NCBI GenBank assembly: GCA_000091205.1
Contig: AP006491.2
Direction: 5' to 3' (one strand)
DNA from: Cyanidioschyzon merolae
Taxonomy: Eukaryota
DNA: 64,000 nt
Shown here: positions 1-64,000 of the stretch, piece after piece
How positions within the stretch are numbered: the first letter of the stretch is position 1
Layout of the letters: each line of letters begins with the position of its first letter
The notes under the pieces: generated by a model
The model's database searches: none
The model's input: only the letters and a program-made list of their open reading frames with translations
What the model was told of the DNA's origin: nothing
Position numbers and translations under genes: made by a program

Positions 1-1
1 G

Positions 2-667
2 TGCCAGGTGCTCGTGGAGCGCAAACCCCTCCCTGATCTGGTTGCTTCTATTCGAGATCAGCGATATCGCCTGCAGAAAGCGCGGATGCGGACATCAGGT
101 TTCAGACGCCTCGTGTACCTTATCGAGGGCACTGCTCGAGCGGAAAGCGCGGGTGCCACCGCTGAACACGAGCGATTATGGCGCACGATCGAGAAAGCAG
201 CACTGCATACCAAAGTGCGAGACGGCTTTCATATCGTCCGGGTTCCGAATGCCGTCGTCACTGCCCACTGGTACCAGCAGATGACGCGACACCTTCAGCA
301 GCGACTCGATGCTGGCGATGCATCAGTTTTGGTGAGGGCGTCCGCTTGTCCGGACGCTCCAGTAGCGCCGCTCACGCTGGACCAGTGGCGATACACCATG
401 CAACAACGGGAACAAGTGGTCTCTCTGCAGGCGATGCTGTGTCGACAATTGCAGGCTTTACCCGGTATACGAGAGCGGATCGCGCAGGAGGTCCTCCGTT
501 GCACAGGAGCGACCTGTGCGCACGAGCTTTACGACTGGTTCAAGCTGCATGCCCGGCACCAAGACGGGCCCGCGAAACTCGTCCAGGCATCCAGAAGCGA
601 TGGTAACCGTGGGTCGCGTCCCGTGCCCGCGACAGTGGCAGCGCTACTCTGGCAGCTGTTCACGTGA
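2..667 (+). CDS. C-terminal part of a MUS81-like ERCC4 (XPF/MUS81 family) structure-specific endonuclease; the 5' end lies outside the window
   Basis: ORF 8..667 opens with VERKPLPDLVASIRDQRYRLQKARMRTSGFRRLVYLIEG. This matches the ERCC4 nuclease motif ERKxxxDLxxSIxDxRxxxQKxRLxxSG...YLIE found in MUS81 proteins. The frame stays open back to base 2, so the gene continues upstream of the window. Confidence 0.55.
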   Translation, partial: CQVLVERKPLPDLVASIRDQRYRLQKARMRTSGFRRLVYLIEGTARAESAGATAEHERLWRTIEKAALHTKVRDGFHIVRVPNAVVTAHWYQQMTRHLQQRLDAGDASVLVRASACPDAPVAPLTLDQWRYTMQQREQVVSLQAMLCRQLQALPGIRERIAQEVLRCTGATCAHELYDWFKLHARHQDGPAKLVQASRSDGNRGSRPVPATVAALLWQLFT

Positions 668-754
668 GGCGCCCCATTTTCGTATTCGTACGCGATCGGA
701 TGGTGCTGCTGTAAAAGTTTGATGCCCCGTTCCCATGGGCTACCTCCAAAATGA

Positions 755-795
755 CACATACGTACACACACACACACACACAGAGACAGAGAGCG
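755..795. repeat. (AC)n / (AG)n dinucleotide microsatellite
   Basis: Direct read: acacatacgtacacacacacacacacacagagacagagag. Confidence 0.8.
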
Positions 796-804
796 TACGC
801 TCTT

Positions 805-1752
805 TCAAATGCGTGGCTCCGCGATAGCTGCCAGTTCTTCCAACTCGCGGTCGACGGTCGTGTCAACAGGGCTGCAGGATGCCGCAGTAGCACCCAGTGA
901 CGTGGCCCGTGTACCCCTATCGGCAGACTGGATCGACTGGGGAGGCTCCGGCAGCCGTGCCGCAATACGGTCCGTGCGTCTCGTGAGGGTGCCGGCTTCG
1001 CTGCGCACCTCGACCGCAGCTCGCTCCATACGACCGTTCTGAGCGACCGCAGCACGCGACCGCCCAGGAGCTTGAGCAGCAGCCAACTGGGCCCCCTGGA
1101 TTGGTATTTCGTGGAGAAGGCGGTCCTCATCGACCTCGAACTGGAGTTCCACCATTTGTCGCTCAATCTCACCTTCATCGACAATGTCCGTGGTGATCGG
1201 TTGCTGCAGCGCCATAGTTATCTCGTCGACTCTACCGGTGTGTTCCTGCAAGTCCAACATGGTGCGATCGACTTGTTCCAGAGTCAAGCCCTGATTCATG
1301 CGCTGCAGCACTCCGTTGCCCATTCGTAGCGCCTCGTAGGTTTCCTGGTTATTTCGGGCTGTCTCTATGGCCAGGATTTGCTCTTCGATGCGTTCACGGG
1401 CAGCCATGGTCGTGCGAATCTGCGCCTCCAGTCGCGTTCGTCGCCGCAGACACATCACTGCTCCATCGCGGTTATTCCGTCGAACTTCCTGTCGCGCAGC
1501 CTCCTGTGCTTCCTCTACTCGTCCCCGGAGCAACTGTTCGCGCATATTCAACAAGTTGATGCGCTCACGCATCTGGATGATGGTCTGGCGAACGTCGTCG
1601 CCGGTGACGGCGCCCCGAACACCACCTCTGCCCGCAGGTGACCGTTCCTGGGTGGTACCATTCGTGAGACCTCTCGTCGTTAGCGGGGCTACGGCGCCGC
1701 TGGTCTCCGTGCGCCGCCCACGACGGTTCAACCAGGAAAATAGGTGAGCCAT
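805..1752 (-). CDS. ESCRT-III / Snf7-family (CHMP-like) protein
   Basis: The 315-aa ORF has a charged coiled-coil core (IIQMRERINLLNMREQLL...RRRTRLEAQIRTTMAARERIEEQILAIETARNNQETYEALRMGNGVLQRMNQ...VDRTMLDLQEHTGRVDEITMALQQP...DEGEIERQMVELQFE). Its heptad layout and acidic C-terminal motif are typical of Snf7/CHMP4-type ESCRT-III subunits. Confidence 0.5.
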   Translation of the reverse strand: MAHLFSWLNRRGRRTETSGAVAPLTTRGLTNGTTQERSPAGRGGVRGAVTGDDVRQTIIQMRERINLLNMREQLLRGRVEEAQEAARQEVRRNNRDGAVMCLRRRTRLEAQIRTTMAARERIEEQILAIETARNNQETYEALRMGNGVLQRMNQGLTLEQVDRTMLDLQEHTGRVDEITMALQQPITTDIVDEGEIERQMVELQFEVDEDRLLHEIPIQGAQLAAAQAPGRSRAAVAQNGRMERAAVEVRSEAGTLTRRTDRIAARLPEPPQSIQSADRGTRATSLGATAASCSPVDTTVDRELEELAAIAEPRI

Positions 1753-4700
1753 AGCGCCTTGTCGGTAACGCTACGTTCTTGTGTGAAAATAACCTCTCTC
1801 CTGGAAAACGCTGTACTCGTTGGAAAACCCGGGGTCTCGAGTCACAGACTCGACTGAAGGCCAAGAGACACACTGGCACAAAAAAACGTGTCTTCGTTAC
1901 GCCTGGTCACGTACACGACCGCAGCGGTTCAAGGCGCCCGTGCGAAATGATCCCAGCGGCGCTACACCCCGTAGCGTCCCTGATGCGACAGCAGCAACCA
2001 CAGAAACACACACCTTGGACTCAAGAGCTCACAATGAACAAGTACGCAGGTCGAAAGTCCACGATACCACAGTCTGGCAACGAGACAGCACACACAAGCG
2101 GCAGCGCGAACAAAACGCACACGCTGTCCCTAGAGCTCGGCAGCGCCGGTTACAATTTTTTTTAATTTCATAAAGCGTTGACGAAGGCCGGCATTTCCCG
2201 ATTGACTGCTGGGGCGCTTGATACCAGCGTGCGGAGCAGCATTCATGATTCCACGTCCGACTTCTAAGCTCCATAAGCCATACCGTGTCGTGGGTATACT
2301 GGTTGCTTCGTATATTCTATCGTTTGCTGAGTGCGTGTCCTGATCATCCGCGACACCGCCTATAGCGCCGGTGCGGGCGTAGCACGGCGACAAAACGGCG
2401 TTGCCGTACCTCGGAGGGCGTCTGCTCGAGACGGTAGACAGGTACGCTAGCGCAGCCAGTTGCCCGCCTTTTCTGGCCGGCAGACTGCAGTAGGTTTCAG
2501 CTTGTGCTTGCATACTTCGAGCCTGAGAAGCTGTCCGACAAATCTAGATGGCGGCAGCTCCTTGGGTCCCGTCTTCAGCGCGGCAAAACTCCTGATATAG
2601 ATAGCAGCGTTAAAGTCTCATTTCACAAACTCCATGCGTTTATTGCCGCTGCTCGAGCTGACCAATGGAAGGAGGCATCGGACTCGTGCCCGCTGTGCCA
2701 CTTGGTTCGCTGTCAGCAACTCGTACTTTTCTGTGGCCGAAGGTCTCCGCTGTCTTCTCTCCGTATCGACCCTCTGGCGTGTACATCTGTGCTGATTCCT
2801 TAGATTTTACTTGCTTCATATGAACGCACTTTTTTATGCTCTTAGGTGAAGACCTTCCCCCGGCGAGAGGGACTTGCGGAAGAAAGAAGGCATATGTCCA
2901 AACGTCAGCGTGTGCTAGAAGCCGCAGCGATTCTGTCTGAAGAGCGATCATTACGTTTCAGGACTGAAAACGCTCTTTCGATGGAGTTGAGCCACGGAGA
3001 GTACGAAGGAATGAAAAGCAGCTCTACTCCCGGATAGAATCAGCGAAAAGCTCGAACGCGAAGGGCAATGGTGAAATGCTATGTTGTCCAGTAGAAGGAC
3101 GTCGCCAGACCTGCGGGGAAAAGTCTTCGATCATTCGACGAAAGGGTTGCTGTTGTATGAGCGTTCCCTACGAGCGAAACTCAGGCCGTCAAATGAATCC
3201 ATTCTAGCTAGAACAGATGATGATGTCCTCGTTCTCCTCGAGTTCTACCGAACATTGCACGGGCTCCGTCTCCGCAAATACCCATCTACGCTTCAACCGC
3301 TTCATCCGAAGCAAGTCTCATCGACTGAAACAAACCGACATGACTCCGCTTCATGCTCATCGCGACGTTCCAGCAACGCTATCCTTGCGATTTCGGTGCA
3401 AGATGGTCGCGCGTGAACTACGACTCTTTTTGCGACTATATCCCAGTGTTTTCAGGACGACACGAACAAGCCGTTCAGAAACAGAGACGCCCGTGGTGGC
3501 TGTTACCGTCGCTTTTGCTTTCCATTACATGATCAACGGCTCGTTTTCTATCATTGGCCGAAAGCAGTCTTTCACAGTACCAGTTTCTGGCGCGTGACGC
3601 GTATACTTCTTTCTTTCAGTTTCCCCAACCATCTGAGTGCTGTGGTACATCTGACCTGAATGCGGAATGCAGTCCTCGTTCCACTATTCAGTAAAGAATC
3701 TTTCCTAAAGAAAGTTCGTCGTCAATCTACAATATACATTGCGTAGTGTTTCCGATCTCCTGCAACACACCACGAAAAGCATTCAATTAAATGCAGCGAA
3801 GTTTGAACAATGTTGAGTGGAAACACTATGAACAGGTGGATCTCCTCTGGTCTGGATGCAGCAAGTCGCAGATATGTCGCAGGATGTAACATTTGGTTTC
3901 AGGGAACTGTTATCGAGCTTTGGGACGATTCCAGATCTCCTGAACGCTCTCGATTTGGCATTGTTCTGAATTGTCCATTGCTGCAGCGTATGGACGTGGA
4001 GCCGTTCTCTGAGGAATTCCGATAAAACGCTTTCGAGTGCGTCTCAATTCGACCTAGGCATGAACAGCCGGGGCGTTGGAAGCGCCTCGGAAACGTCAGG
4101 CTGTGTGCAGCATATTAGCATTTGCTTGGGCAGGAAGCAAGGATTCCGCCTCGCATCACCTACATCGAAAGTGATCAAAGCATACAAGCAACGCATTCGC
4201 CAGCTCAAATTCCAAAGTGCCAGCGAATGGACGGCCCAGTCGCGCTGGCGAACCTTGTGCGCAAGCCTCATGAGGAATCCCCAAACCTCTGGCGTATCCT
4301 GGCATCTGCACTTACCGATTCGCTTCACGAACATTCACCCATGCGCCCGCAAGCAAACGCATTCCTGGCAGCAATGCTTTGTATGCGGATATTTCGTTAA
4401 TATCGCAGCTTACAGGTTATCTTTCGCTGCAGCGACAGAACAGGGCATGCCGTGCAGCTCCGGCTGTCGCAAGCTTATTTGCAACCCTTCTCCTGAATCA
4501 CGTATAGGCGACTGCGAACCGGCAACTACAGATTGCAGCTTCCGAGACGCGAACCAGCTTCTAATCGATGCCGGCGACGTTGCTCGCTATCGCACGCTGG
4601 CGGCAGCGCGTACCAGTCTCCCGTCGACGCATGGGGAACGAGCATACGCAATCCAAATGCTCGTGTTTCTGTGCGTCATTTCCAAAATATATAGCTTTGT

Positions 4701-5540
4701 CTCTATCATTTGTCTGCCGATCCATGCACGCCAGTGCTGCTCGCATCGCACCGTTTTCTCGACTGCACCATCAATCGATCATTCGAGCCGAATTCCCTGC
4801 ATGCACTGCGATTGCCGTTCGCAACCAGGGAAGCGCGAAGACACCTCCATGCCTTTCGGGGGCGCATGCAGCTCGCATAAGACCCCGATCACTCGTCACG
4901 TTGCGTAGAACGCATGAACCCAGCGAATGCGCCATTGTTCAGCGCCATTTGAACCCCCCGCTGCGTCGCCGAAAGCGCCATCCACGCGATACCCGCCCAG
5001 CAACAGCGCAGCAGCGTCGACTCGAGACACGCCTCCGGTTGCCGTGTGATCGACGAGCTCCCGCAGCGCGTGCAGATCACCGGCGAAGGCAACGAAGAAG
5101 CCGCAAGGGGCATTGCGCTCCGGATTCGAGCTGCCAACGGACGCGCGCGCCCAGCGATGCGATGCGACGCCCTGGGGATCACGACGGCACGCATCGCCTT
5201 CGATTTTCTCCCAAACGCGTTCATTTCTACCACAAGTTTCGCGGGCTCCAACGGCGAAATCCATTTTTGGTGGGGACACGTGTCCGTCGTGATGGTGCGT
5301 TCCTGGCCAATGATATATCGAACGAAAACAGTGCTTGAGACCTTTCCTCTGTATTCTTCTGCGGCGCGGCTGTTATGGATGGACACCGTCGGCTACGTGG
5401 CATCACGTGGTGACGCGAACTTGTGAAGTACACCAAAATTTTGCATTTGATTGGCGTTGTCATCGTTCGGAAAGAAGACGTGACATATCCCATTACGATT
5501 TAGAGTATACTACGCAAGTATTCGACGAGAAGGATAATAC

Positions 5541-6410
5541 ATGATGCAGTACAAACTCCAAGTGCGCAACTTTATCTTCGTAGTGCTCAGTCTGGCGTTG
5601 CTGGTGGGCCTTGCCTCGAGCGTGGCCGCTGAAACCCTGGACACTGAGGGTCGCTGGTATCAACAGCAAGTGACGGTGACTCCACAGGTGCAGTGCACAC
5701 CTGTGACGTACACGGCAACTTGTGTGCCGAAGCAGGCGTGCGTTCAGTACACGACACAACAGGTTTGCGAGAAAAAGCAGACCGTATGCCAGCAGGTGCA
5801 GCAGGTGCAACAAGTGCAGAAGACGGTGGTTCCGGTGAAGAAGACCGTCATGCCCATGAAGAAACAGCCCTTATATCGCTGGTACCAGTATGAGCAGGTT
5901 CAAGCAACGGCTACGCCAACGCCGATTTGCACTCAGGTGTGTCAGTACGCGAACGTGCAGGTCTGTGCTGCCTATGAGCAATACGAGGTTTGCAAGGTTT
6001 GCACGCAACAGTACGAGGAAGTTCAGAAATGTCAGCAGCAGTACCAGCAGCAGTACCAGCAGATGTATCGGTGGTATCAGCAGGTGCAGGTGACCCAGTG
6101 CCCGGTTGAATGCCAGGCGGGTCAGGTGCAGTGCCAGTACGTGAAGCAGGTGATCTCGACACCGAAGGTACCGTTGACGAAATTGCCGCCACCACCACCA
6201 CCAAGTGTGACGCCAGTGCCAACGGTAATCCCTACGGTCATCCCGACGACCGTCATTCCTACGGTCATCCCGACGACAGTTATTCCTACGGTCATCCCGA
6301 CGACAGTTATTCCAACGATCGTGCCAACGACCGTCATTCCGACAGTCGTCTCGACGACGATCACTACGGCGCCTACAACGTCAGTGCTGCCGTCTGCATC
6401 ACCACTGTAA
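5541..6410 (+). CDS. Secreted Cys/Gln-rich protein with a C-terminal Pro/Thr/Val/Ile tandem-repeat (mucin-like) tail
   Basis: The N-terminus MMQYKLQVRNFIFVVLSLALLVGLASSVAAE looks like a signal peptide. The body is rich in Q, C, V and Y with recurring CxQ / QVQ motifs. The C-terminus is PPPPPPSVTPVPTVIPTVIPTTVIPTVIPTT...; the stop is TAA. Confidence 0.55.
   Translation: MMQYKLQVRNFIFVVLSLALLVGLASSVAAETLDTEGRWYQQQVTVTPQVQCTPVTYTATCVPKQACVQYTTQQVCEKKQTVCQQVQQVQQVQKTVVPVKKTVMPMKKQPLYRWYQYEQVQATATPTPICTQVCQYANVQVCAAYEQYEVCKVCTQQYEEVQKCQQQYQQQYQQMYRWYQQVQVTQCPVECQAGQVQCQYVKQVISTPKVPLTKLPPPPPPSVTPVPTVIPTVIPTTVIPTVIPTTVIPTVIPTTVIPTIVPTTVIPTVVSTTITTAPTTSVLPSASPL
6225..6370 (+). repeat. 27-bp in-frame tandem repeat (unit encodes VIPTVIPTT) inside the secreted-protein CDS
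   Basis: Units atccctacggtcatcccgacgaccgtcatt / cctacggtcatcccgacgacagttatt are repeated about five times. Confidence 0.7.
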
Positions 6411-8284
6411 GTTACGTAGCCGACGAGCGTACATTGAAGTACATCAGGAGTGCCGGGTTGAGCCCAGATGGAGGCAGAGGGGTACGAGGCCAAGATTGGC
6501 CTTTCGTATGGAGAGAACGAATTAGAGAAATTGGAATCGGGGTAGAATTTCAGGCGATGGAGCTGGTCAATGAATACATTACTTCTCTGAAACGGAAAGA
6601 ATGTCTCTCGGTCGCAGTGCCGAGGCGAGAACGTGTGACGAAAAGCACCAAAGTGAACAACCAGCAGCGAGGGAGACGTGTGCTCCAGTCTCTGGCTTTC
6701 TGCACAGCACTCATTTGCGCCTTTCTGGATTTCCATTATAGTCTTTCACCTTAATTGTATTCCATCATCAGGTGCGTATACTCAAATGCCTTTTCGCATT
6801 TCATAGCCAGAAGTGTTCGGATTGCGTTCATTTTGAAAAAATAAAGAGCCCGATGGAAAGTTACGGACACGAAAGTCGAGGATCCTACAGGGCCATCCTC
6901 GCCAGGTTCCGCTAAAAACCCGAAAAGAATGTTGTTTTTGCCTGTGAACGAGGGAAGAAGAGCAAGTGACAAAGAAGACGAAGATGGAGATGTTGATGGG
7001 TGATAGGCGGGACCAGGTGTTCGCGAGACTCGGCGATAACGAGACTGGAATCGCACTGAGGGCTCGAGCTTTGGCAATTCCTGCATTGATGAGTTCAGCC
7101 ACGGGCAATAAACACAAGGAATTTGTGAATTGAGACTTCAACGCCACCATCATTAGCAGACGCTCTACAGTGCTGAAGACGACGAGACCCGAGGAGCTAC
7201 GGCGATCCGAATACGTGTGGTATCCTCCCAGGCTCGTAGTGAACTGGTAGAAACGGATGCCGATACCAGACTGCCGGTCAAAAATGCAAGGAGTCGTCGG
7301 TGCATGGGTAGATCTATTTATTCACCGTTCTTGTAGAACGTTTTCTGTTTTATTGAGAGCAACGATTATCTTCTGCTGCTGCATCCTCAGCACTTTTCTG
7401 CAGTCACGACAGCAGGCAAGTTTCGGCAGCCGAAAGCGCCCCTGCTGCCGCGTTCTCGATCCGCCATGAAAAAGCGTACGCAGATCATGCGATCCGGACG
7501 AGTGTGCATCTCCGGATGCTTGACTCTAGGTATGCCTATGTATTTGTATGAGTATGTGTGCCAAGAGCTGCAGCGATCTGATCACGAGAGTTACCGCTCC
7601 TCGAAGCTGCATGCGGTACAGCGACGGCTGGTCAAGGCGACAAGCAACCTGCGTACCAGAGGCATACGCTCGTGTACCAGCAGAGAAATTGCGGATGCAG
7701 CCGGGTGTGTACGTTTCAAGCGTTCGTGCACGCTACCAGTGAGCTTGTCGCTTTTGCACCCGACTGAATACAATTGGGGTAACGGACTTACAGGCCTCAT
7801 ACGGGCACTCCAAGTCGCAGATGCCAGCGCACAGGGCCTGCTGGTCGCCGGCCCGTCACACCGCTCGCTGCCTGGAATCGCTTCGTACGCCTTTGCACAC
7901 AGGCAGTGTCGAGGCGAGATCTCCACTAAATTCATGCACTCTACATGGAAACATCAAATGATGCTGCCTGTATGGATCCGAATATCATTTGATGCATCCA
8001 GACATGCTGTCGAATGCGGTGGAAGCACGACGTGTCCGATTTATCTTCCTGGAATGTGCACCAGTGCAGCAAGTACCCGAACGCTTGTTATACGGACGCA
8101 CGCCCTCGCCCGTTTCGTGGCGATGATTCCGTTTCCAGTGGCTAGCAGCGTCATGAGACTGGTATCCTCCCCGAGCGCCGGTTTGCTGAGGTCACTACAT
8201 CCCTTCCGTTCTGCCTGCATCCAGGCAAAACGCGGGCGCACAGCGCCCCCATTTCCACATCCGATACCGACACATCCATCTGGA

Positions 8285-10762
8285 TCAGGGTGCTTCTGCG
8301 GTCGATGCGTTCGCGCCACCCGGTACATTCGAAGATGGAATACGGTTGTGCAGCAGCAGCATGTCGAGATAGTCCAACGCTCTGCTCAAGATCAAGTCCT
8401 GGTCCTGGGTAGCGTGGCACATTCCTTCGATCAGGCGATGGAGCGTCGCGAGTTGGGCCAGACGGATGCTATCCGATGTGCGGGCCTGCAGAGATCCAAT
8501 GTACAGAAGCAGGGATCGAACCTGTTCTTGCAGCGATCCGCTGGCGAGATCGTCGGGAGCGGCTTCGTCCTGCTCGGCGCTTCGGAGGGGTCGCGTTTCA
8601 TTGGGACGCGCTGGGAACCTGCGAGCAACACTGTCGGAAGGCAGCGCTGTCATCGATGACGCGGTGCGCCCGATGGACCACAACGAGCGGGGTAACGCGT
8701 CCGAGCGCCCAGAGACATGCCAACGCCCGCCGTCGTCACCCTGTGCTTCGTGGCTCGGGGTGTGCACGCCTGCATTCGACGACCGGGTAGCGCTCGGTGC
8801 TGGTGGTCTTTCGCTGCCATCAGACGCCAACTGCGGCGCCATCGGAGCGACCCCTGCGGCTCCAGCAGCCTGCGCATGCGTCCGTGGCATACCCTCGCGT
8901 TGTTGCGGTGCGGAAATGCGCTGCGTTCGCGAATGCGTAGGATCCGCTAGCCCCAGCGCTCGGTCATGATTCGCATCTGCTGGCGGCATGCTGTCGAATG
9001 CGTCGTACGCTTCTGGTTCCCATGGGTCCACGGTCGTGCCCCAGCGGTCTGCAGATGTCACGGGAAACCCGCGTGCTTTCCGATAATCGACCGCGGAATC
9101 GGGTATCGCTGGAGCGAGACGTGGCGCATCTTCAAACCCGCTCAGATTGGAGCGAGCTTGGATCAAACGAATGTCGGGCGTGGAGCGTTTGTCAGCAGTA
9201 CCTGTCTGCGAGTGATGCGCGGTGCAAGCAGAGACGTGCGCTGTGCGCTTCCGCGTCTGCTCAGCGAGCTGTTGTCGCAGTCCAGCAAGCTCCTGCTGCA
9301 ACCACGCAAAGCGCCGTAACCAGCATTGCTCGGCAGTGGGTTGATCAGGCGTTGCTGTGCAAAAACAAAGCCGAGCATCGAGCGCTGTCCCGTGCTCGAT
9401 GCCGTCGTCGGGAGTCGTACCTGCTGAAGCCCAACGCGCTGCAGTCGAGGGGTTTTCCAGTCGCGCTGGATCCGTCTGCTTGTTCTGATGCGGTGACGTT
9501 GCTGCATGCTCGTTGCGCTGCTTCGAGGCGATGCCCACTTTGTTGTTAGTTCGTTCAGATTCTGCGATCTGCTGGTACTGCATGCCCATACAGTCCTGAA
9601 ACCGATCTTCGATACGTTGCAAGAGTCGGACTGCTTGTCGCTGCAGATTTGTCGTGAACTCGCGGAATATTTGGACATCTCGCGCGAGGTCTGCACGCGA
9701 CTCCGCCAGCGCCTGGGTTTCCTTCTCGAGCTGCTGCCACCAATGGCGACAACCAGCGAGTACGGTGAGTACATCACGTGCAAGTCGCTCGCGGTCAGTG
9801 CGCAAGCCCTCGAAGGCTCGGCTGAGCGCAGTGAACTCGTGCTGGGCGCGCTCAAAGAGACCACGCCACTCCAGGTCGACGCTGGCCGGCTCTCGTGCTG
9901 GGGACAATAGGCTCGCGGGCCGGTTCCGCTGAGCATCGCGGTATCGCATGTGCTCTGTTGCCATGTGTTTGCCCTCGCAACGGTCAGGTGTGAACAACCA
10001 GCATTCGGTACCTGCATCGTTCGGCGAAGGTACAGCGGCCAGTGTCGAGGGTTCGGTCGGCTCGATTGTGAGCAAAGGCATGGAGCTCTTCGATTTTGCT
10101 TCTGGAGCGATGACTTGCTCACGAGGCACCTGACTGTTAGCGTCATCTGCAGTGTATCTTGCGCGATACACGCCGCGAAGCTCCTGCAATGAAGTCAGCG
10201 GTTGGTCTCTGTTTCGAGACGAAAGCGGTTGAAAGCGTACGCCAGCCGGATTATTTCGTATTGGCCTGGAGGTAAGCGCTTCCGCGAGACCTGGCAGAGT
10301 ATCCGCGTTTTCCTTGCAGGCAACATCGAGCGCAGCCGGCACGCTCTCGCATGGTTCACCCTCGGTGATGGTAACGGCCGCAGCAACGCTTGCTCTTGGC
10401 GGGCTCTCGGAGCAGACCGGGCCCTGATGATAATGAGCATGTCCCCGAGCACCTCCTGACACGCCCTGAAGAGCGGTTTCACAGCGCTTGGCTCCAGCTC
10501 TCCCGCGCATAGGCTCGGTGTGCGCTATTTCACGGGAAGAAGCGTGATCTTCCGAGCGCTGCAACTCTTGTAAACCTGGTTCGCTACCGTCTACTTCATT
10601 AGAATTCTGGGCTGTTCGAGAGCTCGTTTCACTTCGGGCCGGGTGCTTCTTTGGCCCTAGTTCGATGTCTCGTCGCCGGAGAAAGGTCTCTCGGCGCCTG
10701 CGCAACTCGTTTTCCCAACGAGCACATGCGTCAAGAACTTGCGTTTCCATAGCGTACATCAA
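8285..10762 (-). CDS. Hypothetical coiled-coil / low-complexity protein (825-aa ORF)
   Basis: Long ORF with coiled-coil-like stretches (LEKETQALAESRADLARDVQIFREFTTNLQRQAVRLLQRIEDRF). I recognise no conserved domain. High GC keeps several frames open here, so coding status is uncertain. Confidence 0.3.
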   Translation of the reverse strand: MMYAMETQVLDACARWENELRRRRETFLRRRDIELGPKKHPARSETSSRTAQNSNEVDGSEPGLQELQRSEDHASSREIAHTEPMRGRAGAKRCETALQGVSGGARGHAHYHQGPVCSESPPRASVAAAVTITEGEPCESVPAALDVACKENADTLPGLAEALTSRPIRNNPAGVRFQPLSSRNRDQPLTSLQELRGVYRARYTADDANSQVPREQVIAPEAKSKSSMPLLTIEPTEPSTLAAVPSPNDAGTECWLFTPDRCEGKHMATEHMRYRDAQRNRPASLLSPAREPASVDLEWRGLFERAQHEFTALSRAFEGLRTDRERLARDVLTVLAGCRHWWQQLEKETQALAESRADLARDVQIFREFTTNLQRQAVRLLQRIEDRFQDCMGMQYQQIAESERTNNKVGIASKQRNEHAATSPHQNKQTDPARLENPSTAARWASAGTTPDDGIEHGTALDARLCFCTATPDQPTAEQCWLRRFAWLQQELAGLRQQLAEQTRKRTAHVSACTAHHSQTGTADKRSTPDIRLIQARSNLSGFEDAPRLAPAIPDSAVDYRKARGFPVTSADRWGTTVDPWEPEAYDAFDSMPPADANHDRALGLADPTHSRTQRISAPQQREGMPRTHAQAAGAAGVAPMAPQLASDGSERPPAPSATRSSNAGVHTPSHEAQGDDGGRWHVSGRSDALPRSLWSIGRTASSMTALPSDSVARRFPARPNETRPLRSAEQDEAAPDDLASGSLQEQVRSLLLYIGSLQARTSDSIRLAQLATLHRLIEGMCHATQDQDLILSRALDYLDMLLLHNRIPSSNVPGGANASTAEAP

Positions 10763-10944
10763 GTCGACGACTTGTCACTTGCAATGACCAGCATCGAAAA
10801 CCTGTCTTGCAGTCGAATCAATCGAATCGACTGCTTGTTCCTGGCAAATGGAAGCGTTTCTCAGTTTACGCGTCGGTAACGTAACGCGCCTCGCCTCGCG
10901 TCAGCGTTGGCGCCAACGCTGCTTACCTAACGGTTTCGCTGAGA

Positions 10945-12591
10945 ATGCGCTTTCGACGGGAGCAGTCACCAAGGACCCAGCCTCTGCTCCTGTTTGGGCT
11001 TGTGATCGGTGCTCTAGTCCTTTGGGACTGCTGGTGGCAGCTATACTGGAAAGCTCCGCTCACAAATGACGCCAGCGCTCGACCACAACTACTTCCGCAG
11101 CAATGGTTCACCCGAACACGGACAGGTCAGTTGCGATCGCTTGCCCAGGAGTACTTGTCGCCCTGGTTGCTTTTGGGTATTCCACGAACCATGTTGGATG
11201 CTGCTGAGGTTCCTTTTCACGGTGCTGGTGTACATATTCGGGTGCCGGTAAACCTGAGCGCCTCAAAGCGTGAGCCGTATATCCTCTACAGAGTTCTTGA
11301 TCATTTTCCGCAGACGTATCGAGACCAGCGCCTGCGCTGGATCCTGCAGCTGACGTTGGACGCTTTGCCGCTTCCACCAGGTACAGAGTTCTACGTTAAT
11401 CTCGGTGATTGTCCGCGCTCGACAGCAGACTCCTCCGGGCGAGCAGCATTCGCCGGGATGCCGATTTTCTCGTTTCGTACAGGCGCAGCGTACATCGATA
11501 TCCCTATTCCAGATCCGGCAGAATACGGCGCTTACGGTAACTACCAGCTGGTCGATCGTAGCAGTCGTGAAACACGACACGACGACTTGAACGGCTCCGA
11601 TGAGGATGCTGGCGGCGCGAGTATCCGCAGCGACGAGGCGATGCGCGGTACTGCAGCCTCGACTAGCGCAGACTGGAAGCACCGCGATGCACGGGCATTC
11701 TTTCGCGGAGTCACATCTGCATTCGAGCACCACGATGGCAATGAAGTTGCCGATGTACGTATCCAGCTGCACGTTCTCGCTTCGCGTCACCCGGATCTGT
11801 TCGACGCTGGCGTGGTGGCGTTCACCAAGTTCGAAAACAGCTCGCTGGCGCTATCACCAGCAGCATACAACACCGCACGTGTTCCTGAGACGCCGATGGA
11901 GCAGCGGTACCCTCCATTGCTGCCACGAACACCGTTATCCAGCATGCAACGCTATCGCTATGTGCTTGATGTGGATGGCGGACTAGGTTCCTCACGCAAG
12001 AGATCTATACTTCTGTCGAGCGGGGCCGTGCCCCTCTTTCAGCAATCGCCCTGGAAACAATGGTACGAGCCGCTGCTGGTGCCAAATGTGCATTACCTGC
12101 CGGTGGACCGCTGGCTCCGCAACCTGACGAAAATCGTGCGCTTGTTGCATCACCAGGATCGCGAAGCGCAGCGGATAGCGATTCGAGCCAGCACTTTCGC
12201 TCGCCACTACCTCAGCTACGAGGTAGCCGTGTCGTACTATCGTATTCTGCTACTTCAGTATGCGCAGCTGCTCCAACCTCGCCGTGAAACAAACGGCGAG
12301 CTCAGGGATGCTCAAGTGCCGTGGCACCATTGTGCGCAGCGTCCGGGTCTGCGTAACGGCCCCATGGGGTGCTGGCGCGGCTGGTTCGTCTACCGCTCGG
12401 GCGATGCGTTACCCTTCGGGTGCTCGTATCGACGAGACCGTACGCCGACGCATCAGTGCTGGCGAACACTACCTCGTGACCCGAGCATGATAACGCTTTT
12501 TTCGCCATGGAACGCCTCAGGATCGCCCTGGTTGCGACAGGAGAAGCGTGGAATCCACGAATCGTACCCGACGGAAGCAAGCGCTGGCTAG
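10945..12591 (+). CDS. Glycosyltransferase family 90 (CAP10 / KDELC-like) domain protein, type II membrane topology
   Basis: N-terminal signal anchor (LLLFGLVIGALVLWDCWW). C-terminal GT90 signature RYRYVLDVDGGLGSSRKRSILLSSGAVPLFQQSPWKQWYEPLLVPNVHYLPVDRWLRNLTKIVRLLHHQDREAQRIAIRASTFARHYLSYEVAVSYYRILLLQYAQLL. Confidence 0.6.
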   Translation: MRFRREQSPRTQPLLLFGLVIGALVLWDCWWQLYWKAPLTNDASARPQLLPQQWFTRTRTGQLRSLAQEYLSPWLLLGIPRTMLDAAEVPFHGAGVHIRVPVNLSASKREPYILYRVLDHFPQTYRDQRLRWILQLTLDALPLPPGTEFYVNLGDCPRSTADSSGRAAFAGMPIFSFRTGAAYIDIPIPDPAEYGAYGNYQLVDRSSRETRHDDLNGSDEDAGGASIRSDEAMRGTAASTSADWKHRDARAFFRGVTSAFEHHDGNEVADVRIQLHVLASRHPDLFDAGVVAFTKFENSSLALSPAAYNTARVPETPMEQRYPPLLPRTPLSSMQRYRYVLDVDGGLGSSRKRSILLSSGAVPLFQQSPWKQWYEPLLVPNVHYLPVDRWLRNLTKIVRLLHHQDREAQRIAIRASTFARHYLSYEVAVSYYRILLLQYAQLLQPRRETNGELRDAQVPWHHCAQRPGLRNGPMGCWRGWFVYRSGDALPFGCSYRRDRTPTHQCWRTLPRDPSMITLFSPWNASGSPWLRQEKRGIHESYPTEASAG

Positions 12592-13079
12592 TTCTCAGGG
12601 ATGCCGTGGCCGGCAGCTGATGCACAAGGGATCTCACCTGATTTGCATCCTAGTCTTACCCGGAATGCAGTGGTTAATGCACCAGCATCTTTAGGCGTGT
12701 AATGTGCCGCTGGTTCGTTTTAAGGGACGCACTGGCCGGTAGTGGATGCCCATCGATCTCGGCTGCTTCGCGTCTTCGGTGGACCGAAAATTCACTCAGA
12801 TATACGCCGAAATGTTTCGGTCTCTTTCGCTTTTCAAAGCATGCAATGCTCGTATGGAGCCAAATTCAGGCACTAGGACTTGCGGAATACTCTGAGGTGT
12901 CCCTTGGGCCAACCCTGCTTTGCAGTGTTTCGTGGAGACTGCTTACAGGCAGCGGCTAGTCTTGCTGATGCCGCTCGACACGGGTCTCGAAAAGGCGCTC
13001 GCGGTTCCGTGCGCGTCTGCGTCTGGAATGCCTTGGAGGTTTTCGTCTTTCCAAATATGCTGCACGAACCGGAATGCCT

Positions 13080-13455
13080 CAAGAGTTTCTTGGTCTGCAG
13101 CCTCTACATTCACATTAGAGCAATACGGGTCAACGGTTTCTTACATAGTTCTGGGATTCTTGAACCCGGCAAGCTTCTAGAGTATCTTGGTCTGCAGCCT
13201 CTACATTCACATTAGAGCAATACGGGCCAACGGTTTCTTACATAGTTCTGGGATTCTTGAACCCGGCAAGCTTCTAGAGTTTCTTGGTCTGCAGCCTCTA
13301 CATTCACATTAGAGCAATACGGGCCAACGGTTTCTTACATAGTTCTGGGATTCTTGAACCCGGCAAGCTTCTAGAGTTTCTTGGTCTGCAGCCTCTACAT
13401 TCACATTAGAGCAATACGGGCCAACGGTTGCTTACATAGTTCTGGGATTCTCAGC
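13080..13455. repeat. Intergenic minisatellite, ~97-bp unit x ~3.8 copies
   Basis: The unit tcttggtctgcagcctctacattcacattagagcaatacgggccaacggtttcttacatagttctgggattcttgaacccggcaagcttctagagtt recurs at about 13087, 13184, 13281 and 13378 with a few substitutions. Confidence 0.85.
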
Positions 13456-15820
13456 GGCGTTTCGAAATGACTTGTTAGGCTTTTTGCCGCAGCAACACGT
13501 TACGTCACTGCGTTCAAGATCATTCGCGAGACTCTCAAGCAGGCATTTGGTGTAATGACCGATATCGCCATCCAATTCCCGTATATAAGACTCCACTCTT
13601 CTTCTTTCCGTCTGCGCACCATGCTCAAATCACGCGTTTCTTTCAATTTTTCGATCTCTGTTTTTCAGGGAAACAGGCTGGAACAGCGATTCGCGGCGCT
13701 GGACTGATGAAGAAACATACCCGACCTTGTCCCTGGACGACCTGTCCACAAACTCATGCTGAAAGCGCACTGGACATGCCGCGCCGAATGATCGATTCCG
13801 TTTCAAGAGAAAGTCTTTCTCTATTTGTGGCTATCGACGATACAGTACTCGACAGCATCAGCACGGTACTTTACACGGGAACTGCTTCAAGAGGATCCCG
13901 GCTCTTCGGTTTCCATGGAAAAGCGTCTTTCTTGGGTTTGAGTCGTCGAAGCAATTGCTGTTTCGGGAGATTTTGTCACCGCTTGCACGACGGGAAGGCA
14001 GACGGATCGAGATTTATGGAGTTGTTCTCCATTATGGGCTTTCCATCCGGTATTTAATGCATCATGGACAACCTCGCGTTCAGCAAAATTCTTTCTCTAA
14101 TGGGACCGCATGCGCTGGCATGTGCAGTGGACACAGTACTCGACGCCGGACTCGCCTAGAAGACGCCCGTGAACATAGCATATGGCACTGGGCACAGAAA
14201 CGGAGGAGGGCATTTCTGGAAGCCTTCTGCCCGTGTCGATGGCCATCTATCGGGCGATCTAGCAAGCCTGTATGGACTGTAGAGCGGCGCTCCGGGCATG
14301 CGGTCTAGTCGACACATGAGAACCCCTAACCACGGTTACGTTTCATTGTTGCAACGGGCAAGCCGACGTTGTCCCCGAACAAGATGAATTTGGTCATCGA
14401 AGCGAAGCTCGCAGATTCTTCCCCTGCATGAAATGCATAGACACCAGCCGGAAGCGGTGAAATCTCAACAAGCACGCCGCGATCATTACCTATCGACCGC
14501 AGACAACGGAACTGCAATGAAACGAGAGACCTTCGTATTTAAAGCCAGAGAAATACGAGCGGAATCGCGGCCAACAGCACAAAAAAATCCGCAAAGGTCT
14601 GTGTTGATGACCAATGGAAGCGGTGTAGACTTTAGGGTGTACACTCGAGCTACAGGACGCGTTCCACTGCATCCTAATACGGTTGCAGTGCCGGCGACTC
14701 GGACCTCTACACCTGCACATCTTTCGCGAGAGTCGTCGGCCTCAAACCCGCAGAAAGGTTGGAACGAAACCGTTGAGTGTGCACGGTATATGCCGCAATG
14801 CATCTGGTTCCACAGCAAGTGTCTGCTATCGCCTCAACGCCTTTGAAGTCACCAGATCAGACACCCACTTTCGCAGCATCACACCGGTTGTGGACGAGAT
14901 AGATCCTGGAAGCGTCTGCGGAAGCAGTGAACACGACGCATCGGGAAGCGGCAGGGTTCGTACATTCGGACTAACCTGGGACGATCCACTGATTCTCTGG
15001 GTGATCCAGGACAGGTATCATCGAAAGTGAGGATACATGCACACGTGCTAGAACGCGGTGTTGCGTTGCGCTCTGGTACAGGACTGAAGCATGGAACCCG
15101 GGTTTGCTCTGAATGTGCAGTTGCTGCTGAGCGTCAGAGAGGAGATGCTGGCCACTTTACAAGCGCTTCTGCATACAGCAACTCTGCAGCAGTGCTTCTC
15201 TTGAGACTGGAAGCTGGATTGATCCAGCGAGCCGTCCGCTGCAGTGCCGGAGCTGCCGACGTTTCTGTATTCGTGGTTGAGGTTGCCGCTGATCAACGAC
15301 TTGTTGCCTTGGCACAGCTCGCGTACTGGCGATCGCTTCAACCGAGCAGGCGCTCAACACTGTACCCTGCATTTTGATCAAAAAACCTTGATACTGACTA
15401 GAGAGTCCCGATGACGATATCATTGTCGGTAACCGAGAAAACTTCCCGGGAAAGGCGACGCAGTCATTGCCTCGGACGCCGGTGCGCCGCGTTGTGTCAA
15501 GTGGGGTGACGTCCACGCGCGCACCACCGTGCAGCACGTGCGACTCGGGTCTGCGGTACTCATGTGGATGTCTGTGGTGGATGAACGCACGGGCAAAGCG
15601 ACCGAGTTGGGCAACGCGGAAACGCAAGCGTGGGATAGAGATGGAAATAGGTGACGGAGAGTGCGCGACGATAAGGACTCGTTGGCGTTGGCGTTGCCAC
15701 AGGGTTTCCAGCAACGTACCCAAGTATTCGAATGTGGATGATTAAGCATGCTTTTACCGATGACGCAGTGTTCTGTGTGTACCCTCACCAACCCATTACT
15801 CAAGATCTGAACGCATCCAT

Positions 15821-17044
15821 TTAGTATTTGTAGCCAGCCTCAAACGTACCAGTTACATCCAGTGTCGGCTCTGAACCCGGAACGTATTTGCCCAGACTCG
15901 CCTTGCTGTTGGCTCGCGCCCGTGCAAGAAGCGCCTCCTGAGCCGCCCGCACATTCTCATCCTTACCCATCCACGATTTGAGGCACGACTGCTGCAGCGC
16001 GCGCCCATATGAGAAGGACAGCGCCCACGGTCCCTTGCGTGGACGGCTGTTCAGGGCGTTCAGGTTGATCGTGGCCTCTTCCTCCGTCATGCCACCAGAC
16101 AAGAACATGATACCAGGCACCGCTGCAGGGATCGTCCGCTCCAGCGTGCGAACCGTCATCTCAGCAATCACATCCGGCTTGACCTGCTGCTTGCTATCGG
16201 CACCAGGGAGCGTCATGGATGGTTTGAGAAGCGAGCCCTCCAGGAAGACTCCCTGTTGTTGGCACAAGTTATAAAGAATGGAGTAGACCTCCTCCTGGAC
16301 CTCAGCACACCTCTCGATGGTGTGGTCGCCATCCAGCAGAACCTCGGGCTCGATGATCGGCACCAGGCCCTGATCCTGCACAGTTCGGGCGTACCGCGCG
16401 AGACCGTAGCAGTTCTCGAAAATTGCCTGGCGAGTCGGACCGCCTGGTGCAATCTGGATAACCGCACGCCATTTGGCAAAGCGCGCACCCTGAGCGTAAT
16501 ACGCGGCTGCTCGCTCCGACAACCCGTCCAGGCCGGTGCACCAGGTCTCGTGCGCGAGCGCTGCGCCATGGAGCGGCGCCAAACCCTTGTCCACCTTGAT
16601 GCCTGGAATCACGCCAATGTTCCGCAGGCAGTCCACAAATGGACGACCATCCCGAGTGCTCTGATACAATGTCTCTTCGTACAGGATAGCACCGCTGATG
16701 TACTCACCGAGCCCCTGGCACGTGAAGAGGAGCTCGCGGTACCCACGCCGGTGCGTCTCCGTGTTCTCCACACCAATCGTTGCCAAGCGCTTTCCGATGG
16801 TTTTCGTGCTCTCGTCCACTGCAAGAATACCACGACCAGGCGATGCTATCTTGTTTGCAGTCTCCACCAGCTCGTCTGCGAATTTCTCCACCCCGCCCGG
16901 GCGCACGCCCCATGAGCGCATGCGCAGCGTCACAGAACGCGCCACTCGCGCACGAGGAGCGCCAAGAGACTTTTGACGCAAGTTAAGCTTCACATTCTGT
17001 TGGAAGAAAGAGGAATTAACTGGAATCTGAACGAATGCCTCCAT
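15821..17044 (-). CDS. Fructose-bisphosphate aldolase, class I, with a ~50-aa N-terminal presequence
   Basis: [84 protein letters not shown]...[16 protein letters not shown]...YKY is unmistakably class I aldolase. The stop is TAA. I chose the start at the ATG at 17044 ([12 protein letters not shown]...), because the upstream in-frame Arg-rich extension looks non-coding. Confidence 0.88.
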
Positions 17045-19071
17045 ATTGCCAGGTCTCAGCTCGCGCTCGCTGCGTGTCTTCGTGCCGCGCACACACCACA
17101 ACACCAACACGCAGTCAACGTCGCGTGTGGCAGGCATCGCTCGTCGACGCCTACCGTCACGACGCCGCCGGCGATGCGTCGCCGACGCCGCACGCATCGC
17201 GTTTTTGGTGCGTGCATGCGTGCGTGCTGGACGCCCGGCGCTGCGGCATCGAGCATCGTCGACGGTGCAGCGATCGGGGCAGCGAGATGCGGTGCGCGCA
17301 GACCTGGACATCATCGCCTCGGATGCGTCGCGAACGTTCGATTTTTTTCATAGACAAGACGTTTACTTGTGCCAGCTTTCTCCGATTATGCGCATTTATG
17401 TTTTCTTACCTCTTTTGTGTGTTATTTTTTGTGCGCGGTGAGGTATCCATCAAACGTCCTACCTCCAAGTTACATTACCTATACTGATTCTCGGATATTC
17501 TGGTCGTTTCATACGTTCTATCGGGTGCGCTTAGTACCTAACCTAATCATACGCCTTTGGAACTTAACCGCTGGAGCAGATAGTTCATAGAGTTAGGAGG
17601 GCTTTTCCATACCACAGAGGGCGTCGGTTCGAGGCGTGGTTCACCCGACGTAGAACTGGGATTCGTCGTCAGTGTGTGCTCGGACAGTCTGCGGATGCAG
17701 GCTTGCCTTCGCTGCACGACACGCTGGAGAAACTTCACTGTTAGGATATATCGTGGGGGCCGCCTCTCTCCTTCGTGATCATGCATGGAATGCGTTGTTG
17801 TCGGTTGGCAATGCGGGTTTGTGCTCGACACTCATACAGAAGGTAGGCGCAGAAAGCGCACTAAACCCGTGTGCGCATCCGATTCGCTGGACCATCCGCC
17901 TAGAAGGTAGCATGTGAGTTTGTTCGCCACTAGTGAGCGCTGAGGCTCTGTTAGCGGACCATCAGTTGCCAGTGCTGCACTCAAAGTGAGTGTCCGGCCG
18001 TCGACTATCACGGTGATGCCCAGCTGCTGCTGTCCTTCAAGGAGATCGCTGCGCTCCTGCTTTCAGCGCGGCCACTGTAACAGTAAATATGTCAGCGTCT
18101 CGGGGATCTCGTCTCGACAGCAGGGACAGTGTGATTCCCAGTGCGATTCCAGTGCTCCTATCCGGCTTAGAGCCGGTGCTGCTAGTCAGAAACCACCAAC
18201 GTGGATTTTGGCGAGCCACTGGGTACCGCGAGCAAGTCCCGGGAATTCCAGCGCCTCCCACCAGTACTTGCATGTGTATGCTAGGTTGTAGTTCCGGTAT
18301 AGAGTCAAGCCGGCGTTACGGGCGCGACTGGTTCCGTGTCTACGTTCCCATATTGGTGTTCGGACCGTTCGCTTGAGGCGTCTGAAGTCTTCTACATTCC
18401 TGGGGAACGATTGGAGCGGACAGCCTGCTTCTGGGCGTCGCGCTGGTCCGAGTGGACTCCGAGTACGTCGCTTCGTGCTGCTGCAAGCATTAGGTCTGTC
18501 TGCGCAGCTTACTGGCTCCCAGCATGATTATGTAGTCCGAACCCGTATCCAATGAACCACAACTTGAGGCGACGCCCTCACTGGCATGGCAAAGCCGTTC
18601 TGTCTCCGTGCCGCATCTGCTCCAGGGGTGTAAGCGCGATTGCGAATGCTCAAGGAAGGTTACGTGCACAGTGGAATGCACGAAATAACCAGTACATCCG
18701 AAAGGAAGTACAAGTAATGGAACCTGAAGGTAGGGTCCAGCAGCATGATGGGCGCTTTCCCGAATGTCAATACCGATCTATCGCGCAATCTGGCCTCCAT
18801 GGTCCATAGAAGCGCTTTGGCATCGGCGGGAGAACCGGGCGTCGCCCCGCGCTGCGCTCCATGGAACAATGCTCAAATCACGAATAAATTGTACTTTATT
18901 AAATCTGTATGTACTATGATGTACAAAATAGCATTCCAGGAATCCCGAGATCACACACGCGCTCGAGACGTGAACTGTCTCGTCACTCTCGGCTACGGCT
19001 TCATCTTCCTCGTATTTCTTCGCCATTAGATACGAGTGCGGTAAGATTCTGGGCTGAAGTTTTCAATATTA

Positions 19072-20565
19072 GTGATGGACCCAACCAAGTATACACCACG
19101 CGATACTTTTGACGTGAACGTGCTTACCACGAACGCTGGGCAGCCGGTGACGAACAACCAGTCTTCACGCACTGTGGGGCCGCGTGGACCGGTGCTGCTT
19201 GAGGACTACCACCTCTTGGAGAAGCTGGCTAACTTTGACCGTGAACGGCAACCGGAGCGTGTTGTACACGCGCGCGGTGTGACTGCCAAGGGTTACTTTG
19301 AGGTGACACACGATATCACAGACTTAACCTGCGCGGACATGTTCGCGGAGGTTGGTCGCCGTACGCCGGTGGCTGTCCGGTTTTCGACGGTCATTCACTC
19401 GCGTCATTCACCGGAAACCTTGCGTGATCCGCGCGGTTTTGCTGTCAAGTTCTACACTCGTGAAGGAATCTGGGACCTCGTCGGAAATAATCTGCCGGTC
19501 TTCTTTATCAGGGATGCGATCAAGTTCCCGGACTTAATTCACGCGTTCAAACCAAACCCGCGGACAGAGGCGCAGGAATCCTGGAGGATTCTCGACTTTT
19601 TAAGCAACCAACACGAAAGCCTGAATATGCTCACGTTCCTTTTCGACGACGAGGGTATCCCGAAGGACTATCGGCATATGCGCGGCAGCGGAGTGCACTC
19701 GTTCCGCCTTGTAACCAGGGACGGACGCTCGACGTACGTGCGCTTCCACTGGCGCCCCAAGTGCGGTATGGAAAACTTGTTGGACGAAGAGGCTGCCGTT
19801 GTGTGTGGTCAGGATTTTTCTCACGCAACGCATGACTTGATCCGGGCAATTGACCGAGGCGACTATCCCGAATGGGCGCTCTATATCCAAACCATGGACC
19901 CGGCAATGGTTGAGAACCACGTGTTCCCGTGGGGCGATCCACTCGACGCGACGAGAGAGTGGCCTGAGAAGGACTTTCCGCTTCGCCCTGTGGGTCGCAT
20001 GGTGCTGAATCAGAACTGCGATAACCAGTTCTTGGAGAATGAGCAAATTGCCTTCTCGCCGGCACTCGTTGTCCCAGGTATCTACTATTCAGACGATAAG
20101 CTGTTGCAGGGTCGCCTTTTCAGTTACGCCGACACGCAGCGATACCGTATTGGTGCCAATTATCTGCAGCTGCCGATCAACGCACCAAAGAATCCGTTCC
20201 ATAATAACCATTATGATGGCCAGCAGAACTGGATGCTGCGTCAGGGCGAAGTGAACTACTACCCCAGCCGCGTAGACCCGGTGCCGGAGGCGCCCCCGGC
20301 CGCATTCCCAACGCCTCGCGATGAACTACGTGGTCAGCGGGTGAAGCAGCTGGTTCCAAATCAGTGCGACTTTGTGCAGCCTGGAGAACGTTACCGCTCT
20401 TTCGATCCGGCGCGCAAGGAGCGGTTCGTGAACCGGATCGCGAAACTGCTAACAGATGAGCGCGTGACCCCAGAGCTGCGAGCCATCTGGCTGGAGCTCT
20501 GGAGCAAATGCGATGCTGAACTGGGCGCAGCGCTGGCGACCAGAGTGAAGCAGTGTACAATGTGA
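19072..20565 (+). CDS. Catalase (monofunctional, heme)
   Basis: The 497-aa ORF contains [37 protein letters not shown]...[64 protein letters not shown]...[17 protein letters not shown], all classic catalase motifs. The stop is TGA. Confidence 0.92.
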
Positions 20566-20567
20566 AT

Positions 20568-20608
20568 GTCGTTGTCGTCGTCGTTGTCGTCGTCGTCGCT
20601 GTGCGCTT
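20568..20608. repeat. (GTC/GTT)n trinucleotide microsatellite just 3' of the catalase stop
   Basis: Direct read: gtcgttgtcgtcgtcgttgtcgtcgtcgtcgctgtg. Confidence 0.75.
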
Positions 20609-20995
20609 GAACGGTCGCTCCAAGCTCAAATAAAGACTGACAAACCAGATGCAGTGCCGATGCGTATATAGCCGCTGCAACCATATGACGGGGCTGGGTG
20701 CGCATCTCCGGCAAAGCGTGTTGACGGCATGTGCGTCTGTCTGAACGCGATCGGACGTAGACGCTTCTTTGCAACCCGCGAGGAAGTCATGATTGGTCGA
20801 TTGAACAGTTGGTATGGTTCAATTTGCGTTAGATCGAAGGAATGGGTGTTTTTCGGTTTGTTTAAACAGAACGCTGATCGGTTTCCACGTGTCGCGCCCT
20901 AGCATGATCCGAAACGACCGCCGCCGCCACCGCCACCGCCACCACCACCACCACGGTGACGGCCATAACCACCATCGTAAACACAAGTCACCCTT

Positions 20996-23950
20996 TCACC
21001 AGTCTGCATTTGGATAGAGAAGGCTGTCCCCTTGACTGATATCGCGATCCCTGTACGCGTCCACGGTCTCAAGCGGCTCCGAGTACGCATCCGAGGCGAC
21101 CGGATCAATGACGTCACTGTCGAGCGCGTCCGAGTCCGACAGCAGCGCCTCTGCCGCAGCCAGGCGTGATCGAGCGGGCGCTGCCGACGCACGTCTCGCA
21201 GCTCGCAGGGCTTGTCGCGGACTGGTGACCTCGACAACGGCGGCCGGATTCCCCGTCCGACGCATGGACTGGCGCTTCGCCGCGGCCGGCGACATCGGCC
21301 GCCGCATTGGTCGACTAACACCGCGGATGCCGCTGTGCACGTGAGGATTCCGTCGGCGTATCACGAACGGCCCATCCGCGGAAACAGCATCGATAGGCGC
21401 TGCAGCACGAGCGGCTGTCGGTTTTGGCTCGGCTGCGAGCTTTCCCGATGCCACAGACGCTGCAAGGTCAGCGCGTCCGCGATCGCCTGCCAGCTGTGCA
21501 TCATCTTCGGTCACCAGAACGGTATCCATAGCTTCCAACCGATGCACCAAAGAGCGCAGCTGCTGCTCTAACTCCAATAACGCGGATTTCGGAGGCTGCT
21601 CATAGGCATCGTGCTCCTCATCGGCGCTAGACGCGTTCATTTGCTCGGAATCGTCTTCGGCATCCGTCGCGACGGTGCCGGGTGGCGCAGCGCGCGCCCG
21701 CCGTGCGTGCAATCCGCCGCTCGCGCGTTGCCATGCGTGTCGCCGCTGCAGCGCCATCACGCGTCCGTGCGCCGCTGCCGCCTCCGTGTCATCGAGCGCC
21801 GTGCCGCGTGCTGCAACCGCTGATTCCGAGCGTAGCGCGCGACGTTGCCGCCGCTGGCGATCACGTGGCGGGAAATCGGGGACAGCACGCGACGCGCGCT
21901 GCTGCTGCTGCTGCTGCTGTCGATGACGCCGCTGGTGGCGGCCGATGCGTGCGCCGCTGCACGCATCATCGGCGGACACGTATGCTGCGGATGCATCCGA
22001 GTCGTCGTATCGCGATGCTGCTGAAGCATCGCTGTCGAGCGTTCGGGGCGCAATGAACAGCTTACGCCACCAGCGACCGAAGCGGACACCTACCTCCCAA
22101 AGGCTGTCGTTCAGGGCACGTCGGCGCCGCCGCTCACGACGGTGTCGCTCGGGAGCGCGGCGACTGCGAGCGCGTGAGCGCTCCTCATCGGAGCAGGCAT
22201 TGCGCGCCAGCGGATCGCGATAGCGCCCGGCGCCGTGGCGCACGCTCCCGGTATGGCGCGGGACGTTCTCCGCCAGCGCCGCCTCACGTCGAATGAGCTG
22301 ACGGAGTCGCATGACGCGCGCTATAAGCGCATCGCGATCTCGAGCCAGGGCTGAGCGCTCGCTATGGAGCTGGGCACGCTCCGCGCGTACCGAGTCACGC
22401 TCTTTCTCGATACCACTCAGTTTCTTGAGCAGCAGACGGTGTTCACGACGAGCCTCTTCGAGCTCGGCGCGTATCTGGGCGACATGCAGTGGCGTGCGTC
22501 CGTCGGCGCTCGCGTGCGAGGTATCGCGAGTGCGCGTCGCCGCCTCCTGCCGCGCCTCGTCCATGCGTTCAGGTTTGGCGTCGGCGGTGCGCCCAGGGTC
22601 GTGCGCTTCCTGCTGGACGCCGTTCGCTCCCGCTCCGGTATCGGATGCGGACAGCGGCGGTGGCGGCACCGTGCGCTCACCAGCTGCGGCATTCGATGCA
22701 TCCGGATTCGCTGGCGTCGAAACAGGCCGCCCAGTGTCGTCCGTGGAGAGCGCTGCCGCCGGTGCCGCTGCTGCCACTGCCTCCGTTCCAAGACGCTGCA
22801 GCTCAGGTGCAGCGTTTCCAGCGGCCAGCGCCGGTGCCGGACGTGCCACGCTCGGTGCGCGCGGCGGTGGACCAGCGGGCGATTCTGTCGATGCTGCGGC
22901 TCTGAGTTCCCCGGGCCGCATCGGTGCAGCAGATGCGGTCTGCAGTGCAGTGCCACCAAGCTCATTGTCCGTGGCGAATGCTTGGAATTTTCGGATGAAC
23001 GTGGTGCCAGCAGGAAGCGGCTGCTCTTCTGTCACTCGATCTCTGGCTGCATCCTGAGTTGGACCCGGATTCACTGGCGGTTTGCGCACGCTCGGTCGCG
23101 GGCCAGGCTCGGGTCCCGTCGACGCTTCAATCGTTTGAAAACGTCGACGGAACATCTCTTCGCCCTTGCCTCCGCCGAAAACTGCGCCAGCACCCGCATC
23201 ATTCAGTACCGGTGCCGTACTGGCGGCAGTCTCGACCGCGGCACTCGTCGTTGACGGCGGTCTGTCGTCGGTGCCGGGCGGCCAACGAGCACGCGCACCG
23301 CGCTGCGCCTGCCCGGGGAGCGGTCGTACAGCCGCCGGGGGCGCTCGTGAGCGCTCCCGCTGCGATACGGTGCTGAGCTCGTTCGCAGGCTCGGCTTCGG
23401 TAGGCGCTATACCGAGTTTCTGGTTATGGCGCTCGACTGCACGTTTCCACCTCTGCATCGGGTTGAGATTCTCCTGCTCGAAGGAGTCGTCGGCTTTGCC
23501 GATATTCGTCGCAGTTGCTGCAGCGAGAACTTCCGCTGTAGGTCGTATAACGGATATATTCCCCGCATTAAAAGGACGTAAAGGAGCTGCATTCGGTGCC
23601 CCTGTTGACGCTTCAGATCTGCCAGCGGCGAGCGCCGGTTTGCGAAACACCGATGGCGCACCTGCAGCTGTACCCAGCCGGCTCGTAGGGACGCTTTTCC
23701 CACTAGTCGTGTTCGTCCCATCCCCTTTTGGTGCCGGGGGTTTATTGGCTATGTTCGATGTAGAGAGTGTGCTGTATATCGGTCTCATCCTGTGAGCGAA
23801 GTAAAAGAGAGACGGTGAGAACGCCAAAGCACAACCGGGATCGGTTTGAAAATTTGAATCGGAGGGAAAACGCTGCGGACACCTGCATGCCGATCGATCG
23901 CGCACGCGCGCACCCGTCCGGCGCACGGTGTCGCCGCTGGCAGCGGACAT
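20996..23950 (-). CDS. Hypothetical Ala/Arg/Pro-rich low-complexity protein with a coiled-coil segment and a poly-Gln tract
   Basis: 984-aa ORF with a coiled-coil block (IRAELEEARREHRLLLKKLSGIEKERDSVRAERAQLHSERSALARDRDALIARVMRLRQL) and a QQQQQQQ run. Several overlapping ORFs in other frames of this GC-rich region make the call weak. Confidence 0.3.
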   Translation of the reverse strand: MSAASGDTVRRTGARVRDRSACRCPQRFPSDSNFQTDPGCALAFSPSLFYFAHRMRPIYSTLSTSNIANKPPAPKGDGTNTTSGKSVPTSRLGTAAGAPSVFRKPALAAGRSEASTGAPNAAPLRPFNAGNISVIRPTAEVLAAATATNIGKADDSFEQENLNPMQRWKRAVERHNQKLGIAPTEAEPANELSTVSQRERSRAPPAAVRPLPGQAQRGARARWPPGTDDRPPSTTSAAVETAASTAPVLNDAGAGAVFGGGKGEEMFRRRFQTIEASTGPEPGPRPSVRKPPVNPGPTQDAARDRVTEEQPLPAGTTFIRKFQAFATDNELGGTALQTASAAPMRPGELRAAASTESPAGPPPRAPSVARPAPALAAGNAAPELQRLGTEAVAAAAPAAALSTDDTGRPVSTPANPDASNAAAGERTVPPPPLSASDTGAGANGVQQEAHDPGRTADAKPERMDEARQEAATRTRDTSHASADGRTPLHVAQIRAELEEARREHRLLLKKLSGIEKERDSVRAERAQLHSERSALARDRDALIARVMRLRQLIRREAALAENVPRHTGSVRHGAGRYRDPLARNACSDEERSRARSRRAPERHRRERRRRRALNDSLWEVGVRFGRWWRKLFIAPRTLDSDASAASRYDDSDASAAYVSADDACSGARIGRHQRRHRQQQQQQQRASRAVPDFPPRDRQRRQRRALRSESAVAARGTALDDTEAAAAHGRVMALQRRHAWQRASGGLHARRARAAPPGTVATDAEDDSEQMNASSADEEHDAYEQPPKSALLELEQQLRSLVHRLEAMDTVLVTEDDAQLAGDRGRADLAASVASGKLAAEPKPTAARAAAPIDAVSADGPFVIRRRNPHVHSGIRGVSRPMRRPMSPAAAKRQSMRRTGNPAAVVEVTSPRQALRAARRASAAPARSRLAAAEALLSDSDALDSDVIDPVASDAYSEPLETVDAYRDRDISQGDSLLYPNADW

Positions 23951-24181
23951 GTGCGTCGGTTCATCGCGGGCAGTGGTGTCTATATTGTGCCAGAAATGGA
24001 AACAAGGTACAGTGTTTCATGATGCGCCGTCCCGCAGATGACGTCGCTGGGGGCGTGTCCGTGAAAAGCCGCCTGCGAAGCGGTGTCCGTATTGTTCATC
24101 TAAAAGCAGGTATGTCTAGACGCTGATCGTTGCCCGCGCGCGCCGAGGATCGGGCTCCGCGCGGGACTCGCGCAGTGCCGA

Positions 24182-24880
24182 CTAGGGCTCCATTGGTGCG
24201 CCCGCATCAGGTAGAATGCGATGACGCACGAGCGCTCTGTAATGCTCGGGACGAAAGCGTCTAATGTACTCCGCTAATTTTCCCCGCACGATTGTCTCTG
24301 TCGATGCAATGCCTATCTCATCCGCGAATGACTGAATCAGCGTTTTCGCTGACGCAACGGCCTCCTGCATGATTGGACTGGTTCCGCTAAGCAATCGATC
24401 GTTATCGCGATATAGAACCAGTACTTCAATTTCGCCAACGGTGTAACCGTAATCCGTCCGATCCAGATCGATGTTCAAGGTCTGCCCGCGATAAACGACT
24501 TGTAAAGTTTCGCGCTCTGTCACGATCCGGGCAAACGGTGCTATGCGGCCTTCCCGAAGAGCCGTGTCCGGGCTCCACCCGAGCGCAGCCTCCACGTCTG
24601 CGAACTCGTCCAACTCTCGGTAAGTGTCCAGCGTAGCTGTGCGTGGCGTTTTTCCCCAAGGTATTTTGAGCTGCCACTGCAGCTCACGTTGCCGTAGCCA
24701 CCAGTCGCGCAGTGTTAGCGCCCAGGCATCTGGTACGTCAAAATAGGTATCCGTAAAGCAGGCAGTACGCAGCCGACGTTTCTCTGACACGATCGACGTC
24801 GACTCGAGCCTCTCCAGCAACCGTTGGGTCAGTTCTGGAGACAGCACAAACTTGCGCTCTACTTCAATGCTAGCCGTCAT
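24182..24880 (-). CDS. CYTH-domain protein (thiamine-triphosphatase / CyaB-like triphosphate tunnel metalloenzyme)
   Basis: Starts MTASIEVERKFVLSPELTQRLLE, which carries the N-terminal ExExK CYTH signature, followed by acidic beta-strand motifs (TDTYFDVPD...GYTVGEIEVLV). I chose the start at the ATG at 24880; the upstream part of the ORF is low-complexity. Confidence 0.55.
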   Translation of the reverse strand: MTASIEVERKFVLSPELTQRLLERLESTSIVSEKRRLRTACFTDTYFDVPDAWALTLRDWWLRQRELQWQLKIPWGKTPRTATLDTYRELDEFADVEAALGWSPDTALREGRIAPFARIVTERETLQVVYRGQTLNIDLDRTDYGYTVGEIEVLVLYRDNDRLLSGTSPIMQEAVASAKTLIQSFADEIGIASTETIVRGKLAEYIRRFRPEHYRALVRHRILPDAGAPMEP

Positions 24881-25126
24881 GGAGCAGGCGAGCGGACCAA
24901 CTCCAACCGGCCTGCGCAGTTTCGCGTACCCCCAGCAGACACTTCGGAAACGCCCGACAAACAGCCGCTCCTGGCGTCCCGGGTGCGAAACGCCTCGCGC
25001 ACACAGACGCGTTCGTGCTGCACACCCGTGTCGACTTGAGCTCGCGGGCGCAACGAAGCCAGCCAGACTCGGTCTCGAATCAGCAAAGAGGTACCCCTCG
25101 CCAAACGCCATTCTTAAGTCGAACGA

Positions 25127-25860
25127 CGCCAGCGGTGTACAGTAGTGGCGACCGGGCCGCCCTAGAAGAAATGTCTCCGACTGATGTGCAGAAGCCTGCC
25201 CGTCTTTTTGGACCGGCCACCTACTACTGCTTCAAACTTTTTCTCATATAGTTTAACTTTGAGCGGTTTTCCAACCAAATTCTCTATCGTCGACCCGAGA
25301 GGTCTTTCCTCTCTCACCGCACATTTCCTTATATTGATTGCGGCGTTAAAGTCTCGGTTCACAAACTCCATACGTTTCTTGCCATTGATTGTACTTACTA
25401 ACGCAAGCAATCCTCGAACTTTCGCTATCCTTTCCATTTGCTCTTCTGTCAGCGGTCCGTACTTTTTTTATATCCTCAGGTCCCCGCTGGCACTTTTCCA
25501 TCTCGACCCTCTGAAGTGTACAGCCCAGTTCATGGTGTGTATACAATGCTCGAAATCCATCTACCGGTATTATAACAAAACGCCGTGCGCACTCCTTATA
25601 CGTTCTCGTCGTGGGATCTGGTGTACACCCTTGTTGGGTCGTCCAGCGCCTTGCTTCGTACGCTACTACGAGCCTTTGACTTTCATCCTCCTTCAAGGCA
25701 CTCAACTCACTGAAAAAAAAATGCGAATGCCCGATACTCCCTACATTATAGATTCATGCGGAGATCAAACTGCCCGCCATCCGAGATTGCATGTACGGAT
25801 CTCAGCGCTCGCGTCGGAAGCATCGGCAGTGGACGAGCGCCTTGTTGTGCACTGCCTGTC
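25127..25860 (-). pseudogene. Inverted, frameshifted fragment of the TnpB/Fanzor-like nuclease 3' region (RuvC-III end) plus its ~160-bp 3' flank
   Basis: Minus-strand ORFs 25346..25705 and 25162..25437 together reproduce [53 protein letters not shown]...PEDIKK...[19 protein letters not shown] from the full copy at 29.5-30.0 kb. They sit in two different frames because of 1-bp indels, and amino-acid identity is about 80%. Homology to the reverse complement of 29480..30132 starts sharply at 25127. Confidence 0.75.
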
Positions 25861-25891
25861 CACTGGACACGCAAGGTACTTTCGTCGGAAC

Positions 25892-27904
25892 ATGGGCGTT
25901 GAGAATGCTTTAGGCGGTTTCATAGTAACGAATACCTTCAGCGGTAGCGGTGTACGTTTCGTCGTACGGAACCGGAGCCAGTGCAACTCGCTGGTGGTGC
26001 CTGGGTTCCGCGCGAGGCGGCGTACGCGCTGCGGAGCACTTGCTCGCGTACGGGGGACAGATTCGGCGCCAGAGGGTACCCCCGACGCCGAAGCGAGGCA
26101 CCGTCCCAAGCCTGGTGAGCGAGGGCTCTTCCCGCTCGTTGCACCGCGTGAGGATATCGGGCGCTATTTCGTTGGAGAGCGTCGGATTTTGGACGAACGC
26201 ACAGCGCGCTATCCGCTACGCTCGACGGTAGAGGAAGTGCTGGCGGGCATTACGGTGGCGATGGCGCTGCTGCCTGCGGCGGTGTCTTGCGCGTTGGCCA
26301 CGGGCGTGCCGCCGCTCGCTGGAATCGTCTCGACTGGTCTCCTGTGTGCGATAACTGCCGCACTGGGAGGACGCCCTGGCATGATCTCAGGAACATCTGC
26401 AGCGCTCATTATTCTGCAAGCGCCTCTCTATCAACAGTACGGCGCAGCAGCGGTCGCTGCCGCCGTGGTGCTCAGCGGTATACTCCAGCTTTTCTTCGGG
26501 ATCTATCGTTTGGGAAAGTTTGTGCGGCTGATATCGTACCCTACCTTTCTGGGATTCATCAGCGGCATCGCCATCTTGACGGCGACAAGTCAGGTCTATG
26601 CGTTTCAGCTTCCAGCGGGAACCGGGCTGAGCCCGGGCGCACCCTGGCTCCAGGGTAACATGTTGCGTGCAGCGTTGATCGTCGCAGCGCTCGCCGCTGG
26701 AGTCGCCCATGTATGGCCCTTGATCATTCAGCGACTACAGCGCCGGCGCCCCGATAGTACCCATCGGTGGCAGCACCGCCTCGCTGAGCTGTTGCGTTGG
26801 CTCCCAAGCCCACTAGCGGGCATCCTCGTGGCATCCATTTATGCGGAGGTGACGCAAGCGCCTGTGCGGCGGCTTGGCGACTTTTTGCGCGACACGCTGG
26901 CACAGTCAGGGGCCATTGGCGTATCCTGGGCAGCCCTGCCGTCAACACCGCTGGCATGGATGGCCATTCTGAGCACCGCGCTTGGTCTCGCATTCATCGG
27001 TCTTTTGGAATCTCTGTTAACCATGACTTTGGTAGACGAAGTCACGGAATCGAGGGGTAGCACGCGTCGGGAGTGTCTAGCGCTTGGGGCAGGGAATATC
27101 GCCGCGGGCTTATTCGGTGGCGTGGGCGGCTGCGGCCTCCTGGGCCAGTCGCTCCTGAACACGAAATCAGGGGGACGCGGGCGTCTCTCTGGACTGACTG
27201 CGGCGCTGTGTCTTCTCGTGTTGGCGAGAAATCCGAGCGGACTGATGATTCGGATTCCCGTCCCAGCCATTGCAAGCCTTATGGTGCTGGTGGCGCTGGG
27301 CTCGTTCGAATGGGCATCGCTGCGCTTGTTTCGTGCCATACCTCTCGCTGATTCGCTGACCATTGTGAGCGTTGCCCTGATGACTGTAGCAACGCGCAAC
27401 GTCGCCCTGGCGGTCCTGTTTGGTGTGGTATTCTCGGCGCTGGTCTTTGCCTATAAAGCGTCGCGACGCATTACCGCCCAGAGCTTTATTTCGGAGGACG
27501 AGCAAACGCGCGGATGGCGGGGATACCGGATTGACGGTCCGCTGTTCTTTGGCACGGCGGAGCGCTTCAGTCGTCTGTTCGACCCAGCACGGGATCGTGC
27601 CGAAGGCCATGAGCACGTGATCATCGACTTCTCTGGTAGCCGCATCTGGGACGCGACAGCGCTAGAGGCGCTAGACTCCCTAGCCCGTCAGTATAGGAGC
27701 TATGGTATTCGGCTGCATCTGTGGGGTCTGTCTCGAGATAGCGCACGTCTGCTGCGCGAGGCACGCGCCTACATCGACGAGAGTGTCACGAACGAGAAAG
27801 CGCTCTACTTGTACGAGCGGGTTGTAGCCGACTATCCCACAAACGATAGTCTAGAGGTTGAGTACGAGCTTTTCGCGAAAAGAGAATCGGGGAATGCAGC
27901 GTAA
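25892..27904 (+). CDS. SulP/SLC26-family sulfate (anion) permease with C-terminal STAS domain
   Basis: VEEVLAGITVAMALLPAAVSCALATGVPPLAGIVSTGLLCAITAALGGRPGMISGTSAALIIL is the SulP N-terminal signature. About 10 further TM segments follow, then a STAS-like end (YRIDGPLFFGTAERF...HVIIDFSGSRIWDATALEAL). The stop is TAA. I chose the start at the ATG at 25892, because the 5' 236 codons of the long ORF are antisense to the Fanzor-like fragment. Confidence 0.8.
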   Translation: MGVENALGGFIVTNTFSGSGVRFVVRNRSQCNSLVVPGFRARRRTRCGALARVRGTDSAPEGTPDAEARHRPKPGERGLFPLVAPREDIGRYFVGERRILDERTARYPLRSTVEEVLAGITVAMALLPAAVSCALATGVPPLAGIVSTGLLCAITAALGGRPGMISGTSAALIILQAPLYQQYGAAAVAAAVVLSGILQLFFGIYRLGKFVRLISYPTFLGFISGIAILTATSQVYAFQLPAGTGLSPGAPWLQGNMLRAALIVAALAAGVAHVWPLIIQRLQRRRPDSTHRWQHRLAELLRWLPSPLAGILVASIYAEVTQAPVRRLGDFLRDTLAQSGAIGVSWAALPSTPLAWMAILSTALGLAFIGLLESLLTMTLVDEVTESRGSTRRECLALGAGNIAAGLFGGVGGCGLLGQSLLNTKSGGRGRLSGLTAALCLLVLARNPSGLMIRIPVPAIASLMVLVALGSFEWASLRLFRAIPLADSLTIVSVALMTVATRNVALAVLFGVVFSALVFAYKASRRITAQSFISEDEQTRGWRGYRIDGPLFFGTAERFSRLFDPARDRAEGHEHVIIDFSGSRIWDATALEALDSLARQYRSYGIRLHLWGLSRDSARLLREARAYIDESVTNEKALYLYERVVADYPTNDSLEVEYELFAKRESGNAA

Positions 27905-28399
27905 AGACAACGGGCATCGCTAGAGGGCATCGCAGAGGAGCAACGGACCCCCGCAGGGCGCGAGCGGGTCGTGCGCTCGCTCCTGTATCATTTTCGGTGC
28001 CGTTTGGTTACATCCGCTTACGCAGATCGATAAGTCGAAACAGACAGCGGTGATTGCCAAGCATCGCGTCGTTCCTGTGCGCCCGAACGGAGATGTTGTC
28101 AGCGTTCCGCTCCGCAACGTTCCATCCATTGCACCGAAGTGCGCCCCGTCGACAACACATTCCAGCGTGGGATCAGGCGCACGAAGTTTCCCTGGCACAG
28201 CAGCAGTGACGGACATCAAAACAGTCGAGGTTTCGGAAGCGTTTTCGACAGGACCTTGATTTGTCGCCTGATGCTTGGCACAGGGGAAACGCGGAGGGGA
28301 AATGAGCGGGTTCATGCCCTCCACGAGAATCACGCCGAGTACCGCCCTGAGGGTACTCGATTCAGGGGTGATTCGGATCTTTAAACCTACGGGACGATC

Positions 28400-30132
28400 A
28401 AGTACCATACGGACCTGAAGAACCATTTGACGATGAACCTCGAACGCTTCATGAAACGCTCCGTCTATGCACTCTACCCGGGCATCGCTCGCAAAGGAAT
28501 ATGGGCGATTATCAATGGCATCACGAAGGATTGCCAGAATGAACAGGAGATCGAATTCTTCGACAAGAAGACATCACGCAGGAGAAAGAATGAAGCTCCT
28601 GTAATCCATTGGGTTATACAAGAGCATCGTGCCGTACTGGGGCTGGCGAACCCAACAGAAAAGTTATCAGAGATGAAAAAAAGATAAGAAAAGATACGAT
28701 CGCCTCATCCTGCGCTATTTCGTGTTCCTGGACCAAGGACTGGAACGCGAGGCATAGATGAAGCTGAGTGAGGAGAAAAATGATGCGTCGGAGAAACGAA
28801 AGGCTTTCCTAATGGGGAAGCACCCTAACGTCGTTCCGTTGAACAACATCGAGTCACACTGTGTGACTATCGACTCCAGAGTCCTTCAAGGCATCATGAA
28901 GGAGATCAGTCCCGAGTTCGATGTTAGCAGGGAGGAGTTCTCCGGTGAAAATCGGGAGATGTACGGGAAGAACATCTTCGATGTCAATCGTCTCAAAGTG
29001 AGCAAATAAAAGGTATTCGCTGGGATGATCGAAACCGATGGAGTAGCCATGTGTGTACAGTATCGGAGGTTGAAGGTGGATCGTCCCATCGCGCCTTGGG
29101 CTTCGCCCGTGACGAAGCATGAAGATAAGATGGAGATGGGCCCTGAAACGTGTAATCCCCAGGATAACGACCTTGTCGTTGGCGCGGACCCCGGGAACAC
29201 GAATATCGTAACCATCGCAGTACCCAAGCGTGCGGAAGATGGCATTGACGGTAACTTGCCTCAGAAAGACATGCGTCTGTTGAGATTCTCGAGAGCGAGA
29301 TACCATCGAGAATCGGGAATCATGAATGCAAGCAAGAAAATCGAGACGTAGAATGCAGGAATGAAAGAGCACCTGGAAGCTATGACCAAGTTGACTAGCC
29401 GAGGAGCGGACTCGGAAGCTTTTCGGAAATTCATGGAAGTTCGTGTTGCTCACTGGAAGGCGCTGTGGAAAGAGTATACAAAGTCCCGGTAGGCTTGTCT
29501 GCGTATGAGTCTATTCCGTGGGATGCAGCGGGCGTTCGCAAACTTTTTCAATGGGTTGAGCGCCTTGAAGGAGGACGCAAGTCAGAGGCTCCTGGTAGCA
29601 CACGGAGCAGGGCGCTGGAAGACCCGAAAAGGATGTACACCAGCTCCAACGACAAGAACGTACATGGAGTGCGCAAGGCGTTTCGTTACGATACCGGTAG
29701 ATGAGTTTCGAGCGTCCTATACGTACCATGAACTGGGGTGTACGCTCCAGAGAGTCGAGATAGAAGAGTGCCAGCGGAGCCCTGAAGATATAAAAAAGTA
29801 CGGACGGCTGGCGGAAGAGCAAATGGAAAGGAGGGCGAATGTTCGAGGACTACTTGCATCAGTAAGAACAACCAATGGCAAGAAACGTATGGATTTTGTG
29901 AACCGAGACTTTAACGCAGCCGTCAATATAAGGAGATGTGCGGTGATGGAAAGAAGACCTCCAGGATGAACAAGAGTGAACTTTGTTGGACAATCATCTA
30001 AAGTGGAACTATATGAGAAAAAGTTGAAACGAGTAGTAGGTGGCCGGTCGAAAAACCTGGGAGGCGTCTGCACATCAGTTGGGGACGTCTTGTCTAGGGC
30101 GGGTTTCCCGCCACTACTGTGCACCGCTGGCG
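28400..30132 (+). mobile_element. TnpB/Fanzor-like (OMEGA-type) element: nuclease gene plus a conserved 3' terminal non-coding region; the left boundary is approximate
   Basis: Sampled stretches here are 53-57% GC, about 4 points below the window average, with A-rich Lys codons. The nuclease ORFs run 28427..29969. The conserved 3' flank 29970..30132 is also present, inverted, at 25127..25290, and homology breaks sharply at 30132. Confidence 0.65.
28427..29969 (+). CDS. TnpB/Fanzor-like RuvC-fold nuclease (putative RNA-guided endonuclease); the reading frame is interrupted, so it is possibly a pseudogene
   Basis: RuvC-I-like motif [17 protein letters not shown] in ORF 29025..29351. C-terminal region [57 protein letters not shown]...[23 protein letters not shown], with the TnpB/Fanzor VDEyRTS-like and RuvC-III DxNAAxNI signatures. 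28758..29969 is a single frame broken by in-frame TAA (29007) and TAG (29349, 29490). The N-terminal Lys-rich ORF 28427..28687 is in another frame. Confidence 0.6.
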
Positions 30133-30222
30133 GCAGCGTTTTTCTTTGAAAGGCGTGCGGTGTGCGCAGCATATCGACATAGTTCGTTATCGTGCACCAT
30201 AGTCTCTGTTCACTGCACCGGC

Positions 30223-31821
30223 ATGGTACACCCAAACGCTGGCGCGCAGGGCGCCGAGCTCCTGTTCTGTGGCTCCTGCAAATGGGACACACAGGGGCGC
30301 GACCGCAAAGGCGCCATCGAGTACGGGGAAGAGGTACTAGCGCCACATCGTCTCACGGGCTCGGTCACACTGGGAGGTCTCACGACACCAGCTGACCGAG
30401 CACAGATGCTGCGGATCGTTAGCGGACCGGTGGCAGCGCACGCCGTGCTCATTTTAACTGACGGACGTGCGCTGGCAATAGGGCGAAACACGCACGGTGA
30501 GCTCGGTATAGGTACAGCGCGGCGCTTTGCTCCAGTGTTTATGCCTGTCGTCTTCATCAAGGGCGGGCGCTGCACCGGCGCCGCCTGTGGTCGCACACAC
30601 ACGCTCTTCCTCATGGACGACGGCGTGGTGTACGCGACCGGGGCGAACGATGCAGGTCAGCTTGGTGTCGGTGCGCGGGGCATCAGCGCCAGCGGGGCCA
30701 ATGTACCGGCAGCTGTGACCCCGATCCGCCTGACGTACCTCGCAGAACATATGGGCGTGCGAGCAGCCCAGGTAGGATGTGGAGAACAGTTCTCCGTCGT
30801 GCTCGCTGATGACGGCTCGCTCTACACTTTTGGAACACATCGGGACGGTGTCCTGGGACTGGGCACCACCGGCGAAGTCATTGGCAAACAACGCATGGAG
30901 GTGGAGAGCGAACCCCTGCCGCGACGGGTCACGCGCTTCGTGCGCTCGGACGGCATCGTCGTTGCTCTCGATGAGTCCAAAAGCATGGACGAACAAAGCG
31001 AGGATATACCCCGCTTCACACAGGTAGTTTGTGGTCAGCGGCATGTGGTTGCTCTAGACTCCCGCCACCGCGTCTGGTCGTGGGGATTCGGTGGTTATGG
31101 TCGTTTAGGTCATCGAACGCCGAACGATGAGCTGCGTCCCCGATGCATGGAGTTTTTCGAGCGTTTGCGCGACGACCGCCGGCGATGTGTCAAGCTATAC
31201 GCTGGCGCCTCCTGCTGCTATGCGCTGACCGAAATGGGCACCGTGTACTTTTGGGGCATCACAAAAATGACCGGTGAAGCGACGACATCGCCGCAGATGC
31301 TCTACGATTTGCACGGCTGGAAAATTCGAGATATCGCCGTGGGCATCTCATCGACGATGATCGCTTGTGAGGAGTGCACGACGATCGCCTGGGGTCCGTC
31401 ACCCGCCTACGGCGAGATGGGTTTCGGTGAGACCGTCGTTGGAAGGAGTTTTGCAGGCAGGACAGGCGTACTCAAAAGCAGTACCCAACCACGGATTGTC
31501 GATCCGCTGAAAGGCGTCCAAGTGAGTCAGCTTGCGATGGGGGCTTTTTTCACGTTCCTCCTGCTTCGACCCGAGGAGGTGCAAGCGTCAGACGACCAAG
31601 GCACGAAGGTGCAAGCACTCCCGACGCTCTCGTGGGATGCGCATGCCAATATCGGCGCGCAGCCTGTACGCGGTTTGACGATCCTCGACGCAAGCTCGTT
31701 GGGGTCCCGGCGCGGTCGGAAACCCGGCAAGGTCGCTGCTCGAGCGACCAGCAGCGCGACTAAAACCCGCGTAACCTCAGTGTCCGCGGTCGTTGTTCCG
31801 GAAAAGAGGCGCCGCACCTAG
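30223..31821 (+). CDS. RCC1 (regulator of chromosome condensation)-repeat protein
   Basis: Repeated beta-propeller blades: HGELGIGT...GRTHTLFLMDDGVVYATGANDAGQLGVG...GEQFSVVLADDGSLYTFGTHRDGVLGLG...GQRHVVALDSRHRVWSWGFGGYGRLGH...CYALTEMGTVYFWG. I chose the start at the ATG at 30223, because the 5' 61 codons of the ORF overlap the Fanzor-element terminus. Confidence 0.7.
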   Translation: MVHPNAGAQGAELLFCGSCKWDTQGRDRKGAIEYGEEVLAPHRLTGSVTLGGLTTPADRAQMLRIVSGPVAAHAVLILTDGRALAIGRNTHGELGIGTARRFAPVFMPVVFIKGGRCTGAACGRTHTLFLMDDGVVYATGANDAGQLGVGARGISASGANVPAAVTPIRLTYLAEHMGVRAAQVGCGEQFSVVLADDGSLYTFGTHRDGVLGLGTTGEVIGKQRMEVESEPLPRRVTRFVRSDGIVVALDESKSMDEQSEDIPRFTQVVCGQRHVVALDSRHRVWSWGFGGYGRLGHRTPNDELRPRCMEFFERLRDDRRRCVKLYAGASCCYALTEMGTVYFWGITKMTGEATTSPQMLYDLHGWKIRDIAVGISSTMIACEECTTIAWGPSPAYGEMGFGETVVGRSFAGRTGVLKSSTQPRIVDPLKGVQVSQLAMGAFFTFLLLRPEEVQASDDQGTKVQALPTLSWDAHANIGAQPVRGLTILDASSLGSRRGRKPGKVAARATSSATKTRVTSVSAVVVPEKRRRT

Positions 31822-32732
31822 TGCGGTGTACGCTCGCGATACAGAGGCCTCGCGAACACCGTTGAGGCTAGCCTGATCCGCTGCTGCGCTGAGAGATGCG
31901 CATGCCTCCATTCTGTAACCGCTGTGTAAATCTACCGCTCACGTGTGCATCCTTGCACCGATGAAGTATGATTCGTGACTTGGCCGGCGCGACACAGGCG
32001 ACGGGAGCGCACTCACCGAGGCATCAACACAATGAGGCATGGTCGGGGTTGCAGGGTGCTGGTGATGCGGCAACTGCAGCCTGCGTTTCGGTGTCGTGCG
32101 AGGCAGCGACAAGTTTGTCGCACGACATGTACCAAGAGAAGTGGAATAGAGCACTGGGAACCTGCCCATTGGTGACGGTTGCCACGTTCCCAGTGTGCGC
32201 GTGTTTGTCGGTTTACTTGGGGAGTGAACACCTAACGCGGCGTATGCCGGCGCGCAGCAAAGTAAGCATGATGCATCTCCGATAAAGAATGAGTCTGTTG
32301 GCTAGCCTGGATGATGAACGCTGGTGTCCATGCGCGCCGCGTCCGAAAACGTAGGTGCTAGACATACGCTGCCTCATAGGCGGGATGTCTTCTGCCCGCT
32401 ACATGGAGCACTCAAGTCCTTTTCATCGACATTGACACTGGGCAGCAGTGCAGATCGGGCGGTTATCCGAGGCGCCGCTGTGCAGCCATCAACGTTCAGT
32501 ACGAGGCTTTGCTGCCTTGCTTAGCACCAAATGCGGTATGGGTAACAGACGCCATTTTGTAGCTTGCCCATCTTCTGGGGATGCAAACGTTCCCATCAAT
32601 CAACGAGTTCGCCGGCGCTCCGTTCCGAACACCAAAACAGGGAATTACGGGAAACGAACGCCACCCTTGCGTCCTGCCCTGCAACCATTCGCCGCAAACC
32701 GCGCACTCACGCCTCGGCTGTTGCCACTTTCA

Positions 32733-33467
32733 CTAGGTTCCGGGCTCTGCAGGCAGCGTTCGGCGCTGCGCATCCTGAACACGAGTCACATGCGACTCGA
32801 GGACGCGCCCATCGAAAGGTCGCGGTGTTCGGCGCTGGCGAAGTATCTCCGGACGCGGGATAATCGCACCACTTCGCTTGCTGATTCGTACTCGGGTCCC
32901 ATCTTCGAGCCATCGAATGCCAACGCGCGTCGGCAGACCAGTTTCTGGACACACGATTGCCACGTTGCTGACATGCAGCGGGCCCTCCGTCAGGATAACG
33001 CGTTTGCGTTGGCCGCCACCCACGGTTGCACTCGGCGCCGGAACAAACTTCTTCACATAGTTCACGCCTTCCACCACAACTCGATTACTCCGCCGAATGA
33101 CCTCCAGTACACGTCCTTTTTTCCCGATATCGCCCGGTGGGCCGCCGATCACCTGCACGTAGTCGCCGCGAAGAACTCTCCACTTTCGCGGTGGTATGGG
33201 CGACTCTCGTTTTGGCGAACGCGGGGTACGAATGCTATCCAGCATCGACTCGAATCGGCCGCGCATCTCTGCGGAGGGCACACCAACGTTTCGACGCGGC
33301 GGGTGCAGAGGCGGCCTGCTTGCAAACCAGCGTAGCGCTGGGAGCTGCGCACCCGTTGCCGCCTGTGTTGGTTCGGGTTCAGCGAGCAGAGGCCTGCATA
33401 ACCAGCTGCGCCAGCAAGCGTGTGCTCCTGCTGGCATACGCGCAAGGCGCTGAAGCCCCGCCTGCAT
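32733..33467 (-). CDS. Mitochondrial-type ribosomal protein uL24 (KOW domain) with an N-terminal extension
   Basis: KWRVLRGDYVQVIGGPPGDIGKKGRVLEVIRRSNRVVVEGVNYVKKFV...GPLHVSNVAIVCPETGLPTRVGIRWLEDGTRVRISKRSGAIIP aligns closely to bacterial/organellar L24. The exact start is uncertain. Confidence 0.6.
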   Translation of the reverse strand: MQAGLQRLARMPAGAHACWRSWLCRPLLAEPEPTQAATGAQLPALRWFASRPPLHPPRRNVGVPSAEMRGRFESMLDSIRTPRSPKRESPIPPRKWRVLRGDYVQVIGGPPGDIGKKGRVLEVIRRSNRVVVEGVNYVKKFVPAPSATVGGGQRKRVILTEGPLHVSNVAIVCPETGLPTRVGIRWLEDGTRVRISKRSGAIIPRPEILRQRRTPRPFDGRVLESHVTRVQDAQRRTLPAEPGT

Positions 33468-35969
33468 GAATAAAAAGCAGGCCGTTTGAGGAACGCACCC
33501 CGCGAACGCTCCACCCTATGTGCGCACTTGCAGCACCATGGCTGCTGCTGCACGAAGCGTCGCTGCGCCGAATCCAATCATCGCCATGGAACAATCGCAT
33601 TTGTCCGTCTACAACCATGATATCCATAAACATACAAAATGTTGTATGTTAGAGATCTCAGCCAGTTCCACGCCCCCTGGCGAGGATTGCTGCCTGCGCC
33701 GCCATTGACGGGCGTGCACCTGACAACACCCCCGTGGATGTGCAGAACCTTTCGGGAACCAGGAAAGGAACTGCCGCTTCGCCACAGCAGATGCTACGTT
33801 CCGTCAGGTTCATGCAATGATCTTCGTCTGAAATAGAGGCGTGGTATTTCCATGAAGCGGCCGGATACGCAGCATACCGCTGGCACAACATCGATGCAGA
33901 ATGGATCTACGATGCCTTTGCGTGCATCGGCTGCAGACGCTGCTCTGACGGTTACTGGTACGAGACAACGGTCGCGGGTCGGGAATGTATCGTCGCTGCA
34001 CGTTCGAATTTCTGCGGGTGCTTTTCTATCTACTCGTCTCAAGGACGACGTCGACGACACCCGCGTTAGAATGAGATTCGGGCGAGTCTATGTTTTGCAA
34101 TCTCGGGCGCTCTCGCTCAAGTATTCGTTCTTCTCACGTACGTCAACGCAAGCTTTCGGGGCTTGCTTTGCGACCGCTTTTCATCCCTCTGTCCTATGTC
34201 AGGCTCAAAACATACGACGGAATCTCTTTTGCTGTCAGTACTGGTGCCGGGAGTCGAAGCACATTGATGATGGTGGCGTTCGAGTCCCGATTTCGCAATT
34301 TCCGGCTGCTGTCGATGCATTGCATGCACAAGCAGAAGTTGTGATCGATACTCCACTTGTCGTTTTCATCTTCTTCGTATCCAACATCGGTGCGCCCTTC
34401 GAATCGTTAACACTTGAACATGGTCAGGTGTTCTTCTAGATCCATCACATTCCTCGTTCGAGGGCAGCTCTGTGGCATGTGAACGCTAGCTCAATCACCC
34501 GGTACATGCCCGTGACAGGTCGAGGAGGCTCCCCTCGATGCGCTCCTCAGGTTCGACGCCCGCTGCCGTACCAAATGATCAGGGGTTTGTTTCGCGCAAT
34601 GCCCTCGGTGAGTGCTCTGTCCGCCGCACACGCATGCGCAAACCGTTCGTTTCGATAGAGGATTTGTTGAACGCAATGCTGTCCATGAAGAAAAAAGTAC
34701 CAGACGGAAAAACCGGGCCGGAGATCAAGTCGAGCAACTTGGATCCGTTCACGCTCCCGTCGCGCAAAGCGGTGACGAATGCTCCACTGGAAGCGATCGC
34801 TGTGATGTCTCAGGTCCGAGTCCACGGTCGTAGTCGATGGACACTGCGGAGACGGGGGCGTCGCGTAGCATATCCCATGAGAAGTATCATGGTAAATTGG
34901 AATGCCGTTTCGTCGATGGTCATAGAGATGGGTAGAGTTGTCATTTGGCCCGAATTGATTACTTGAAGCACGAAAGTCAGGGAACTTTCGGCATGCGTTT
35001 CTAATGCATTCGCCAGCGGACATCGTCGACCGGGTTCTCAAATCCATCGAGCGGCGCGAATGGCTGCACCCACGAGAATCGCCTCGAAACAGAGAGATCT
35101 ACTATTCGAAGCATGCATGATTTGCACATCCTGCATCTAAGAAAACGAGAAGAATAGAAGCTTGTATGTATGCAGTGCAAAATTGCGATATCGTTCGTTT
35201 TATGAACCCTTGTTCGTAGGCTTCGCATATCGTCATGACTCCGGTGACGAAACGAATTCCTGCGGCGATGCGTCGAGAGCGTCACTCCGAAAACACGACC
35301 TCGAATCCTTATACGACGTATGAATCCTTAGGGTCTTATGGCTGCACCTCGAACATCGACGCTGCCTATTTACAAAATCTCGAAATGCAGGATCAGAGCA
35401 CGTTCTTTCGTGTTCGGTTTTCATCTATCCCTTGTGCGGCGTTTTGCTGTCGTCAGCGAACGAGTCGAGCGCGTCGAAGCGTACGCGTACGCACTCGCGC
35501 CTGGAGCCACGGTGAGCTCGCCCGGCTCTGGTACCGGCAGCGGTTGGACGCACTGTCTCCAAGACTAGTTCGACGTCGAGTCTGGCACTGATGCGAAGCG
35601 CTCACTCTCCAAGTGCACGACTTTTAGCAGACGCAGCAGCAGTTGCTGTTGAACCATCCAAACCCCTACCCCAATACTACAGTAGCGTCTCAGATGCTGA
35701 GGCAGACGTCATGAGGCACACATCCGCGCGTCAGCTCCACTGGTTCCGTTCGCAAGCGCCGCTCGCGTAACACGGTGCACCACACATATTTCGGAAGAAC
35801 GTCCCTTTGTCTCGTAGCGTTCACGACAGCCGCCCTGCTCTGCGCCTGCCACCCGACGCGTCACGCCTCACACCAGTGTACGCTCGTGCGCGTCATTCAC
35901 AGCCCAAATACAGCGCCTATTGCGACACCAGGCACAAAAGCAAACAGAGTGAACATCGTATGCATCAGT

Positions 35970-36006
35970 AGCAGGCTGGCTGGCTGGCAGGCAGGCTGGC
36001 TGGCTG
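35970..36006. repeat. (GGCT/GGCA)n tetranucleotide microsatellite
   Basis: Direct read: gcaggctggctggctggcaggcaggctggctggctg. Confidence 0.75.
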
Positions 36007-36148
36007 CCCCCTGTCCCATACAACCTGCTGCAGGGCGCGGGCGGCGATCCGTCGGCCGAATTAGGCGAGGGATCGATCCCGCGATCCAGAGATCGCTGCA
36101 CGTGTTGATCCGCAGGTAGCCAGGGGCACAGCGCGCCACAGCCGTCCA

Positions 36149-37828
36149 TTGCTGAGCCGTGCCCTGCCGACTGACATGCCGCTCGAGTCGTCGACAAAAG
36201 GCGCCCGCAGGTGCGCCGCGTCAATCCGGCAGGGCACTGCTCAGCTGCAGCTCACATTTTCTCTTCAACGTTGCTGTTTCTCGACGGCTGCTGCTGGGCG
36301 GGTGCGGATGCTCGCGTCCAGAGCTTTTCATAGCATATCTCCGGAAGAAGGAAAAAGTCCTCGCTCTCGTGGACTGCGACGTGCATCCTCTTGGAACCGG
36401 CGGGGTGTACTGTGGCTCGTTGCGATCGCTTTTTTTGGAACAGGATTTCTTCTGGGTCTGCTGTGTGCGCCGAGCGTGTCACCGTTTCGGCGTTTCGGGG
36501 CGGAAAGCGTCGATTCAAGTACAGACGCGGTGGACCAAGAGAGAGCGCACGTCCAGGGTCGTCGAGACCTATCGGAGGCAGGCACGTCCGGGCGCTCTGC
36601 TGTGGAGGTTGTTGCGGCGGCGCTGCTGGCAACCCAGAACCCGACAGACTGCGCCAAGGCCCGATACCTGATTGTAGACGAGTTTTCCGATCAGCATGGA
36701 CTTGGTTTCAGTCTGATCACGGTGTTCAAGTTCCTTTATGTTGCGCATGTCGAACGGCGCGTTCTGCTGCTCCTGCCGTCATTCACGTCTTACCCGTGGC
36801 GTTGGTGTCATTGGCCGCCTGCATCGTACGGTTGCTATTTCGAGGACGTCACGTACTGCGCAACGCGGATGCAGTTCGACCAGGCGCTCCGCGACCGCGT
36901 CATTCCACGGAACTGGAGCGCGATCCCCGACTGGAAGGGCATCGAATCCATCGATGAACGGGTGGTGATTTTCCGACAAAAATATCTCTCGCGTGCCCGG
37001 ATCGAAAGTCGCGCAATCTACCAGGCCTGGAGCATGTTCGAGCACGCCTTTGGCAGCGGACTCAAGAAATACGGGCGATTCTTCTACTACGCTGTTGCGC
37101 AGCGCGTGCTGCTGCAACCCAAGGTTTGGTTGGAGCACGCTGCGCTTACCCAACGCGAGCGCTGGAGTCTAGAGCAGAACAACCCGCTCGTGGTCGTGCA
37201 TGCTCGACACGGAAGCAAACACATCGAGCAAAAGCATATCCCGGTTTCGGAGTTGGCTGCGAGCGCGCTTGCTTTTTGTGAGTGCCTCGGCGTGCGCGAC
37301 ATTTTACTGATCACCGAGACCGAGCGCGTCATTGTCGACTTCAAACGAGCCGTGCAGCATGCACCAGTGCGCGTCCTCTACACAGAGTATTGGCGCCCAG
37401 AAGGCGATGTCTGGAACAAGAATCTGGTGGGTCAGCTCAAGCTGAAACCCGTGAACGATTCCGTGATCGACGTCATCGCGTACCATTCGATTCTGAATCT
37501 GCTGTTGGCTCGGACAGGCGTGGCTTTTGTGGGCACCATCCAGTCTGCCTTTTTGAAGTTGCTAGTGAGCACCGCATATGCGCACCAGAAAGCACCAGTC
37601 AGTATCCATAGCTTGCGCGCTGGATGGCGAATCAGGGACGGGTACCCTGCAGCGGATGCCAAGTACTGGAGTTTCGACCCGTGCCGCTTACCACATCCAT
37701 GTGAACACGTGGCGCTACCCTGCTCCAAAAACGGGAAGGGATTTCCAAGGCGAAGCATGAGTCAAGCAACCGACTTTTCGACGCGACCGGCCGATATCGA
37801 CCACGAGCCGTCGCAGCTGCACGAATGA
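36149..37828 (+). CDS. GT23-like (FUT8/NodZ-type) fucosyltransferase, type II membrane protein (tentative)
   Basis: TM anchor GVLWLVAIAFFGTGFLLGLLCA. KARYLIVDEFSDQHGLGFSLITVFKFLYVAHVERRVLLL resembles the FUT8/NodZ N-terminal motif (GCGYGCQLHHVVYCF.A..T.RTLIL). VVHARHGSKH resembles GT23 motif I (HVRRGDK). Confidence 0.45.
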   Translation: MLSRALPTDMPLESSTKGARRCAASIRQGTAQLQLTFSLQRCCFSTAAAGRVRMLASRAFHSISPEEGKSPRSRGLRRASSWNRRGVLWLVAIAFFGTGFLLGLLCAPSVSPFRRFGAESVDSSTDAVDQERAHVQGRRDLSEAGTSGRSAVEVVAAALLATQNPTDCAKARYLIVDEFSDQHGLGFSLITVFKFLYVAHVERRVLLLLPSFTSYPWRWCHWPPASYGCYFEDVTYCATRMQFDQALRDRVIPRNWSAIPDWKGIESIDERVVIFRQKYLSRARIESRAIYQAWSMFEHAFGSGLKKYGRFFYYAVAQRVLLQPKVWLEHAALTQRERWSLEQNNPLVVVHARHGSKHIEQKHIPVSELAASALAFCECLGVRDILLITETERVIVDFKRAVQHAPVRVLYTEYWRPEGDVWNKNLVGQLKLKPVNDSVIDVIAYHSILNLLLARTGVAFVGTIQSAFLKLLVSTAYAHQKAPVSIHSLRAGWRIRDGYPAADAKYWSFDPCRLPHPCEHVALPCSKNGKGFPRRSMSQATDFSTRPADIDHEPSQLHE

Positions 37829-38549
37829 GCTGGGGAAGCGGCTGCATAGCCAATGCCGCGACGCGTGCCTTGCGCGGATGCGCCGGCACCCGTCGTGAGC
37901 GGCCTCTGTGCAAGTCACCCGGACCGCGCTCCAGGTAGCAGCAAACGGTGCCCGATACCCCGTTGCGCTGACAAGCCTGGATGCTGGGCAACGACGCAGG
38001 TATACACGGCCGTAGGCACAGGGATGCTGGCGATCGCGTCGTTTCGCGGCGCTTTGCGATCACGTCACCGGCCTGCGTTGGTGTCCGCGGCACCGTGACG
38101 CCACCTGGATGTATCGTTCCCGCGTCCTGACACCCAGGGCACTCGACTCGAGTCCCCGCAGCGCTGATTCGTTTGTGCTCCAGACAATCCGACCACGAGT
38201 AGCAGCGCTGGAGAGATGGAAAGCGCTGTTGGGCGACGCAATGGCGTACTGCTGCTCCTGATCCCATATCTCTGCATCCGTACGCTTCGACAGAGGCGAG
38301 CGCGTCTCTTTGATAGCGGTAATGGGCGTGTACAGTCCAGCGTGATTTAAACTCGAGTTTATAGTCGCAACGCAGATGCATGCGATAGGTGATCGTTGCG
38401 GACGAAATCCGCCGCACCAGCCGCCTTGCCTGGGAGCAGACGCTCGACAGCAACACTACTTGATCACCGTTACGAGGACGCACAAGACGATCCTGTTAAT
38501 CAACGTCGACGTCGTCGCATGACCCCACTCGGTACTCCATGTCAGCGTC

Positions 38550-40583
38550 CTATTCCTCGTCGTCGTTGCCGCGTGGGGTGGTGGTGTGAGCCGCCCGCTC
38601 ACTACCCGGCGTTTTGCCTTTTCGCTTCGCTTTGCGCTCCGTATCGGGAGTCGGTGCGCCGTCCGCGAAAAAGTAGTTTCCGCTAGCCTTTTGCTCCTGA
38701 TCCTTCACGGAGCCATGCTTATTTATCCGAGGTCGCAGATTCGTGGGATCTCGGCGGAACGTGATATCGAGGGCGCGCAAAAACCGATTCATCCCGCTCA
38801 CGAGCGGCTCCGGTGATCGAGCGACGGCTTTGCGAGCTGGCTCGCCTTCGTAGACGATCACTCGATCGGCCAGGTACGTGGCCATGATAAAATCGTGCTC
38901 CACAATAAACGCCGTCTTTTTCGAGTGCAGGATAAATCGCTTGATCACTTTCGCAGCGATGATACGCTGCTCCGAGTCCAGATACGCCGACGGCTCGTCC
39001 AAAAGGTACAGGTCAGCGGGCTTGCCCAGCGCCAACACCAACGCAACCCGTTGGAGTTCACCGCCTGACAGGTGCTTCACTTCCTGATCGAAGAGTTTGT
39101 CCACGGATAACGGCTTCAAAACGTCAGTTTGGAATTGCGGATGTGTGTATGCACTCTGAATTCGCTTGTGCAGAAGCTGCTGCACAGTGCCTTCAAACGA
39201 CGGGGATATCTTCTGCGGCTTGTACGATACATTCAGTTGCGGGATCTCGATGTGTTTCTCGGGATCCGATAGATCGGGATCGGGTTGCAACAGACCCGCG
39301 AGAACGCGAATGAGGGTTGTTTTGCCAGTGCCATTGCGTCCCAGTGCAAGTACGATTTCCGAGTCAGTAAACTCTCCCCGCTCGACATCAAGCACAAAGG
39401 TGCCCAGCGTCTTCCGAAAAGCCGGGTACCCATATCGTCTTTGCTTCTCTGCATCTGCAGCGGCATCAGGCGTCTCGGCACCCTCTGCGATCTTAAAGGT
39501 AAGTTCGGTTTCCCGGAATCGCATGTTTTCCGTCGGTACGAAACCCGCGAGAAATACATTGATGCCCTCCCGCACGGAGAACGGATACGTCACGACACCG
39601 TACGCACCCGGCACGCCGTATAGGACGCAGATGTAATCGGAGAGATAATCTAGCACAGCAAGGTCATGTTCGACGACGAGCACGTAGTTGTCGGTACGAC
39701 ACAGGGAGCGAATGGCTCGGGCGGCTCGCAGACGCTGTCGCACGTCGAGGTACGATGAGGGTTCGTCAAACATGTACGCGTCGGCGCGCTGGAGGCACAC
39801 CATCGCTATCGCGAAGCGCTGCAGTTCACCGCCAGAGAGTTGCGAAACGTCGCGATCGAGCACCTCTTCCAGGTCAAGCATATCGATAACCTCCGCAAGG
39901 CGCTCGGTCTCGTTGCGAGCCGCGAGCAGATCGCGGACCCTGCCTTTCACCGCTTTCGGAATATGGTCTACGTATTGCGGCTTGATCACTGCGCGCAACT
40001 CTTCGCGGAGTATCTTTTCGAAATAGTTTTGCAGCTCGCTTCCCCGAAAGTAGCGAAGTATTTCCGGCCAGTCCGGAGGATTCTTGTAGTTTCCAAGGTT
40101 AGGTTTCAGTTTCGCCGCCAGAATTTTCAACGCTGTCGATTTTCCTTGGCCGTTGCCGCCGACGAGCCCGAGAACCTGGCCGGGGCGCGGCATTGGTAGT
40201 CGGTGCAGCTTAAAAGAGTTTGCCGAGTAGCGGTGCGTCGTCTGCGAGTCCAGATCGGTTGGTAGATTGATGATCTGAATCGCACCAAACGGGCACTTGC
40301 GCACGCAAATTCCACAACCGATGCAGAGTGACTCGGAGATGAGCGCAATGGGCGAGCTTGGCATCACTTCGATGCATAACTTACCGATTCGGTTCACTGG
40401 ACAAGAGCGTTTGCACTCCAGCGCGCACTTACGGGGTTTACAGCGGTCAGCCGACACGATCGCGATGCGAGTCAACTTTTCCTCACCGTTGGTGGAGGAA
40501 GAGGTGGTGGTGGTTGCGGCGGCTGTGGAGTTGGTGCTACTAGCCCCGGCACCGCCACCTGGTCCGCGCTTTCCTGGAGGCAT
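38550..40583 (-). CDS. ABCE1: ABCE1 / RNase L inhibitor (Rli1) ribosome-recycling ATPase
   Basis: N-terminal 4Fe-4S ferredoxin motifs ([25 protein letters not shown]...[22 protein letters not shown]). Two ABC ATPase cassettes ([21 protein letters not shown]...[12 protein letters not shown]...; [19 protein letters not shown]...[12 protein letters not shown]...). The stop is TAG. I chose the start at the ATG at 40583 (MPPGKRG...); the longer ORF upstream looks non-coding. It has a Ser/Thr-rich N-terminal and a basic C-terminal extension. Confidence 0.9.
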
Positions 40584-42444
40584 CCCTGAGGCCCGACTAC
40601 TGCCGCAGACCCAGTGCGTAGAACCGGGGTCGATGCTACTCCGAGAAACATGACCCCAGAGCTGCGCGCTCTGGGAGCAACGATCGCGACGTTGCGGAGC
40701 GGACATATTGAGACAAACATGCGACATGCGGTTGCGAGCCGGCATTGCCGCAGCAGCGTGTTCTGCGCTGGACGGCACGGTACGGGCCTCCTCGAAGGCT
40801 CCCTCGCATCCAAGCAAAAGTTTTGGGCATGCTTAGGATCGTTTACAAGAACTTGGGATCCCCATGGCGCTAAACTTATTTGCATCTGCTCGAAACCTCC
40901 ATGTTCCGCGAGACAGTACCACCTATACTTCCTCGCTGAGAAAATTAGTGGTATCCATGGGAATCGCGTCACTGATCGGCATGAGTCCGTTAAAGCAGCG
41001 CAGTACTGGTGCGGTCGAGAGCGTTTCCTTCCTGGTCTTCTGCGAAGGCATGCGTCTCTGGGTGTACTTTTGCTTTGCAGAGAGGCTGGTCCGTGTTCGG
41101 GGCATAGGAGGCCGATCGACGCTTTGACGAGGTCATCACGTATGGACAACGCGTCGAGTTGGATCTTTGAACTCGACTCGTGGTCGAGAATGGACGCGAG
41201 CGTCACGATTCGGTGCAGGCAATGGAAACGCACTGATGGCTCAGTGCGGATTCCGAAGCATTCTTGGGACAGCGTTGCCTCCTTGGGTGCAGTTCACACG
41301 TCGCTGGCACGACCGACAAAGCGCACATCGACGCGGATCGTGCTCCCAAATCACCGGCGAGTGTAAGGTTGTTCCCGAAAACCCCGAATGTGTGCGTCAC
41401 AATTTTGTTCCTTGCTGCTGGAAGTGAGGCGATGGCGGCTGCAGCGTGTGCGCGCTCGCGTTCAGGGGCGCAGATGCGCTCCCGCCGCGCTGCGACTCGC
41501 CGAAACGATCCCTCCCGGAGCGTTCGCCCGCAGACGCGAAACGATGTGGCGCCCTATCCATAGAAGCAGGACCCCGGGACATTAGGTCTCACGCGTTGCA
41601 GGGTTGTCCCTGAACACGTCACCGAATCGTTGACCGCGCACGGGTCGTTGCGCATTCGCGCGCGTGCGCTCCGCTCGACTCTCGTTCTGCGTGAACGAAC
41701 GGTGCACCAGGGGGCTCCGTTGGGACGCGTCGCCGCCCAACATTCTAGGTGCTTGCCAGCTGTTGGTGCCGGCCTCTGCGTCATGGTCTTGGGAAAGATT
41801 AGCACTCGATGCAAGTCATAAAACAGCTCGATCCCTGCTCCAAGTCGCGTTGCAACAGACCAGTCCCGGGCTTTGGGGCGCGTTCCTCTGTGTCGCGGTG
41901 TCGCTATCCAGCCTACGCATTTTGAACTGTCCAAATATGCAATTGGAGGCACCGCCTGCGTGCGTCTCCTAGACCTGAAAGACGAGCGATCTGCATTGCT
42001 CGTTGCCCGCAGTCAGCAAATTTATTCGCGCCTGCTCCGCCGAATGACTCCACGAAACACAACTGCTTGACGATGACGAAGTGCCAGACATGAACCCGTA
42101 GCACGCACTGCATTCGCTGCAGTGCACGTGAGCGGATCCTGGCGAAGCAGCTGGTACGGCAGGGGGTGGCGGGCGCGCCCTCTCTAGCGGTGCGCAGCGG
42201 TCGCCAGCTGGAATCGCACGGCTCCGTCCGCTATGTCTCATTAGATACATTTATGTACGGTGATGTTCGCTGTCATGCTCCGTCGATGCTCCGGGGGCGC
42301 CCGCACTGCACCCGCGTACAAGTACCCTGGCCGACAAGTACTGCCAACGATTCAGAAAAGCGCTTCGGAGCTGCTTTGTAGACTGGCTTCCAGACACCGC
42401 CAGTTTGGTAAGATTATCACAGTACGGAGAAGAAACCGTAAACG

Positions 42445-42882
42445 ATGGGTGGTGGATTTCCCCGTGGCATTCGCTCCGCAAGAAAGCTGCGCGATCGCCA
42501 TAAGCGCAACCGCTGGGCGGACAAGAAGTATGCGCGCTCGATGTCGGCATCGGCTTTGAAAGCGAACCCGCTCGGCGGCGCATCTCACGCGAAGGGCATC
42601 GTTCTCGAGCGGATAGGAGTGGAAGCAAAGCAACCCAACTCTGCTATTCGAAAGTGTGTGCGAGTGCAACTGATCAAGAACGGAAAGCGGGTGGCTGCTT
42701 TTGTTCCCCGTGACGGTTGCCTCAACTTTATCGACGAGAACGACGAAGTTCTTATTAGCGGTTTCGGAAGAAAAGGACACAGTGTGGGTGATATCCCGGG
42801 TGTGCGCTTTAAGGTCGTGAAAGTGCAGGGTGTCTCGCTTTTGGCACTGTTTAAGGGAAAGAAGGAAAAACCACGCACATAG
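42445..42882 (+). CDS. RPS23: 40S ribosomal protein S23 (uS12)
   Basis: [29 protein letters not shown]...[105 protein letters not shown] is near-identical to eukaryotic RPS23. Single exon, 145 aa, TAG stop. Confidence 0.93.
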
Positions 42883-43579
42883 GTTCATGGTATACCGGTT
42901 ATGGGAGCCTCCTTGTTGCCTCGAAACCCCGGTGTTTGCGCTATGTAGCGTGGGTGAATGAGAACTGGGGCACGTTGCACAAAAATGGTCCCGAAAATGA
43001 GGATGATATGCTGTGCCTCAGCCGAGCGTCGAAGTAGAGCGTTATGTCTGGGTATCGAAAGAGATCCGCGTTGCGATTCGGTATGCTCCGCGAGCGCTTC
43101 GAACTGCAAGCAAGCTTATCGAAAATAACTTGACGGCGAGAAGGAAATCAGGGAGTAGAAAACGGTCGGCGAGTCGGCCCGGGGGCGATGCGAGCGTGCG
43201 CAGTCAACTCTGGGTGATCACCTGGCGTTTGGTTCTACGAAGGGCCCCTGGTACGCCTCTTTGCAACCTCAGAGCACGCGCCTCATATAGTTTAATCGCC
43301 AGTTTCGCTGCTGGTTGCCTTTCAACTTTGGGGACTGCTTCGCTCGGGTGCTGGTGGCGCCGCGACTCGGCCCGCACAGGCACACGTCAAGAAACGCTCT
43401 TGGCGAACGCGACCTATCCGTGAATTGTTTTGCGCAAAACGCTCTGGTTCGGCGGACTTTGCCGCAAGTTCCATCACAGACTTGGGAAGATGCCCTCGGT
43501 CACAGAATTTCAGCATGTCATGAAGATGAAACCCCTTTCCTTTCACCCAAAACAAACGGATGCAGCGCACCGCTGGTCA

Positions 43580-44245
43580 TCAGCAGTGCTTGATCTCAAC
43601 CTGGCGAGTTCCGAACGCTGACTCAGGACCATTCAGGATACCTGCTTTATGAGCCTTCACTCCAAAATCAAGCGCTGCAGGGCACGTGCCCGTACTCGGC
43701 TCCAAGCATCCTTCCCTTCTTTGATCCCAGAATGTAGTCTGAGCCTCGACCCTCTCTAAATGTTGGTACAAAGCGATGCCCACGCAGCCGCTAGCCAGGA
43801 ACGCGACCAGTGTCGCCCAGCTCAGGCCGACAAGGACTCGAGCCTGGAGACAGGCACCAGTCACTTGCGCCGCACTGTAAGCATTGCGTGGGCCCGTAAC
43901 GGACAGGATAATGGACAGCGATAACCAGACAAGAATCAGGAGCACATGGCCCACGAGATCTATCGCGGCAAGGGTCCGTCGCATCGTACCACTTTGGATA
44001 CGGTGTTTCAAGTGAAGAAGCGCGGCGCATACCAGCACACCCGTGAGCACTATCGTTATGATACCAGCTGCCTCGGTGAGCGTACAGGCAACGGCTAGTT
44101 TAAAACACCGACAGCTGCTCGGTGCTGAGCGTTGCGCCGGGAGTGCAATCAACAGTGTCTCCGTCAACGCAAGTCCCGCTGCCAATACGTAGAGTGAACA
44201 CCACAGTACAGTTAGCCGCCACGCTGTCGCCGACATGATCAGCAC
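43580..44245 (-). CDS. Hypothetical 4-TM membrane protein with Cys-containing loops
   Basis: Four hydrophobic segments (LTVLWCSLYVLAAGLALT; IITIVLTGVLVCAALL; IDLVGHVLLILVWLSLSIIL; LSWATLVAFLASGCVGIAL). I recognise no family. Confidence 0.3.
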   Translation of the reverse strand: MLIMSATAWRLTVLWCSLYVLAAGLALTETLLIALPAQRSAPSSCRCFKLAVACTLTEAAGIITIVLTGVLVCAALLHLKHRIQSGTMRRTLAAIDLVGHVLLILVWLSLSIILSVTGPRNAYSAAQVTGACLQARVLVGLSWATLVAFLASGCVGIALYQHLERVEAQTTFWDQRREGCLEPSTGTCPAALDFGVKAHKAGILNGPESAFGTRQVEIKHC

Positions 44246-44783
44246 CGAGCACCTCTACAACCATGCATGTGTTGTGGGGAGCAGCGCGCGCTCCACGGTC
44301 GCCACGGGTCCAAAACGAAACGAAGAAAAAAACGGTGCGCGAAGCGATCCGATCGCAAGTGTCACGCGTGACATCTGCGATCCCGCACCGGCAACGCGGG
44401 TGTCTGTCTCGCGTGCACGGCTGCGAGCAAAATGCAAGGCACCGCTGCAGACTCCAGTGCAGCCGCAGCATGCCCAGCGGGAAGCTTCGAGCACGTCTGG
44501 CGTCGGAACGAAGAGCAGGCACCGCTGGAGGCGCGTTGCCGACCCGCGGAAAACAAAAATACCCGCTACTACATGGTACGTGGTCGAGTGGCGCTGTCCC
44601 TGAGACCTACCCGCTGGTGGCGCCCGGCTCGAACGCCCAGTTTCCGGGGCGATGCTGCAACGAGCAAGCGCTTGGACGCGGTCGGTAGCAGCTCGGGGCC
44701 AGCGCCCAGTCGCATCGGTAGCGCGCTACCGCCGATGTCCATGACGGCGGTCGAGGTATCGACGGAACACCAGCGCTGGGACG

Positions 44784-44800
44784 CACACACACACACACAC
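44784..44800. repeat. (CA)n microsatellite
   Basis: Direct read: cacacacacacacacac. Confidence 0.7.
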
Positions 44801-45236
44801 CGCCATTCAGAGGGTCTTATTCGATGGTGGACGGAAGGGTTGCAGTGACCAGGCATGCTCGCGATCGTGCGATGCCGGCAATGGACTACCGCGAGACCGG
44901 GCCGTTGTGCACGTCCAAATGCTGCAGCAGCGCGCATCCGTGTGCGCCTGCGTAGATGCTGGGGGCCGGCTCCGGCGAGCGATCATCGCCCGCGGTGGTC
45001 ACGCTGTGTCACGAGCTTGGACACGCACGCGCAAACAAGCACCGCGCGGCTGTTGTTCAAAATGCCCCCGCGGCGGCGGCGGCGGCGGCGGCGGAAGCCA
45101 ACGCACAGCGACGTGTTTTTGTGCAGCACGTTTCGTTTGTTGGCGCCAATTGCGCAAAATCTGCGCTCTACTCGTTTCCCCTTCAACACGCCTCGTTTGG
45201 CTCCCTGTGTACCGCGAGTATTCATTCAGCTCTAAA

Positions 45237-45728
45237 ATGGAAGAGGTTGAGGGTAAATCAAAGCTGTGGTCTGGTGTGCGTTGGGTGTTCTATGTCACCG
45301 TAATGACGCTGTCTATTGTGGTATTTGCGTGTATCGCGAACCGTCTGTTCTCTGCGGGTGGCGGGTGCAACGGCTTCAATAGCCGGGACGGCTGCAACTA
45401 CGCTGTTGCCACTGGCGTCATTTCCTTCGTTTTTCTTCTATTCTGGCTTATATGGACGAGTCTAGAGTGTTTCGACGCTGTGCCGGACTCGTTCGGGCCT
45501 CTGCGAGTGATCGGCGTCGAGCTCGTCACGAATTTTCTCGTGATGCTGCTTTGGTTCGTATCCGGCATCGTGCTTAGCGCGCAACAAGACGGAATTAGCA
45601 GCTGCACGTCGGTGACGGGCGTTACGTGCGGCTGTGCGCGTGCAGCTCTAGGAATTTCATGGGTGAACTGGGTTCTGGAGCTTGGGTTCTGTACGGCGCT
45701 TTTGGTGACTGCACTCAAGGGCTCGTAA
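45237..45728 (+). CDS. Hypothetical small 4-TM (MARVEL-like topology) membrane protein
   Basis: MEEVEGKSKLWSGVRWVFYVTVMTLSIVVFACIANRLF...VISFVFLLFWLIWTSL...VIGVELVTNFLVMLLWFVSGIVLSA...GISWVNWVLELGFCTALLVTAL. I chose the start at the ATG at 45237; the upstream part of the ORF is a poly-Gly/Arg, GGC-repeat-derived stretch. Confidence 0.4.
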   Translation: MEEVEGKSKLWSGVRWVFYVTVMTLSIVVFACIANRLFSAGGGCNGFNSRDGCNYAVATGVISFVFLLFWLIWTSLECFDAVPDSFGPLRVIGVELVTNFLVMLLWFVSGIVLSAQQDGISSCTSVTGVTCGCARAALGISWVNWVLELGFCTALLVTALKGS

Positions 45729-47859
45729 AATTTGAGTTGCGGCCACGGCGCGCTACACGCTTTCCAGAGTCGGTAGCGAGCGTTCTCAGCATGGACTGAG
45801 GTGACTGCGTCCAAGCTGATGTCGCTTTGCAGTTCGCGGAGCTTGTGCGATGGCCCCGGTGGGCCTCACAGAGAAGACGGCGGGAGAGTCGATGTTGGCA
45901 GGCCAGTGCGCGGCGCGAAAAACCGCCACCTGGACGGGGATGACGCTAGACGCTGCGCCCTGCACCGCATGCTGGCAGATCGGGTACCCGCTGGGGATTC
46001 AGGGTTCGCACTGAGCATCATTCGTTGGACAAGGAGCGCCGACTTGTGTCATGGGGCACGTTTCGCCCCGAACGATGCCGCGCTCCGTTGCTAGGTTTCT
46101 GTTTTAAAGCATCAAGAAACGGTCGGAACGAGAAACTCGTGACGACGCGTGGGTAGTTGACCGACACGAGCCCCTTAGCTGCCGCGCGGTTCGCGTCGAA
46201 GCCGCCCGTTCCAGAACCGAGTGCCGCCATCGACCAGAGCAGAAAACCTCGCAGGCTTTCGGGGATAAGCGCACCGTTGCGCCACCGTCGGCGCTTGTCT
46301 TCGTCAGCGTCAGAGCAGTGAATTCCGGAATGCCTGTGTTAGCACGCCCTTTTTGCCGTTGCATGTCTCGTGCGCAGATTCCAACACCATGAATGAATCC
46401 TCTGGAGGGCCGCAGAGAGACTGCGTGTTATCACTGCTAGCTTGCGCAAAATGCTCGCACGTGTGCAAGTCAGTTTTTCCACGGGCAGCACGTGGATCAG
46501 TCGCCATGCTTGTAGCGCTCATGTGGAACGTCAAGCACCGAAAACGAAACGTACCCAACAGTTTCTATACGACTGTATGCTCGTCAAATCATCCGGCTCC
46601 CTATGTTCTTCGATGAAACACTGTAAAAGATGCCGCAAGATCTTGAGGTTCCGTACTGTAGACAGGACCGGCAATGAAGAAACATAGACAGACAAAAGGA
46701 AAAGCGCGCGTCTGCCGGAGAACGCCGCGCGTTGAACGACGCATGATCAGTTCCGTCCTGAAAAGCGAACGCCTGTTATCGAAGGGCCTGGTGGTCATCT
46801 CAAGCGATGAGACTCGATTCAGCGGAAATAGTAGACCTGAATACGGGTACCCACAGAAGAGCAGACCGCACATCCTTAAAAGTGCCCAGCGAGCATTCCG
46901 TCAAAATCAGTCCCAGCGGCGATTCAATCTTGTAGATGGGTGCAAATCACCAAACGGGCAGGATTCTTTGAGATCGCATCTTTCATTGAATCACCTTGTC
47001 GTCGCTCTTTCCCTTATTCTTCTGTTCTGCTGCCAGATAACTTTCCAACATTCAACTGCGGCTGCAGAACACGCAGCTGAGCTCGGCAACGAGCTGCTCT
47101 TCGTGTCAACTGCTTCTCCCTGGTCCAATCCAGTCGAAGCCGTCTTCGCTGGTGTCAAACGCCATTTATACGCTAACCGATCAACAGATAAGTCGTTCTC
47201 TACCCTCACCAGCCCTGTAGTGCTGTTTATCTCCACTGTTCTTGCGCAGGCGGGAGCGGAAAGACCCGCTCCACACTGTGGGCATACTCATCACGTTGAG
47301 AGTGAAGAAAGGCACTGGAGTATTGATAGGCACAAACGCGCATCGAAGAGGCGAGCTTTGGAAACACCGTCCATCCAGTACGTCCGAACCCCGAGGGAAG
47401 ACACAAGTACAGAGTATACCAACCAAAACAATACATCCCAGCCAAGTAGAGGAGAGGGCGAAGGAGCTGGTCTCTGTAACCAAGCACGAAGCATTCGAGC
47501 AACACCGCGAGTAGCATTGGCAGAACTGGTTCAAGGTCTCTCGTTTACAGTGACGATGGAGACAGACACGATATGCATCTGCTTGCACTGGGTGAACCAT
47601 TCTCCTGAAATGAGCAAATCGATTCATGTTCAAATGCTCCCGGTACATGAAGACGGAGACTTGTCGATGAGCGTAGATTCCGGCTAAAAAAGGCGTCATG
47701 GCCGTCGTCGTATCCCCAAATGAAGAGGACTGAGCCACAGACTTGGATGGTGAGCAGATGAAGCGGCTCAGCAATTCCAGGAATCCGTGGTACAGTCTGT
47801 CGGGCATGATGAACCCCGGGAGACATTCCACCACTTCGAATGACGGCGACAGGACCCGC

Positions 47860-48300
47860 TCGCCGTTCTCGGGCCTCTGAACATCGCATCGAACAGGATT
47901 GGATGCTTTATATGCTTTTGTCGGCGGGTAAAGTAATGGATCATATAGATGATCTTCGGTCGGCGTCCATGAAGCCACACGTATGTCGGCGACAGTTTCA
48001 GTCGTCCAGAGGCCAGCAGCGTGCAGTCGTCAATGTCTTGCATGCAATGAATAAGAAAACGACCGAAAAGTCGTATCGTTTCCTGGTAGCATATGGCGCT
48101 GGACGTGCCGTAGCGCGCAAGGGCTGCACTCCTGCTCCGCCCGGACCAGAGCATTTAAGGTGTGTAGGAAAGGATTCTTTACGATTCCAACCGAACCGCT
48201 CAGGATGACATGTGCGCATCACGAGCACGAGTACAAGCAGAGACTCGTAAAGAGAAAGCAGATGAAACAGCGCGGGGTGCCTTTTGTGGTATACGGTGCG
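47860..48300 (+). pseudogene. Third, heavily degraded fragment of the TnpB/Fanzor-like nuclease gene
   Basis: ORF 47840..48208 contains [50 protein letters not shown]. This parallels [49 protein letters not shown] in the 29.5-kb copy. ORF 48160.. continues frameshifted with FTIPTEP.RMTCAHHEHEY, matching [20 protein letters not shown]. Confidence 0.45.
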
Positions 48301-49060
48301 CTCACCGAACGTCAGATGGAAGGCCAGTCACAGCGGAGAGGCCTGCCCTGCAGCGATTCCGCCAGCAACCGTGCGCGCACGCATCTACCGCTTCGAGATT
48401 TGAACGCCCCGAGCAGCGTTGGGAAACGCCTTGGAATTCCGAAGTATCCAGCTGCTCTACCTCAAGCGAACTTTCCATGGCATCGTTTAGGACTCCATGC
48501 AGGCATCGTACTGAATCACCGAAGACTTTCGATGGAAACAACTCAGTCGCAAGTGGGGACAGGGCTGGATGCTCGCGTGCAGCTCGGCACTCGAATGCCA
48601 CAATCCAGCAATGCATCGAGGCTGGAGTGCTGCACGCAAGGATCTACACAGGGAACAATGGCCCGGTGCACTTGATCAGACATCATCGTGTCCGACAATT
48701 CGATACGTTTGCGTATGTGCGTCGACCGTTGCCGTAAATGGATTATATACGCGTCTTGATGACAAGCTGACGCATGTTGTCCAGATGCAGGTCGAGATGC
48801 CTGCTCGCGAATCCCGATATGTCTCTACCGTTGACGCCGTGGCAAGCGCGCCTCCGCAGCGATGCACGGATGCTGCGTGTGCGTGGCACGCATCCGTCAC
48901 GTGACATCATCCGTGTATCGCGGTGCGTGGCAGCACTCTGTGGACACGACGACGCGGGATGCACATGCATCCCGGCGTTTGCTTCGGATGTCTATAGAGC
49001 GTCCGTTTTTTTCGTCTTTTATCGATAGGTGAGTCTGGATCGGATGCTGAACCTGGGCCT

Positions 49061-52000
49061 TTACCGAGTCGACGCTGCAGACGTCGCATTCCGAAGCGAG
49101 TCCTGGGCCAGCAGAGAACGCTCGGTTAACAGACCAGCACGCACGACGCGTACTGGTTTCTTCGGTGTATTGCGGGGGCGGTTGCTTCCTACCTCTTCGA
49201 TGCGTCGAATCGTGTCCATACCGTCAAGAACCTGCCCCAAAGGCACGTATTTGCCGTCCAGATACCCGGCATCGGAACCGGTCGTGATGAAAAACCTGCC
49301 GTCGCCCTCGTTGCGGTCGTTGCGGACCAAACCGACCAGACCTGCACGATCGAAGCGCAAGCGCGGAGCTTCTAGTAACCATCGTTCGCTTCGGGGCACT
49401 GGGTCACCCGCTTGCAACGTCAGTCCCGGCACAATGCGGTAGAATGACGTGTTCGTGTACCTGTGGATACAGCAGTCGAGGAAATGTGCACTCGACACAG
49501 GCGCCACCTCGCCAAAGACTCCAATAACGATTCGACCAGCCGGTTGGCCATCGATCTCAATGTCGAGGTAGCAGCGGTCAGTGATCTGTGGGGCCAAGTC
49601 GTCCAGCGCCTTCAGCGCAGAGTCGCGCTTCGCGCCATTCGATTCGCTCGCAGCCAGAGCCGTGCTTTGCAGTGACATCGTTCGAGCTGAGGCAGCTGCT
49701 GTAGGCGGCGTACCGTTAGACAGCTGATGCTCCACAAATCTCTGCAGTGGAATGTCGGAGGCGTTGCAGGTTTGCCAAGATTCGGGTGCGCGTTCCAGAT
49801 GCGTACCTACGAACCCTGATGGCAATGCGTCTGTGTCCGCTGCAGAAGCAATGACAACAGCGGAAGCAGACTTTGGCAAAGAAGCTCTTGTTGCTGTTGG
49901 CGCTTCTGGACGGGCCTCAGCAACACGACCTGGACCTGGCATTGGAGCCATTGCAGCGTCGACAGAGGCGAACGGCAGCCATAAACTCAACGCGCTCCAG
50001 GCTACGGCCAGGATGATAGCACTTGCCTGAAATGGCACTTGCTTACGTCCAACCGAATCCGAGGAGCGTGCACCACCACCGGAAGGCGCACCAGTAGCGG
50101 TCTCGTTGCGCGTAGCACCAGCGGGGGTATCCCCATGCGACTGGCGTTGGATGGGTGCACAGGCGCGTTCCAGCCACCGAAGAACAGCGGTCTCGTTACG
50201 TTCCTTCAAGCACGGTGCAATGCGTTCATACACTTCACGATGATAATGATTCAGCCAGGCGATCTCTTCATCAGACATCTGATCCAAGTCTAGTAAATCG
50301 GTGGATATCGGGACCATGGTCAAACGCTCAAACCCCAGAAACCGCTGACCACCAAAACTGCGCGCCGTCTCTACTGGTCGAACCACGAGCAGATTCTCAA
50401 TCCGAATACCAAATTCGCCATCCTCGTAGTAGCCGGGTTCGTTACTTAGAATCATGCCTGGTCGTAAGCCAACCGATGCAGCGTTCATTCTCGGAGAGAT
50501 GCTCTGCGGGCCTTCGTGGACGTTCAGCGCTGCCCCGACACCATGCCCCGTGCCGTGGCGATAATCCAGACCCAGACCCCATAGCGAGCGTCGAGCAAAG
50601 CTGTCCAGCAGTGTACCAGGGGTATTCTCTGGGAACACCGCCGTATCAATCGCAATATGGCCCCGCAGCACGCTCGTGTAGCAGCTCCGCACGTACGCGT
50701 CAGGTTTCCAAGTCGTGCGTTGTCCGCCGAGGAACAAAGTGCGCGTTACGTCCGTGGTACCGTCGACGTACTGGCCGCCAGAATCCAACAGGAGCACGCT
50801 ATTCGGCTCCCAGGTCCGACATTCATTCGGATCCGCGCGGTAGTGGATAATGGCGCCATTCGGACCGAGTCCCGCGATCGTATCGAATGAAGTGAATAGG
50901 AATCCTGATTCTTCGGCGCGAAACGCGGTGAGCCTCTCCGCGATGATGTGCTCATTCAATGCGCTGTACTTGGAGCTATCTTCACTGATCCGCTCCACCT
51001 CTGATTCCAGCCAGTGAAAGAACCGGCAAAGAGCGACTCCGTCACGAAGATGTGCCGCACGCATCCCAGCTAATTCCACGTCATTCTTGATCGCTTTCAT
51101 CAACGAGAGCGGTGTGGTATGCAGATACACTGCCTGAAGGCGACGTCGGAGGATCGCTGGATCCTCTTGAGCGGCAACGAAGCTATCCGCATCCAAGCCA
51201 GCGGCATGAAGCAGCATAGCCAACGAGACACTCGAAGGATCCATCCACAGGCGCTGCTTGCCTGGGCCGTAGTGTTCCCGTAGATACGATGCACACGCTT
51301 CATAGGGGCGCGTCTGAACCCCGTTCGCACGCAAATGTTCCTGGACGGCGACAGCGTTCGCCCCATCAAGTTTGGATGTGTCTACGAACAGTAGTGCGTC
51401 GCCCTCGCGGGGTACTAGGCCGTATGCCAGCACAACCGGACAATGTGGGATATCCTCCCCGCGAATGTTGAAAAGCCACGCAACCTCATCGAGCATGGAC
51501 ACGAAGACGCCGTCGACTCCTTCAGACATTTTTTGCCGGATTGCGGCAATTTTCTCCGCTGTAGATTGCCCAGCGTACTCCAGTGGATGAACTCGTACTG
51601 GGTTCGTCGGTAGCGACGGGCGCTTTGCTCCCCAGATCCGATCGACTGGGTGAGCCACAGCCTCCGGCAACGGCACAAGATGGATATCGAGTTCGAGCAC
51701 CCGGGAAACCCAGGCGTAGTGATGCACAAGCGGGTCGATGCCGACGCGATAGATACGACCAGCGCGTCTATGTTCACGGGAGCGTTCGGCGAGAAAATCT
51801 TCCAAAGTTGGCGTACCTGGCGTGCCCGTCTTCATGAGTCGCCAGCCCTCGGGCAGCTGCCGCTCAGCCTGAAGGAAGTACCGGCCATCCGTCCAAAGAT
51901 ACGCCTCCGCGTCGCTGCTGGTCACCAGGGCGGTCCCGGCGGAACCAGTGAAGCTCGTGAGGAACTCGCGTCGCGCATAGTGTGGCGGAGGATACTCCGA

Positions 52001-52315
52001 CTGATGCGGGTCTGCAGTTGGGACAATGAAAGCGTCGAGTGACTGTGAACGAAGCCAGCCTCGAACTGCCTCAACTTTGTCCGCAAGCGCAAAGACGTGG
52101 ACGTGTTTTCGATGTTGCCTTCGCGGTGTCTCTTCTTGGGGTCGATCTCGTACGAGCCTTTCCTGTCGCCTCGAACTTCGAAACCTGGTCCAGAGAAGCC
52201 GTCTGTTGCTTGGCGCTCCAGGAGCAAACGGCCGCCGCGTTACCAGACTGAGGCAACGACCGAGTTGTGGCTGCGACAGCCGTCCCGACGCCACGCTACC
52301 TGTGTGTAACCACAT
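49061..52315 (-). CDS. Xaa-Pro aminopeptidase P (M24B metallopeptidase) continuing without a stop into a C-terminal cyclophilin-like PPIase domain
   Basis: N-terminal APP domains (FIVPTADPHQSEYPPPHYARREFLTSFTGSAGTALVT...WTDGRYFLQAE). M24 core (HGTGHGVGAALNVHEGP...SNEPGYYEDGEFGIRIENLLVV). APP C-terminus (LRWLERACAPIQRQSH). About 200 aa of linker with one hydrophobic segment. Then a cyclophilin-like block (YLDIEIDGQPAGRIVIGVFGEVAPVSSAHFL...FYRIVPGLTLQAGDP...GDGRFFITTGSDAGYLDGKYVPLGQVLDGMDTIRRIEEV). Confidence 0.7.
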   Translation of the reverse strand: MWLHTGSVASGRLSQPQLGRCLSLVTRRPFAPGAPSNRRLLWTRFRSSRRQERLVRDRPQEETPRRQHRKHVHVFALADKVEAVRGWLRSQSLDAFIVPTADPHQSEYPPPHYARREFLTSFTGSAGTALVTSSDAEAYLWTDGRYFLQAERQLPEGWRLMKTGTPGTPTLEDFLAERSREHRRAGRIYRVGIDPLVHHYAWVSRVLELDIHLVPLPEAVAHPVDRIWGAKRPSLPTNPVRVHPLEYAGQSTAEKIAAIRQKMSEGVDGVFVSMLDEVAWLFNIRGEDIPHCPVVLAYGLVPREGDALLFVDTSKLDGANAVAVQEHLRANGVQTRPYEACASYLREHYGPGKQRLWMDPSSVSLAMLLHAAGLDADSFVAAQEDPAILRRRLQAVYLHTTPLSLMKAIKNDVELAGMRAAHLRDGVALCRFFHWLESEVERISEDSSKYSALNEHIIAERLTAFRAEESGFLFTSFDTIAGLGPNGAIIHYRADPNECRTWEPNSVLLLDSGGQYVDGTTDVTRTLFLGGQRTTWKPDAYVRSCYTSVLRGHIAIDTAVFPENTPGTLLDSFARRSLWGLGLDYRHGTGHGVGAALNVHEGPQSISPRMNAASVGLRPGMILSNEPGYYEDGEFGIRIENLLVVRPVETARSFGGQRFLGFERLTMVPISTDLLDLDQMSDEEIAWLNHYHREVYERIAPCLKERNETAVLRWLERACAPIQRQSHGDTPAGATRNETATGAPSGGGARSSDSVGRKQVPFQASAIILAVAWSALSLWLPFASVDAAMAPMPGPGRVAEARPEAPTATRASLPKSASAVVIASAADTDALPSGFVGTHLERAPESWQTCNASDIPLQRFVEHQLSNGTPPTAAASARTMSLQSTALAASESNGAKRDSALKALDDLAPQITDRCYLDIEIDGQPAGRIVIGVFGEVAPVSSAHFLDCCIHRYTNTSFYRIVPGLTLQAGDPVPRSERWLLEAPRLRFDRAGLVGLVRNDRNEGDGRFFITTGSDAGYLDGKYVPLGQVLDGMDTIRRIEEVGSNRPRNTPKKPVRVVRAGLLTERSLLAQDSLRNATSAASTR

Positions 52316-52408
52316 GCAACCCGAGTAACGCGCACTGACAACGCGGATTAGACGGCGAGCTCGTAGGTGTTAAGAATACAACCGCACGACTTTGAACCTC
52401 GTTTGTTC

Positions 52409-52552
52409 GACGGTCAACGAAAGCCTTATCGCAAAGCACGTGCAAAGTGTTTATTCGACTCGCAGTTAAATCCGTATCACAAAGCACGTGCAAAGTGTTT
52501 ATTCGACGCTCAGTTAAAGCCTTCTCACCCAGCACTTGCAAAACACTTGCGC
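52409..52552. repeat. 48-bp tandem repeat x3 just upstream of the aminopeptidase gene
   Basis: Three consecutive units: cgacggtcaacgaaagccttatcgcaaagcacgtgcaaagtgtttatt; cgactcgcagttaaatccgtatcacaaagcacgtgcaaagtgtttatt; cgacgctcagttaaagccttctcacccagcacttgcaaaacacttgcgc. Confidence 0.75.
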
Positions 52553-53116
52553 AAACGCCACCGAACGACGCGTTGTAGAGTGCAGCGCTGAAGCAATTCG
52601 GTACTCAGCACGTGGCGGAACGTGTGTCGCGGGTGTACCGTTTGCGAGCCCCGATGTGTCCGAGGTGCCTCCCGCGTCTTTCTCGTATGGCGAGGCGCAC
52701 CAGAGCAAGTCGTTGATCAAGCTTGCGGTTTAGGATGCTGGGCGTGTCCCGGAAGTCGCAGAATCCATGGTTCGCATTCGCTGGCAACTGCAGCACCCTG
52801 GACGCCCCGCATGGATTAGCAGCATCGCCGCGACTGCCATTACAGGTAACCGCACGCGACTCGTCACCTGGGATAGCGCGTTACCTACTGATCCATTCCC
52901 CTGCTGAATTGTGCTTCAATGCCGCTGGGATTCGGTGAATATCCGGAGTGCCTGTCGCTTTACAACCTGAGTCACAGTCCAAGTACATCGACCTCCGTTG
53001 TGCCGGGTGCTAAGATGCCTCCAGAAAACCCACGATTGCTGTGCTGAACACCGAGGAAACATCCCATTCAGGATGCAGCACGGATGAAATGAGCCAAAAC
53101 GCAAGGAAGCAAGTGA

Positions 53117-53392
53117 GGGAAACCCGCTGCTACACCACAGCGCTTTGGGGTCATCGCATCGATGAGAACGCACCCTTACCTCGACGGGAAACCCGCTGCT
53201 ACACCAGAGCGCTTTGGGGTCATCGTATCGATGAGAACGCACCCTCACCTCGACGGGAAACCCGCTGCTACACCACAGCGCTACGGGGTCATCGTATCGA
53301 TGACAACGCACCCTCACCTCGACGGGAAACCCGCTGCTACACCACAGCGCTTTGGGGTCATCGCATCGATGAGAACGCACCCTCACCTCGAC
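53117..53392. repeat. 69-bp tandem repeat x4
   Basis: The unit gggaaacccgctgctacaccacagcgctttggggtcatcgcatcgatgagaacgcacccttacctcgac starts at 53117, 53186, 53255 and 53324. It is open in frame on both strands, encoding RETRCYTTALWGHRIDENAPSPR x4 on the plus strand. Confidence 0.85.
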
Positions 53393-53919
53393 GCATGCCA
53401 TTTTTGGCGCCGCGACTGCCGCCGCCGCTGACTGCCAGCGTAACGTGGCAGACGTTGGGCAGCGTTCGCAGCCACTAACACACATCCTACAAAAACGAAT
53501 AAGCAGGCGCTCAGCGTTCCGTACCACGAACTACGGCACAACGGATGTGCGATTCAGGGATACAAGCAGGTGTGATAGTTACCTCCTTTTTCGTCATAAC
53601 GTACACTACAGTATAGATCGACGCACTCCTCGACTTTTGGCTCGTGGCGCACGCTGCAGTCCCAGGTGGTGCTGGCTGCAACCCGAAAGCGCTAGGGAAC
53701 ACCAGCTTGAACCCGTTGGTGGTGGCGGTGGTAGTAGTAGTAGTCATAGTGGAAGAGCTTGCGCTGTGGTCGACCACGAGCACCGAACACGTTGCGTCGC
53801 ACCGTTGGGCAACTCGGTGCAAGCCAAGTTCACGCTGGAGTCGTTGACTTGCTTGCTACACTGTAATCGCGCTCACCGATCGCACGCAAGGAGCAGAGGC
53901 GCAGCAATCGAACGCGAGT

Positions 53920-55125
53920 ATGCGAGAAAGACATCGTCTACGGGCTGGTGAGCTATGCACCGCAAGTAGCGGAACGCCAAGTTTTCTTCTGGAATGTTTC
54001 AACAACGTGCTTAGTGGGTGTCACTGGTGGCGGTCGCGAGAGCTCCCTCACGATACGGGCAGTGTGTCGAAGCGACGCGTCTCCGAGCACTTGCACATCC
54101 GCAAATGGCCATGGGCGCGTCTCTGCAAGTGTTTGATGGTACTTGTCATTCTGGTTACGTTCGTTCCATATGATTGGTGGTACCGCTACATCCGCGGACC
54201 CGAGCCTGTGACAAGCTTTCCCCCCGACGTGTACACTGGATGCGCTGCTGATGATGCGCCCGTTCGCTTGGCAGTCGTGATGCCGCTAACTGCCCGTGAA
54301 CTTGCTCGCGCGGAGGCGAACCTCCGGAGCTGGGCATTCCAACCTGAGCTGGCGCCCTGTGTCGGTGATCACAGGGAGACTGCATCTGCGCCATTGGCTG
54401 ATTTTTATTTCTACTTCGATTTGCCGTTAGATTTCGACGAAGAGACCGTTACAGCTGTTGAGAGGCTGAAAGCGTTACTGACCGAGGTACCGGCGAACGT
54501 GAGCCGATGTTTCGGCTCGTTCTCGTTCATATCGGCAGACATGACGCCCTCAGAGTCACGCAATACGTACAGACACAGTCTGCTGACTACCCAGGTGGCA
54601 ACGCGAGGAACCGTGACTCAGTTTTATCGCCTGATCTTGGATCATGCCCACATGGAGCGATATTACACACATGCGTTCTACATGGAGACAGACACGCGGC
54701 CAATGCGGTCGGGCTGGTTACAGGCTCTGTACCGAGTCACCGACTCTTCTGTCTGGGTCAAGGGCAGCATCATGCGCTACCCGAAACCTACTGTGCTCGG
54801 TTTCGAGCCCTATCGTTCCATATACCTCTATCATATCAACGGGAACGCGATCTATCGCCTGGGTTGTCCGTGTTTTAAGTCGTTTCTGCGATCAGTCCGC
54901 GAAACGTATCGCGATTACGCATTCGACACGAGCATGGCCTTCTATCGTCTGGAATTACGACGTTACGCGCTCTTTCAACGGATTGCACACCGCTTTGCGT
55001 TTACGGATGTCATGGCAGACTGGTGCGACTACGAGTTCTCTTTGAGTGATCTCGGAAACACGTTCCTGGTCCACGGCAAGGCACAGTTAAGCCACTACGA
55101 CTGGCGCAAGCTGGGGCGCTACTAG
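53920..55125 (+). CDS. Hypothetical membrane-anchored protein (401-aa ORF)
   Basis: N-terminal hydrophobic anchor (LCKCLMVLVILVTFVPYDWWY). The long ORF has non-repetitive composition and ends with TAG. I recognise no conserved motifs. Confidence 0.3.
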   Translation: MRERHRLRAGELCTASSGTPSFLLECFNNVLSGCHWWRSRELPHDTGSVSKRRVSEHLHIRKWPWARLCKCLMVLVILVTFVPYDWWYRYIRGPEPVTSFPPDVYTGCAADDAPVRLAVVMPLTARELARAEANLRSWAFQPELAPCVGDHRETASAPLADFYFYFDLPLDFDEETVTAVERLKALLTEVPANVSRCFGSFSFISADMTPSESRNTYRHSLLTTQVATRGTVTQFYRLILDHAHMERYYTHAFYMETDTRPMRSGWLQALYRVTDSSVWVKGSIMRYPKPTVLGFEPYRSIYLYHINGNAIYRLGCPCFKSFLRSVRETYRDYAFDTSMAFYRLELRRYALFQRIAHRFAFTDVMADWCDYEFSLSDLGNTFLVHGKAQLSHYDWRKLGRY

Positions 55126-56950
55126 CTGGTTTCCTGCGAATCCCAAGTCGCATCTCTGTCTGCATGCTATCGTTGGGTGCATTGCATCACAATCGGCTTT
55201 GTGTTGGCCTGGAGTCGCCGCTCTCCCGCTGTCCAGGACACGACAAAGCTGTCCCGCCTACGAAGCGCGGGCCCAAGAGCCTGTCATCGCTTCACGTTCA
55301 TCGTTGTAGATCCGTACGCGCTGGTGCTTATCACGGGCATTGGTAAAGAATACGGGGAAACGATGGAATGTGCGAGACCGGTATCCATTTGTACGGGTGT
55401 GCACGAATGGATGCGTCCGGGCGTACACGTGACGGCAGGAGTACGTGTGCTTCCGTTCACTGAATGGGTTTCAGATGAAAATAGGACATTGAACGGCTGA
55501 CTCTGTTCTTGCCTCGCGATTTTTCCGAACCCGTTAGATGTACGGACTCGACATTCGACGTCCAGCAACAAAGGCTCACAGATTCACACGTTGTTTCAGA
55601 ATCGCCGGTCATCGTTTGGGAATCGCTCCTTTGATGCGTTCCAGCTGGAATTCGTTCCGTTATCGACAGTATTTATGATTCCTGACGCCTTCGAACAAGG
55701 ATCCGTAAAATAAGCGACATTATGATTCAATGCATGCGAATAGGCCTCTGTACCTCTAATTTCCTTACATCTCTCATGATCAAATCGCGTATGCTTCTAG
55801 TTTTCAAGCGTTCTATTTCGAAGCAACATGTTAGCCCAGCAATTGCTGCCGCGGGATCGACAAGAACGAAAAAAAACGACGTCTTCCGTTGCCGACACAT
55901 CCAATAGCGCATGCCGGCACTTCACTGAACTTGTCAAGTCCTATCATCGATTCAGGTTGAATAGCAATTTCTTCTCATTGTATGTTCACGAACGAAAATT
56001 CTTTCGACAGGAACACGGTGCCTCTTGCAGAATATGCTTCCAGGGGTTCCTGGCTCTTCTCTTTGTATGGAAAAGGGTCTTGAGCTTGGGCTCTAGTTCA
56101 GACAGCGATCGTTTCTAATGGAGCATGCATCACCGATGCGCACCAACTCAGCGTAGACGGATAGAAAGCTCTCGACTTGTTCTTCAACCTGAATTTTCTT
56201 GCCTGTACTTGTTTCAGCACGGTCAAGATGCCGCTCCACAAATCCCTTACTGAATGAGGCATCGTGCACTTTCGCATCCAATATCCACGATGCTCGTCGA
56301 GGGGATCACCCAGAGAACGCCCGTGATGCTTAGGCACTGCAGCGCTCGCAAAAAACGGAGCAGAGCATCGACAAGAAACTTCTGTACTCGTCACGGGGAT
56401 GCACCCAGGGATGAAGCGAGCGTTGAGGTTTCACGAGGCAGCACGCTGACCAAACAGCGTCGTTGACATCCGGGTACACCAGAACACAATCCATGCCAGT
56501 TGTACAACGAGCGCATCGAGACTTTCTACCGAGCACATGAATCTGGCGAGCGATTCATAGACCGCGAATTTTTCGTACATGCATCAGCTATGTAAAAACA
56601 GAGCCGGAAACCGTGAAATCTGGATGCGAACGCTTCCGTCAACATTCGTCGACTGCCTCCAGCAGCGCCGCTGGAGGCACCAGCGAGACCTGCGTTCTGA
56701 AAACCAGCGATTAGAACCACGAATAGAAAGCAGTCGCCCGAAAAACCCAAAAAGACTGGCGTCCACGACACCTACAATCGACCCGAACCATTCTATGGAC
56801 GCCCGAGTTCACCAACTGGACCCGCTCCATCGTACACGGAAACAAGCGTATCCGGAGCGAGACGTAGGCGTATGGCATCGACACCCGCCTCGGTGCAATC
56901 TCCCGAAAACGAAGCTTCACGCGCTGTAGCACCACACGAGCACAACAAAC

Positions 56951-58123
56951 ATGGTGCAGGCTGCAACTACGGAGACGACCGGCTTTACAACACCAGTTTT
57001 CCTCGGTTTCGACCACATACATCTCTACGTTGGAAACTGTCTCCAGGCGGCGGTATTCTACGCGACTCGGTTCGGGTTCCGAGTCATCGGCTACCGGGGG
57101 CTCGAGACTGGCTCTCGGCGCCTGTGCAGCTACGTCCTGCAGCAGGGCCGCATCGTGTTCGTTGTTTCTTCGGCTATGAATCCTGACGATGCTGAACTAT
57201 CATCATTTCTCTCGAAGCACGGTGACGGGGTCAAGGATGTCGCGTTTGAAGTCGAGGACGCCCGAGCGGCGTTCACGTACGCTGTAGGGCGCGGCGCGCA
57301 ACCCGTACAGCCGCCCGTCGAACTCACGGACGAGAACGGCACGGTGACTGTGGCAACTGTTTCGGCTGGCTACGGCGACCTGGAGCACACGTTTATCGAT
57401 CGACGTGGCTGGCGGGGAGCGCACTTTCTGCCCGGGTTTGCTCCGCCGCCGCTCGATATGGCGGCAGAGTCGACGCTCGTCCAGGAGGTGTTCCCCGAGT
57501 GTCTGCTGTCGCAGGTGGACCACTGCGTGTCGAACCAGCCTGAACATGCCATGGAGCCGGTTGTCAACTGGTACACTGAAAAGCTGGGGTTTCATCGTTT
57601 CTGGTCTGTTGACGACAGGCAAATACACACCGAGTACTCGTCGCTGCGCTCTGTGGTGGTAACGGATGCGCACGAACGGATCAAGATGCCGGTGAACGAA
57701 CCAGCTCCCGGCAAACGTAAATCCCAAATCCAAGAATACATTGATTACTTCGGCGGGCCGGGTATTCAGCATATTGCACTGTATACACCGGACATTCTCC
57801 GCAGCGTGACCGCGTTGAGGGAGCGCGGCGTCGCCTTCATCCAAGTGCCACCAGCGTACTACACGCTGCTGCGGGAGCGACTCCACAAGGAATGTATTCA
57901 GCTGAAGGAGGACTTGGATACCATACAGCGGCTGGAGATACTCGTCGATATCGATGAAGACGGTGGGTACCTCCTGCAGACCTTTACCAAGCCGGTAAGT
58001 CATCGGCCGACACTCTTTTACGAAATCATTCAGAGACATCGGAACACGGGATTCGGTGTAGGCAATTTCAAGGCGCTGTTCGAGGCCATTGAACGCGATC
58101 AAGCGAAACGCGGAAATCTGTAG
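56951..58123 (+). CDS. HPD: 4-hydroxyphenylpyruvate dioxygenase (HPPD)
   Basis: FDHIHLYVGNCLQAAVFYATRFGF...GDGVKDVAFEVEDARAAF...VDHCVSNQPEHAMEPVVNWYTEKLGFHRFWSVDD...QEYIDYFGGPGIQHIALYTPDILRSVTALRERGVAFIQVP...GYLLQTFTKPVSHRPTLFYEIIQRHRNTGFGVGNFKALFEAIERDQAKRGNL are all canonical HPPD motifs. Single exon, 390 aa. Confidence 0.92.
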   Translation: MVQAATTETTGFTTPVFLGFDHIHLYVGNCLQAAVFYATRFGFRVIGYRGLETGSRRLCSYVLQQGRIVFVVSSAMNPDDAELSSFLSKHGDGVKDVAFEVEDARAAFTYAVGRGAQPVQPPVELTDENGTVTVATVSAGYGDLEHTFIDRRGWRGAHFLPGFAPPPLDMAAESTLVQEVFPECLLSQVDHCVSNQPEHAMEPVVNWYTEKLGFHRFWSVDDRQIHTEYSSLRSVVVTDAHERIKMPVNEPAPGKRKSQIQEYIDYFGGPGIQHIALYTPDILRSVTALRERGVAFIQVPPAYYTLLRERLHKECIQLKEDLDTIQRLEILVDIDEDGGYLLQTFTKPVSHRPTLFYEIIQRHRNTGFGVGNFKALFEAIERDQAKRGNL

Positions 58124-58294
58124 ACATATCGGCAAGGGGTTTCACGTCTACACATGGATCCACATGGACTAGGCACCGGTATAGGCATCGATTGCCCAGG
58201 GCGGCAGCGTTGTTGTTGGCGGAGCATCCTATGCGCTCCTAGTACTGCATTCCATCGATGTCAGCGAGGGTACCTACGGTTGCTTTTCGGCGGA

Positions 58295-58675
58295 TTTCCG
58301 AGGCAAGGCGTTGTCTGATGGACGCCATCCCGATGAGCGATATCCATTGAGCAATCGGGGACCTATGGTCAGAATAGGCACACGATCGATCAGAGAGAAA
58401 GCCTGTTGGCGAGTTCACAGGCGAAGCAAGGCGTTGTCTGATGGACGCCATCCCGATGAGCGATATCCATTGAGCAATCGGGGACCTATGGTCAGAATAG
58501 GCGCGCGATCGATCAGAGAGAAAGCCTGTTGGCGAGTTCACAGGCGAAGCAAGGCGTTGTCTGATGGACGCCATCCCGATGAGCGATATCCATTGAGCAA
58601 TCGGGGACCTATGGTCAGAATAGGCACACGATCGATCAGAGAGAAAGCCTGTTGGCGAGTTCACAGGCGAGGCGC
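58295..58675. repeat. 123-bp tandem repeat x~3
   Basis: Unit ...caaggcgttgtctgatggacgccatcccgatgagcgatatccattgagcaatcggggacctatggtcagaataggcacacgatcgatcagagagaaagcctgttggcgagttcacaggcga... with atggacgcc at 58318, 58441 and 58564. It is open on both strands (41-aa units). Confidence 0.85.
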
Positions 58676-58907
58676 TTTCAGGGCGCTACACGTGAAACGC
58701 CGTACATGCACAAGTGCGTGCATGGACGACGGACTGCAAGCGGAACGTGTATCCGACACGAATGCTTGCACCGCCCGCAAAGATACAAAAACACATAAGG
58801 TGCAGTGTAAAAGGCATGGGTACAAACCTCTATCCTCAGGCGAATCGCAAATCGCTACAAGCAGCTCGGGCATTGTGTATCAGAAACAGTTAGTGGCTCC
58901 GGTTCGT

Positions 58908-58975
58908 GGTTGCTGCTGCTACTGCTACTACTGTTGTTGCTGCTGTTGTCGTTGTTCTTGCTGTTGCTGGTGGCA
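58908..58975. repeat. Imperfect (TGC/TGT/TAC)n trinucleotide repeat tract; a further (GCT)n run lies at 59377-59406
   Basis: Direct read: gttgctgctgctactgctactactgttgttgctgctgttgtcgttgttcttgctgttgctgg. Confidence 0.75.
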
Positions 58976-59030
58976 AGGCCTGCGCTGCGGGCTCGCAGAT
59001 GGCGTCGTTGCATCCACATCGAAGCGCCCC

Positions 59031-60854
59031 TCACCAGAAGAGCCATCTTGGCGCGTCCAAGGGCGGTTGCAATACCGCCGTGGAATGCTGCAATGTCGTC
59101 CAGCCTCCGATCAAAAGGCGTTTCAGTGCGCTACTGATGAGCTTCTCAAGGGCATGCAGCGGCACCATCGAGAGCGCTGACGATAAACTGCCCTGTAGCG
59201 CAGGATGATACGCAATCGTTGAGGCCTGGTCCAGACGATCTCGTCTGGACAACATGTCATTCATTTTTGCAGCTGTTTGAACAGGTGCGCCATCTGCTCG
59301 GTTCATGGCACCGCTGTCTGGCGTTGTGTGACACTTGTCCAGCGATGGTGAATACTCTTGTCGACGCACAAGTCGCTGTTGCTGCTGCTGCTGCTGCTGC
59401 TGCTGACGAAAGTGCATTTCGTTCATGGTCAGCAAATAGGAGCGTACTGCCTCAGAGACTGCCGCAGAGGCCACCTCCTTTAAAACCTCCTTCTCTTGCA
59501 GAGCCACTCGGGTGATTCGTTCGAGAAACGGCGACGTCGGTGCGCTAGCAGCGGTCGTCGACACCGCCACTGGCGAGCTCTCCACCATCGTTTGCGTCCG
59601 ATCAAGGTCCGACGCCGAACTCGCTATGTCTCGCAGAGGTGCCCGGTCTCGTGAAGCATGTAGCGCGCGAACCGGTGTCGCTTCAGACGGCAAGCATTCC
59701 GATGCAAAAGTCACTGCTAAAGCGCGTGCCGCATCAGCCGGTCTCGCCAACCGTGGCGACGGAGACGAAGCAACCCCCATCGAGCGACCATGGTCAGGAT
59801 GACGTTCCTGGCCGCCATCCTCCAGCAGGATAGGCATAGCGGCTGCAACAGCAGCTGCGACGCTCTCGCTGACAAGCCGGCGTCCCGCTTCGGTGGAAGC
59901 GAAATTCAAAAGCACCGACAGGAAACGAAACCGTGCAGCATCAGCGACACCACTTGCCGCGCGTCTCTGCGAACGTTCTTCCTGGTCAGCAGCCAGATGC
60001 GCTCGAACAGCTTCAGAGACGGCGGCACAAACAATGGTTTGGGTGAAACGTAGCCCCGACTCGCCGCTATCGATCAGAAGCGACAACCACTCAGTGGACC
60101 AGTGCCCGGTGGTGCCGTTCGATGACCCCCAAAGCCCATTGCGACGCTTTTGTCCTTCTAGCTTCGCTGTTGCACCCTCCTGTGGTGTGTTCTTCGAGTG
60201 CAGCTCGCGGAAGACTGCAACCAATGATGGACGTAGCCCGAGTGGCGACGCAGCCGCCGCTGGCCGGCTCAGAGACCGCTGCGGTGCTGTGTCGTGCTCA
60301 CGGGCTGCACGCACCGCAGCGCTCACAAGGTCCGCCAGAAGCGACCGCACGGGTTCTCGGCAGAGCAAAGAGAGCAAGCGCTCCAGACGTTCGGTCGCAG
60401 CTGCGTCCGCAGTATCGGGAGCAAACGCAGAGCGCAGGTCGCGAGCAGCCTCCGCAGTGACCTCGCCCAGGTCAGAGACAGCGTCTGCTAGTCGTTGGGC
60501 ACGCTGGTGTTGCACCCGCAGCCACTGACATAGCGACTGACCTTGGCCAAGCCCAACACGAACGCCCTCGTACACGAGGAGTGCACGCAGCGCCCGCGAT
60601 AACTGCCAGAGCCACCGTGGCGATGCACGCTTCCCAGTGTTCGCTTGGTGGCCTCTACCGGCTAGCCAGAAAACGAGAAGGGAAGAAACTGCCGCCACTA
60701 TTTCAGTCTTCAAAAATGATAAGCTCGTGGGACGTGTCTCGTTCAGCGACGCAGGCTCCTGTCGTTGACTGCTCGTGGCGGCTGCAGGTCGCCGTGCCGC
60801 AGCGACTTGCTCCATGCCTTTTAAAACCAGCTTTGCGCCGTAAACCGCCGGCAC
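59031..60854 (-). CDS. Hypothetical low-complexity (Ala/Ser/Arg-rich, poly-Gln) protein
   Basis: 607-aa ORF with a Q10 tract and helical-looking repeats. I recognise no conserved domain. Overlapping plus-strand ORFs in this GC-rich region make the call weak. Confidence 0.3.
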   Translation of the reverse strand: MPAVYGAKLVLKGMEQVAAARRPAAATSSQRQEPASLNETRPTSLSFLKTEIVAAVSSLLVFWLAGRGHQANTGKRASPRWLWQLSRALRALLVYEGVRVGLGQGQSLCQWLRVQHQRAQRLADAVSDLGEVTAEAARDLRSAFAPDTADAAATERLERLLSLLCREPVRSLLADLVSAAVRAAREHDTAPQRSLSRPAAAASPLGLRPSLVAVFRELHSKNTPQEGATAKLEGQKRRNGLWGSSNGTTGHWSTEWLSLLIDSGESGLRFTQTIVCAAVSEAVRAHLAADQEERSQRRAASGVADAARFRFLSVLLNFASTEAGRRLVSESVAAAVAAAMPILLEDGGQERHPDHGRSMGVASSPSPRLARPADAARALAVTFASECLPSEATPVRALHASRDRAPLRDIASSASDLDRTQTMVESSPVAVSTTAASAPTSPFLERITRVALQEKEVLKEVASAAVSEAVRSYLLTMNEMHFRQQQQQQQQQQRLVRRQEYSPSLDKCHTTPDSGAMNRADGAPVQTAAKMNDMLSRRDRLDQASTIAYHPALQGSLSSALSMVPLHALEKLISSALKRLLIGGWTTLQHSTAVLQPPLDAPRWLFW

Positions 60855-61161
60855 TCACGTACCATAGGCAGCGCGAACGCTTCCGCAAATTCAAAGTATG
60901 CACGAGAAACCAGCGTGTCCGGTTCGTCGAGGGAAAACCCCCCAGAAGCACCAGTCTTCCCAGCGGAAATAGCGCTGATGCGAAACAGACCGGAATGCCG
61001 GTGCCTGGTGGAGGACCTCCAGCGGAGCGCGTCGCCCAGTGCAGCGCATCTCGAACAGACCGCTTCAGGGACGCTGCGACTTTGGTACGCTCAAATGATG
61101 GGTTGAAGCTTCGTTTGGCATCGGCGTTACTGGATCTGAATTCGTCGAAGCGACGGTCTGA

Positions 61162-62583
61162 ATGTTTCTGCGCCTCCACCAACGTTGGCCGTGGCGGAAC
61201 TATGGACCGTGGCGCGGACGATGGCTGCTGCCTGCGAGGGACGCAGGGACGCCAGCGTGCAGGAAACAGGTGTCTGTCGTGGAGCAGTCGCGTCAATCAG
61301 TGCTCGACTGGCGATTCAATAGACTGCTCCAGGCAGGTTTCTACGGACTCGGCTCCCTGCTGGCGTACGGTCGAGCACCGGCAGTGCGCTGGACAAGCAG
61401 CGGCAGCGTACCGCAGCGTGAAGCCCCCATTATCGCCAAAACGCTGCAGCCCGTACAACCTACTGGAACTACCGCAGATGCTGGCAAGAGTACGTCGGAA
61501 GGAGAGCCCTGGGCGAGTCTCGGGAGCTCGAGTGCACCCACTGCAGAGCTGCTGGCGCTCGAGATTCGCGCCGAGTCCCCGCACGCCTTCATCCAGCGAC
61601 GACTTGCAAAGGCACTACTCGCTGCTCGGCTTCGCTTACCGTTGCGTGACTTGCGCGTCGTCGATCCAGCGTTCCGGAATGAAGCTCCAGTCGTGCTCGC
61701 CCGACAGAGCGCAATCGTGATTCACCTCGAACACATCCGCGCTGTGGTCGAAGCTGATCGGGTCACGCTGTTCGACCCCGAGCAACCCGCAGTCGAGGCG
61801 TTCCTCCCGCAGCTGCACGCTCGCCTGGCACTGTCGAGTCCGCGTCCCGCGTTGCCGTTTGAGCTGCGAGCTTTGGAATCCATCCTGGTGGATGTCTGTA
61901 ACAGCCTCATGCGTGAGATGCGGTATCTGGTTCCTGGCATTGAGTCCTTGCTTAGAGCGCTCTCCAGCGACGACGTTGCGGGAGCGACTGCCTCAGCGGC
62001 CGCTGCTGCGGATGCCAGCACCACACCGAACAGTACCGCTGGCGATGCCTCCTCGATCCCACCTGATGTGATCATGCTCGATCGTTTGCTTGGTGCCAAG
62101 AACAAACTGAACGAATTACAGAATCGGGCGACCCAACTGCGCAACGCATTGAATGAGGTGCTACTTAGCGACGAGGATATGTCAGAGATGTATTTGAGTA
62201 CCAAAGCGGAGAGCGGTCATCGACGACGTGTTGATCAGCACGAGGAGGTAGAGATGATGTTTGAGAACTACCTCAAACAAATCGATAGTTTGGTTTCAGA
62301 GATTGCCTCTCGTACGCAAGCGATCCAGAGTACCGAAGACTTTGTGCAGATCAAACTGGATGCGCTGAGGAATCGCATTTTGCGGCTGGATTTGGTTTTG
62401 AAGCTGGGCTCGGTATCTTTGAGCTCGGGTGCGCTGGTAGCCGCCATATTTGGGATGAACCTGCACAGCACGCTGGAAGAGAGTCAGCTCGCGTTCTTGA
62501 GCGTCACTGGCGGCCTCGTGGGTATAAGCGGCCTTGTGTTTCTCGGTGGTGCTGCGTACTGCCGCTATAAACGTTTACTGTAA
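61162..62583 (+). CDS. Mrs2/CorA-family Mg2+ transporter (mitochondrial inner-membrane type)
   Basis: C-terminal region FVQIKLDALRNRILRLDLVLKLGSVSLSSGALVAAIFGMNLHSTLEESQLAFLSVTGGLVGISGLVFL has the conserved GMN motif between two C-terminal TM helices. Upstream is the long coiled-coil funnel domain typical of Mrs2. The N-terminal ~130 aa look like a presequence or possibly non-coding. Confidence 0.65.
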   Translation: MFLRLHQRWPWRNYGPWRGRWLLPARDAGTPACRKQVSVVEQSRQSVLDWRFNRLLQAGFYGLGSLLAYGRAPAVRWTSSGSVPQREAPIIAKTLQPVQPTGTTADAGKSTSEGEPWASLGSSSAPTAELLALEIRAESPHAFIQRRLAKALLAARLRLPLRDLRVVDPAFRNEAPVVLARQSAIVIHLEHIRAVVEADRVTLFDPEQPAVEAFLPQLHARLALSSPRPALPFELRALESILVDVCNSLMREMRYLVPGIESLLRALSSDDVAGATASAAAAADASTTPNSTAGDASSIPPDVIMLDRLLGAKNKLNELQNRATQLRNALNEVLLSDEDMSEMYLSTKAESGHRRRVDQHEEVEMMFENYLKQIDSLVSEIASRTQAIQSTEDFVQIKLDALRNRILRLDLVLKLGSVSLSSGALVAAIFGMNLHSTLEESQLAFLSVTGGLVGISGLVFLGGAAYCRYKRLL

Positions 62584-63218
62584 GCGGCGCAGTGCCGGCA
62601 TGTGCCGCTCGGCGGCGTTGCGTCGGGACCTGCGCACTTGCTCGGGGCCTAGTGCCAGTGTATCCGGGTGTCATTTGTTGTGGCAGACGTATTCCGACTG
62701 GTTAGAATTCGGGAAATGGAATCCGAAAGCAGGGCAAACATGCTCCCTAAGAATGACTCTGGTGTCTGCGGCTGCAGTGGCTGGTGCGGCTGCCGACGCA
62801 GGTTGCGAACAGGATCGAACGACGTGGACGAGCGGTGTCTGGGCCCGGCACGACTCAGACGCGAGCTTTCCACGTACCGAGAAACCGGACAGCTTGGACG
62901 CTGCGGCGACTCTACGTGGTATCCTCAGAAGAAGCGCTGCAGCAGCTGCGGGAACGCTGCACAACCGCAAGTCACTGGCTGAGCGTAAACTGGGTAACCA
63001 GCACGCCTACGCATCGCGTACCTGGACAGATATGCCGCTACCTAACGCATTGAGCAGGCAGGGACGTTCTTGCGCTGTGCACTACGGTACGCGCATGTCA
63101 TTCCATGCAACGTCGTGCCATTTCTGTTTGTGGTATACGAACACCACTTTCGATGATAGCGTCCATTTGGCGGATAGGTTCGCGAAGTGCGTCCCCGAAC
63201 GTAAGCTCGCTTTGATTT

Positions 63219-63237
63219 ACACACACACACACACACA
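63219..63237. repeat. (AC)n microsatellite
   Basis: Direct read: acacacacacacacacaca. Confidence 0.75.
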
Positions 63238-64000
63238 CCCGTGAGCATTGAGTACGAGTATCCCACCTGAATCCCGAAACGAAACAAGGCGGACGCGGGA
63301 TGGGAAGGTTCCACGGGAGGCGGGGCGCTCGTCAGGAGCGTCTCACGCAGGGCACGGCACAGCACAAGCGCTCGTGCATGAACAGCACCGCCCGCGTCTT
63401 CTTGGTAGTACGAGGTCTCGCGTACCTGAGGCGCACGCGAGTCCACTGATTCGCGCACCTCGTCACTGGTGGATCCCGAGCAAACGCCTGCGTCAGGAAT
63501 CAGCGGTACATGCGATAAACGTCCACCGAGGAGCGACTCGGCACCCGAGAACCAGCCTCAAAACCACGTTTCCCGAATCGTCGTGCAGCGCTGGCATGCA
63601 TGCAGCCATGCGTCGTAGTCTTGTGGAGCAGAAACTGACGACAGGATCCCGCCCTGCATCGGGTTGGCGCCCTCAGTTGTATGGCAGCGCTGTTCTGTTT
63701 CCGTGATGCATCGGCCCCAGCGTTTGAGGCGCCATTACTGGTGCCCAAAGCAGGCACTCGGCGCACATTAGAGCGAACAAAACGACCAGTGCATCCGAAA
63801 GGAAGTACAAGTAACGGAACTTGGAGGTAGATGCGTCACGATGGACACATTCTCCAAATCCAGCATCCGTCCGGCAGTCTGGGATCCGTGGTCAATTACA
63901 GACGTTTTGTCATCGAAGTAAATCAGCGCACGCACACGCACGCTCGTATCCTGCAGCGCATGGACCGGGGCGCTGTGTGCCGGGTGTCGCCGCCAATGCG

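Follow-up and report, generated by a model that had tools for sequence, protein, structure and literature searches.

A sulfate permease gene bracketed by decayed Fanzor1 elements at two chromosomal loci of Cyanidioschyzon merolae

Introduction

CMe-1A is a known Fanzor1-encoding element of Cyanidioschyzon merolae that is present in ca. 150 copies per genome, with copies about 80% identical to a consensus of ca. 3 kb whose 5′ 635 bp equal TE-N2_CMe (Bao & Jurka 2013, PMC3627910). It has been reported to be without terminal inverted repeats (TIRs). The element sequences analyzed here match the published description in organism, in carrying a Fanzor1-type ORF and in an inter-copy identity of ca. 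80%, and further in that neither TIRs nor target-site duplications (TSDs) are recognizable, and in the presence of many degenerate copies, with intact ORFs in some relatives. They belong to CMe-1A (PMC3627910). Unlike the single elements of ca. 3 kb described there, the copies reported here form an inverted, 5′-truncated pair around a host gene; neither such an arrangement nor its duplication forms part of the published description, with which our comparison was made.

Inverted copies of one element that flank cargo, occur at more than one locus and cease to be similar beyond their outer ends are also known from bacterial composite transposons such as Tn5 and Tn10. Unlike these, the cassette studied here contains no transposase and shows no TSD, its arms are dead, 5′-truncated and non-identical between loci, and on both sides it is bounded by the 3′ end of an element whose ends are normally unlike. 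Non-allelic recombination of the Alu or Ty type yields high-identity tracts that are bounded by dispersed repeats with locus-specific outer parts, and copies a gene to a new chromosome with no TSD, all of which is found at our locus. In contrast to those repeats, the ones in C. merolae are poor recombination substrates, given an identity of only about 80%, and at each locus two of them are paired in inverted orientation with their ends outward. Finally, TnpB of the IS200/IS605 homing systems and the Fanzor nucleases of known structure (8gkh, 9cf0, 9cer) belong to the same protein family as the present copies by profile match. Unlike in those systems, both C. merolae copies are pseudogenes, and homing as modeled for TnpB would not on its own bring cargo to a site that lacks homology.

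The model alga C. merolae has a minimal genome, in a class whose genomes span 8.7-17.8 Mb (PMC13353863). In this report, we analyze a 64-kb stretch of the 810,151-bp chromosome of strain 10D (hereafter the window) in which a sulfate permease (SulP) gene lies between two CMe-1A copies. Because C. merolae has very few paralogs, a recent inter-chromosomal duplication in this organism is a clear case for the origin of new gene copies.

Results and discussion

Layout of the cassette and decay of its arms

The outer parts of the cassette form an inverted repeat (29498-30132 on the plus strand against 25764-25127 on the minus strand; 81.0% identity over 638 bp, E=1.6e-171), which bears out a preliminary description of this DNA that had noticed inverted Fanzor-like 3′ ends around SulP. 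The repeat arms enclose the SulP gene, and the element 3′ ends of both arms point outward. From left to right, the cassette starts with the left arm (25101..25764, minus strand), a 5′-truncated 3′ fragment of CMe-1A with an inner end placed by both DNA and protein homology, which is followed by a 127-bp non-element spacer before the SulP ATG (25765..25891, plus strand) that is part of the duplicated block. The SulP gene itself (25892-27904, plus strand) encodes a permease of 670 aa with Sulfate_transp and STAS domains, which matches BAM79957.1 of C. merolae 10D at 100% identity. A 301-bp spacer (27905..28205, plus strand), for which homology was found only to other copies of the block, leads from the SulP stop codon to the truncated Fanzor copy, that is, to the right arm (28206..30156, plus strand), a 5′-truncated CMe-1A with a Fanzor1 pseudogene. 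The insertion site is bordered on the left by the CYTH gene (24182..24880, minus strand), which encodes a thiamine-triphosphatase-like protein, and on the right by an RCC1-repeat gene (30223..31821, plus strand; 90% cluster of BAM79958.1); the mitochondrial L24 in the window is identical to BAM79959.1. The distances from the element boundaries given earlier for the RCC1 ATG at 30223 (about 90 bp outside 30132) and the CYTH ATG at 24880 (about 250 bp outside 25127) agree well with the 91 bp and 247 bp found here. The CYTH start is additionally backed by the Cyanidiococcus ortholog, whose alignment with the long ORF begins at Met78, the residue encoded by ATG 24880. In case of SulP, the plus-strand ATG at 25892 was placed correctly but its proposed distance of about 30 bp from the minus-strand fragment was not: the inner end of the fragment lies at 25764 instead of ca. 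25860, which makes the distance 128 bp.

A 36-member family profile, built with distant relatives from a representative search, matched the solved Fanzor1 proteins of Parasitella (9cf0, E=2.6e-19), Spizellomyces (8gkh, 5.9e-10) and Guillardia (9cer, 1.5e-4), while a profile of the close family gave only a chance match to angiogenin in the PDB. The columns of the RuvC triad motifs (D of RuvC-I, E of RuvC-II and RD..NAA of RuvC-III) are invariant or nearly so in the 36-member alignment and align with their counterparts in 9cf0 and 8gkh; the right copy retains the motifs tested. Between RuvC-II and RuvC-III, in the region of the C4 zinc finger motif of Bao and Jurka, the family reads ..TSYTHHELGC..(10)..EKC.. 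with no clear CxxC..CxxC pattern. Pfam searches with the conceptual Fanzor translation and with intact homologs yielded no significant family; a precomputed match to DUF8286 was weak, and PF07282 was matched in one relative only, again weakly (E=0.0023) and under the curated cut-off. An AlphaFold2 model (mean pLDDT 33.8, pTM 0.19) was of unusable quality. Intact family members are present in metagenomes, among them a protein of 586 aa (P0001), and no further element copies were found in the scanned viral and prokaryote genome collections.

Both Fanzor copies at the locus are pseudogenes with no intact ORF. The left arm holds only the C-terminal third of the protein, and its coding part (ca. 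25270-25763) is decayed and frameshifted, with the RuvC-II glutamate replaced by glycine; further out come a conserved 3′ UTR (25128 to ca. 25270) and, at 25101-25127, a tip of weak conservation. In case of the right arm, coding homology extends over 28232-30008 and is interrupted by four premature in-frame stops (28382, 29007, 29349 and 29490) and one frameshift near 28690, followed by a conserved 3′ UTR (29970-30132) and the tip (30133-30156). At the protein level, it can be matched to the 623-position profile from 90 to 607, with approximately the first 90 residues absent. Homology to another copy at the DNA level begins at 28206, and the arm covers ca. 1.95 kb, so that, given a CMe-1A consensus of ca. 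3 kb (PMC3627910), it lacks ca. 1 kb at its 5′ end; what had been taken for a full copy at 28400..30132 is a truncated pseudogene. Weaker similarity among copies runs ca. 24 nt past the outer boundaries on both sides, to ca. 25101-25105 and 30156. All pairwise identities among five independent CMe-1A 3′ ends lie between 77 and 82% in a star-like pattern, which supports the earlier view that each arm is an old member of the family in its own right and that neither is a recent duplicate of the other. An alternative genetic code as the cause of the in-frame stops was considered and rejected, since the standard code leaves the reading frames of host genes open and the stops stand where homologs have Q or W (29007 is TAA at a Q, 29490 is TAG at a W). 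Elsewhere, the window also has a much older ends-outward inverted pair of Fanzor C-terminal relics, at 2519-2785 (minus strand) and 6981-7240 (plus strand).

An empty site in relatives

The order catalase - large gene - CYTH - RCC1 - L24 - ABCE1 - S23 is kept in Cyanidiococcus yangmingshanensis (L005) and in a JGI metagenomic relative (L006/L007). In both, CYTH and RCC1 are divergent genes separated by a spacer of 1069 bp (L005) or ca. 820 bp (JGI relative) that contains no SulP and no Fanzor sequence. The SulP locus of the relatives (L002, L003) reads RPL13 - eEF1A - UQ_con(-) - SulP(+) - DUF155(-) - WD40, and none of these SulP neighbors occurs within the 64-kb window. Further, the locus tags of Cyanidium caldarium place SulP and RCC1 on different chromosomes. 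Since the spacer is empty in two relatives and the SulP locus is conserved elsewhere, SulP is not native at CYTH/RCC1. Judged by gene order, the divergent CYTH/RCC1 spacer received the cassette as a derived insertion, and the block of fragment, SulP and Fanzor copy appears to have come there as a unit. No Fanzor-derived DNA was found within ±10 kb of the orthologous SulP, CYTH and RCC1 loci of the relatives. The non-coding flanks aligned to the relatives' empty sites and SulP flanks with scores at the level of shuffled sequences, as they did even between the two relatives, and an exact 13-mer (TTTTTCTTTGAAA) common to the window flank and the RCC1 upstream region of L006 did not exceed the shuffle maximum.

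These findings bear directly on the reading implied in the preliminary description, namely that two independent CMe-1A insertions occurred beside a resident SulP gene and that SulP, RCC1 and CYTH may have co-opted the element termini as promoters or 5′ UTRs. The age and distinctness of the arms would fit, as would the short non-element DNA before the start codons of SulP (127 bp) and RCC1 (66-91 bp). However, the site is empty in two relatives while SulP has its conserved locus elsewhere, the block is duplicated at ca. 99% identity (see below), and CYTH and RCC1 function as neighbors in relatives that have no element. Orthologous loci free of Fanzor DNA are, moreover, what the description itself had named as evidence against its proposal. 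We regard this reading as extremely improbable. The CYTH and RCC1 starts lie near element ends because a block of ca. 5 kb landed in a short bidirectional spacer, and exaptation is unnecessary to account for their positions; as a candidate only, it is conceivable for SulP and RCC1 given the upstream distances above. The locus is a transposon-associated gene duplication, not evidence of transposon ends turned promoters, and it cautions that element ends beside gene starts need not imply exaptation.

A second SulP cassette at the ancestral locus

C. merolae 10D has two SulP genes that are 99% identical. On the 810,151-bp chromosome, BAM79956 (CYTH), 79957 (SulP), 79958 (RCC1) and 79959 correspond to the window, whereas on the 739,753-bp chromosome BAM79878 (UQ_con), 79879 (SulP), 79880 (DUF155) and 79881 are consecutive, which places the other SulP gene at the ancestral locus; this gene is inverted there and accompanied by matching CMe-1A pieces. 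The chromosome context of the 10D genes was deduced from these consecutive accession numbers together with metagenome contigs, and the flanks of the second locus are those of close strains (99% identical), as assembled from short-read metagenomes, and were not taken from the 10D chromosome. Contig L010 reads WD40(+) - DUF155(+) - cassette, and contig L011 reads cassette - UQ_con(+) - eEF1A(-) - RPL13(-). On this basis, a second cassette of ca. 99% identity lies at the ancestral SulP locus of the 739,753-bp chromosome. SulP is inverted there relative to UQ_con and DUF155, in good agreement with the earlier suggestion that the SulP region was rearranged. That description also argued against a recent segmental duplication, which holds for the arms, with their star-like identities of 77-82%, but not for the block, whose second copy is ca. 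99% identical.

Such a result could in principle stem from misassembly of the second SulP copy or of the bracket, in the reference or in the metagenome contigs. L010 and L011 each join one flank per locus and are thus probably hybrid assembly paths through the 4.25-kb repeat, and the short contigs L004, L008 and L014 break at or near the repeat edges. Against an artefact, an independent contig of 9.9 kb (L009), collinear with window positions 22685-32589 at 99.2%, spans the entire cassette and both window flanks, the reference annotation has two SulP genes with different neighbors on two chromosomes, and both versions of the right arm occur in one sample (L008, L011). The probability of an artefact is, in our judgment, practically negligible. 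A reciprocal translocation between 10D and MS1 was rejected as the source of L010 and L011, since that event involves chromosomes 3 and 19 (PMC13353863, Fig. S3). Likewise, an origin of contig L001 from another species was dismissed, its helicase clustering with a 10D protein.

Edges of the duplicated tract

The tract at 25120..29365 (no strand assigned) recurs with 98-100% identity at the second SulP locus of closely related strains. From 25120 on, L010 does not differ from the window, L011 changes at ca. 29365 to another arm that is ca. 80% identical (80.6% for the right arm 3′ parts), and L012, which provides a third left flank, changes at ca. 25665. All of these tract ends fall within CMe-1A, and between the two loci the 3′ parts of the right arm are no closer to each other than to unrelated copies. 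The near-identical tract ends within CMe-1A, with outermost arm parts that are locus-specific and ca. 80% identical to each other. Tract ends of this kind, together with locus-specific outer arms, favor recombination between dispersed copies over clean composite transposition. What is expected of a repeat-mediated duplication was found here, namely a tract that ends in dispersed repeats and a recipient site that is empty in L005 and L006.

We hold with moderate confidence that the best overall explanation is a duplication of the SulP cassette between chromosomes in which CMe-1A copies provided the recombination homology. Two old CMe-1A copies would have come to flank SulP, inverted, at the ancestral locus, where SulP would have been flipped, most simply via recombination between the inverted copies. 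Ectopic recombination or gene conversion, with dispersed CMe-1A as homology, may later have brought a copy of the SulP core to the other chromosome, and the outcome today would be a doubled SulP and a split CYTH/RCC1 spacer. With both Fanzor genes dead, the elements would have served only as passive recombination substrates. Several points count against this history. The flanks of the second locus stem from contigs of close strains, no TSD was observed, and the non-coding flanks have diverged too far for alignment with the empty sites of the relatives. Further, gene conversion requires two-sided homology, and the recipient spacer would thus already have had CMe-1A in both orientations. Locus-specific sequence at the window cassette amounts to only 19-24 nt on the left and ca. 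790 bp on the right.

At the left junctions (window, L010 and L012) and the right junctions (window and L011), similarity stops at common outer points, ca. 25101-25105 and 30156, respectively. This looks more like a discrete mobile unit and speaks against the recombination model. In a composite-transposon-like unit, inverted CMe-1A 3′ ends would have acted as termini, the machinery of the family would have moved SulP as cargo, and later patchy gene conversion would have blurred the outer arms. Besides the three left and two right junctions that end at the same points, the third left flank in L012 and the older ends-outward relic pair (2519-2785(-)/6981-7240(+)) would be consistent with such a unit. 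However, complete arms that are identical at different sites, as a composite transposon would have, were not found: past ca. 29365 the right arms are ca. 80% identical (80.6% over their 3′ parts), and the left tips show 8 differences over 21 positions though the adjoining DNA is identical. Further, no direct repeat indicative of a TSD was detected between 25090-25104 and 30157-30170, no transposase ORF was found in or near the cassette, and CMe-1A was reported without TIRs (PMC3627910), a natural copy having unlike 5′ and 3′ ends. We consider a composite unit unlikely and prefer recombination between dispersed CMe-1A copies.

Element 3′ ends and flanking tips

The 3′ UTR is conserved at 78-82%, equal to the coding part, and RNAalifold predicted a multibranch fold for five 3′ UTR sequences, closed by GCAGTAGT/ACTACTGT. 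In characterized Fanzor and TnpB systems, the guide RNA scaffold is encoded where this conserved 3′ UTR lies. The ca. 24 nt past the 3′ ends are partly alike between unrelated loci, with agreement at 22 of 25 positions between the RCC1-side and UQ_con-side flanks and at 13/21 and 16/19 positions among left flanks; the flank sequences at the block are GCAGCGTTTTTCTTTGAAAGGCGT and TCGTTCGACTTAAGAATGGCGTT. Given these flanks, the conservation and predicted fold of the 3′ UTR and the intact family members in metagenomes, a trans-acting Fanzor1 with an RNA from the 3′ end, using the flank as guide, might have cut the CYTH/RCC1 spacer, after which repair would have copied the cassette in. Several points argue against such an RNA-guided break. 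Covariation for the fold is weak (with five sequences, the observed value was reached in 50 of 500 shuffles), Rfam gave no match across 24800-30400, the likeness of the flanks may stem from an element tip that varies or from a common promoter motif (TTC..GAA), and ectopic homing would have to proceed without homology across the other side of the break. We judge this scenario to be very unlikely.

A broader proposal would be that ends-outward inverted 3′ ends of Fanzor1 elements form a genuine mobile cassette in Cyanidioschyzon, which moved a probably bacterial-derived SulP gene between chromosomes, and that the ca. 24-nt tips reflect sequence-directed, possibly RNA-guided, site choice. This proposal strikes us as quite unlikely. 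If it were true, the cassette would be the first natural Fanzor-associated element to relocate a host cargo gene, and active mobility or guide direction would bear on what Fanzor does for host elements.

Returning to duplication by recombination between CMe-1A copies, dead Fanzor1 elements mark the inversion and duplication of a nutrient transporter and probably mediated both, and the locus adds a new instance to an already known kind of event. For gene-targeting experiments, two SulP loci have to be reckoned with. The sequence also touches on gene models. An upstream in-frame extension of the SulP ORF, from 25184, is an artefact of reading antisense to Fanzor. The N-terminal extension annotated for the paralog BAM79879.1 takes in the 127-bp spacer (25765..25891) and runs into the inner end of the left fragment, and the start codons of BAM79879 and BAM79956 are likely over-extended in the reference annotation.

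Results and discussion

The SulP gene (25892-27904, 670 codons, Sulfate_transp and STAS domains) lies between two inverted arms while the CYTH gene (24182-24880, minus strand) and the RCC1-repeat gene (30223-31821) lie outside them. A repeat search and BLAST of the window against itself aligned 29498-30132 (+) with 25764-25127 (-) (638 bp, 81.0% identical, E=1.6e-171). The inverted repeat around SulP in the preliminary description is thus real, with corrected coordinates. The left arm had been thought to reach inward to ca. 25860 but ends at 25764, 128 bp from the SulP ATG. The right arm, taken for a full copy, starts at ca. 28206 based on homology to another copy and represents only positions 90-607 of 623 in the protein-family profile and ca. 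1.95 kb of the ca. 3 kb element consensus. It contains stops at 28382, 29007 (TAA), 29349 (TAG) and 29490 (TAG), the last three where intact homologues carry Q, W and W, as well as a frameshift near 28690, and is a pseudogene. The proposed outer boundaries, 25127 and 30132, do mark the end of the well-conserved part, but weaker copy-to-copy similarity runs ca. 24 nt further on both sides, to ca. 25101-25105 and 30156, with a mean identity of 54% compared with 78-82% inside the element. This outer zone is partly alike at unrelated loci (25101-25127 and 30133-30156 in the window; 6732-6757, 12231-12254 and 9208-9234 in the close-strain contigs L010, L011 and L012), shares the motif TTCg.CTT..GAA.GGCGT and can fold into a hairpin by pairing with the terminal bases of the element. 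It may represent an element tip that varies, a preference for certain targets or a promoter motif of a common kind (TTC..GAA).

The conceptual Fanzor protein of the right arm, in which two motifs (13 and 12 residues) are present, is 60-78% identical to 199 homologues. JGI metagenomes account for almost all of them and ENA for a few, and some are intact proteins of ca. 590 aa. No significant match was obtained against Pfam or in a profile search with the close family. A wider profile, to which relatives of 600-740 aa from a representative search of 1.84 billion proteins were added, matches the solved Fanzor1 structures from Parasitella (9cf0, E=2.6e-19), Spizellomyces (8gkh, 5.9e-10) and Guillardia (9cer, 1.5e-4), with aligned RuvC motifs. 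A single Fanzor1 family, CMe-1A, has been described in the C. merolae genome by Bao and Jurka, with ca. 150 copies each ca. 80% identical to a ca. 3 kb consensus, without TIRs or a classification and with TSDs undetermined (PMC3627910). Five independent 3' ends showed 77-82% identity in every pairing, which marks the two arms as ordinary, old members of CMe-1A.

The gene order of the window, aldolase - catalase - large gene - CYTH - RCC1 - L24 - ... - ABCE1 - S23, recurs in Cyanidiococcus yangmingshanensis (L005) and in a metagenomic relative (L006/L007). CYTH and RCC1 are directly adjacent and divergent there, sharing a spacer of 1069 bp in the former and ca. 820 bp in the latter, in which neither SulP nor Fanzor sequence was found. 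SulP is located elsewhere in these relatives, in the conserved order RPL13 - eEF1A - UQ_con(-) - SulP(+) - DUF155(-) - WD40 - ADK, and none of its neighbours was found in the 64-kb window. In Cyanidium caldarium, locus tags put SulP and RCC1 on different chromosomes. Synteny is the decisive evidence: because CYTH and RCC1 are adjacent in relatives and SulP occupies another conserved neighbourhood there, the ca. 5 kb block between them in the window is a derived insertion.

The 90%-identity cluster of the window SulP holds two C. merolae 10D proteins differing at 5 of 670 residues, BAM79957.1 on the 810,151-bp chromosome, which is 100% identical to the window SulP, and BAM79879.1 on the 739,753-bp chromosome. 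Exact look-ups yielded two runs of consecutive accessions, BAM79956 (CYTH) - 79957 (SulP) - 79958 (RCC1) - 79959 (L24; BAM79959.1 is identical to the mitochondrial L24 of the window) on one chromosome and BAM79878 (UQ_con) - 79879 (SulP) - 79880 (DUF155) - 79881 on the other. The latter run, with UQ_con and DUF155, places the second SulP copy at the ancestral locus. Further, the annotated N-terminal extension of BAM79879.1 (MPDTPHIIDSCGDQ...) is the translation of the equivalent of window 25727-25891, so the inner end of the CMe-1A fragment lies upstream of SulP at the ancestral locus too. Beyond Cyanidiophyceae, SulP has its best homologues in bacteria, chiefly marine Gammaproteobacteria, at ca. 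40% identity, and the top 120 matches include no other eukaryotes. This distribution suggests an old horizontal acquisition.

Flanks were taken from metagenome contigs that share 96-99% identity with the window. One of them, L009, runs collinear with window 22685-32589 and gives independent confirmation of the arrangement. Two further contigs each join one flank of each locus, L010 reading WD40(+) - DUF155(+) - cassette - RCC1 and L011 reading CYTH - cassette - UQ_con(+) - eEF1A(-) - RPL13(-). The simplest account of each is an assembly path through a near-identical repeat of 4.25 kb; the sole reciprocal translocation reported between strains 10D and MS1 affects chromosomes 3 and 19 (PMC13353863). 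At the ancestral locus as given by L010 and L011, DUF155 adjoins the fragment side and UQ_con the Fanzor side, and SulP is thus inverted relative to both neighbours when compared with relatives. Identity profiles showed that L010 is identical to the window inward from 25120, with 13 of 21 positions matching just outside, and that L011 is 98-100% identical up to ca. 29365 and then carries a different CMe-1A 3' part (ca. 80%); the window-type 3' part is present in L008, from the same sample. L012 (ENA ERZ27247235, contig k141_399247, 1-9212), from an environmental strain, provides a third left-hand context, where its own CMe-1A 3' end is ca. 80% identical up to ca. 25665 and ca. 99% beyond. These switch points place every end of the near-identical tract within CMe-1A-derived sequence. 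Before its CMe-1A 3' end, L012 encodes an 894-aa protein with a faint POT1 match and an 850-aa protein with no 10D counterpart among the cluster members listed.

What the locus contains is a SulP cassette that has been duplicated and partly inverted, with dead CMe-1A Fanzor1 relics on either side, and the earlier interpretation, in which two insertions of one family flanked a SulP gene at this site, was only partly right. We infer that SulP at the ancestral locus was flanked by two old CMe-1A copies lying inverted to each other. Recombination between these copies would be the simplest route to the SulP flip, and ectopic recombination or gene conversion via dispersed CMe-1A copies would have carried the SulP core into the CYTH/RCC1 spacer and also, in one strain, to one or more other junctions. 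Two points weaken this reading: repeats of only 80% identity are poor recombination substrates, and for a two-sided conversion the recipient site would already have had element sequence on either side. As its main rival, a composite-transposon-like unit is favoured by the shared outer end points and by a second inverted pair of Fanzor C-terminal relics, older and far more decayed but likewise ends-outward, at 2519-2785 (-) and 6981-7240 (+). However, the outer arms are non-identical and neither a TSD nor a transposase was found. In a more speculative variant, a guide-RNA-directed break would have opened the target, as suggested only by two features: the ca. 24 nt beyond each 3' end are partly alike, with RCC1-side and UQ_con-side flanks agreeing at 22 of 25 positions, and the 3' UTR is conserved and foldable, although its covariation was not above controls. 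The cassette is a new example of gene duplication associated with repeats, in a very compact genome and built from an element family that was already described. Interest would rise if a genome-wide survey showed ends-outward pairs to be a mobile, cargo-carrying architecture.

The preliminary description raised exaptation of element termini as promoters or 5' UTRs. CYTH and RCC1 are close to element ends because the 5-kb block landed in a short spacer. With the block subtracted, only ca. 220 bp are left next to CYTH and 66-91 bp next to RCC1, and only 127 bp of non-element DNA lie upstream of SulP. Given these short leftovers, transcription may possibly start inside element DNA for SulP and RCC1. 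The reference starts of BAM79879 and BAM79956 are probably over-extended into element-derived DNA (window 25727-25891 and 24881-25111). SulP BAM79879.1, at the other locus, is annotated as 725 aa with a start inside the CMe-1A fragment, and CYTH BAM79956.1 as 309 aa from the ATG at 25111, inside the tip, while orthologue alignment favours 232 aa from the ATG at 24880. A long in-frame ORF from 25184 into SulP and a GTG-start ORF from 30040 into RCC1 are artefacts that arise from the purine-rich strand of the element, by antisense reading or read-through.

The decayed relics at 2519-2785 and 6981-7240 are 71.5% identical over 137 bp, and in both a stop replaces the R codon of NRDFNAA. Between them lie ca. 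4.2 kb of lower-GC DNA with an ORF (5541-6410) for a Q-rich protein with a PTVI repeat, and another ORF starts shortly outside the right relic at 7466. A third, divergent Fanzor-like relic (47476-48468, +) lies within ORF fragments at 46674-48737; its match to the family profile, over positions 292-602, scores weakly. Another dispersed repeat family has two copies, inverted to each other, between the aldolase and catalase genes (17458-17649 (+) and 18471-18782 (-)), with a further copy at the window end (63668-63830) and one at 8380-8694 of L001, ca. 1 kb upstream of the CMe-1A copy there; it may be related to the CMe-1A 5' part or to TE-N2_CMe. Tandem repeat arrays at 13069-13451, 53048-53461 and 58299-58673 have periods of 97, 69 and 123 bp and central copies 95-98% identical, the latter two arrays lying inside long ORFs.

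Follow-up and report, generated by a model that had tools for sequence, protein, structure and literature searches.

Does the stretch at positions 28427-29969 of this window hold a gene for an RNA-guided endonuclease, and if not, what is it? We addressed this question in a window of 64,000 nucleotides, meaning the whole stretch of DNA that was analysed, from Cyanidioschyzon merolae, a red alga of acidic hot springs with a 16.5-Mb genome. The first-pass annotation had read 28427-29969 as one reading frame for a TnpB/Fanzor-like RuvC nuclease embedded in a eukaryotic nuclear locus. We find that the locus, with its boundaries extended to 28206-30163, is very probably a dead, 5'-truncated copy of an approximately 3.2-kb C. 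merolae element with one gene, for a Fanzor1 protein.

The locus lies on nuclear chromosome 9 of C. merolae 10D, flanked by genes for a sulfate permease and an RCC1-like protein, and eight proteins encoded in the window were 100% identical to chromosome 9 entries of this strain. These flanks uphold the earlier view of a eukaryotic insertion as opposed to prokaryotic contamination. The genes neighbouring the remnant are ordinary long ORFs under standard stop codons. No entry in the current C. merolae protein set matched any piece of the remnant, and an Rfam scan of the whole window returned no match. The Fanzor1-bearing repeat remnant also accounts for an N-terminal extension, now obsolete, in the gene model of the neighbouring sulfate permease.

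Compared with a consensus HMM made from 14 full-length element copies, the locus gave an E-value of 0 (nhmmer) and resolved into an element copy and a coding remnant. CMe-1A is the published Fanzor1 family of C. merolae, catalogued in Repbase and described further below.

28206..30163, + strand: 5'-truncated copy of an approximately 3.24-kb CMe-1A-type element, covering consensus 1200-3237, up to the element 3' end
28244..29966, + strand: Fanzor1 (CMe-1-type) CDS remnant, a pseudogene with stops, frameshifts and a deletion relative to homologues and consensus

The copy is 87.3% identical to the metagenome-derived consensus, and blastn matched it to L001 and L002. Its first ~1.2 kb is missing: a non-coding 5' stretch of ~0.82 kb is gone, as are ~125 codons at the beginning of the frame, and with them the start codon and the NLS-like region. 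In the remaining frame, nonsense codons stand at 28755 (TAG), 29007 (TAA), 29349 (TAG) and 29490 (TAG), where homologues encode E, Q, W and W, respectively. The TGA at 29967 is a fifth, premature nonsense codon, as the consensus ORF ends at a TAG that corresponds to window positions 30095-30097. All three stop-codon types are represented among the five. The frame is further shifted by three 1-nt events, at 28243 (-1), 28676 (+1) and 30048, and a 75-nt in-frame deletion at 29110 has removed one acidic repeat unit. Because of the 5' truncation, the five nonsense codons, the three frameshifts and the 75-nt deletion, this copy is a 5'-truncated pseudogene that is unable to make a Fanzor1 protein. 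What had been taken for a single reading frame at 28427-29969 is a mosaic of short ORFs broken by in-frame stops and 1-nt indels, and the proposed endonuclease gene is a pseudogene. The Lys-rich stretch assigned to the N-terminal portion was also misplaced, the true N-terminal ~125 codons being missing. An environmental contig carrying the same copy was 99.16% identical to it and had the same broken ORFs, and by sequence comparison the insertion is old and common to wild relatives.

The peptide strings on which the nuclease assignment was founded are all present, on the + strand and in a single register. They lie far above chance, since the window translation retrieved over 200 homologues with identities of 55-78% and the family profile reached E = 1.7e-22. 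This profile, A2, comprises 79 sequences with a C. merolae-type protein as its first row, and residue numbers below refer to it.

29172..29222, + strand: RuvC-I motif, catalytic Asp codon GAC at 29187-29189 (D318)
29589..29618, + strand: canonical RuvC-II position, Gly instead of the usual Glu, codon at 29604-29606 (G457)
29691..29741, + strand: alternative catalytic Glu motif, codon GAG at 29703-29705 (E490)
29895..29945, + strand: RuvC-III motif, Asp codon GAC at 29907-29909 (D559)

All four active-site codons are still present in the copy. D318, G457 and E490 are invariant in A2, and at least 90% of its sequences share D559. The earlier proposal that the motifs occupy catalytic positions held when A2 was aligned with solved Fanzor1 proteins: D318 aligned with the DPG/DPN of PpFz, SpuFz and GtFz, E490 with the IDEFRTS, LDEYKTS and VPEHYTS segments, and D559 with the NRD of PpFz and SpuFz. 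G457 and E490 are spaced 33 residues apart. Fanzors are known to carry Gly or Pro at the canonical RuvC-II Glu together with an alternative Glu downstream (Jiang et al., 2023; PMC10530073), and at the level of aligned residues the rearranged RuvC site of the C. merolae-type family is this same arrangement. For the zinc-finger region the first-pass annotation was half right. Only two Cys are found between VDEF and NRD, as it had stated. Its reading of this as degeneration of the copy did not hold, since the trait belongs to the whole clade: the C. merolae group likewise has only two, and the wider clade of 79 relatives retains one conserved Cys (LLWC) in the zinc-ribbon region. The solved SpuFz, PpFz and GtFz carry CxxC...C..C, whereas the C. 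merolae clade is without this four-Cys zinc ribbon. The ribbon is frequent among Fanzor1 proteins and occurs in every solved one, but we do not regard it as a defining trait; CMe-1 was classed as Fanzor1 despite this absence (Bao and Jurka, 2013; PMC3627910).

The broken translation was a poor query by itself. A single-sequence search with the 403-residue window translation gave no meaningful match in Pfam, NCBIfam or PDB sequences, so the evidence for Fanzor1 comes from the profile and from the modelled relative, and not from this copy by itself. A shallow profile of 16 close sequences (A1) placed SpuFz1 second among PDB sequences, but without significance (E = 2.7), and AlphaFold on the A1 alignment reached a pLDDT of 33.8. 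With A2, the search of PDB sequences returned Fanzor1 chains only, with motifs in register (PpFz 9cf0, the match at 1.7e-22; SpuFz 8gkh, E = 1.6e-15; GtFz 9cer, E = 2.5e-6). An AF2 model was calculated for P0001, an open relative and not the window copy (pLDDT 83.9, pTM 0.78). Its best seven PDB matches in Foldseek were all Fanzor1 (E = 2.1e-13 to 4.5e-9, TM at most 0.61), and Cas12 and TnpB (8h1j) ranked after them at E of ~1e-2 to 1e-3. By profile and model, the protein encoded by the element is a Fanzor1, a member of the eukaryotic branch of TnpB/Cas12 RuvC nucleases.

The proposed superfamily was thus borne out, and narrowed to Fanzor1, by the A2 search and the Foldseek comparison. Among the checks suggested in the first-pass annotation, structure prediction with the relative gave the overall Fanzor1 fold (REC/WED plus RuvC). 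In the profile searches the Pfam models found no match, and the 79-sequence profile recovered the solved Fanzor1 chains. A Pfam scan of five near-intact homologues gave no match, and PF07282 was seen in 2 of 10 relatives, both times below threshold. The label PF26935/DUF8286 was rejected, as it had no match in the Pfam scan and no literature was found for it.

Relatives of the protein supply what the window copy has lost. The N-terminus of P0096 reads MRSFSRKKTNTKRKR and includes the NLS-like KKTNTKRKR; similar stretches are QKKKRK in the consensus and MPPKQKRK at the start of P0219. A variable acidic 25-residue repeat loop precedes RuvC-I in the C. merolae clade. None of 80 sampled environmental loci had a fully open frame of ~760 codons, the longest reaching 629 codons.

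Could the remnant nevertheless be a functional, expressed Fanzor nuclease gene, read by recoding or assembled from several ORFs? Its four active-site residues are still encoded and the repeat family has been reported as transcribed (Nozaki, 2007; PMC1955436), but we give this reading almost no credence, and it is already contradicted. Recoding would have to deal with five nonsense codons, among them TAG, TAA and TGA, at sites that encode amino acids in homologues. The neighbouring genes are read normally under standard stop codons. The frame contains three 1-nt indels and has lost its initial ~125 codons along with 0.8 kb upstream of them, and none of the pieces has a C. merolae protein entry. 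An origin as a prokaryotic TnpB of the IS200/IS605/IS607 type, brought in by contamination or recent horizontal transfer, is likewise contradicted and extremely improbable. Such an origin would share the superfamily, TnpB 8h1j is among the weak structural matches, and two distant relatives give sub-threshold matches to PF07282. However, the flanking genes are those of C. merolae chromosome 9 at 100% protein identity, and Fanzor1 matches the family better than TnpB/Cas12 by at least 10 orders of magnitude. The family also has a Fanzor-type N-terminal extension with an NLS-like motif, Gly at RuvC-II, no Pfam or NCBIfam match, and hundreds of decayed copies in the same lineage.

The dead Fanzor1 element copy has a published identity. 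One Fanzor1 family is listed for C. merolae, CMe-1A, with ~150 copies of ~3 kb that lack terminal inverted repeats (TIRs) and are old, at ~80% identity to their consensus (Bao and Jurka, 2013; PMC3627910). The 5' ~635-640 bp of CMe-1A are common to a separate short repeat, TE-N2_CMe (Bao and Jurka, 2013; PMC3627910). Our element consensus is 3,244 nt long with a single 782-codon frame; no terminal inverted repeats were seen in it, its coverage shows a step at ~640 nt, and 5' parts also occur by themselves. Its 5' 0.8 kb contains no TnpA-like or other ORF, a 132-codon frame there being without a Pfam match. Judged by organism, architecture and family, 28206-30163 is one decayed member of CMe-1A. 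Earlier work had described in C. merolae a 'novel interspersed repetitive element', with 253 copies averaging 3.2 kb, ~5% of the genome, and a truncated ORF weakly similar to WSV486 of white spot syndrome virus (WSSV) (Nozaki, 2007; PMC1955436). WSSV is itself a Fanzor1 carrier (Bao and Jurka, 2013; PMC3627910). The agreement in size and copy number, together with the similarity to WSV486, leads us to infer that CMe-1A is most probably this 253-copy repeat, an identity stated by neither paper. The two reports differ on intact copies: all are truncated according to Nozaki (2007; PMC1955436), while some are intact according to Bao and Jurka (2013; PMC3627910). The element and its Fanzor1 protein were thus already published in 2007 and 2013 and are not new.

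At least nine further element fragments lie in the window, and 3' fragments are the commonest remnants of the coding part. Those resolved in detail are the following.

25099..25764, - strand: second copy, 3' fragment only, consensus 2567-3236; forms an inverted repeat with 29498-30132
2452..2787, - strand: older 3' fragment, consensus 2806-3144
6736..7309, + strand: old copy with an internal deletion; 6736-6988 matches consensus 767-994, and 7077-7309 matches 2919-3152
47680..48474, + strand: heavily decayed, very old relative with 22-35% amino-acid identity, FLVAYGAGR...KGCTPAP still readable
18411..18803, - strand: 5'-part fragment of the TE-N2_CMe type (Bao and Jurka, 2013; PMC3627910), consensus 2-389
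17455..17909, + strand: 5'-part fragment, consensus 61-515
63656..63891, - strand: 5'-part fragment, consensus 3-239
2218..2431, + strand: 5'-part fragment, consensus 25-238

The inverted repeat between 25.1-25.8 kb and 29.5-30.1 kb is explained by copies of the Fanzor1 repeat. A break in synteny falls at 25,101.

We next consider the 3' end of the copy, which is complete to the element boundary and has a predicted fold of its own.

29967..30163, + strand: element 3' tail, candidate fRNA scaffold, 81-89% conserved, with little codon periodicity and a stable predicted fold
30136..30156, + strand: predicted terminal hairpin GCGTTTTTC-TTT-GAAAGGCGT, directly inside the element 3' boundary

The tail folds at -51 kcal/mol (z = -2.1). 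Tail z-scores lie between -1.0 and -3.6, whereas a coding control gave +1.0; the antisense strand, too, folds more stably than its shuffled versions (z = -2.3). In the proposed structure 88% of cells pair, versus 39-60% in slid controls, the structure having been derived from the same alignment. Many of the pairs are G-U, possible on the + strand only. The terminal hairpin was predicted in every copy folded and occurs in two sequence versions across copies. RNAalifold with default scoring gave only 3 bp in the 3' region; a usable consensus structure was obtained with RIBOSUM scoring only, with modest covariation support. By analogy with other Fanzors, the 3' tail fits a guide-RNA (fRNA) scaffold.

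It is conceivable that the protein is dead and the tail still useful as RNA. The tail would then be transcribed into an fRNA-like molecule that takes its guide from the flank beside the RCC1-like gene and is loaded in trans by a Fanzor from an intact copy elsewhere; alternatively, the tail would provide the downstream gene with 5' UTR or promoter sequence. The completeness and stability of the tail agree with this, as do the prevalence of 3' fragments among coding-part remnants in the window and the reported transcription of the family (Nozaki, 2007; PMC1955436). The tail also shows no differences in 197 nt from the environmental strain, compared with 0.8% in the rest of the copy, but ~1.6 differences would be expected and the deficit is not significant. 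Covariation in the tail is weak, and a source of protein is uncertain in this genome, given the 0 of 80 environmental loci and the report that all copies are truncated (Nozaki, 2007; PMC1955436). We regard use of the tail as RNA as very unlikely, and favour a dead element copy.

If an intact master copy of the element existed, it would encode a ~760-residue protein with a putative N-terminal NLS. The active site would be made up of the DPG Asp, a Gly where the canonical Glu normally stands, the alternative Glu of VDEFRTS and the NRDxNAAxNI Asp. If the protein behaves like those Fanzor1 enzymes that have been tested, it would bind an RNA whose source is the 3' end of the element that encodes it. 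Loaded with this RNA, it might cut double-stranded DNA matching the guide beside a short motif, and cleavage may help the element to persist or spread. RNA-guided cleavage of double-stranded DNA is established for other Fanzors (PMC10530073), and it is from these that such cleavage by the C. merolae protein and a guide role of its 3' tail would follow. The copy at 28206-30163 is excluded from this role, having lost its promoter-proximal 1.2 kb and start codon and having a broken frame.

The ends of the element bear on how it might move. A related, hairpin-capable motif of ~23 nt occurs in direct orientation at both CMe-1A termini. It reads TTTTTC..ACAAAACGTTTAC at the 5' end, and at the 3' end either CGTTTTTCTTTTGAAAGACGTTTG or the palindrome CGTTCGACTTTCGAACG. 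No clear case was seen in the window of a solo TE-N2-like piece ending with the 3' terminal motif. By analogy, this terminal layout resembles that of IS200/IS605 'peel-and-paste' elements. One may propose that CMe-1A, as a eukaryotic Fanzor1 element, still moves by a single-strand, hairpin-recognising route, with a transposase in trans or with participation of the Fanzor itself. A second proposal is that the many 3' tails that survive, 29967-30163 among them, continue to supply guide RNAs. We consider these proposals unlikely.

For annotation, the locus should be masked as the remnant of a repeat that carries Fanzor1, and no gene should be called there. A Fanzor1-bearing family is the dominant repeat of this 16.5-Mb genome and represents a clade without the usual zinc ribbon. 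Since the host lives in hot springs, the repeat is dominant and the clade lacks the ribbon, a protein resurrected from the consensus, together with the 3' RNA, could by analogy be worth considering as a compact RNA-guided nuclease that tolerates heat; this is an opportunity and not a finding from the window.

Compared with known systems, the element shows no essential difference from CMe-1A, which comes from the same organism, is ~3 kb long against the 3,244-nt consensus here, and has no TIRs (Bao and Jurka, 2013; PMC3627910). The earlier described repeat agrees in size, abundance, dispersed distribution and truncated ORFs, although its TnpB/RuvC relationship was not recognised there (Nozaki, 2007; PMC1955436). 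The RuvC core is homologous to that of TnpB (ISDra2, 8h1j) and Cas12f of IS200/IS605 and IS607. The likeness to TnpB/Cas12f elements extends to a guide RNA encoded at the gene 3' end (here a candidate), the absence of TIRs and TSDs, and hairpin-forming ends. In canonical TnpB, RuvC-II carries Glu, an NLS extension is lacking and TnpA is the partner. The C. merolae family has Gly at RuvC-II and an NLS-like extension, and the 5' 0.8 kb of its element contains no TnpA-like ORF; the structural match to TnpB is weak (E ~1e-2) and TnpB Pfam models were not triggered. The solved Fanzor1 proteins SpuFz1 (8gkh, 9ceu-9cez), PpFz (9cf0-9cf3) and GtFz (9cer-9cet) are only 12-15% identical to the C. merolae family, which is without their CxxC...CxxC ribbon and has an extra acidic 25-residue repeat loop. 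With these proteins, however, the P0001 model shares its overall fold, and the DPG of RuvC-I, the alternative Glu in (V/L)DE(F/Y)(R/K)TS and the NRD of RuvC-III are in register between them and the C. merolae family.

An ORF scan of the plus strand between 28.2 and 30.2 kb returned a chain of short ORFs and no long one. Three-frame translation placed nearly all of the peptide quoted in the first-pass annotation in one register, and the quoted motifs were found exactly where they had been placed. What had been presented as a reading frame was thus a real peptide but a conceptual splice of fragments, with four internal stops and a frame change at ~28680, upstream of which the homologous peptide lies in a different frame. 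The internal stops stand for E, Q, W and W in homologues, and the TGA that ends the register takes the place of a Leu codon. Alignment to a 3,244-nt consensus HMM, built from 14 full-length environmental copies, gave 87.3% identity and the following lesions.

Lesions of the window copy (indels and deletions relative to the consensus)
28755, plus strand: in-frame stop, TAG
29007, plus strand: in-frame stop, TAA
29349, plus strand: in-frame stop, TAG
29490, plus strand: in-frame stop, TAG
29967, plus strand: end of the register, TGA
28243, 28676, 30048 and 30144: 1-nt indels
29110: 75-nt deletion, one acidic repeat unit gone
29874: 3-nt deletion

Since the match was limited to consensus positions 1200-3237, the window copy has lost ~125 N-terminal codons, with them the start codon and an NLS-like stretch seen in the homologous protein P0096, as well as the non-coding region upstream. 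None of its ORF pieces that were looked up had an entry among NCBI C. merolae proteins. The terms gene and candidate endonuclease were therefore wrong for this copy, which is truncated and carries stops and indels; judged from its sequence, it is dead. Two long antisense ORFs over it (29717-30346 and 28854-29453, both minus strand) are spurious.

The eukaryotic nuclear context was borne out by the flanking genes. Eight long window ORFs are exact C. merolae strain 10D proteins with CMI locus tags, all from a single contig of 810,151 bp, chromosome 9, and these matches together with the neighboring genes exclude prokaryotic contamination. The genes adjoining the copy code for an RCC1-repeat protein and for a sulfate permease of 670 aa, BAM79957.1, which has Sulfate_transp and STAS domains. 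Over window 25101-35969, an environmental contig, L084, matches at 99.16% identity, and the 83-, 108- and 154-codon ORF pieces of the window copy recur on it. These common lesions indicate that insertion and decay are older than the split of these strains. Synteny between L084 (position 1595) and the window (25101) stops exactly at the outer end of a 3' element fragment, and upstream of the block L084 carries another gene, DUF155; this break could be a repeat-mediated rearrangement or an assembly chimera. An obsolete 906-residue sulfate permease model (UniParc UPI00024AAC64), since replaced by the 670-residue entry BAM79957.1, starts at 25184, and its first ~190 residues read the element fragment in antisense (window 25184-25891). 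Unrelated tandem arrays lie at 53048-53461, 13069-13451 and 58299-58673 (periods 69, 97 and 123 nt), the one at 58.3 kb inside the span of ORF 58311-59180.

The family has most probably been described twice. Nozaki et al. (2007) reported a transcribed 3.2-kb interspersed element in C. merolae with 253 copies (~5% of the genome), whose truncated ORF bears a weak similarity to WSSV WSV486. Bao and Jurka (2013) recognized one Fanzor1 family in this alga, protein CMe-1 in element CMe-1A. Its ~150 copies share ~80% identity with a consensus of ~3 kb, and the element lacks TIRs and has undetermined TSDs; its 5' 635 bp are 95% identical to the short repeat TE-N2_CMe, and WSSV was given as a Fanzor1 carrier. 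As both papers most probably describe this element, the finding correctly re-identifies a family already in print, and the novelty suggested for it was unfounded. Our consensus contains a single 782-codon frame (positions 822-3167) after ~0.8 kb of 5' non-coding sequence. Coverage of one reference copy by 80 environmental loci gave an element length of ~3.27 kb; the 3' edge is sharp, and coverage steps after ~640 nt. Using nhmmer and tblastn, we located at least nine further family pieces within the 64-kb window. An inverted repeat (25205-25717 versus 29544-30055) revealed a second, 3'-only copy, and a broader pairing of 25099-25764 (minus) with 29498-30132 (plus), at 81-84%, joins two opposite 3' parts of the same element that flank the sulfate permease gene. 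Four pieces are solo 5' fragments.

Solo non-coding 5' pieces of TE-N2_CMe type
18411-18803, minus strand
17455-17909, plus strand
63656-63891, minus strand
2218-2431, plus strand

The two at 17.4-18.9 kb form a mutually inverted pair. No 3' terminal motif was seen on any of the four. One environmental copy (locus L002) is adjoined by an RVT_1 reverse-transcriptase gene (814-2710, minus strand); the lineage has few non-LTR retrotransposons, and this is probably one.

The 5' terminus lies ~30 nt beyond the consensus HMM and reads ...TTTTTC(N6-8)ACAAAACGTTTACATT followed by GACCATGGATCC, while the 3' terminus reads ...CGTTTTTCTTTTGAAAGACGTTTG and continues into short subfamily-specific tails (GTTGTCGCTGCC, TTTCCAGGGGT or GATGGTG). 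When the two consensus ends were compared without gaps, ~15 of 23 positions were alike in direct orientation, and a loose pattern for this motif matched 12 5' ends and 12 3' ends. Across loci L004-L083 it appears at both termini, in direct orientation, as a ~23-nt T5C...AAA(A/G)ACGTTT motif.

Example ends with the terminal motif
63845-63891, minus strand: 5' end
30136-30163, plus strand: 3' end

The 3' motif forms a strong hairpin and comes in two versions, of which CGTTCGACTTTCGAACG is perfectly palindromic. The consensus 5' part holds no TnpA-like ORF. This approximate motif may refine the published description of the element as unclassified and without TIRs.

By analogy with tested Fanzors, an intact Fanzor1 protein would enter the nucleus, bind RNA transcribed from its element's 3' end and then cleave DNA matching a flank-derived guide. 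Across 50 copies, conservation of the RuvC-III coding stretch was 0.93, 0.94 and 0.83 at codon positions 1, 2 and 3, a codon periodicity that was almost absent from the final ~100 nt ahead of the terminal hairpin, where conservation was 81-85%. For the last ~120 nt, a consensus structure scored with RIBOSUM paired in 88% of cells versus 39-60% with slid partners, a score obtained on the same alignment that yielded the structure and on copies that are mostly neutral relics. Double-change cells numbered 13, versus 5.1 ± 2.1 in shuffles, and several positions are mainly G-U, possible on the sense strand only. Individual 3' tails folded more stably than their shuffles, with z between -1.0 and -3.6 (the window copy at z -2.1 and -51.2 kcal/mol; a coding control at z +1.0), but the antisense strand folds well too. 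A terminal hairpin of 9-12 bp, in two sequence versions, was present in every copy folded. Given the shared alignment, the relic copies and the antisense folding, these signs of a 3' module of the type of an fRNA, the Fanzor guide RNA, are suggestive only. The terminal-motif and 3'-RNA observations are the residual value here, which is modest; resurrection of a Fanzor1 from a hot-spring alga is a possible use.

Assignment to the TnpB/Fanzor family was right. Single-sequence searches of the window translation against Pfam, NCBIfam and PDB sequences returned nothing, nor did near-intact homologues match Pfam. Relatives in a large protein collection numbered >200, were 55-78% identical and had open frames up to 593 residues; JGI or ENA metagenomes supplied almost all of them. 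A 16-sequence profile ranked SpuFz1 second in PDB (E = 2.7), and AlphaFold on that shallow alignment gave no usable model. An exhaustive profile search returned 1,461 relatives, many of 600-740 residues and ~30-40% identical. More than 1,400 of these are more distant (e.g. P0219, P0227, P0232, P0235), many with full-length 600-740-residue frames, Met starts and basic N-termini, which suggests that Fanzor1 proteins without a zinc ribbon make up a large clade. The zinc finger called degenerate was correctly observed, but its state is a trait of the whole clade rather than decay of the window copy. Directly upstream of the RuvC-I Asp, at window ~29110, lies a 25-residue (75-nt) acidic repeat, ...KHEEKKEA..ATQKVQDNDLVV..., which varies from one to ~six units between copies (P0002, P0003, P0021, P0043) and is disordered in the AlphaFold model (residues 268-293).

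The profile of A2, an alignment of 79 family proteins, matched three entries in the whole PDB sequence set, all Fanzor1: Parasitella parasitica (E 1.7e-22), Spizellomyces punctatus (E 1.6e-15) and Guillardia theta (E 2.5e-6). DPG, (V/L)DE(F/Y)(R/K)TS and NRD stayed in register across these alignments. With A2, AlphaFold reached pLDDT 83.9 and pTM 0.78, and the first seven Foldseek entries in PDB were Fanzor1 (E 2.1e-13 to 4.5e-9, TM up to 0.61), followed by Cas12b, Cas-phi, Cas12 variants and TnpB 8h1j (E 3e-3 to 1e-2). Fanzor1 membership is thus supported on three counts: the sequence profile, the fold predicted for the family and the arrangement of the active site. The invariant A2 columns include D318 (DPG, the RuvC-I Asp), G457 (AYG) and E490 (VDEF), and D559 (NRD, the RuvC-III Asp) is at least 90% conserved. 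In Fanzors the canonical RuvC-II Glu has characteristically given way to Gly or Pro, and a Glu located further downstream compensates for it (Jiang et al., 2023); the G457/E490 pair fits this hallmark.

Follow-up and report, generated by a model that had tools for sequence, protein, structure and literature searches.

In a 64,000-nucleotide stretch of the Cyanidioschyzon merolae genome (contig AP006491.2), referred to here as the window, a nuclease-like reading frame at 28758-29969 is interrupted by three in-frame stop codons. Such a frame could represent a gene that was inactivated very recently, a gene whose stops are spliced out or read through, a sequence error, or simply a decayed remnant. 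We favor the last of these explanations, with a probability of about 0.93: the region 28206-30157 is most probably a dead, 5'-truncated copy of a CMe-1A Fanzor1 element of Cyanidioschyzon merolae 10D that decayed by ordinary mutations. The RPS23 protein encoded in the window is identical to that of C. merolae 10D (BAM79962.1). Assignment to CMe-1A fits the published description of this family and was made by elimination, as it is the single Fanzor1 family listed for C. merolae (PMC3627910).

Origin of the three stops

Translation of 28758-29969 in frame 1 gave 403 nuclease-like codons closed by TGA at 29967-29969, with exactly three internal stops: TAA at 29007, TAG at 29349 and TAG at 29490. 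When the window translation was compared with metagenome proteins, the best of 202 database homologs had E = 9e-190, and therefore the coding homology is real rather than a chance match. Relatives aligned continuously through 29007, 29349 and 29490 in tblastn searches, with no gaps at the stops, and within this interval lengths differed only in-frame, in an acidic repeat of variable size and by one codon. Retranslation and these alignments bear out the description given in an earlier note on this DNA, which had recognized a single frame with three stops and no indels between 28758 and 29969. The boundaries proposed there did not hold. The ATG at 28758, interpreted there as the start codon, specifies an internal Met and directly follows an in-frame TAG (28755), and the TGA at 29967, which had been taken as the natural stop, is a sense codon (TGG or TCG) in most relatives, whose homology to the window runs on to approximately 30097.

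Codons at the stop positions were surveyed in 42 full-length copies and in two same-species paralogs, L088 and L089. The 42 copies, which also provided the family consensus, came from related organisms represented in metagenomes rather than from the C. merolae genome. The paralogs came from an ENA assembly of an organism whose contig L087 matches the window with 99.4% identity across 5.5 kb; together with the partial orthologous copy on L087, they made up the same-species comparison set. At 29007-29009 (plus strand, as for all parts of the element and its remnants below unless stated otherwise), the in-frame TAA replaces Gln: the 42 copies had CAA (36), CAG (2), CGA (2) or GAA (2) and never a stop, and L088 and L089 had CAA and CAG, respectively. 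Both TAG codons replace Trp, with TGG found in 32 of the 42 copies at 29349-29351, in 36 of them at 29490-29492, and in both paralogs at either site. In protein alignments, the Gln and both Trp residues showed little or no variation; the Gln (Q233) was invariant in the family protein alignment, and the Trp at the 29349 codon (W372) was invariant across 78 distant Fanzor1 relatives. These comparisons established the ancestral codons. The three stops are thus private nonsense mutations, and each differs from its ancestral codon by a single base (CAA>TAA, TGG>TAG and TGG>TAG).

It had previously been proposed that the stops were point mutations of sense codons, and that comparison with other copies would reveal whether they were shared or private. 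The predominance of sense codons in the 42 copies and both paralogs agrees with this proposal and identifies the stops as private nonsense. Alignment of a degraded copy at 47.9 kb, which had been reported to read through the position equivalent to 29490, confirmed that report as well. Stop positions shared or conserved within the family, which could have hinted at recoding, were not found; stops were scattered across copies, and where small groups did have a stop in common, the loci were near-duplicates or a Trp codon had been hit more than once. At the 29349 codon, isolated independent stops were also present in two other copies (L061 and L019).

We also considered a RIP-like or deaminase-like mutational bias as a source of the stops, and this idea was rejected. 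The Ts/Tv ratio was 1.3 with no C>T bias: among substitutions in the window copy, C>T plus G>A changes (61) were about as frequent as T>C plus A>G changes (70), similar to other copies.

The sense codons found in relatives and paralogs therefore exclude both micro-introns and readthrough, to each of which we assign a negligible probability. Removal of the stops by micro-introns, with a full-length protein still being made, is favored by the preserved frame and nothing else. The relatives were gapless across each stop and carried sense codons exactly at these sites, so that nothing would be spliced from the intact relatives, and upstream frameshifts and loss of the start codon would block translation of the window copy in any case. 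For programmed readthrough or recoding of TAA and TAG, we found no supporting point. As the earlier note had pointed out, TAG is a genuine stop in this genome; it is the ordinary terminator of the host genes for ABCE1 (38550-40745, minus strand) and RPS23 (42445-42882). The stops in question were not conserved in the family, and the other lesions described below would remain even if they were read through. Known readthrough contexts include UAG-CARYYA and UGA-CUAG, and the 3' contexts observed here (TAA-AAG, TAG-AAT and TAG-GCT) were unlike these.

Repeat copies are prone to mis-assembly, and the stops could in principle be sequencing or assembly errors in the reference. An independent metagenome assembly makes this extremely improbable. 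Its contig k141_1384240 (ENA ERZ27247228; L087) is 99.4% identical to the window over 5,539 bp, covers it from 29286 on, and carries the same TAG at 29349, TAG at 29490 and TGA at 29967, which therefore rules out sequencing error for these three positions; 29007 lies outside its coverage.

Extent and decay of the element copy

DNA comparison with 82 related loci defined the boundaries of the element. The left edge of homology was sharp at 28205-28210 in 67 of these loci, and the right edge was located at 30132-30163, near 30157. The copy in the window, a Fanzor1-bearing element at 28206-30157, thus corresponds approximately to positions 575-2674 of the consensus of the 42 full-length copies, to which it is 85-87% identical. 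Full-length relatives are 2.5-2.9 kb and reach approximately 575 bp further in the 5' direction; the window copy begins at consensus position 575 and lacks this segment, start codon included. The same-species paralog L089 is full length, and therefore the 5' truncation is specific to the window copy.

By tblastn, the coding remnant occupied 28206-30097 and was distributed over three frames without a start codon, as expected of a Fanzor1 pseudogene. When the related proteins P0001, P0010 and P0002 were aligned with the window, the match lay in frame +2 for residues 1-124 and moved to frame +3 for residues 123-586. The N-terminal 124 residues corresponded to 28310-28681, in a frame different from that of 28758-29969. 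Related proteins reach 593 aa, and the stop of the consensus ORF (TAG) aligned at 30095-30097.

Six lesions were identified in addition to the three stops that raised the question: the 5' loss, two frameshifts and three further stops. A -1 frameshift, in which one T is missing from a T run, was located near 28245 (28242-28247; GCGTT-TTCGAC in the window versus GAGTTTTTCGAC in relatives), and here the coding sequence switches between the frame of 28206 and that of 28208. A +1 frameshift resulted from a run of seven A residues at 28676-28682, which is A6 in relatives. At 28382-28384, an in-frame TAA replaces a Tyr codon that is TAC in both paralogs. The TAG at 28755-28757 replaces Glu, whose codon is GAG in L088, L089 and 33 of the 42 copies, and GAA in a further 7. 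Finally, the TGA at 29967-29969 occupies a codon that was a stop in 9 of 42 copies. The proposal that the frame was otherwise preserved therefore did not survive, since the truncation, both frameshifts and three more stops are situated outside the interval in which the original three were noted. With no start codon or N-terminal region, two homopolymer frameshifts and six in-frame stops, the window copy is unable to make the protein and is not a functional member of its family.

These lesions bear directly on the interpretation preferred in the earlier note, namely that an otherwise intact nuclease gene was inactivated very recently by three point mutations. Each of the three stops is indeed a single-base change from a sense codon, no frameshift is present within 28758-29969, and the catalytic motifs are intact. 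However, the extra lesions refute this interpretation for practical purposes, and we regard it as highly improbable. In addition, the window copy is approximately 13-15% diverged from the consensus, and the stops at 29349 and 29490 are shared with the sister strain bearing L087, which is 0.4-0.6% diverged from the window. The pN/pS of the window copy relative to the consensus (0.46) was the highest among 43 copies and is likewise at odds with very recent inactivation. What stands of the earlier interpretation is the origin of the stops by point mutation; the very recent date and the otherwise intact frame do not.

Several observations spoke against a recent date and were consistent with decay of the copy by drift. 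Between the two strains, the element differed by 1.83% compared with 0.39% for flanking host DNA (p = 2e-5), part of which could be assembly noise, as the contig ends inside the repeat. The 14 inter-strain substitutions listed in the element alignment were distributed 6/3/5 over codon positions 1/2/3, and therefore indicate no coding constraint. Relative to the consensus, the window copy had accumulated 5 stops and 3 frameshifts in 564 aligned codons. In simulations, 108-216 unselected substitutions (half to all of the 216 observed differences) produced a mean of 3.6-6.7 stops, a range that includes the five observed. Identity to same-species paralogs was only approximately 80%, and nearly every other copy of the family also had stops or frameshifts, at scattered positions. 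Two points count against decay. The remnant has kept its catalytic D/E/D residues, so that its RuvC half is not extremely decayed, and a pN/pS of 0.46 is not close to 1, although much of the divergence is older than the inactivation. An orthologous insertion that could date the event was sought in Cyanidiococcus and in metagenome relatives and was absent there. Taken as a dead and decaying CMe-1A copy, the element would have built up its stops in the absence of selection, as appears to have happened at other positions in nearly all other copies, and we infer that neutral drift caused them.

Fanzor1 homology, active site and 3' region

A profile built from 78 relatives, some of which were 70-78% identical to the window translation, matched the PDB sequences of PpFz1 (9cf0, E = 3e-22) and SpuFz1 (8gkh, E = 3e-15), with no significant PDB match beyond Fanzor1. 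These matches established the identity of the family. Distant relatives were obtained in a search of 1.84 billion representative proteins, which yielded 1,468 sequences, many of them 600-700 aa. A shallow family profile of 12 sequences retrieved nothing relevant from the PDB sequences, and a Pfam-A scan with the window translation and intact relatives gave no match. Sub-threshold matches to PF07282 (Cas12f1-like TNB) were seen in distant relatives only, and DUF8286 was the sole domain tag of the homologs.

Structure comparison led to the same assignment. An AlphaFold (AF2) model of P0001, an intact relative 70% identical to the window translation, had a pLDDT of 85.1 and a pTM of 0.79; an earlier model based on a shallow alignment (pLDDT 43) was left out of the fold search. 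In a Foldseek search of the PDB with the P0001 model, the top seven hits were all Fanzors (SpuFz, PpFz and GtFz), and Cas12 and TnpB ranked next; the match to SpuFz had a TM score of 0.62-0.64 and E = 6e-14. It is the P0001 model, not the broken window sequence, that displays the Fanzor/TnpB fold with REC, WED, split RuvC and inserted zinc-finger/TNB parts.

Fanzors have a rearranged RuvC site composed of an Asp, an inert residue where the canonical RuvC-II Glu would be, an alternative Glu further downstream, and a second Asp (PMC10530073). Corresponding residues were found in the window copy. The RuvC-I motif DPGNTNI (29187-29207) retains the catalytic Asp, D318, which was invariant in the 78 relatives, and the degenerate canonical RuvC-II motif VAHGAGRW (29595-29618) has Gly in place of Glu (G457, also invariant). 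The VDEFRAS motif (29697-29717) contains the putative alternative catalytic Glu, E490, likewise invariant, and aligns with DEFRTS of PpFz1 and DEYKTS of SpuFz1. A RuvC-III motif of 10 residues (29901-29930) contains D559, which was nearly invariant. Alignment to SpuFz and PpFz suggests catalytic roles for these residues, and the active site of the window family is probably the rearranged RuvC site of Fanzors. At the other end of the protein, the family consensus begins with ATG and a basic tract (MKKQVDDPGG...KKRKRRR) that might serve as a nuclear localization signal, the tract being out of frame with the downstream coding sequence; this region is absent from the window copy.

Intact Fanzor1 proteins are RNA-guided DNA endonucleases, and their guide RNA is transcribed from a segment that comprises the 3' end of the ORF as well as the transposon right end (PMC10432273, PMC10530073, PMC11423790). 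An intact member of the window family would accordingly act as a TnpB-like single-RuvC endonuclease, and its omega/fRNA guide would be transcribed from the element's 3' end together with the neighboring flank. The last 180 nt or so of the element were strongly conserved in 48 copies. This 3'-terminal region (29975-30157) overlaps the last part of the ORF, and we consider it a candidate for both the omega/fRNA scaffold and the transposon right end. Together with the catalytic motifs, it is retained in the window copy. Stems were drawn by hand at 30060-30091 and 30097-30112, with a terminal hairpin at 30137-30155. In these stems, 78% of cells paired compared with 42-57% in slid controls; shuffle controls were marginal (31-87/500) and covariation was weak. 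RNAalifold predicted 10 pairs with no compensatory changes, the single-sequence fold was no better than shuffles (MFE z-score -0.29), and an Rfam search of the 3' region gave no match. We therefore refer to the 3' end as a candidate omega RNA only.

Palindromes were detected near both element ends (GCGCTCAGTGAGCGC on the left and CGTTCGA-CTT-TCGAACG on the right), and no inverted termini were seen there. Among approximately 80 family loci, no TnpA-like ORF was found in or beside the element, and the surrounding gene calls were host genes.

Other remnants and comparison with known systems

Four additional remnants of the family were found in the window. The second remnant is inverted (25101-25764, minus strand) and consists of only the 3' 660 bp of the element (consensus positions 2014-2674) with the right end pointing outward; it is 81% identical to 29498-30132 and 86% identical to the consensus, and contains frameshifts. 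A third, degraded 3' fragment lies at 2528-2785 (minus strand), and a very degraded C-terminal fragment, the fifth, at 6870-7208, both with homology to the CMe-1A family. The heavily degraded fourth copy (47680-48430), which is the copy at 47.9 kb mentioned above and had been counted as the third, showed 22-34% identity in tblastn with many stops and frame changes.

The inverted second remnant (25101-25764) and the main copy (28206-30157) flank a gene for the sulfate permease SulP (25892-27904), with right ends directed outward on both sides. A block of approximately 5 kb containing SulP and the remnants is missing from the otherwise conserved CYTH-RCC2 interval of Cyanidiococcus yangmingshanensis and of one metagenome relative, in which this interval is approximately 1 kb and contains neither SulP nor Fanzor sequence. 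SulP is located on a different chromosome in Cyanidiococcus, in the metagenome relative and in Cyanidium.

By itself, the interrupted frame has little significance: it belongs to one of approximately 150 decayed copies catalogued in 2013, and broken ORFs are what one expects of transposons. For annotation, 28206-30157 should be masked as a transposon pseudogene instead of being called as ORFs of 83, 108, 43 and 154 aa. The reconstructed consensus and the approximately 80 related loci could help in the search for a thermo-acidophilic Fanzor1 that is intact and might serve in genome editing. Whether Fanzor elements alter the order of genes in Cyanidiales is a question for which the break in synteny at SulP offers a specific test case. 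One could speculate, although we consider it rather unlikely, that Fanzor elements relocated this host gene: they might have moved it in the manner of a composite transposon, or the nuclease or the repeats might have driven ectopic recombination. If true, the event would have taken place in a genome that ranks among the most compact of eukaryotes, and dead copies may still provide right-end guide RNA or promoter function to their neighbors.

Among known systems, the closest counterpart is CMe-1A itself. [quoted passage not shown] They characterized it as an old family of elements of approximately 3 kb in which TIRs and clear TSDs are absent and some intact copies still occur. The window element agrees with this description in organism, Fanzor1 class, identity of approximately 80% to same-species paralogs, full-length relatives of 2.5-2.9 kb and lack of TIRs; the comparison was made with the published description rather than with the Repbase consensus. 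It differs in that it lacks the 5' segment of approximately 575 bp, which corresponds approximately to the part shared with TE-N2_CMe (PMC3627910), and in that it is among the broken copies instead of those still intact. The copy thus represents, in broken form, a family that had been known from the C. merolae genome, and its stops are nothing unusual.

SpuFz1 and PpFz1 (PDB 8gkh and 9cf0; Saito et al. 2023, PMC10432273; Xu et al. 2024, PMC11423790) share profile homology and the same fold with the window family. They also share the DPG...DEF(R/K)TS...NRD.NAA motifs with Gly at the canonical RuvC-II position, and the end of the family's ORF likewise overlaps a conserved 3' non-coding region at the right end. 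However, sequence identity is only 14-16%, RNA guidance and cleavage are predicted for the window family by analogy with these enzymes, and the window copy is a pseudogene.

More distantly, IS200/IS605-type elements that contain TnpB only (e.g., ISDra2 TnpB, PDB 8h1j) resemble the window family in having a single-RuvC nuclease of the same superfamily (a Foldseek hit), no TIRs and, possibly, short palindromes near both ends. In contrast to these elements, the window family has no TnpA in or beside any copy, its protein is much larger and has N-terminal extensions of eukaryotic type, which may include an NLS-like KKRKRRR tract, and its host is a eukaryote.

A sulfate permease gene among transposon remnants

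The gene for the sulfate permease SulP occupies 25892-27904 on the plus strand and is flanked by the host genes CYTH and RCC2. Within 25101-30157 it is enclosed by two Fanzor1 remnants that are inverted relative to each other and have outward-facing right ends. The CYTH-RCC2 gap of Cyanidiococcus yangmingshanensis (L083) is only about 1 kb long, as is that of a metagenome relative (L084), and both gaps lack SulP and Fanzor sequence. SulP of Cyanidiococcus (L085) is flanked instead by UQ_con and DUF155 genes, as it is in another metagenome relative (L086), and neither locus has a Fanzor close by. Placement by gene names put SulP and RCC2 on different chromosomes in Cyanidiococcus and Cyanidium. 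SulP thus looks like a host gene that was relocated in one lineage, in association with transposon remnants.

SulP and RCC2 both begin close to element ends. The inferred RCC2 start codon (30223) is located approximately 66 bp downstream of the right end of the dead Fanzor1 element (30157), and approximately 128 bp separate the SulP start (25892) from the inner end (25764) of the inverted fragment upstream of it. Given these spacings, promoters or 5′-UTRs of RCC2 and SulP must lie inside or directly beside transposon sequence. With regard to ancestry, the best SulP matches outside Cyanidiophyceae were bacterial, mostly gammaproteobacterial, with about 40% identity, which suggests that SulP of this algal lineage has an old bacterial origin.

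The 5′ module and a second dispersed repeat

Full-length copies of the Fanzor1 family contain a 5′ module (e.g., 1084-1760 in L001 and 5021-5700 in L002, both related loci). In the consensus, a single ATG is followed by a basic, NLS-like tract (MKKQVDDPGG...KKRKRRR), and the frame of this ATG and tract differs from the conserved downstream coding frame. The mismatch may stem from a frameshift or a short intron, or from an indel error of the consensus at A-rich runs. Across the 42 full-length metagenome copies, no ORF covered the element from end to end, and the longest ORF measured 593 aa.

The window also carries, at 2295-2433, 17458-17649, 18425-18826 and 63668-63915, a dispersed repeat that has no relation to the Fanzor ORF. 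It matches DNA that immediately precedes the Fanzor copies of L002 and of two same-species paralogs (L088 and L089). The repeat may represent another transposon family of C. merolae, besides the Fanzor1 family.

Element ends and truncation

In about 15 metagenome copies (e.g., L019, L022, L027, L038, L041 and L059), an identical stretch of 40 nt (tccttcatcgatcggtg.ggcgtctcgcgcggtgcacgca) abuts the common left end, and further groups of copies have left flanks that are common within the group and unlike this stretch. Either the true left end is subfamily-dependent or the element prefers inserting into another repeat. The 3′ flank of Fanzor1-family copies often opens with TTTG, TTCG or TTGAT.

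Family fragments and truncated copies occurred both in the window (2528-2785, 6870-7208, 25101-25764 and 47680-48430) and outside it (L011, L034, L088 and others). Nearly all of them kept the 3′ end and lacked the 5′ end, with variable 5′ breakpoints (consensus positions 435, 575, 2014 and others). Because truncation is asymmetric in this way, the pattern of surviving sequence hints that copying or insertion of the Fanzor1 element may start from its right end.

Follow-up and report, generated by a model that had tools for sequence, protein, structure and literature searches.

Right end of a decayed Fanzor1 transposon in Cyanidioschyzon merolae: corrected boundaries and a candidate omegaRNA scaffold

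Two relics of a Fanzor1 family

The window analysed here, a stretch of 64,000 nucleotides, belongs to the red alga Cyanidioschyzon merolae 10D, since four of its ORFs match proteins of this host exactly, including CMI060C, CMI062C and 4HPPD. As shown in Table 1, it carries two dead copies of a Fanzor1 family without TIRs, which lie in inverted orientation to one another. Copy 1 is 81% identical to another member of the family (locus L081, positions 2831-4788) over 1968 nt and has its end point in common with it, and both window copies are 84-86% identical to a 3'-end consensus that was built from 72 copies. The damage to copy 1 consists of four premature stops, one frameshift, one 1-nt deletion and the 5' truncation. 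The in-frame TAA and TAG codons and the terminal TGA had hinted at an alternative genetic code with reassigned stops; this was rejected because homologs carry Q, W and W at the three internal codons, which are point mutations instead. Both window copies are relics, that is, pseudogenes.

Table 1. Features of the two Fanzor1 copies in the window (positions are those of the whole stretch).
Feature	Position	Strand	Remarks
Copy 1	28206-30162	+	5'-truncated, decayed Fanzor1 (CMe-1A-like) element
Frameshift in copy 1	between 28687 and 28758	+	
In-frame stops in copy 1	TAA 29007, TAG 29349, TAG 29490	+	homologs have Q, W, W
Catalytic RuvC motifs retained in the Fanzor1 remnant	29181-29921	+	GADPG 29181-29195, VDEFR 29697-29711, NRDFNAA 29901-29921
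Premature TGA	29967-29969	+	read through in homologs and in the 72-copy consensus, which have PPEL/W/S-TRENF here
Decayed 3' end of the Fanzor1 ORF (last ~42 codons)	29970-30097	+	open in the consensus; coding-like variability
SL1	30098-30112	+	GGCGGG-TTT-CCCGCC, directly 3' of the stop codon
Linker, single-stranded	30113-30120	+	family consensus ACTACTGTA, running on into CAC
SL2	30121-30163	+	long imperfect terminal hairpin; 3' arm reaches the element end at ~30162
Flank, putative guide source	30164-30183	+	role assigned by analogy with SpuFz1
Copy 2	25099-25764	-	3' fragment of the same family, inverted orientation, also frameshifted
Copy 2 SL1	25147-25161	-	counterpart of the copy 1 hairpin
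Copy 2 SL2	25099-25134	-	fold

Judged by profile similarity, the gene is a TnpB-family nuclease and specifically a Fanzor1. The profile made from the family only had no significant match in the PDB (E 0.71), and it was broadened by adding library representatives before the match became significant. The broadened profile (P0002 and 51 relatives) matched PpFz1 (9cf0, E 2.7e-21), SpuFz1 (8gkh, E 3.2e-14) and GtFz1 (9cer, E 4.2e-9), which were its only matches in the PDB at E ≤ 1. The D, E and D columns of the RuvC motifs are invariant in an alignment of 52 proteins (A4), and all three residues are kept in copy 1. There are 140 close homologs, and Pfam places the family in DUF8286; the window protein itself had no match in Pfam. 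The Zn-ribbon/TNB domain (PF07282) was weak in P0002 (E 0.23) and was found at E ≤ 0.01 in 8 of the 52 relatives. An AlphaFold2 model from the shallow family alignment reached a pLDDT of 32 and was unusable.

The family matches CMe-1A, an identification that is based on shared properties and not on direct alignment with the Repbase consensus. CMe-1A was described in C. merolae with ~150 copies of ~80% identity to the consensus, a length of ~3 kb, no TIRs and a 5' part that is common to a separate repeat of ~620-635 bp, TE-N2_CMe (Bao and Jurka 2013, Mobile DNA 4:12, PMC3627910). Some of the genomic copies are reported there to be intact. The properties shared with our family are the host, the Fanzor1-type protein, the length of ~3 kb (here an element span of ~2.6-3.2 kb), copies of ~80% identity numbering in the hundreds, the lack of TIRs and a 5' module like TE-N2_CMe. 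No 3'-terminal hairpins, exact right end or RNA are described in the CMe-1A paper (PMC3627910). The 5' side of the family comprises several alternative modules, and similarity keeps extending upstream; no left end, TAM or TSD could be defined from the family copies compared. The element loci also contained no inverted end box, as the conserved 3' box was absent from them in reverse-complement form.

True ends of the reading frame and of the element

A previous sequence-only reading of this DNA had placed the nuclease stop directly before 29970 and had described the ~160 bp that follow as a non-coding tail. Both statements had to be revised. The TGA at 29967 is premature, and about 128 of the supposedly non-coding bases are decayed coding sequence, as the consensus frame is open to 30097. 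This frame is kept open in the 72-copy consensus and in many homologous proteins, where it ends with ...RPPELTRENFVGQPLKVELYEKKLEAVVGGRSKKTGRRLHVSWRRFV*. In copy 1 it is broken by the premature TGA and by the 1-nt deletion near 30052, and the copy 1 frame from 30059 reads GRRLHISWGRLV*. The ancestral stop is the TAG at 30095-30097, which abuts the SL1 hairpin. Variability in the tail is distributed over the three codon positions in a coding-like manner (0.113/0.076/0.143), and past the stop it is flat (0.25-0.27). The tail had further been said to be non-coding sequence conserved at the level of the coding part; equal conservation between the two window copies is uninformative on selection, because both copies are neutrally drifting pseudogenes.

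The retention of the tail in the inverted copy was confirmed, with positions 29498-30132 matching the reverse complement of 25127-25764 (81% identity over 638 nt, E 2e-171), and the stretch does contain the right end of the element. The end had been drawn at 30132 and 25127. However, when gaps are allowed, the alignment of copy 1 with copy 2 continues to 30156 and 25105, so that homology runs past both of these points, an outcome that the earlier reading had itself named as refuting its boundary, and the true end lies ~30 nt further out. In at least 30 other copies, similarity to copy 1 persists as far as 30151-30167, and family conservation drops to background at ~30160-30165. In the multi-copy alignment, the right end of the family falls at ~30162 in copy 1 and at ~25099 in copy 2, which the family consensus aligned down to 25102, and the element ends read ...GGTG(YG). 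The apparent edge at 30132 is an indel-rich patch inside the 5' arm of SL2. A sharp boundary with unrelated flanks does exist, past the family end and not at 30132; the flanks beyond it differ between insertions, and no motif was found in them.

These results bear directly on the scaffold as it was originally drawn, with ~160 nt of non-coding sequence at 29970-30132 and a guide from 30133. The ungapped comparison of the window copies does stop at 30132/25127, in favour of that version. Nevertheless, we consider it hardly credible, as the family consensus ORF extends to 30097, the homology reaches 30156/25105 between the window copies and ~30162 in other copies, and positions 30133-30162 belong to a conserved hairpin, of which they form the loop and the 3' arm, and not to a variable guide.

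Conserved hairpins on the sense strand

The genuine non-coding end of the element is a module of 65 nt (30098-30162) that consists of SL1, the linker ACTACTGTRCAC and the terminal SL2. The hairpin GGCGGG-TTT-CCCGCC is present as had been reported, and so is its counterpart in copy 2, which reads GGCGGC-CCG-GTCGCC on the sense strand, with one G-C pair changed to C-G and one G-U wobble. Its distance from the element end is ~50 nt and not ~20 nt as had been given. The description of the tail as structured and scaffold-like holds in that such a module lies between the stop and the family end, but the terminal SL2 of 15-20 bp had been overlooked. The outer 4 bp of SL1 (GGCG/CGCC) are near-invariant in 60 distinct copies, and about half of these copies lack pairing at the inner 2 bp. 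The linker (ACUACUGURCAC in RNA letters) has a column identity of ~0.92 despite being non-coding, and has a complement in the coding bases 30030-30043 as well. A long-range helix of 30030-30043 with 30108-30120 was set aside as no more than a lead, since it is conserved with almost no covariation and one of its arms is under coding constraint. Helices inside the ORF, including one at 30063-30089, were likewise set aside as leads, being conserved but essentially without compensatory change.

A covariance model of the module matched both window copies and had 83 matches in the family loci (85 matches in total). The match for copy 1 spans 30092-30164 (43.9 bits, E 1e-8), and the match for copy 2 spans 25094-25167 on the minus strand (65.1 bits, E 1e-13); a weak match at window positions 122-185 (E 0.23) was without blastn support and was dismissed. 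Although subfamilies A, B and C differ in sequence, all three retain the pairing of SL2, and some copies show matched changes in arm length. On the model-fitted alignment, 80% of the pair cells are paired compared to 34-56% when the partners are slid, 17 pairs have changed on both sides, and none of 500 shuffles reaches the observed values. On a MAFFT-only alignment of subfamily A only, 81.5% are paired compared to 29-59% when slid, and the covariation is within the range of the shuffles. Therefore, much of the support comes from the conserved hairpin and from the differences between subfamilies on the model-fitted alignment. When all subfamilies were aligned by MAFFT alone, SL2 did not line up from one subfamily to the next, and RNAalifold therefore recovered no more than the outer 4 bp of SL1. 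The module has no match in Rfam.

The stems contain 237 G-U and 48 A-C combinations, a ratio of ~5:1 that favours the sense strand. The sense strand is also the more stable one in 45 of 51 copies (mean 6.2 kcal/mol), and the mean folding z is -2.06 for sense and -1.09 for antisense. In well-kept copies z reaches -4.0 and -3.7, compared to -2.1 and -1.5 in the two window copies. The latter values are only modestly better than those of shuffles, hairpins of 6 bp are not uncommon in a GC-rich stretch of 64 kb and the covariation within subfamily A is not significant, all of which would suit fortuitous palindromes in a neutrally decaying repeat without any function. Such an origin is highly improbable for hairpins that recur at the same position in all 85 matches and in three divergent subfamilies, some with matched arm-length changes, and the excess of paired cells over the slid controls, the surplus of G-U over A-C and the z of about -4 in the best-kept copies speak against it as well.

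A candidate omegaRNA scaffold and its relatives

In active ancestors, the module at 30098-30162 was probably the template of the scaffold of a Fanzor1 guide RNA (omegaRNA). This is the best reading because the stop codon, the two stem-loops over ~65-70 nt and the variable flank reproduce the layout of SpuFz1 and PpFz1. The omegaRNA proposal of the earlier reading thus survives in part, since the arrangement matches Fanzor1 omegaRNAs (PMC10432273, PMC11423790), whereas its extent and end were wrong. RNA production, binding by Fanzor1 and guided cleavage are what we infer for these ancestors: a transcript crossing the gene's 3' end would continue into the flanking DNA, SL1 and SL2 would be bound by the nuclease, the guide would be formed by the first ~15-20 nt of the flank (30164 onward in copy 1), and the guide would direct cleavage of the element-free allele. 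In the known systems, SpuFz1 transcripts run 14-15 nt past the conserved region (PMC10432273), and the Fanzor1 omegaRNA consists of SL1 (7 bp), SL2 and the guide, with a scaffold of 75 nt in PpFz1 (PMC11423790). The SpuFz1 and PpFz1 omegaRNAs (Saito et al. 2023, PMC10432273; Xu et al. 2024, PMC11423790) belong to the same protein family as the gene studied here, and the likeness extends to the length of ~65-75 nt, an SL1 of 6-7 bp near the 5' end and an SL2 that adjoins the guide, followed by the variable flank. There are also differences. Spu-1 elements have TIRs and their omegaRNA spans the 3' IR, whereas the CMe-1A-like family is without TIRs, and SL2 has 15-20 bp in the C. merolae family compared to 4 bp in PpFz1.

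A structured module that begins at the stop codon on the sense strand would also be expected if the Fanzor1 mRNA had a common type of structured element in its 3' UTR, acting for instance in 3'-end formation, termination or stability without guide function. We regard this as very unlikely, since all characterised Fanzors place their guide RNA at this position (PMC10432273, PMC10530073), the module and the transposon end fall at exactly the same place in every subfamily, and the conservation of the linker and SL1 is far above the expectation for a UTR.

It is possible, though unlikely, that the terminal hairpins act chiefly in the DNA, as a cis signal for transposition in which a transposase supplied in trans recognises a single-stranded right-end hairpin, comparable to the right ends of IS200/IS605 elements and the 3' hairpins of Helitrons, with the RNA role secondary or absent. 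In IS200/IS605, the Y1 transposase TnpA recognises hairpins at both ends, and a single right-end hairpin is used by the transposase and the omegaRNA alike. The position of the hairpin at the extreme end of the element fits a DNA signal, and so does the strand asymmetry, as G-T-tolerant sense hairpins suit top-strand DNA as well as RNA. In addition, the family has neither TIRs nor resolved TSDs (PMC3627910), as in elements that move via single-stranded DNA. On the other hand, Fanzor1 is the sole gene seen in the element, with no HUH or Rep/helicase ORF and no second ORF seen; no matching left-end hairpin was identified, the left end itself being undefined; and the G-U pairs of the consensus stem cost a DNA hairpin more stability than an RNA hairpin.

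In ISDra2 (IS200/IS605), too, the TnpB guide-RNA template extends over, or borders on, the 3' end of its nuclease ORF and stops at the right end, TIRs and TSDs are lacking, and the right-end hairpin acts on the top strand. Unlike in ISDra2, neither TnpA nor a left-end hairpin was found in the C. merolae family. The bacterial TnpB omegaRNA overlaps the ORF extensively and has more stems and a pseudoknot. Some Fanzor1 genes are carried within Helitrons (PMC10530073, PMC3627910), and Helitron and Helitron2 elements are similar to our family in having a hairpin near the 3' terminus and no classical TIRs or TSDs. Unlike these elements, the family ends in ...GGTG(YG) and not in CTRR, lacks the Helitron2-type asymmetric inverted repeat and has no Rep/helicase gene, and its hairpin extends to the very end, whereas the Helitron hairpin lies 10-12 nt inside.

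The hairpin of 15-20 bp at the extreme 3' end and the lack of TIRs and of resolved TSDs could also have a combined meaning, in which CMe-1A moves via single-stranded DNA as IS200/IS605 or rolling-circle elements do and the hairpin is at once the signal for the transposase and the guide-proximal stem of an omegaRNA of ~65 nt. This combination appears quite unlikely to us; if true, it would be a eukaryotic survival of the dual-use right end of bacterial TnpA/TnpB elements.

That the guide RNA lies at the right end of Fanzor elements is a general principle that is already established. The present results revise the layout of a Fanzor1 family that was known but had been characterised poorly, with its true ORF end and its true right end, and provide a compact module of ~65 nt with two stem-loops as a concrete candidate for the omegaRNA scaffold of a red-alga Fanzor1. 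Since C. merolae is a genetically tractable organism with growth temperatures of ~42-45 °C, a reconstructed CMe-1A Fanzor1 with its short scaffold could be a testable, thermotolerant and compact editor. Ends that lack TIRs and carry a terminal hairpin also bear on the question of how Fanzor1 elements are mobilised without a recognisable transposase.

Coding sequence in the tail and the right end of the element

Copy 1 (28206-30162 (+)) is a 5'-truncated, decayed Fanzor1 element, and copy 2 (about 25099-25764 (-)) is an inverted 3' fragment of the same family. The inverted pair was confirmed: over 638 nt, 29498-30132 is 81% identical to 25127-25764 read as reverse complement (E 2e-171). The hairpin GGCGGG-TTT-CCCGCC is indeed present at 30098-30112. 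Read along the strand of the element, its copy 2 counterpart is GGCGGC-CCG-GTCGCC; relative to copy 1, one G-C pair is replaced by C-G and one pair is a G-U wobble.

The gene upstream of 29970-30132 is a pseudogene. The copy 1 frame from 28758 has in-frame stops at 29007 (TAA), 29349 (TAG) and 29490 (TAG), and a frameshift is located between 28687 and 28758; the copy 2 fragment is also frameshifted. Close homologs carry Q, W and W at the three stops, which are therefore point mutations, and a variant genetic code was rejected. The sequence-only reading took 29970-30132 as a non-coding tail, which did not hold. Homologous proteins read past the position of the copy 1 TGA (29967) as ...RPPELTRENFVGQPLKVELYEKKLEAVVGGRSKK.GRRLHVSWRRFV and a stop, and the consensus of 72 distinct copies has the same open frame, ending in a TAG that adjoins the hairpin. 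In copy 1 the tail peptide is legible as TRVNFVGQSSKVELYEKKLKRVVGGRSK and, after a 1-nt deletion near 30052, as GRRLHISWGRLV up to the TAG at 30095-30097. Column variability by codon position was 0.113/0.076/0.143 in the tail and 0.080/0.090/0.162 in the undisputed coding part, and was flat (0.25-0.27) after the stop codon. Taken together, the open frame and the codon-position variability show that the nuclease reading frame, now decayed, accounts for about 128 of the 163 bases. The equal conservation of coding part and tail between the window copies, also invoked in that reading, is uninformative on selection since both copies are pseudogenes.

The element end proposed at 30132/25127 was likewise not borne out, and this edge is an indel-rich patch that halts ungapped extension. 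A gapped alignment of the two window copies extends to 30156/25105, and the family consensus aligns as far as 30164 in copy 1 and 25102 in copy 2. In 80 loci with relatives, taken out of 313 confirmed stretches, many copies are still similar to copy 1 up to 30151-30167; locus L081 aligns with copy 1 over 1968 nt to a shared end at 30162/4788. Conservation in a 72-sequence alignment is kept to about 30160 and is at background level after it. The flanks past the right end are mutually unrelated, and no motif was found in them. At locus L078 (1658-1775) the flank directly after the right end contains part of that end in inverted orientation; GTCGGGCGTG and CACGCCCGAC pair perfectly, and CGTTCGAGCGGCGG comes next. 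The arrangement resembles a tail-to-tail insertion and hints that element ends may attract new insertions.

Fanzor1 family and genomic setting

A protein search gave 140 close homologs, all from a handful of JGI metagenomes and of Pfam class DUF8286. The family-only profile gave E 0.71 against SpuFz1, while the profile broadened with 51 representatives from an exhaustive library search matched the three solved Fanzor1 proteins, PpFz1 (E 2.7e-21), SpuFz1 (3.2e-14) and GtFz1 (4.2e-9), and gave no other match. In the alignment with these representatives, the D, E and D positions of RuvC do not vary. Homologs P0001-P0008 contain tandem ~20-aa repeats, (Q/K)(E/K)V(Q/E)DND(F/L)VVDAAKHE..., whose number varies and which lie after the N-terminal region and before the RuvC-I motif; they give protein lengths from about 580 to >750 aa and a coverage spike in the locus comparisons (loci about 3600-3900). 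Three further fragments are much more decayed than copies 1 and 2, which brings the family to at least five insertions in the 64-kb window; at about 2400, one copy keeps a hairpin, ACGGC-AAC-GCCGT, at the position of the hairpin after the stop codon.

CMe-1A is a Fanzor1 family of C. merolae described by Bao and Jurka (2013; PMC3627910), with about 150 copies of about 3 kb at about 80% identity to consensus, no TIRs, TSDs undetermined, class unknown, and a 5' 635 bp common to the repeat TE-N2_CMe (PMC3627910). The present family matches these properties: its span is about 2.6-3.2 kb, identity of the window copies to the 3' consensus is 84-86%, a search of the family loci for an inverted end box found none, and a repeat of about 620 bp on the 5' side is also found alone. 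Since this repeat, probably TE-N2_CMe, stands alone in the window and in the loci lies in both orientations next to the 5' side of Fanzor1 bodies, we suggest that it is an independent element inserting at, or targeted by, the Fanzor1 left side and not a fixed 5' part. One copy group (L008, L011, L013, L030, L064, L066 and L073) has a different 5' module at about 1800-2200 with a perfect 12-nt palindrome, GGACACGTGTCC; the family left end was not reached in the loci even 160 nt upstream of this module.

The window has the gene content of a gene-dense, intron-poor eukaryote; genes around the element include an RCC1-repeat protein, a SulP transporter and ABCE1, and four ORFs exactly match Cyanidioschyzon merolae 10D proteins, including CMI060C, CMI062C and 4-HPPD (810-kb record). 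The right ends of both copies face the 5' side of a neighbour, a CYTH gene for copy 2 and an RCC1-like gene for copy 1. The first ATG of the CYTH-domain ORF (24182-25111 (-)) lies at 25109-25111 (-), within the 3' arm of the copy 2 terminal hairpin; because this exact protein was not found in the protein collection, the annotated start is probably further downstream. The N-terminus of a 906-aa ORF (25184-27904 (+)) is an artefact, its first ~340 codons running antisense across copy 2 and intergenic DNA, and its SulP/STAS transporter domains begin only around 26230.

Features of the Fanzor1 family in the window and in related loci
Feature	Coordinates	Remarks
SL1, hairpin after the stop codon	30098-30112	GGCG(NN)-NNN-(NN)CGCC
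Linker		ACTACTGTRCAC; highly conserved
SL2, terminal hairpin	30121-30163	long, imperfect; conservation ends with its 3' arm (...GGTG)
RuvC D/E/D motifs kept in copy 1	29181-29195; 29697-29711; 29901-29921	
Decayed Fanzor1 fragments	2564-2785 (-); 7020-7190 (+); 48008-48420 (+)	30-47% amino-acid identity, with stops
About 620-bp repeat, probably TE-N2_CMe, alone in window	17458-17671; 18413-18826; 63666-63930; 2291-2433	
About 620-bp repeat, probably TE-N2_CMe, in loci	L081 1601-2248; L048 1623-2286	

Two hairpins at the right end

After the stop codon, 30098-30162 holds SL1, the linker and SL2 in this order. The outer four pairs of SL1 are almost invariant and the inner two are often broken. 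In subfamily A, SL2 is CACCGUUGGCGUCGUUCGA-CUU-UCGAACGGCGUUGAUGGUG, with 19 bp in L055 and L068; in subfamily B the inner stem (ACGUUUUUC-UUUU-GAAAGRCGU) and the 5' arm are both different and pairing is kept. Both arms are shortened to match in L065, and L021 has TCTA/TAGA instead of TCGA/TCGA. A covariance model built from 14 copies matched copy 2 at 25094-25167 (65 bits), copy 1 at 30092-30164 (44 bits) and 83 sites in the loci; a search of Rfam with this module gave no match. In the model-fitted alignment, which leans towards structure, standard pairs fill 80% of pair cells compared to 34-56% with slid partners, 17 of 25 pairs change on both sides, and no shuffle reaches the observed values. 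With subfamily A aligned by MAFFT alone, pairing was 81.5% (29-59% slid) and covariation lay inside the shuffle range. Because of this result and the bias of the fitted alignment, covariation support is moderate.

What stands firm is that the terminal hairpin persists in subfamilies of divergent sequence and that the two strands are asymmetric. In 45 of 51 distinct copies, folding is more stable on the sense than on the antisense strand (mean difference 6.2 kcal/mol; mean z -2.06 versus -1.09), and G-U pairs number 237 against 48 A-C mismatches. Folding z was -4.0 and -3.7 in well-kept copies and -2.1 and -1.5 in the decayed window copies. The main rival gives the terminal hairpin a DNA-level role in the movement of a TIR-less element, and such a role could coexist with one in RNA; G-T-tolerant sense-strand hairpins also suit single-stranded DNA and the family left end was not located in the loci, but no Rep, HUH or other second gene was found in the element, its end has no CTRR terminus, and no asymmetric inverted repeat was found.

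The linker and the SL1 3' arm can also pair with coding bases 30030-30043: over 13 bp, the conserved non-coding box CGCCACTACTGT (30108-30120) is complementary to GCAGTAGTAGGTGG, a coding segment that lies about 75 nt upstream of it. This helix competes with SL1 and may be either an alternative fold or a helix that spans a long range within an omegaRNA; it is only a lead, since almost no compensatory change was seen.

A candidate omegaRNA scaffold

Characterised Fanzors draw their guide RNA from sequence adjoining the right end, and its 3' guide is read off flanking DNA (PMC10530073). The SpuFz1 RNA is 88-90 nt with the last 14-15 nt variable (PMC10432273), and solved Fanzor1 omegaRNAs run from SL1 (7 bp) through SL2 to the guide, the PpFz1 scaffold being only 75 nt (PMC11423790). 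The CMe-1A-like right end shares this layout, with stop codon, SL1, linker, SL2 and then variable flank, in 65-68 nt, and on this arrangement and structure we therefore take 30098-30162 as the probable template of the omegaRNA scaffold, whose guide would start at about 30164 in copy 1. The initial observation is thus partly confirmed, and its interpretation as a right-end scaffold is partly supported with corrected coordinates. Both window copies are relics, and the element family and the principle of a guide RNA at the right end are already known. Its right end with two hairpins seems to be undescribed so far: of the papers in the searched library that name both Fanzor and Cyanidioschyzon, PMC3627910 is the one on the family, and it gives no account of this end.

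Follow-up and report, generated by a model that had tools for sequence, protein, structure and literature searches.

Fanzor1 proteins are eukaryotic, TnpB-like nucleases of the RuvC type that are carried on transposons, and the characterised members are guided by an omega-RNA encoded by the element itself. In Cyanidioschyzon merolae, a single Fanzor1 family has been described, CMe-1A, an element of 3169 bp present in about 150 copies that individually match the consensus at about 80% identity, some of them still intact; it has no terminal inverted repeats (TIRs) and was left without a class (Bao & Jurka 2013, Mobile DNA 4:12, PMC3627910). PUl-1 and PGv-1, described in the same work, are mariner-type elements that carry Fanzor1 (PMC3627910). 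We report here a degraded Fanzor1 locus of C. merolae which, with a probability of roughly 0.85, is not a worn CMe-1A but a Fanzor1 pseudogene of a deep sister lineage of that family, one that diverged while coding and then died.

The window, by which we mean the whole stretch of 64,000 nucleotides analysed, had been predicted to hold three copies of a Fanzor-like element. The three copies are there, but at least five Fanzor-coding remnants are present in total, the extra ones lying at 2453-2785 (-) and 7041-7292 (+). The proposal of a multi-copy family is likewise true, but had been published in 2013 with the approximately 150 copies of CMe-1A (PMC3627910). The remnants of the window are the following, numbered as used below:

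28206..30155, plus strand: copy 2, the reference copy, a CMe-1A truncated at its 5' end and with a complete 3' end (86.8% nucleotide identity to consensus 1215-3169)
25127..25764, minus strand: copy 1, a CMe-1A 3' fragment (84.6% nucleotide identity to consensus 2507-3145; 81% to copy 2)
47479..48474, plus strand: copy 3, the Fanzor1 remnant under study
2453..2785, minus strand: an extra CMe-1A 3' fragment, Fanzor amino acids 615-726, with one stop (71% nucleotide and 51% amino-acid identity to the consensus)
7041..7292, plus strand: a decayed CMe-1A 3' fragment, Fanzor amino acids 646-723, with two stops
2257-2430, 2785-2512, 6737-6926, 7082-7182, 17458-17909, 18825-18413, 58316-58617 and 63915-63668: other pieces of CMe-1A or TE-N2_CMe, matching the consensus

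Copy 2 is itself a Fanzor1 pseudogene with one frameshift and about seven stops (tblastn against P0001 and CMe-1p), and the piece at 6737-6926 corresponds to consensus 786-968. Debris of the CMe-1A family is unusually abundant in these 64 kb. The fragments at 17458-17909 (+), 18413-18825 (-), 63668-63915 (-) and 2257-2430 (+) derive from the non-coding 5' region that CMe-1A has in common with TE-N2_CMe, with 73-81% identity, and 58316-58617 consists of three tandem units spaced by 123 bp, each resembling positions 21-76 of the CMe-1A/TE-N2_CMe consensus at 77% identity. Copies 1 and 2 stand head-to-head around a sulfate permease gene with their 3' ends outward, and the open reading frame 25184..27904 (906 aa) is the annotated 670-aa permease with an upstream extension read from the strand antisense to copy 1. 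The 5' truncation points differ between fragments (consensus 2748 for 2453-2785, 2507 for copy 1 and 1215 for copy 2) and the 3' end is kept; together with the lack of TIRs, this is less typical of cut-and-paste than of insertion by a one-ended or replicative route. In an alignment of 65 loci (A3), two types of 3' terminus were seen: '...CGCTGGCGGCAGCGTTTTTCTTTTGAAAGGCG' in the published consensus and in copy 2 (consensus 3130-3169; window 30127-30155), and '...GGCGTCGTTCGACTTAGAACGGCGTT' in copy 1 and many environmental copies (window 25085-25135).

What copy 3 encodes corresponds to a Fanzor1-type protein without its N-terminal half. A third degraded Fanzor-like fragment had been flagged at 47860-48300; it is real, and the remnant is larger than that interval. 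When 46.5-49.1 kb was compared with the remaining window by tblastx, two colinear matches to copy 2 in two different frames were obtained with a joint E=3.6e-19, the one aligning 48008-48163 with 29517-29672 (46% over 52 aa), the other 48145-48369 with 29652-29876 (31% over 75 aa). With an HMM derived from 12 intact relatives, 47500-48500 scored 49.9 bits, while the best of 300 dinucleotide-preserving shuffles of the same interval had 2.8 bits (shuffle mean -2.5, sd 1.1). A chance similarity to the Fanzor family is thereby ruled out, and the homology claim, for which shuffled controls had been proposed as the check, survives it with a significant alignment. The peptides quoted in the original prediction were found in the open reading frames 47840..48208 and 48160..48675, and its view of a frameshifted remnant of the nuclease family to which the element at 28.4-30.1 kb also belongs is supported. 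Profile searches in all frames resolve copy 3 into five colinear pieces:

47479..47556, plus strand: piece 1, preceding RuvC-I, with two in-frame stops (diverse-family HMM A2 positions 293-319)
47538..47687, plus strand: piece 2, beta-strand 'FTVTMETDTICICLHW' and RuvC-I 'SVDSG' (HMM A2 positions 321-376)
47740..47832, plus strand: piece 3, 'MKRLSNSRNPWYSLSGMMN' against 'LTRkqYYkESGifkA' of the family (HMM A2 positions 385-415 and a colinear tblastn match with P0001)
47933..48148, plus strand: piece 4, within the open reading frame 47840..48208 (HMM A1 36.3 bits, positions 292-362; the 46% tblastx match over 52 aa to copy 2)
48136..48474, plus strand: piece 5, RuvC-II and RuvC-III, within the open reading frame 48160..48675 (HMM A1 45.6 bits; HMM A2 positions 516-608)

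The pieces alternate in frame and run from position 293 to 608 of the 633-position profile, a span that takes in RuvC-I, RuvC-II and RuvC-III; the N-terminal part of about 290 profile positions is missing. The match of piece 1 is weak by itself (i-E 0.008 against the whole window) and colinear with the others. Piece 2, aligned with 'FTGTIETDGVSVCIH...vgiDPGr' of the family, is in the frame of the open reading frame 46674..47687. In all, four frame changes separate the five in-frame pieces, and about five in-frame stops are present. Two of the three catalytic residues are still in place: the RuvC-I aspartate ('SVDSG', codon 47676-47678) and the RuvC-III aspartate ('LRDLNA', 48397-48399). At RuvC-II, the multiple alignment has 'TIPTEPLR' in copy 3 for the family 'TIPVDEFR', so that 'TEPLR' replaces 'VDEFR' and the catalytic glutamate is now a proline (48196-48198). 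The D...E...D triad of the family is thus broken in copy 3, which is consistent with an inactivated relic.

The family itself was placed through its proteins. The conceptual protein of copy 2, searched against 5.8 billion proteins, returned 199 close relatives, every one of them unannotated, and an exhaustive HMMER search gave 1468 representatives. The motifs GxDPG, VDEFRT and NRDxNAA contain the residues D318, E490 and D559, which do not vary among the 42 diverse, full-length members that were aligned. Neither the protein of copy 2 alone nor a shallow 12-sequence profile yielded anything useful against Pfam and PDB; the Fanzor1 structures were reached only with the diverse 42-sequence profile, which matches the three solved Fanzor1 proteins along most of its length, from REC/WED through RuvC-I, II and III and with the D-E-D residues conserved (Parasitella parasitica 9cf0, E=5.2e-22; Spizellomyces punctatus 8gkh, E=2.9e-13; Guillardia theta 9cer, E=1.2e-4). 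An AlphaFold2 model of P0001, made from a shallow alignment, has a pLDDT of 38, too low to support the assignment at the level of the fold. By these profile matches, the family of copies 2 and 3 is assigned to Fanzor1, copy 3 entering it by its HMM score (49.9 bits), and the label 'Fanzor-like' given at the outset was correct. With bacterial TnpB (IS200/IS605, IS607) the family has in common the RuvC-type D-E-D core, and 16 of the 42 members match the Pfam model Cas12f1-like_TNB, which P0001 does not and which copy 2 reaches at E=0.26. It differs from TnpB by its eukaryotic host, a far longer N-terminal region and the lack of a TnpA partner, the relationship being detectable through Fanzor1 profiles only. 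It also departs from the characterised Fanzor1 proteins. A C4 zinc ribbon between RuvC-II and RuvC-III is a Fanzor1 motif, and CMe-1 was classed as Fanzor1 nonetheless (Bao & Jurka 2013, PMC3627910); at this place CMe-1p reads 'TSYTHHELGC...EKC', two histidines and two cysteines instead of the canonical CxxC...CxxC. Copy 3 differs further in having lost the catalytic glutamate and half of the protein.

In C. merolae 10D, the family is a multi-copy mobile element of a eukaryote, and at least 286 related loci were found in a few metagenomes. In environmental Cyanidioschyzon, an identical 449-aa Fanzor protein (P0017) adjoins different host genes, IF-2 on contig L004 and a DAO oxidoreductase on L009, within elements that are 98% identical at the DNA level, a placement that indicates recent mobility of the family. 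Some environmental copies (L004:2475-2777 and L001:6465-6694; P0002/P0003) carry tandem duplications of 75 bp, or 25 aa, with the acidic sequence 'VVDAMKHEEKKEASLETQKVQDN', just before the RuvC-I motif and in variable copy number.

Upstream of copy 3, a relic of another kind was found. The open reading frame 46674..47687 (+) is identical to the 'hypothetical protein' CYME_CMI060C (BAM79963.1) of C. merolae 10D, located on a chromosome of 810,151 bp, and the neighbouring sulfate permease and RCC1 genes match this strain too. The original prediction had seen in this frame no recognisable function and perhaps a further remnant of the same insertion. The latter holds for its last 50 codons or so, which are the Fanzor RuvC-I region of piece 2; the former does not, the middle of the frame being one of two DDE relics found in the window:

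46773..47198, plus strand: probable relic of a Tc1/mariner/IS630-type DDE transposase, 'VISSDETRF...LLFVSTASPWSNPVEAVFAGVKRH', in the middle of CMI060C (Pfam DDE_3, E=1.1e-5 and 3.3e-6)
2908-3469, minus strand: a second, better preserved DDE_3 pseudogene of mariner/IS630 type (E=3.4e-15, 56.6 bits, profile 2-140)

With 27.5 bits, the first relic stays just under the cut-off of 28.6, and it covers profile positions 88-140 only; 'SSDETRF' and 'NPVE' are recognisable in it, and the second aspartate motif is degenerate ('CCQITFQH'). Its identity to the second relic is 28% over 134 aa (E=5e-9); with the mariner transposase of PUl-1 it is 24%. Relatives of the second relic occur on environmental contigs (L066:7958-8506 and L022:119-478). 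The gene annotated as CMI060C is therefore chimeric, a DDE relic joined to a Fanzor RuvC-I relic, both of them dead transposon sequence. The open reading frame 47181..47978 (-), which had also been suggested as a possible remnant, matches nothing, and its antisense position relative to the relics leads us to regard it as spurious. No Rfam family or tRNA was detected in scans of the 64-kb window. Further downstream, 49061-52315 (-) is a long intron-less frame for an M24 Xaa-Pro aminopeptidase fused to a C-terminal cyclophilin domain, with 1084 aa from the first ATG; an environmental ortholog was called at 954 aa.

Copy 3 could be taken for an ordinary, much older CMe-1A whose divergence from copies 1 and 2 arose entirely by neutral decay after insertion, as the original prediction implied when it read the copies as one element in different states of decay. 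Copy 3 does share with CMe-1A its host genome, protein family and domain order, and its best blastx matches are CMe-1-like proteins, with which it has in common an 'HHE' segment replacing the first CxxC and a clade-specific insert of about 20 aa ('YGALTE.QME') before 'RGLL'; moreover, the copies of the window form a graded series of 87, 85, 71 and about 60% nucleotide identity. At the DNA level, however, blastn of copy 3 (47.5-48.5 kb) against the CMe-1A consensus gave no match at E<0.01, and by the usual DNA-based criteria for TE families (about 80% identity to the 3169-bp consensus, which copies 1 and 2 exceed with 84.6% and 86.8%) copy 3 would not be classed as a CMe-1A copy. A codon-guided alignment of 177 codons gives 34% amino-acid and 49% nucleotide identity to CMe-1A, with 53, 59 and 34.5% at codon positions 1, 2 and 3, so that third positions are saturated and first and second positions are not. 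When CMe-1A codons were decayed neutrally in simulation until their amino-acid identity equalled that of copy 3, about 61% nucleotide identity was predicted, spread evenly over the codon positions, and 5.8 stops per 177 codons were expected; the 181 C-terminal codons of copy 3 hold none (P=0.002). Copy 3 is also no closer to CMe-1 (33%) than to two divergent relatives, P0122 and P0124 (33%), and a motif that it shares with P0122, P0124 and P0181, but not with CMe-1, places its motifs nearer to the former. A milder third-position deficit is seen in other CMe-1A copies as well, which makes the difference of copy 3 one of degree. Among 5.8 billion proteins, a search that needs shared 5-residue words found no closer or intact relative and returned only the host frame CMI060C; the separate lineage is therefore argued from codon statistics and a few shared motifs. 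With no stops and saturated third positions, most of the divergence of copy 3 arose while it was coding. The reading as an aged CMe-1A is thus improbable, and the notion of a later decay state of the same element is not supported. For a deep, separate lineage, amino-acid identity to copy 2 is no measure of the age of copy 3 as a corpse.

The neighbourhood of this sister-lineage pseudogene invites another explanation, in which the DDE relic at 46773-47198 and copy 3 are the halves of one ancient composite mariner-type transposon, with transposase and Fanzor1, resembling PUl-1 of Pythium or PGv-1, which could be the autonomous ancestor or the mobiliser of CMe-1A. As in PUl-1, a Tc1/mariner-like DDE relic lies directly upstream of copy 3 on the same strand and in the same gene order, mariner plus Fanzor1 elements with the DDE-then-Fanzor order being published (PMC3627910), and the DDE relics are 24-33% identical to the PUl-1 transposase. 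Each of the two DDE_3 relics of the window is followed directly, on its own strand, by a C-terminal Fanzor fragment (46773-47198 then 47479-48474; 3469-2908 then 2785-2453), but the fragment directly downstream of the relic at 2.9 kb is plain CMe-1A, a solo-ORF element. The copy 3 locus differs from PUl-1 and PGv-1 by the lack of TIRs, the inverted-repeat search of 45.5-49.1 kb having found no credible ones, of TA duplications and of the Fanzor N-terminal half, whose roughly 290 profile positions would need to fit into about 310 bp. The linkage is also absent from 80 related environmental Cyanidioschyzon Fanzor loci (about 690 kb): only two of them have a DDE_3 relic nearby, both in arrangements other than DDE-then-Fanzor, and a general DDE_3-Fanzor linkage was rejected. 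TE relics are clustered in this window regardless. The adjacency at copy 3 may be coincidental, probably reflecting a chance clustering of TE debris, and we regard a composite as unlikely; that the two relics are all that is left of an autonomous mariner-type Fanzor1 transposon ancestral to the unclassified, TIR-less and apparently non-autonomous CMe-1A is quite unlikely. It is most improbable that the 46.7-48.7 kb region encodes a functional or domesticated protein, even though the annotation of C. merolae 10D includes CMI060C (337 aa), the frame of this gene is intact in two environmental strains and frames of 122-337 aa persist in the region. The frame of CMI060C joins pieces of a DDE and of a Fanzor gene that both lack their remaining domains; its DDE_3 score is under the Pfam cut-off, and the Fanzor frame is interrupted four times. 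A syntenic environmental Cyanidioschyzon contig (L092) matches the region over 12.65 kb with 99.4% identity. Within the locus, substitutions relative to this contig are densest in the Fanzor part, with 15.1 differences per kb (a comparison based on 15 substitutions), against 12.0 in the flanking spacer and 3.1 in the adjacent M24-cyclophilin gene. The synonymous to nonsynonymous counts in three relic frames are 1:7 (CMI060C), 1:4 and 1:6, all small numbers. Copy 3 now evolves without constraint, the substitution counts agreeing with the frameshifts; it is inert and has no function today.

From published Fanzor1 work and the homology found here, intact members of the family would be RNA-guided RuvC nucleases, with an omega-RNA presumably produced from the 3' end of the element. 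Two conserved hairpins near the CMe-1A 3' end, 'GGCGTC...GACGTC' and 'GGCGGG TTT CCCGCC' (window 30050-30125, A3 columns 208-261), overlap the end of the Fanzor frame and are candidates for putative omega-RNA elements. In these hairpins, 80.8% of cells are paired, against 37-65% for slid partners; the covariation is weak, with 15 double changes that 19 of 500 shuffles also reached, and RNAalifold found no consensus structure on 65 CMe-1A 3' ends. No comparable hairpins are recognisable after 48474 in copy 3. The ancestor of copy 3 would have been such an active RNA-guided nuclease, and its lineage would have split from that of CMe-1A while still coding. Copy 3 has lost the N-terminal half and the RuvC-II glutamate and has gained about five stops and no fewer than four frameshifts, presumably after its insertion. 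It now drifts neutrally, 3' of an equally dead mariner/IS630-type DDE relic.

For the annotation of C. merolae, the 'hypothetical protein' CMI060C is to be read as the remains of two transposons. Copy 3 suggests that this genome once had at least one Fanzor1 lineage beyond the single CMe-1A family on record. If true, a composite ancestor would give CMe-1A an origin and a candidate mobilising enzyme. The practical value of these observations is modest, and the current understanding of Fanzor biology is unchanged by them. More generally, where a TE family evolves under coding constraint, the amino-acid identity of its copies is no guide to how long they have been decaying. The Fanzor1 ORF has been remarked to have been under selection for a long time (Bao & Jurka, PMC3627910). 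The codon-position pattern over all copies fits that remark, and long selection on the Fanzor1 ORF fits in turn the now-known role of a nuclease that benefits its element.
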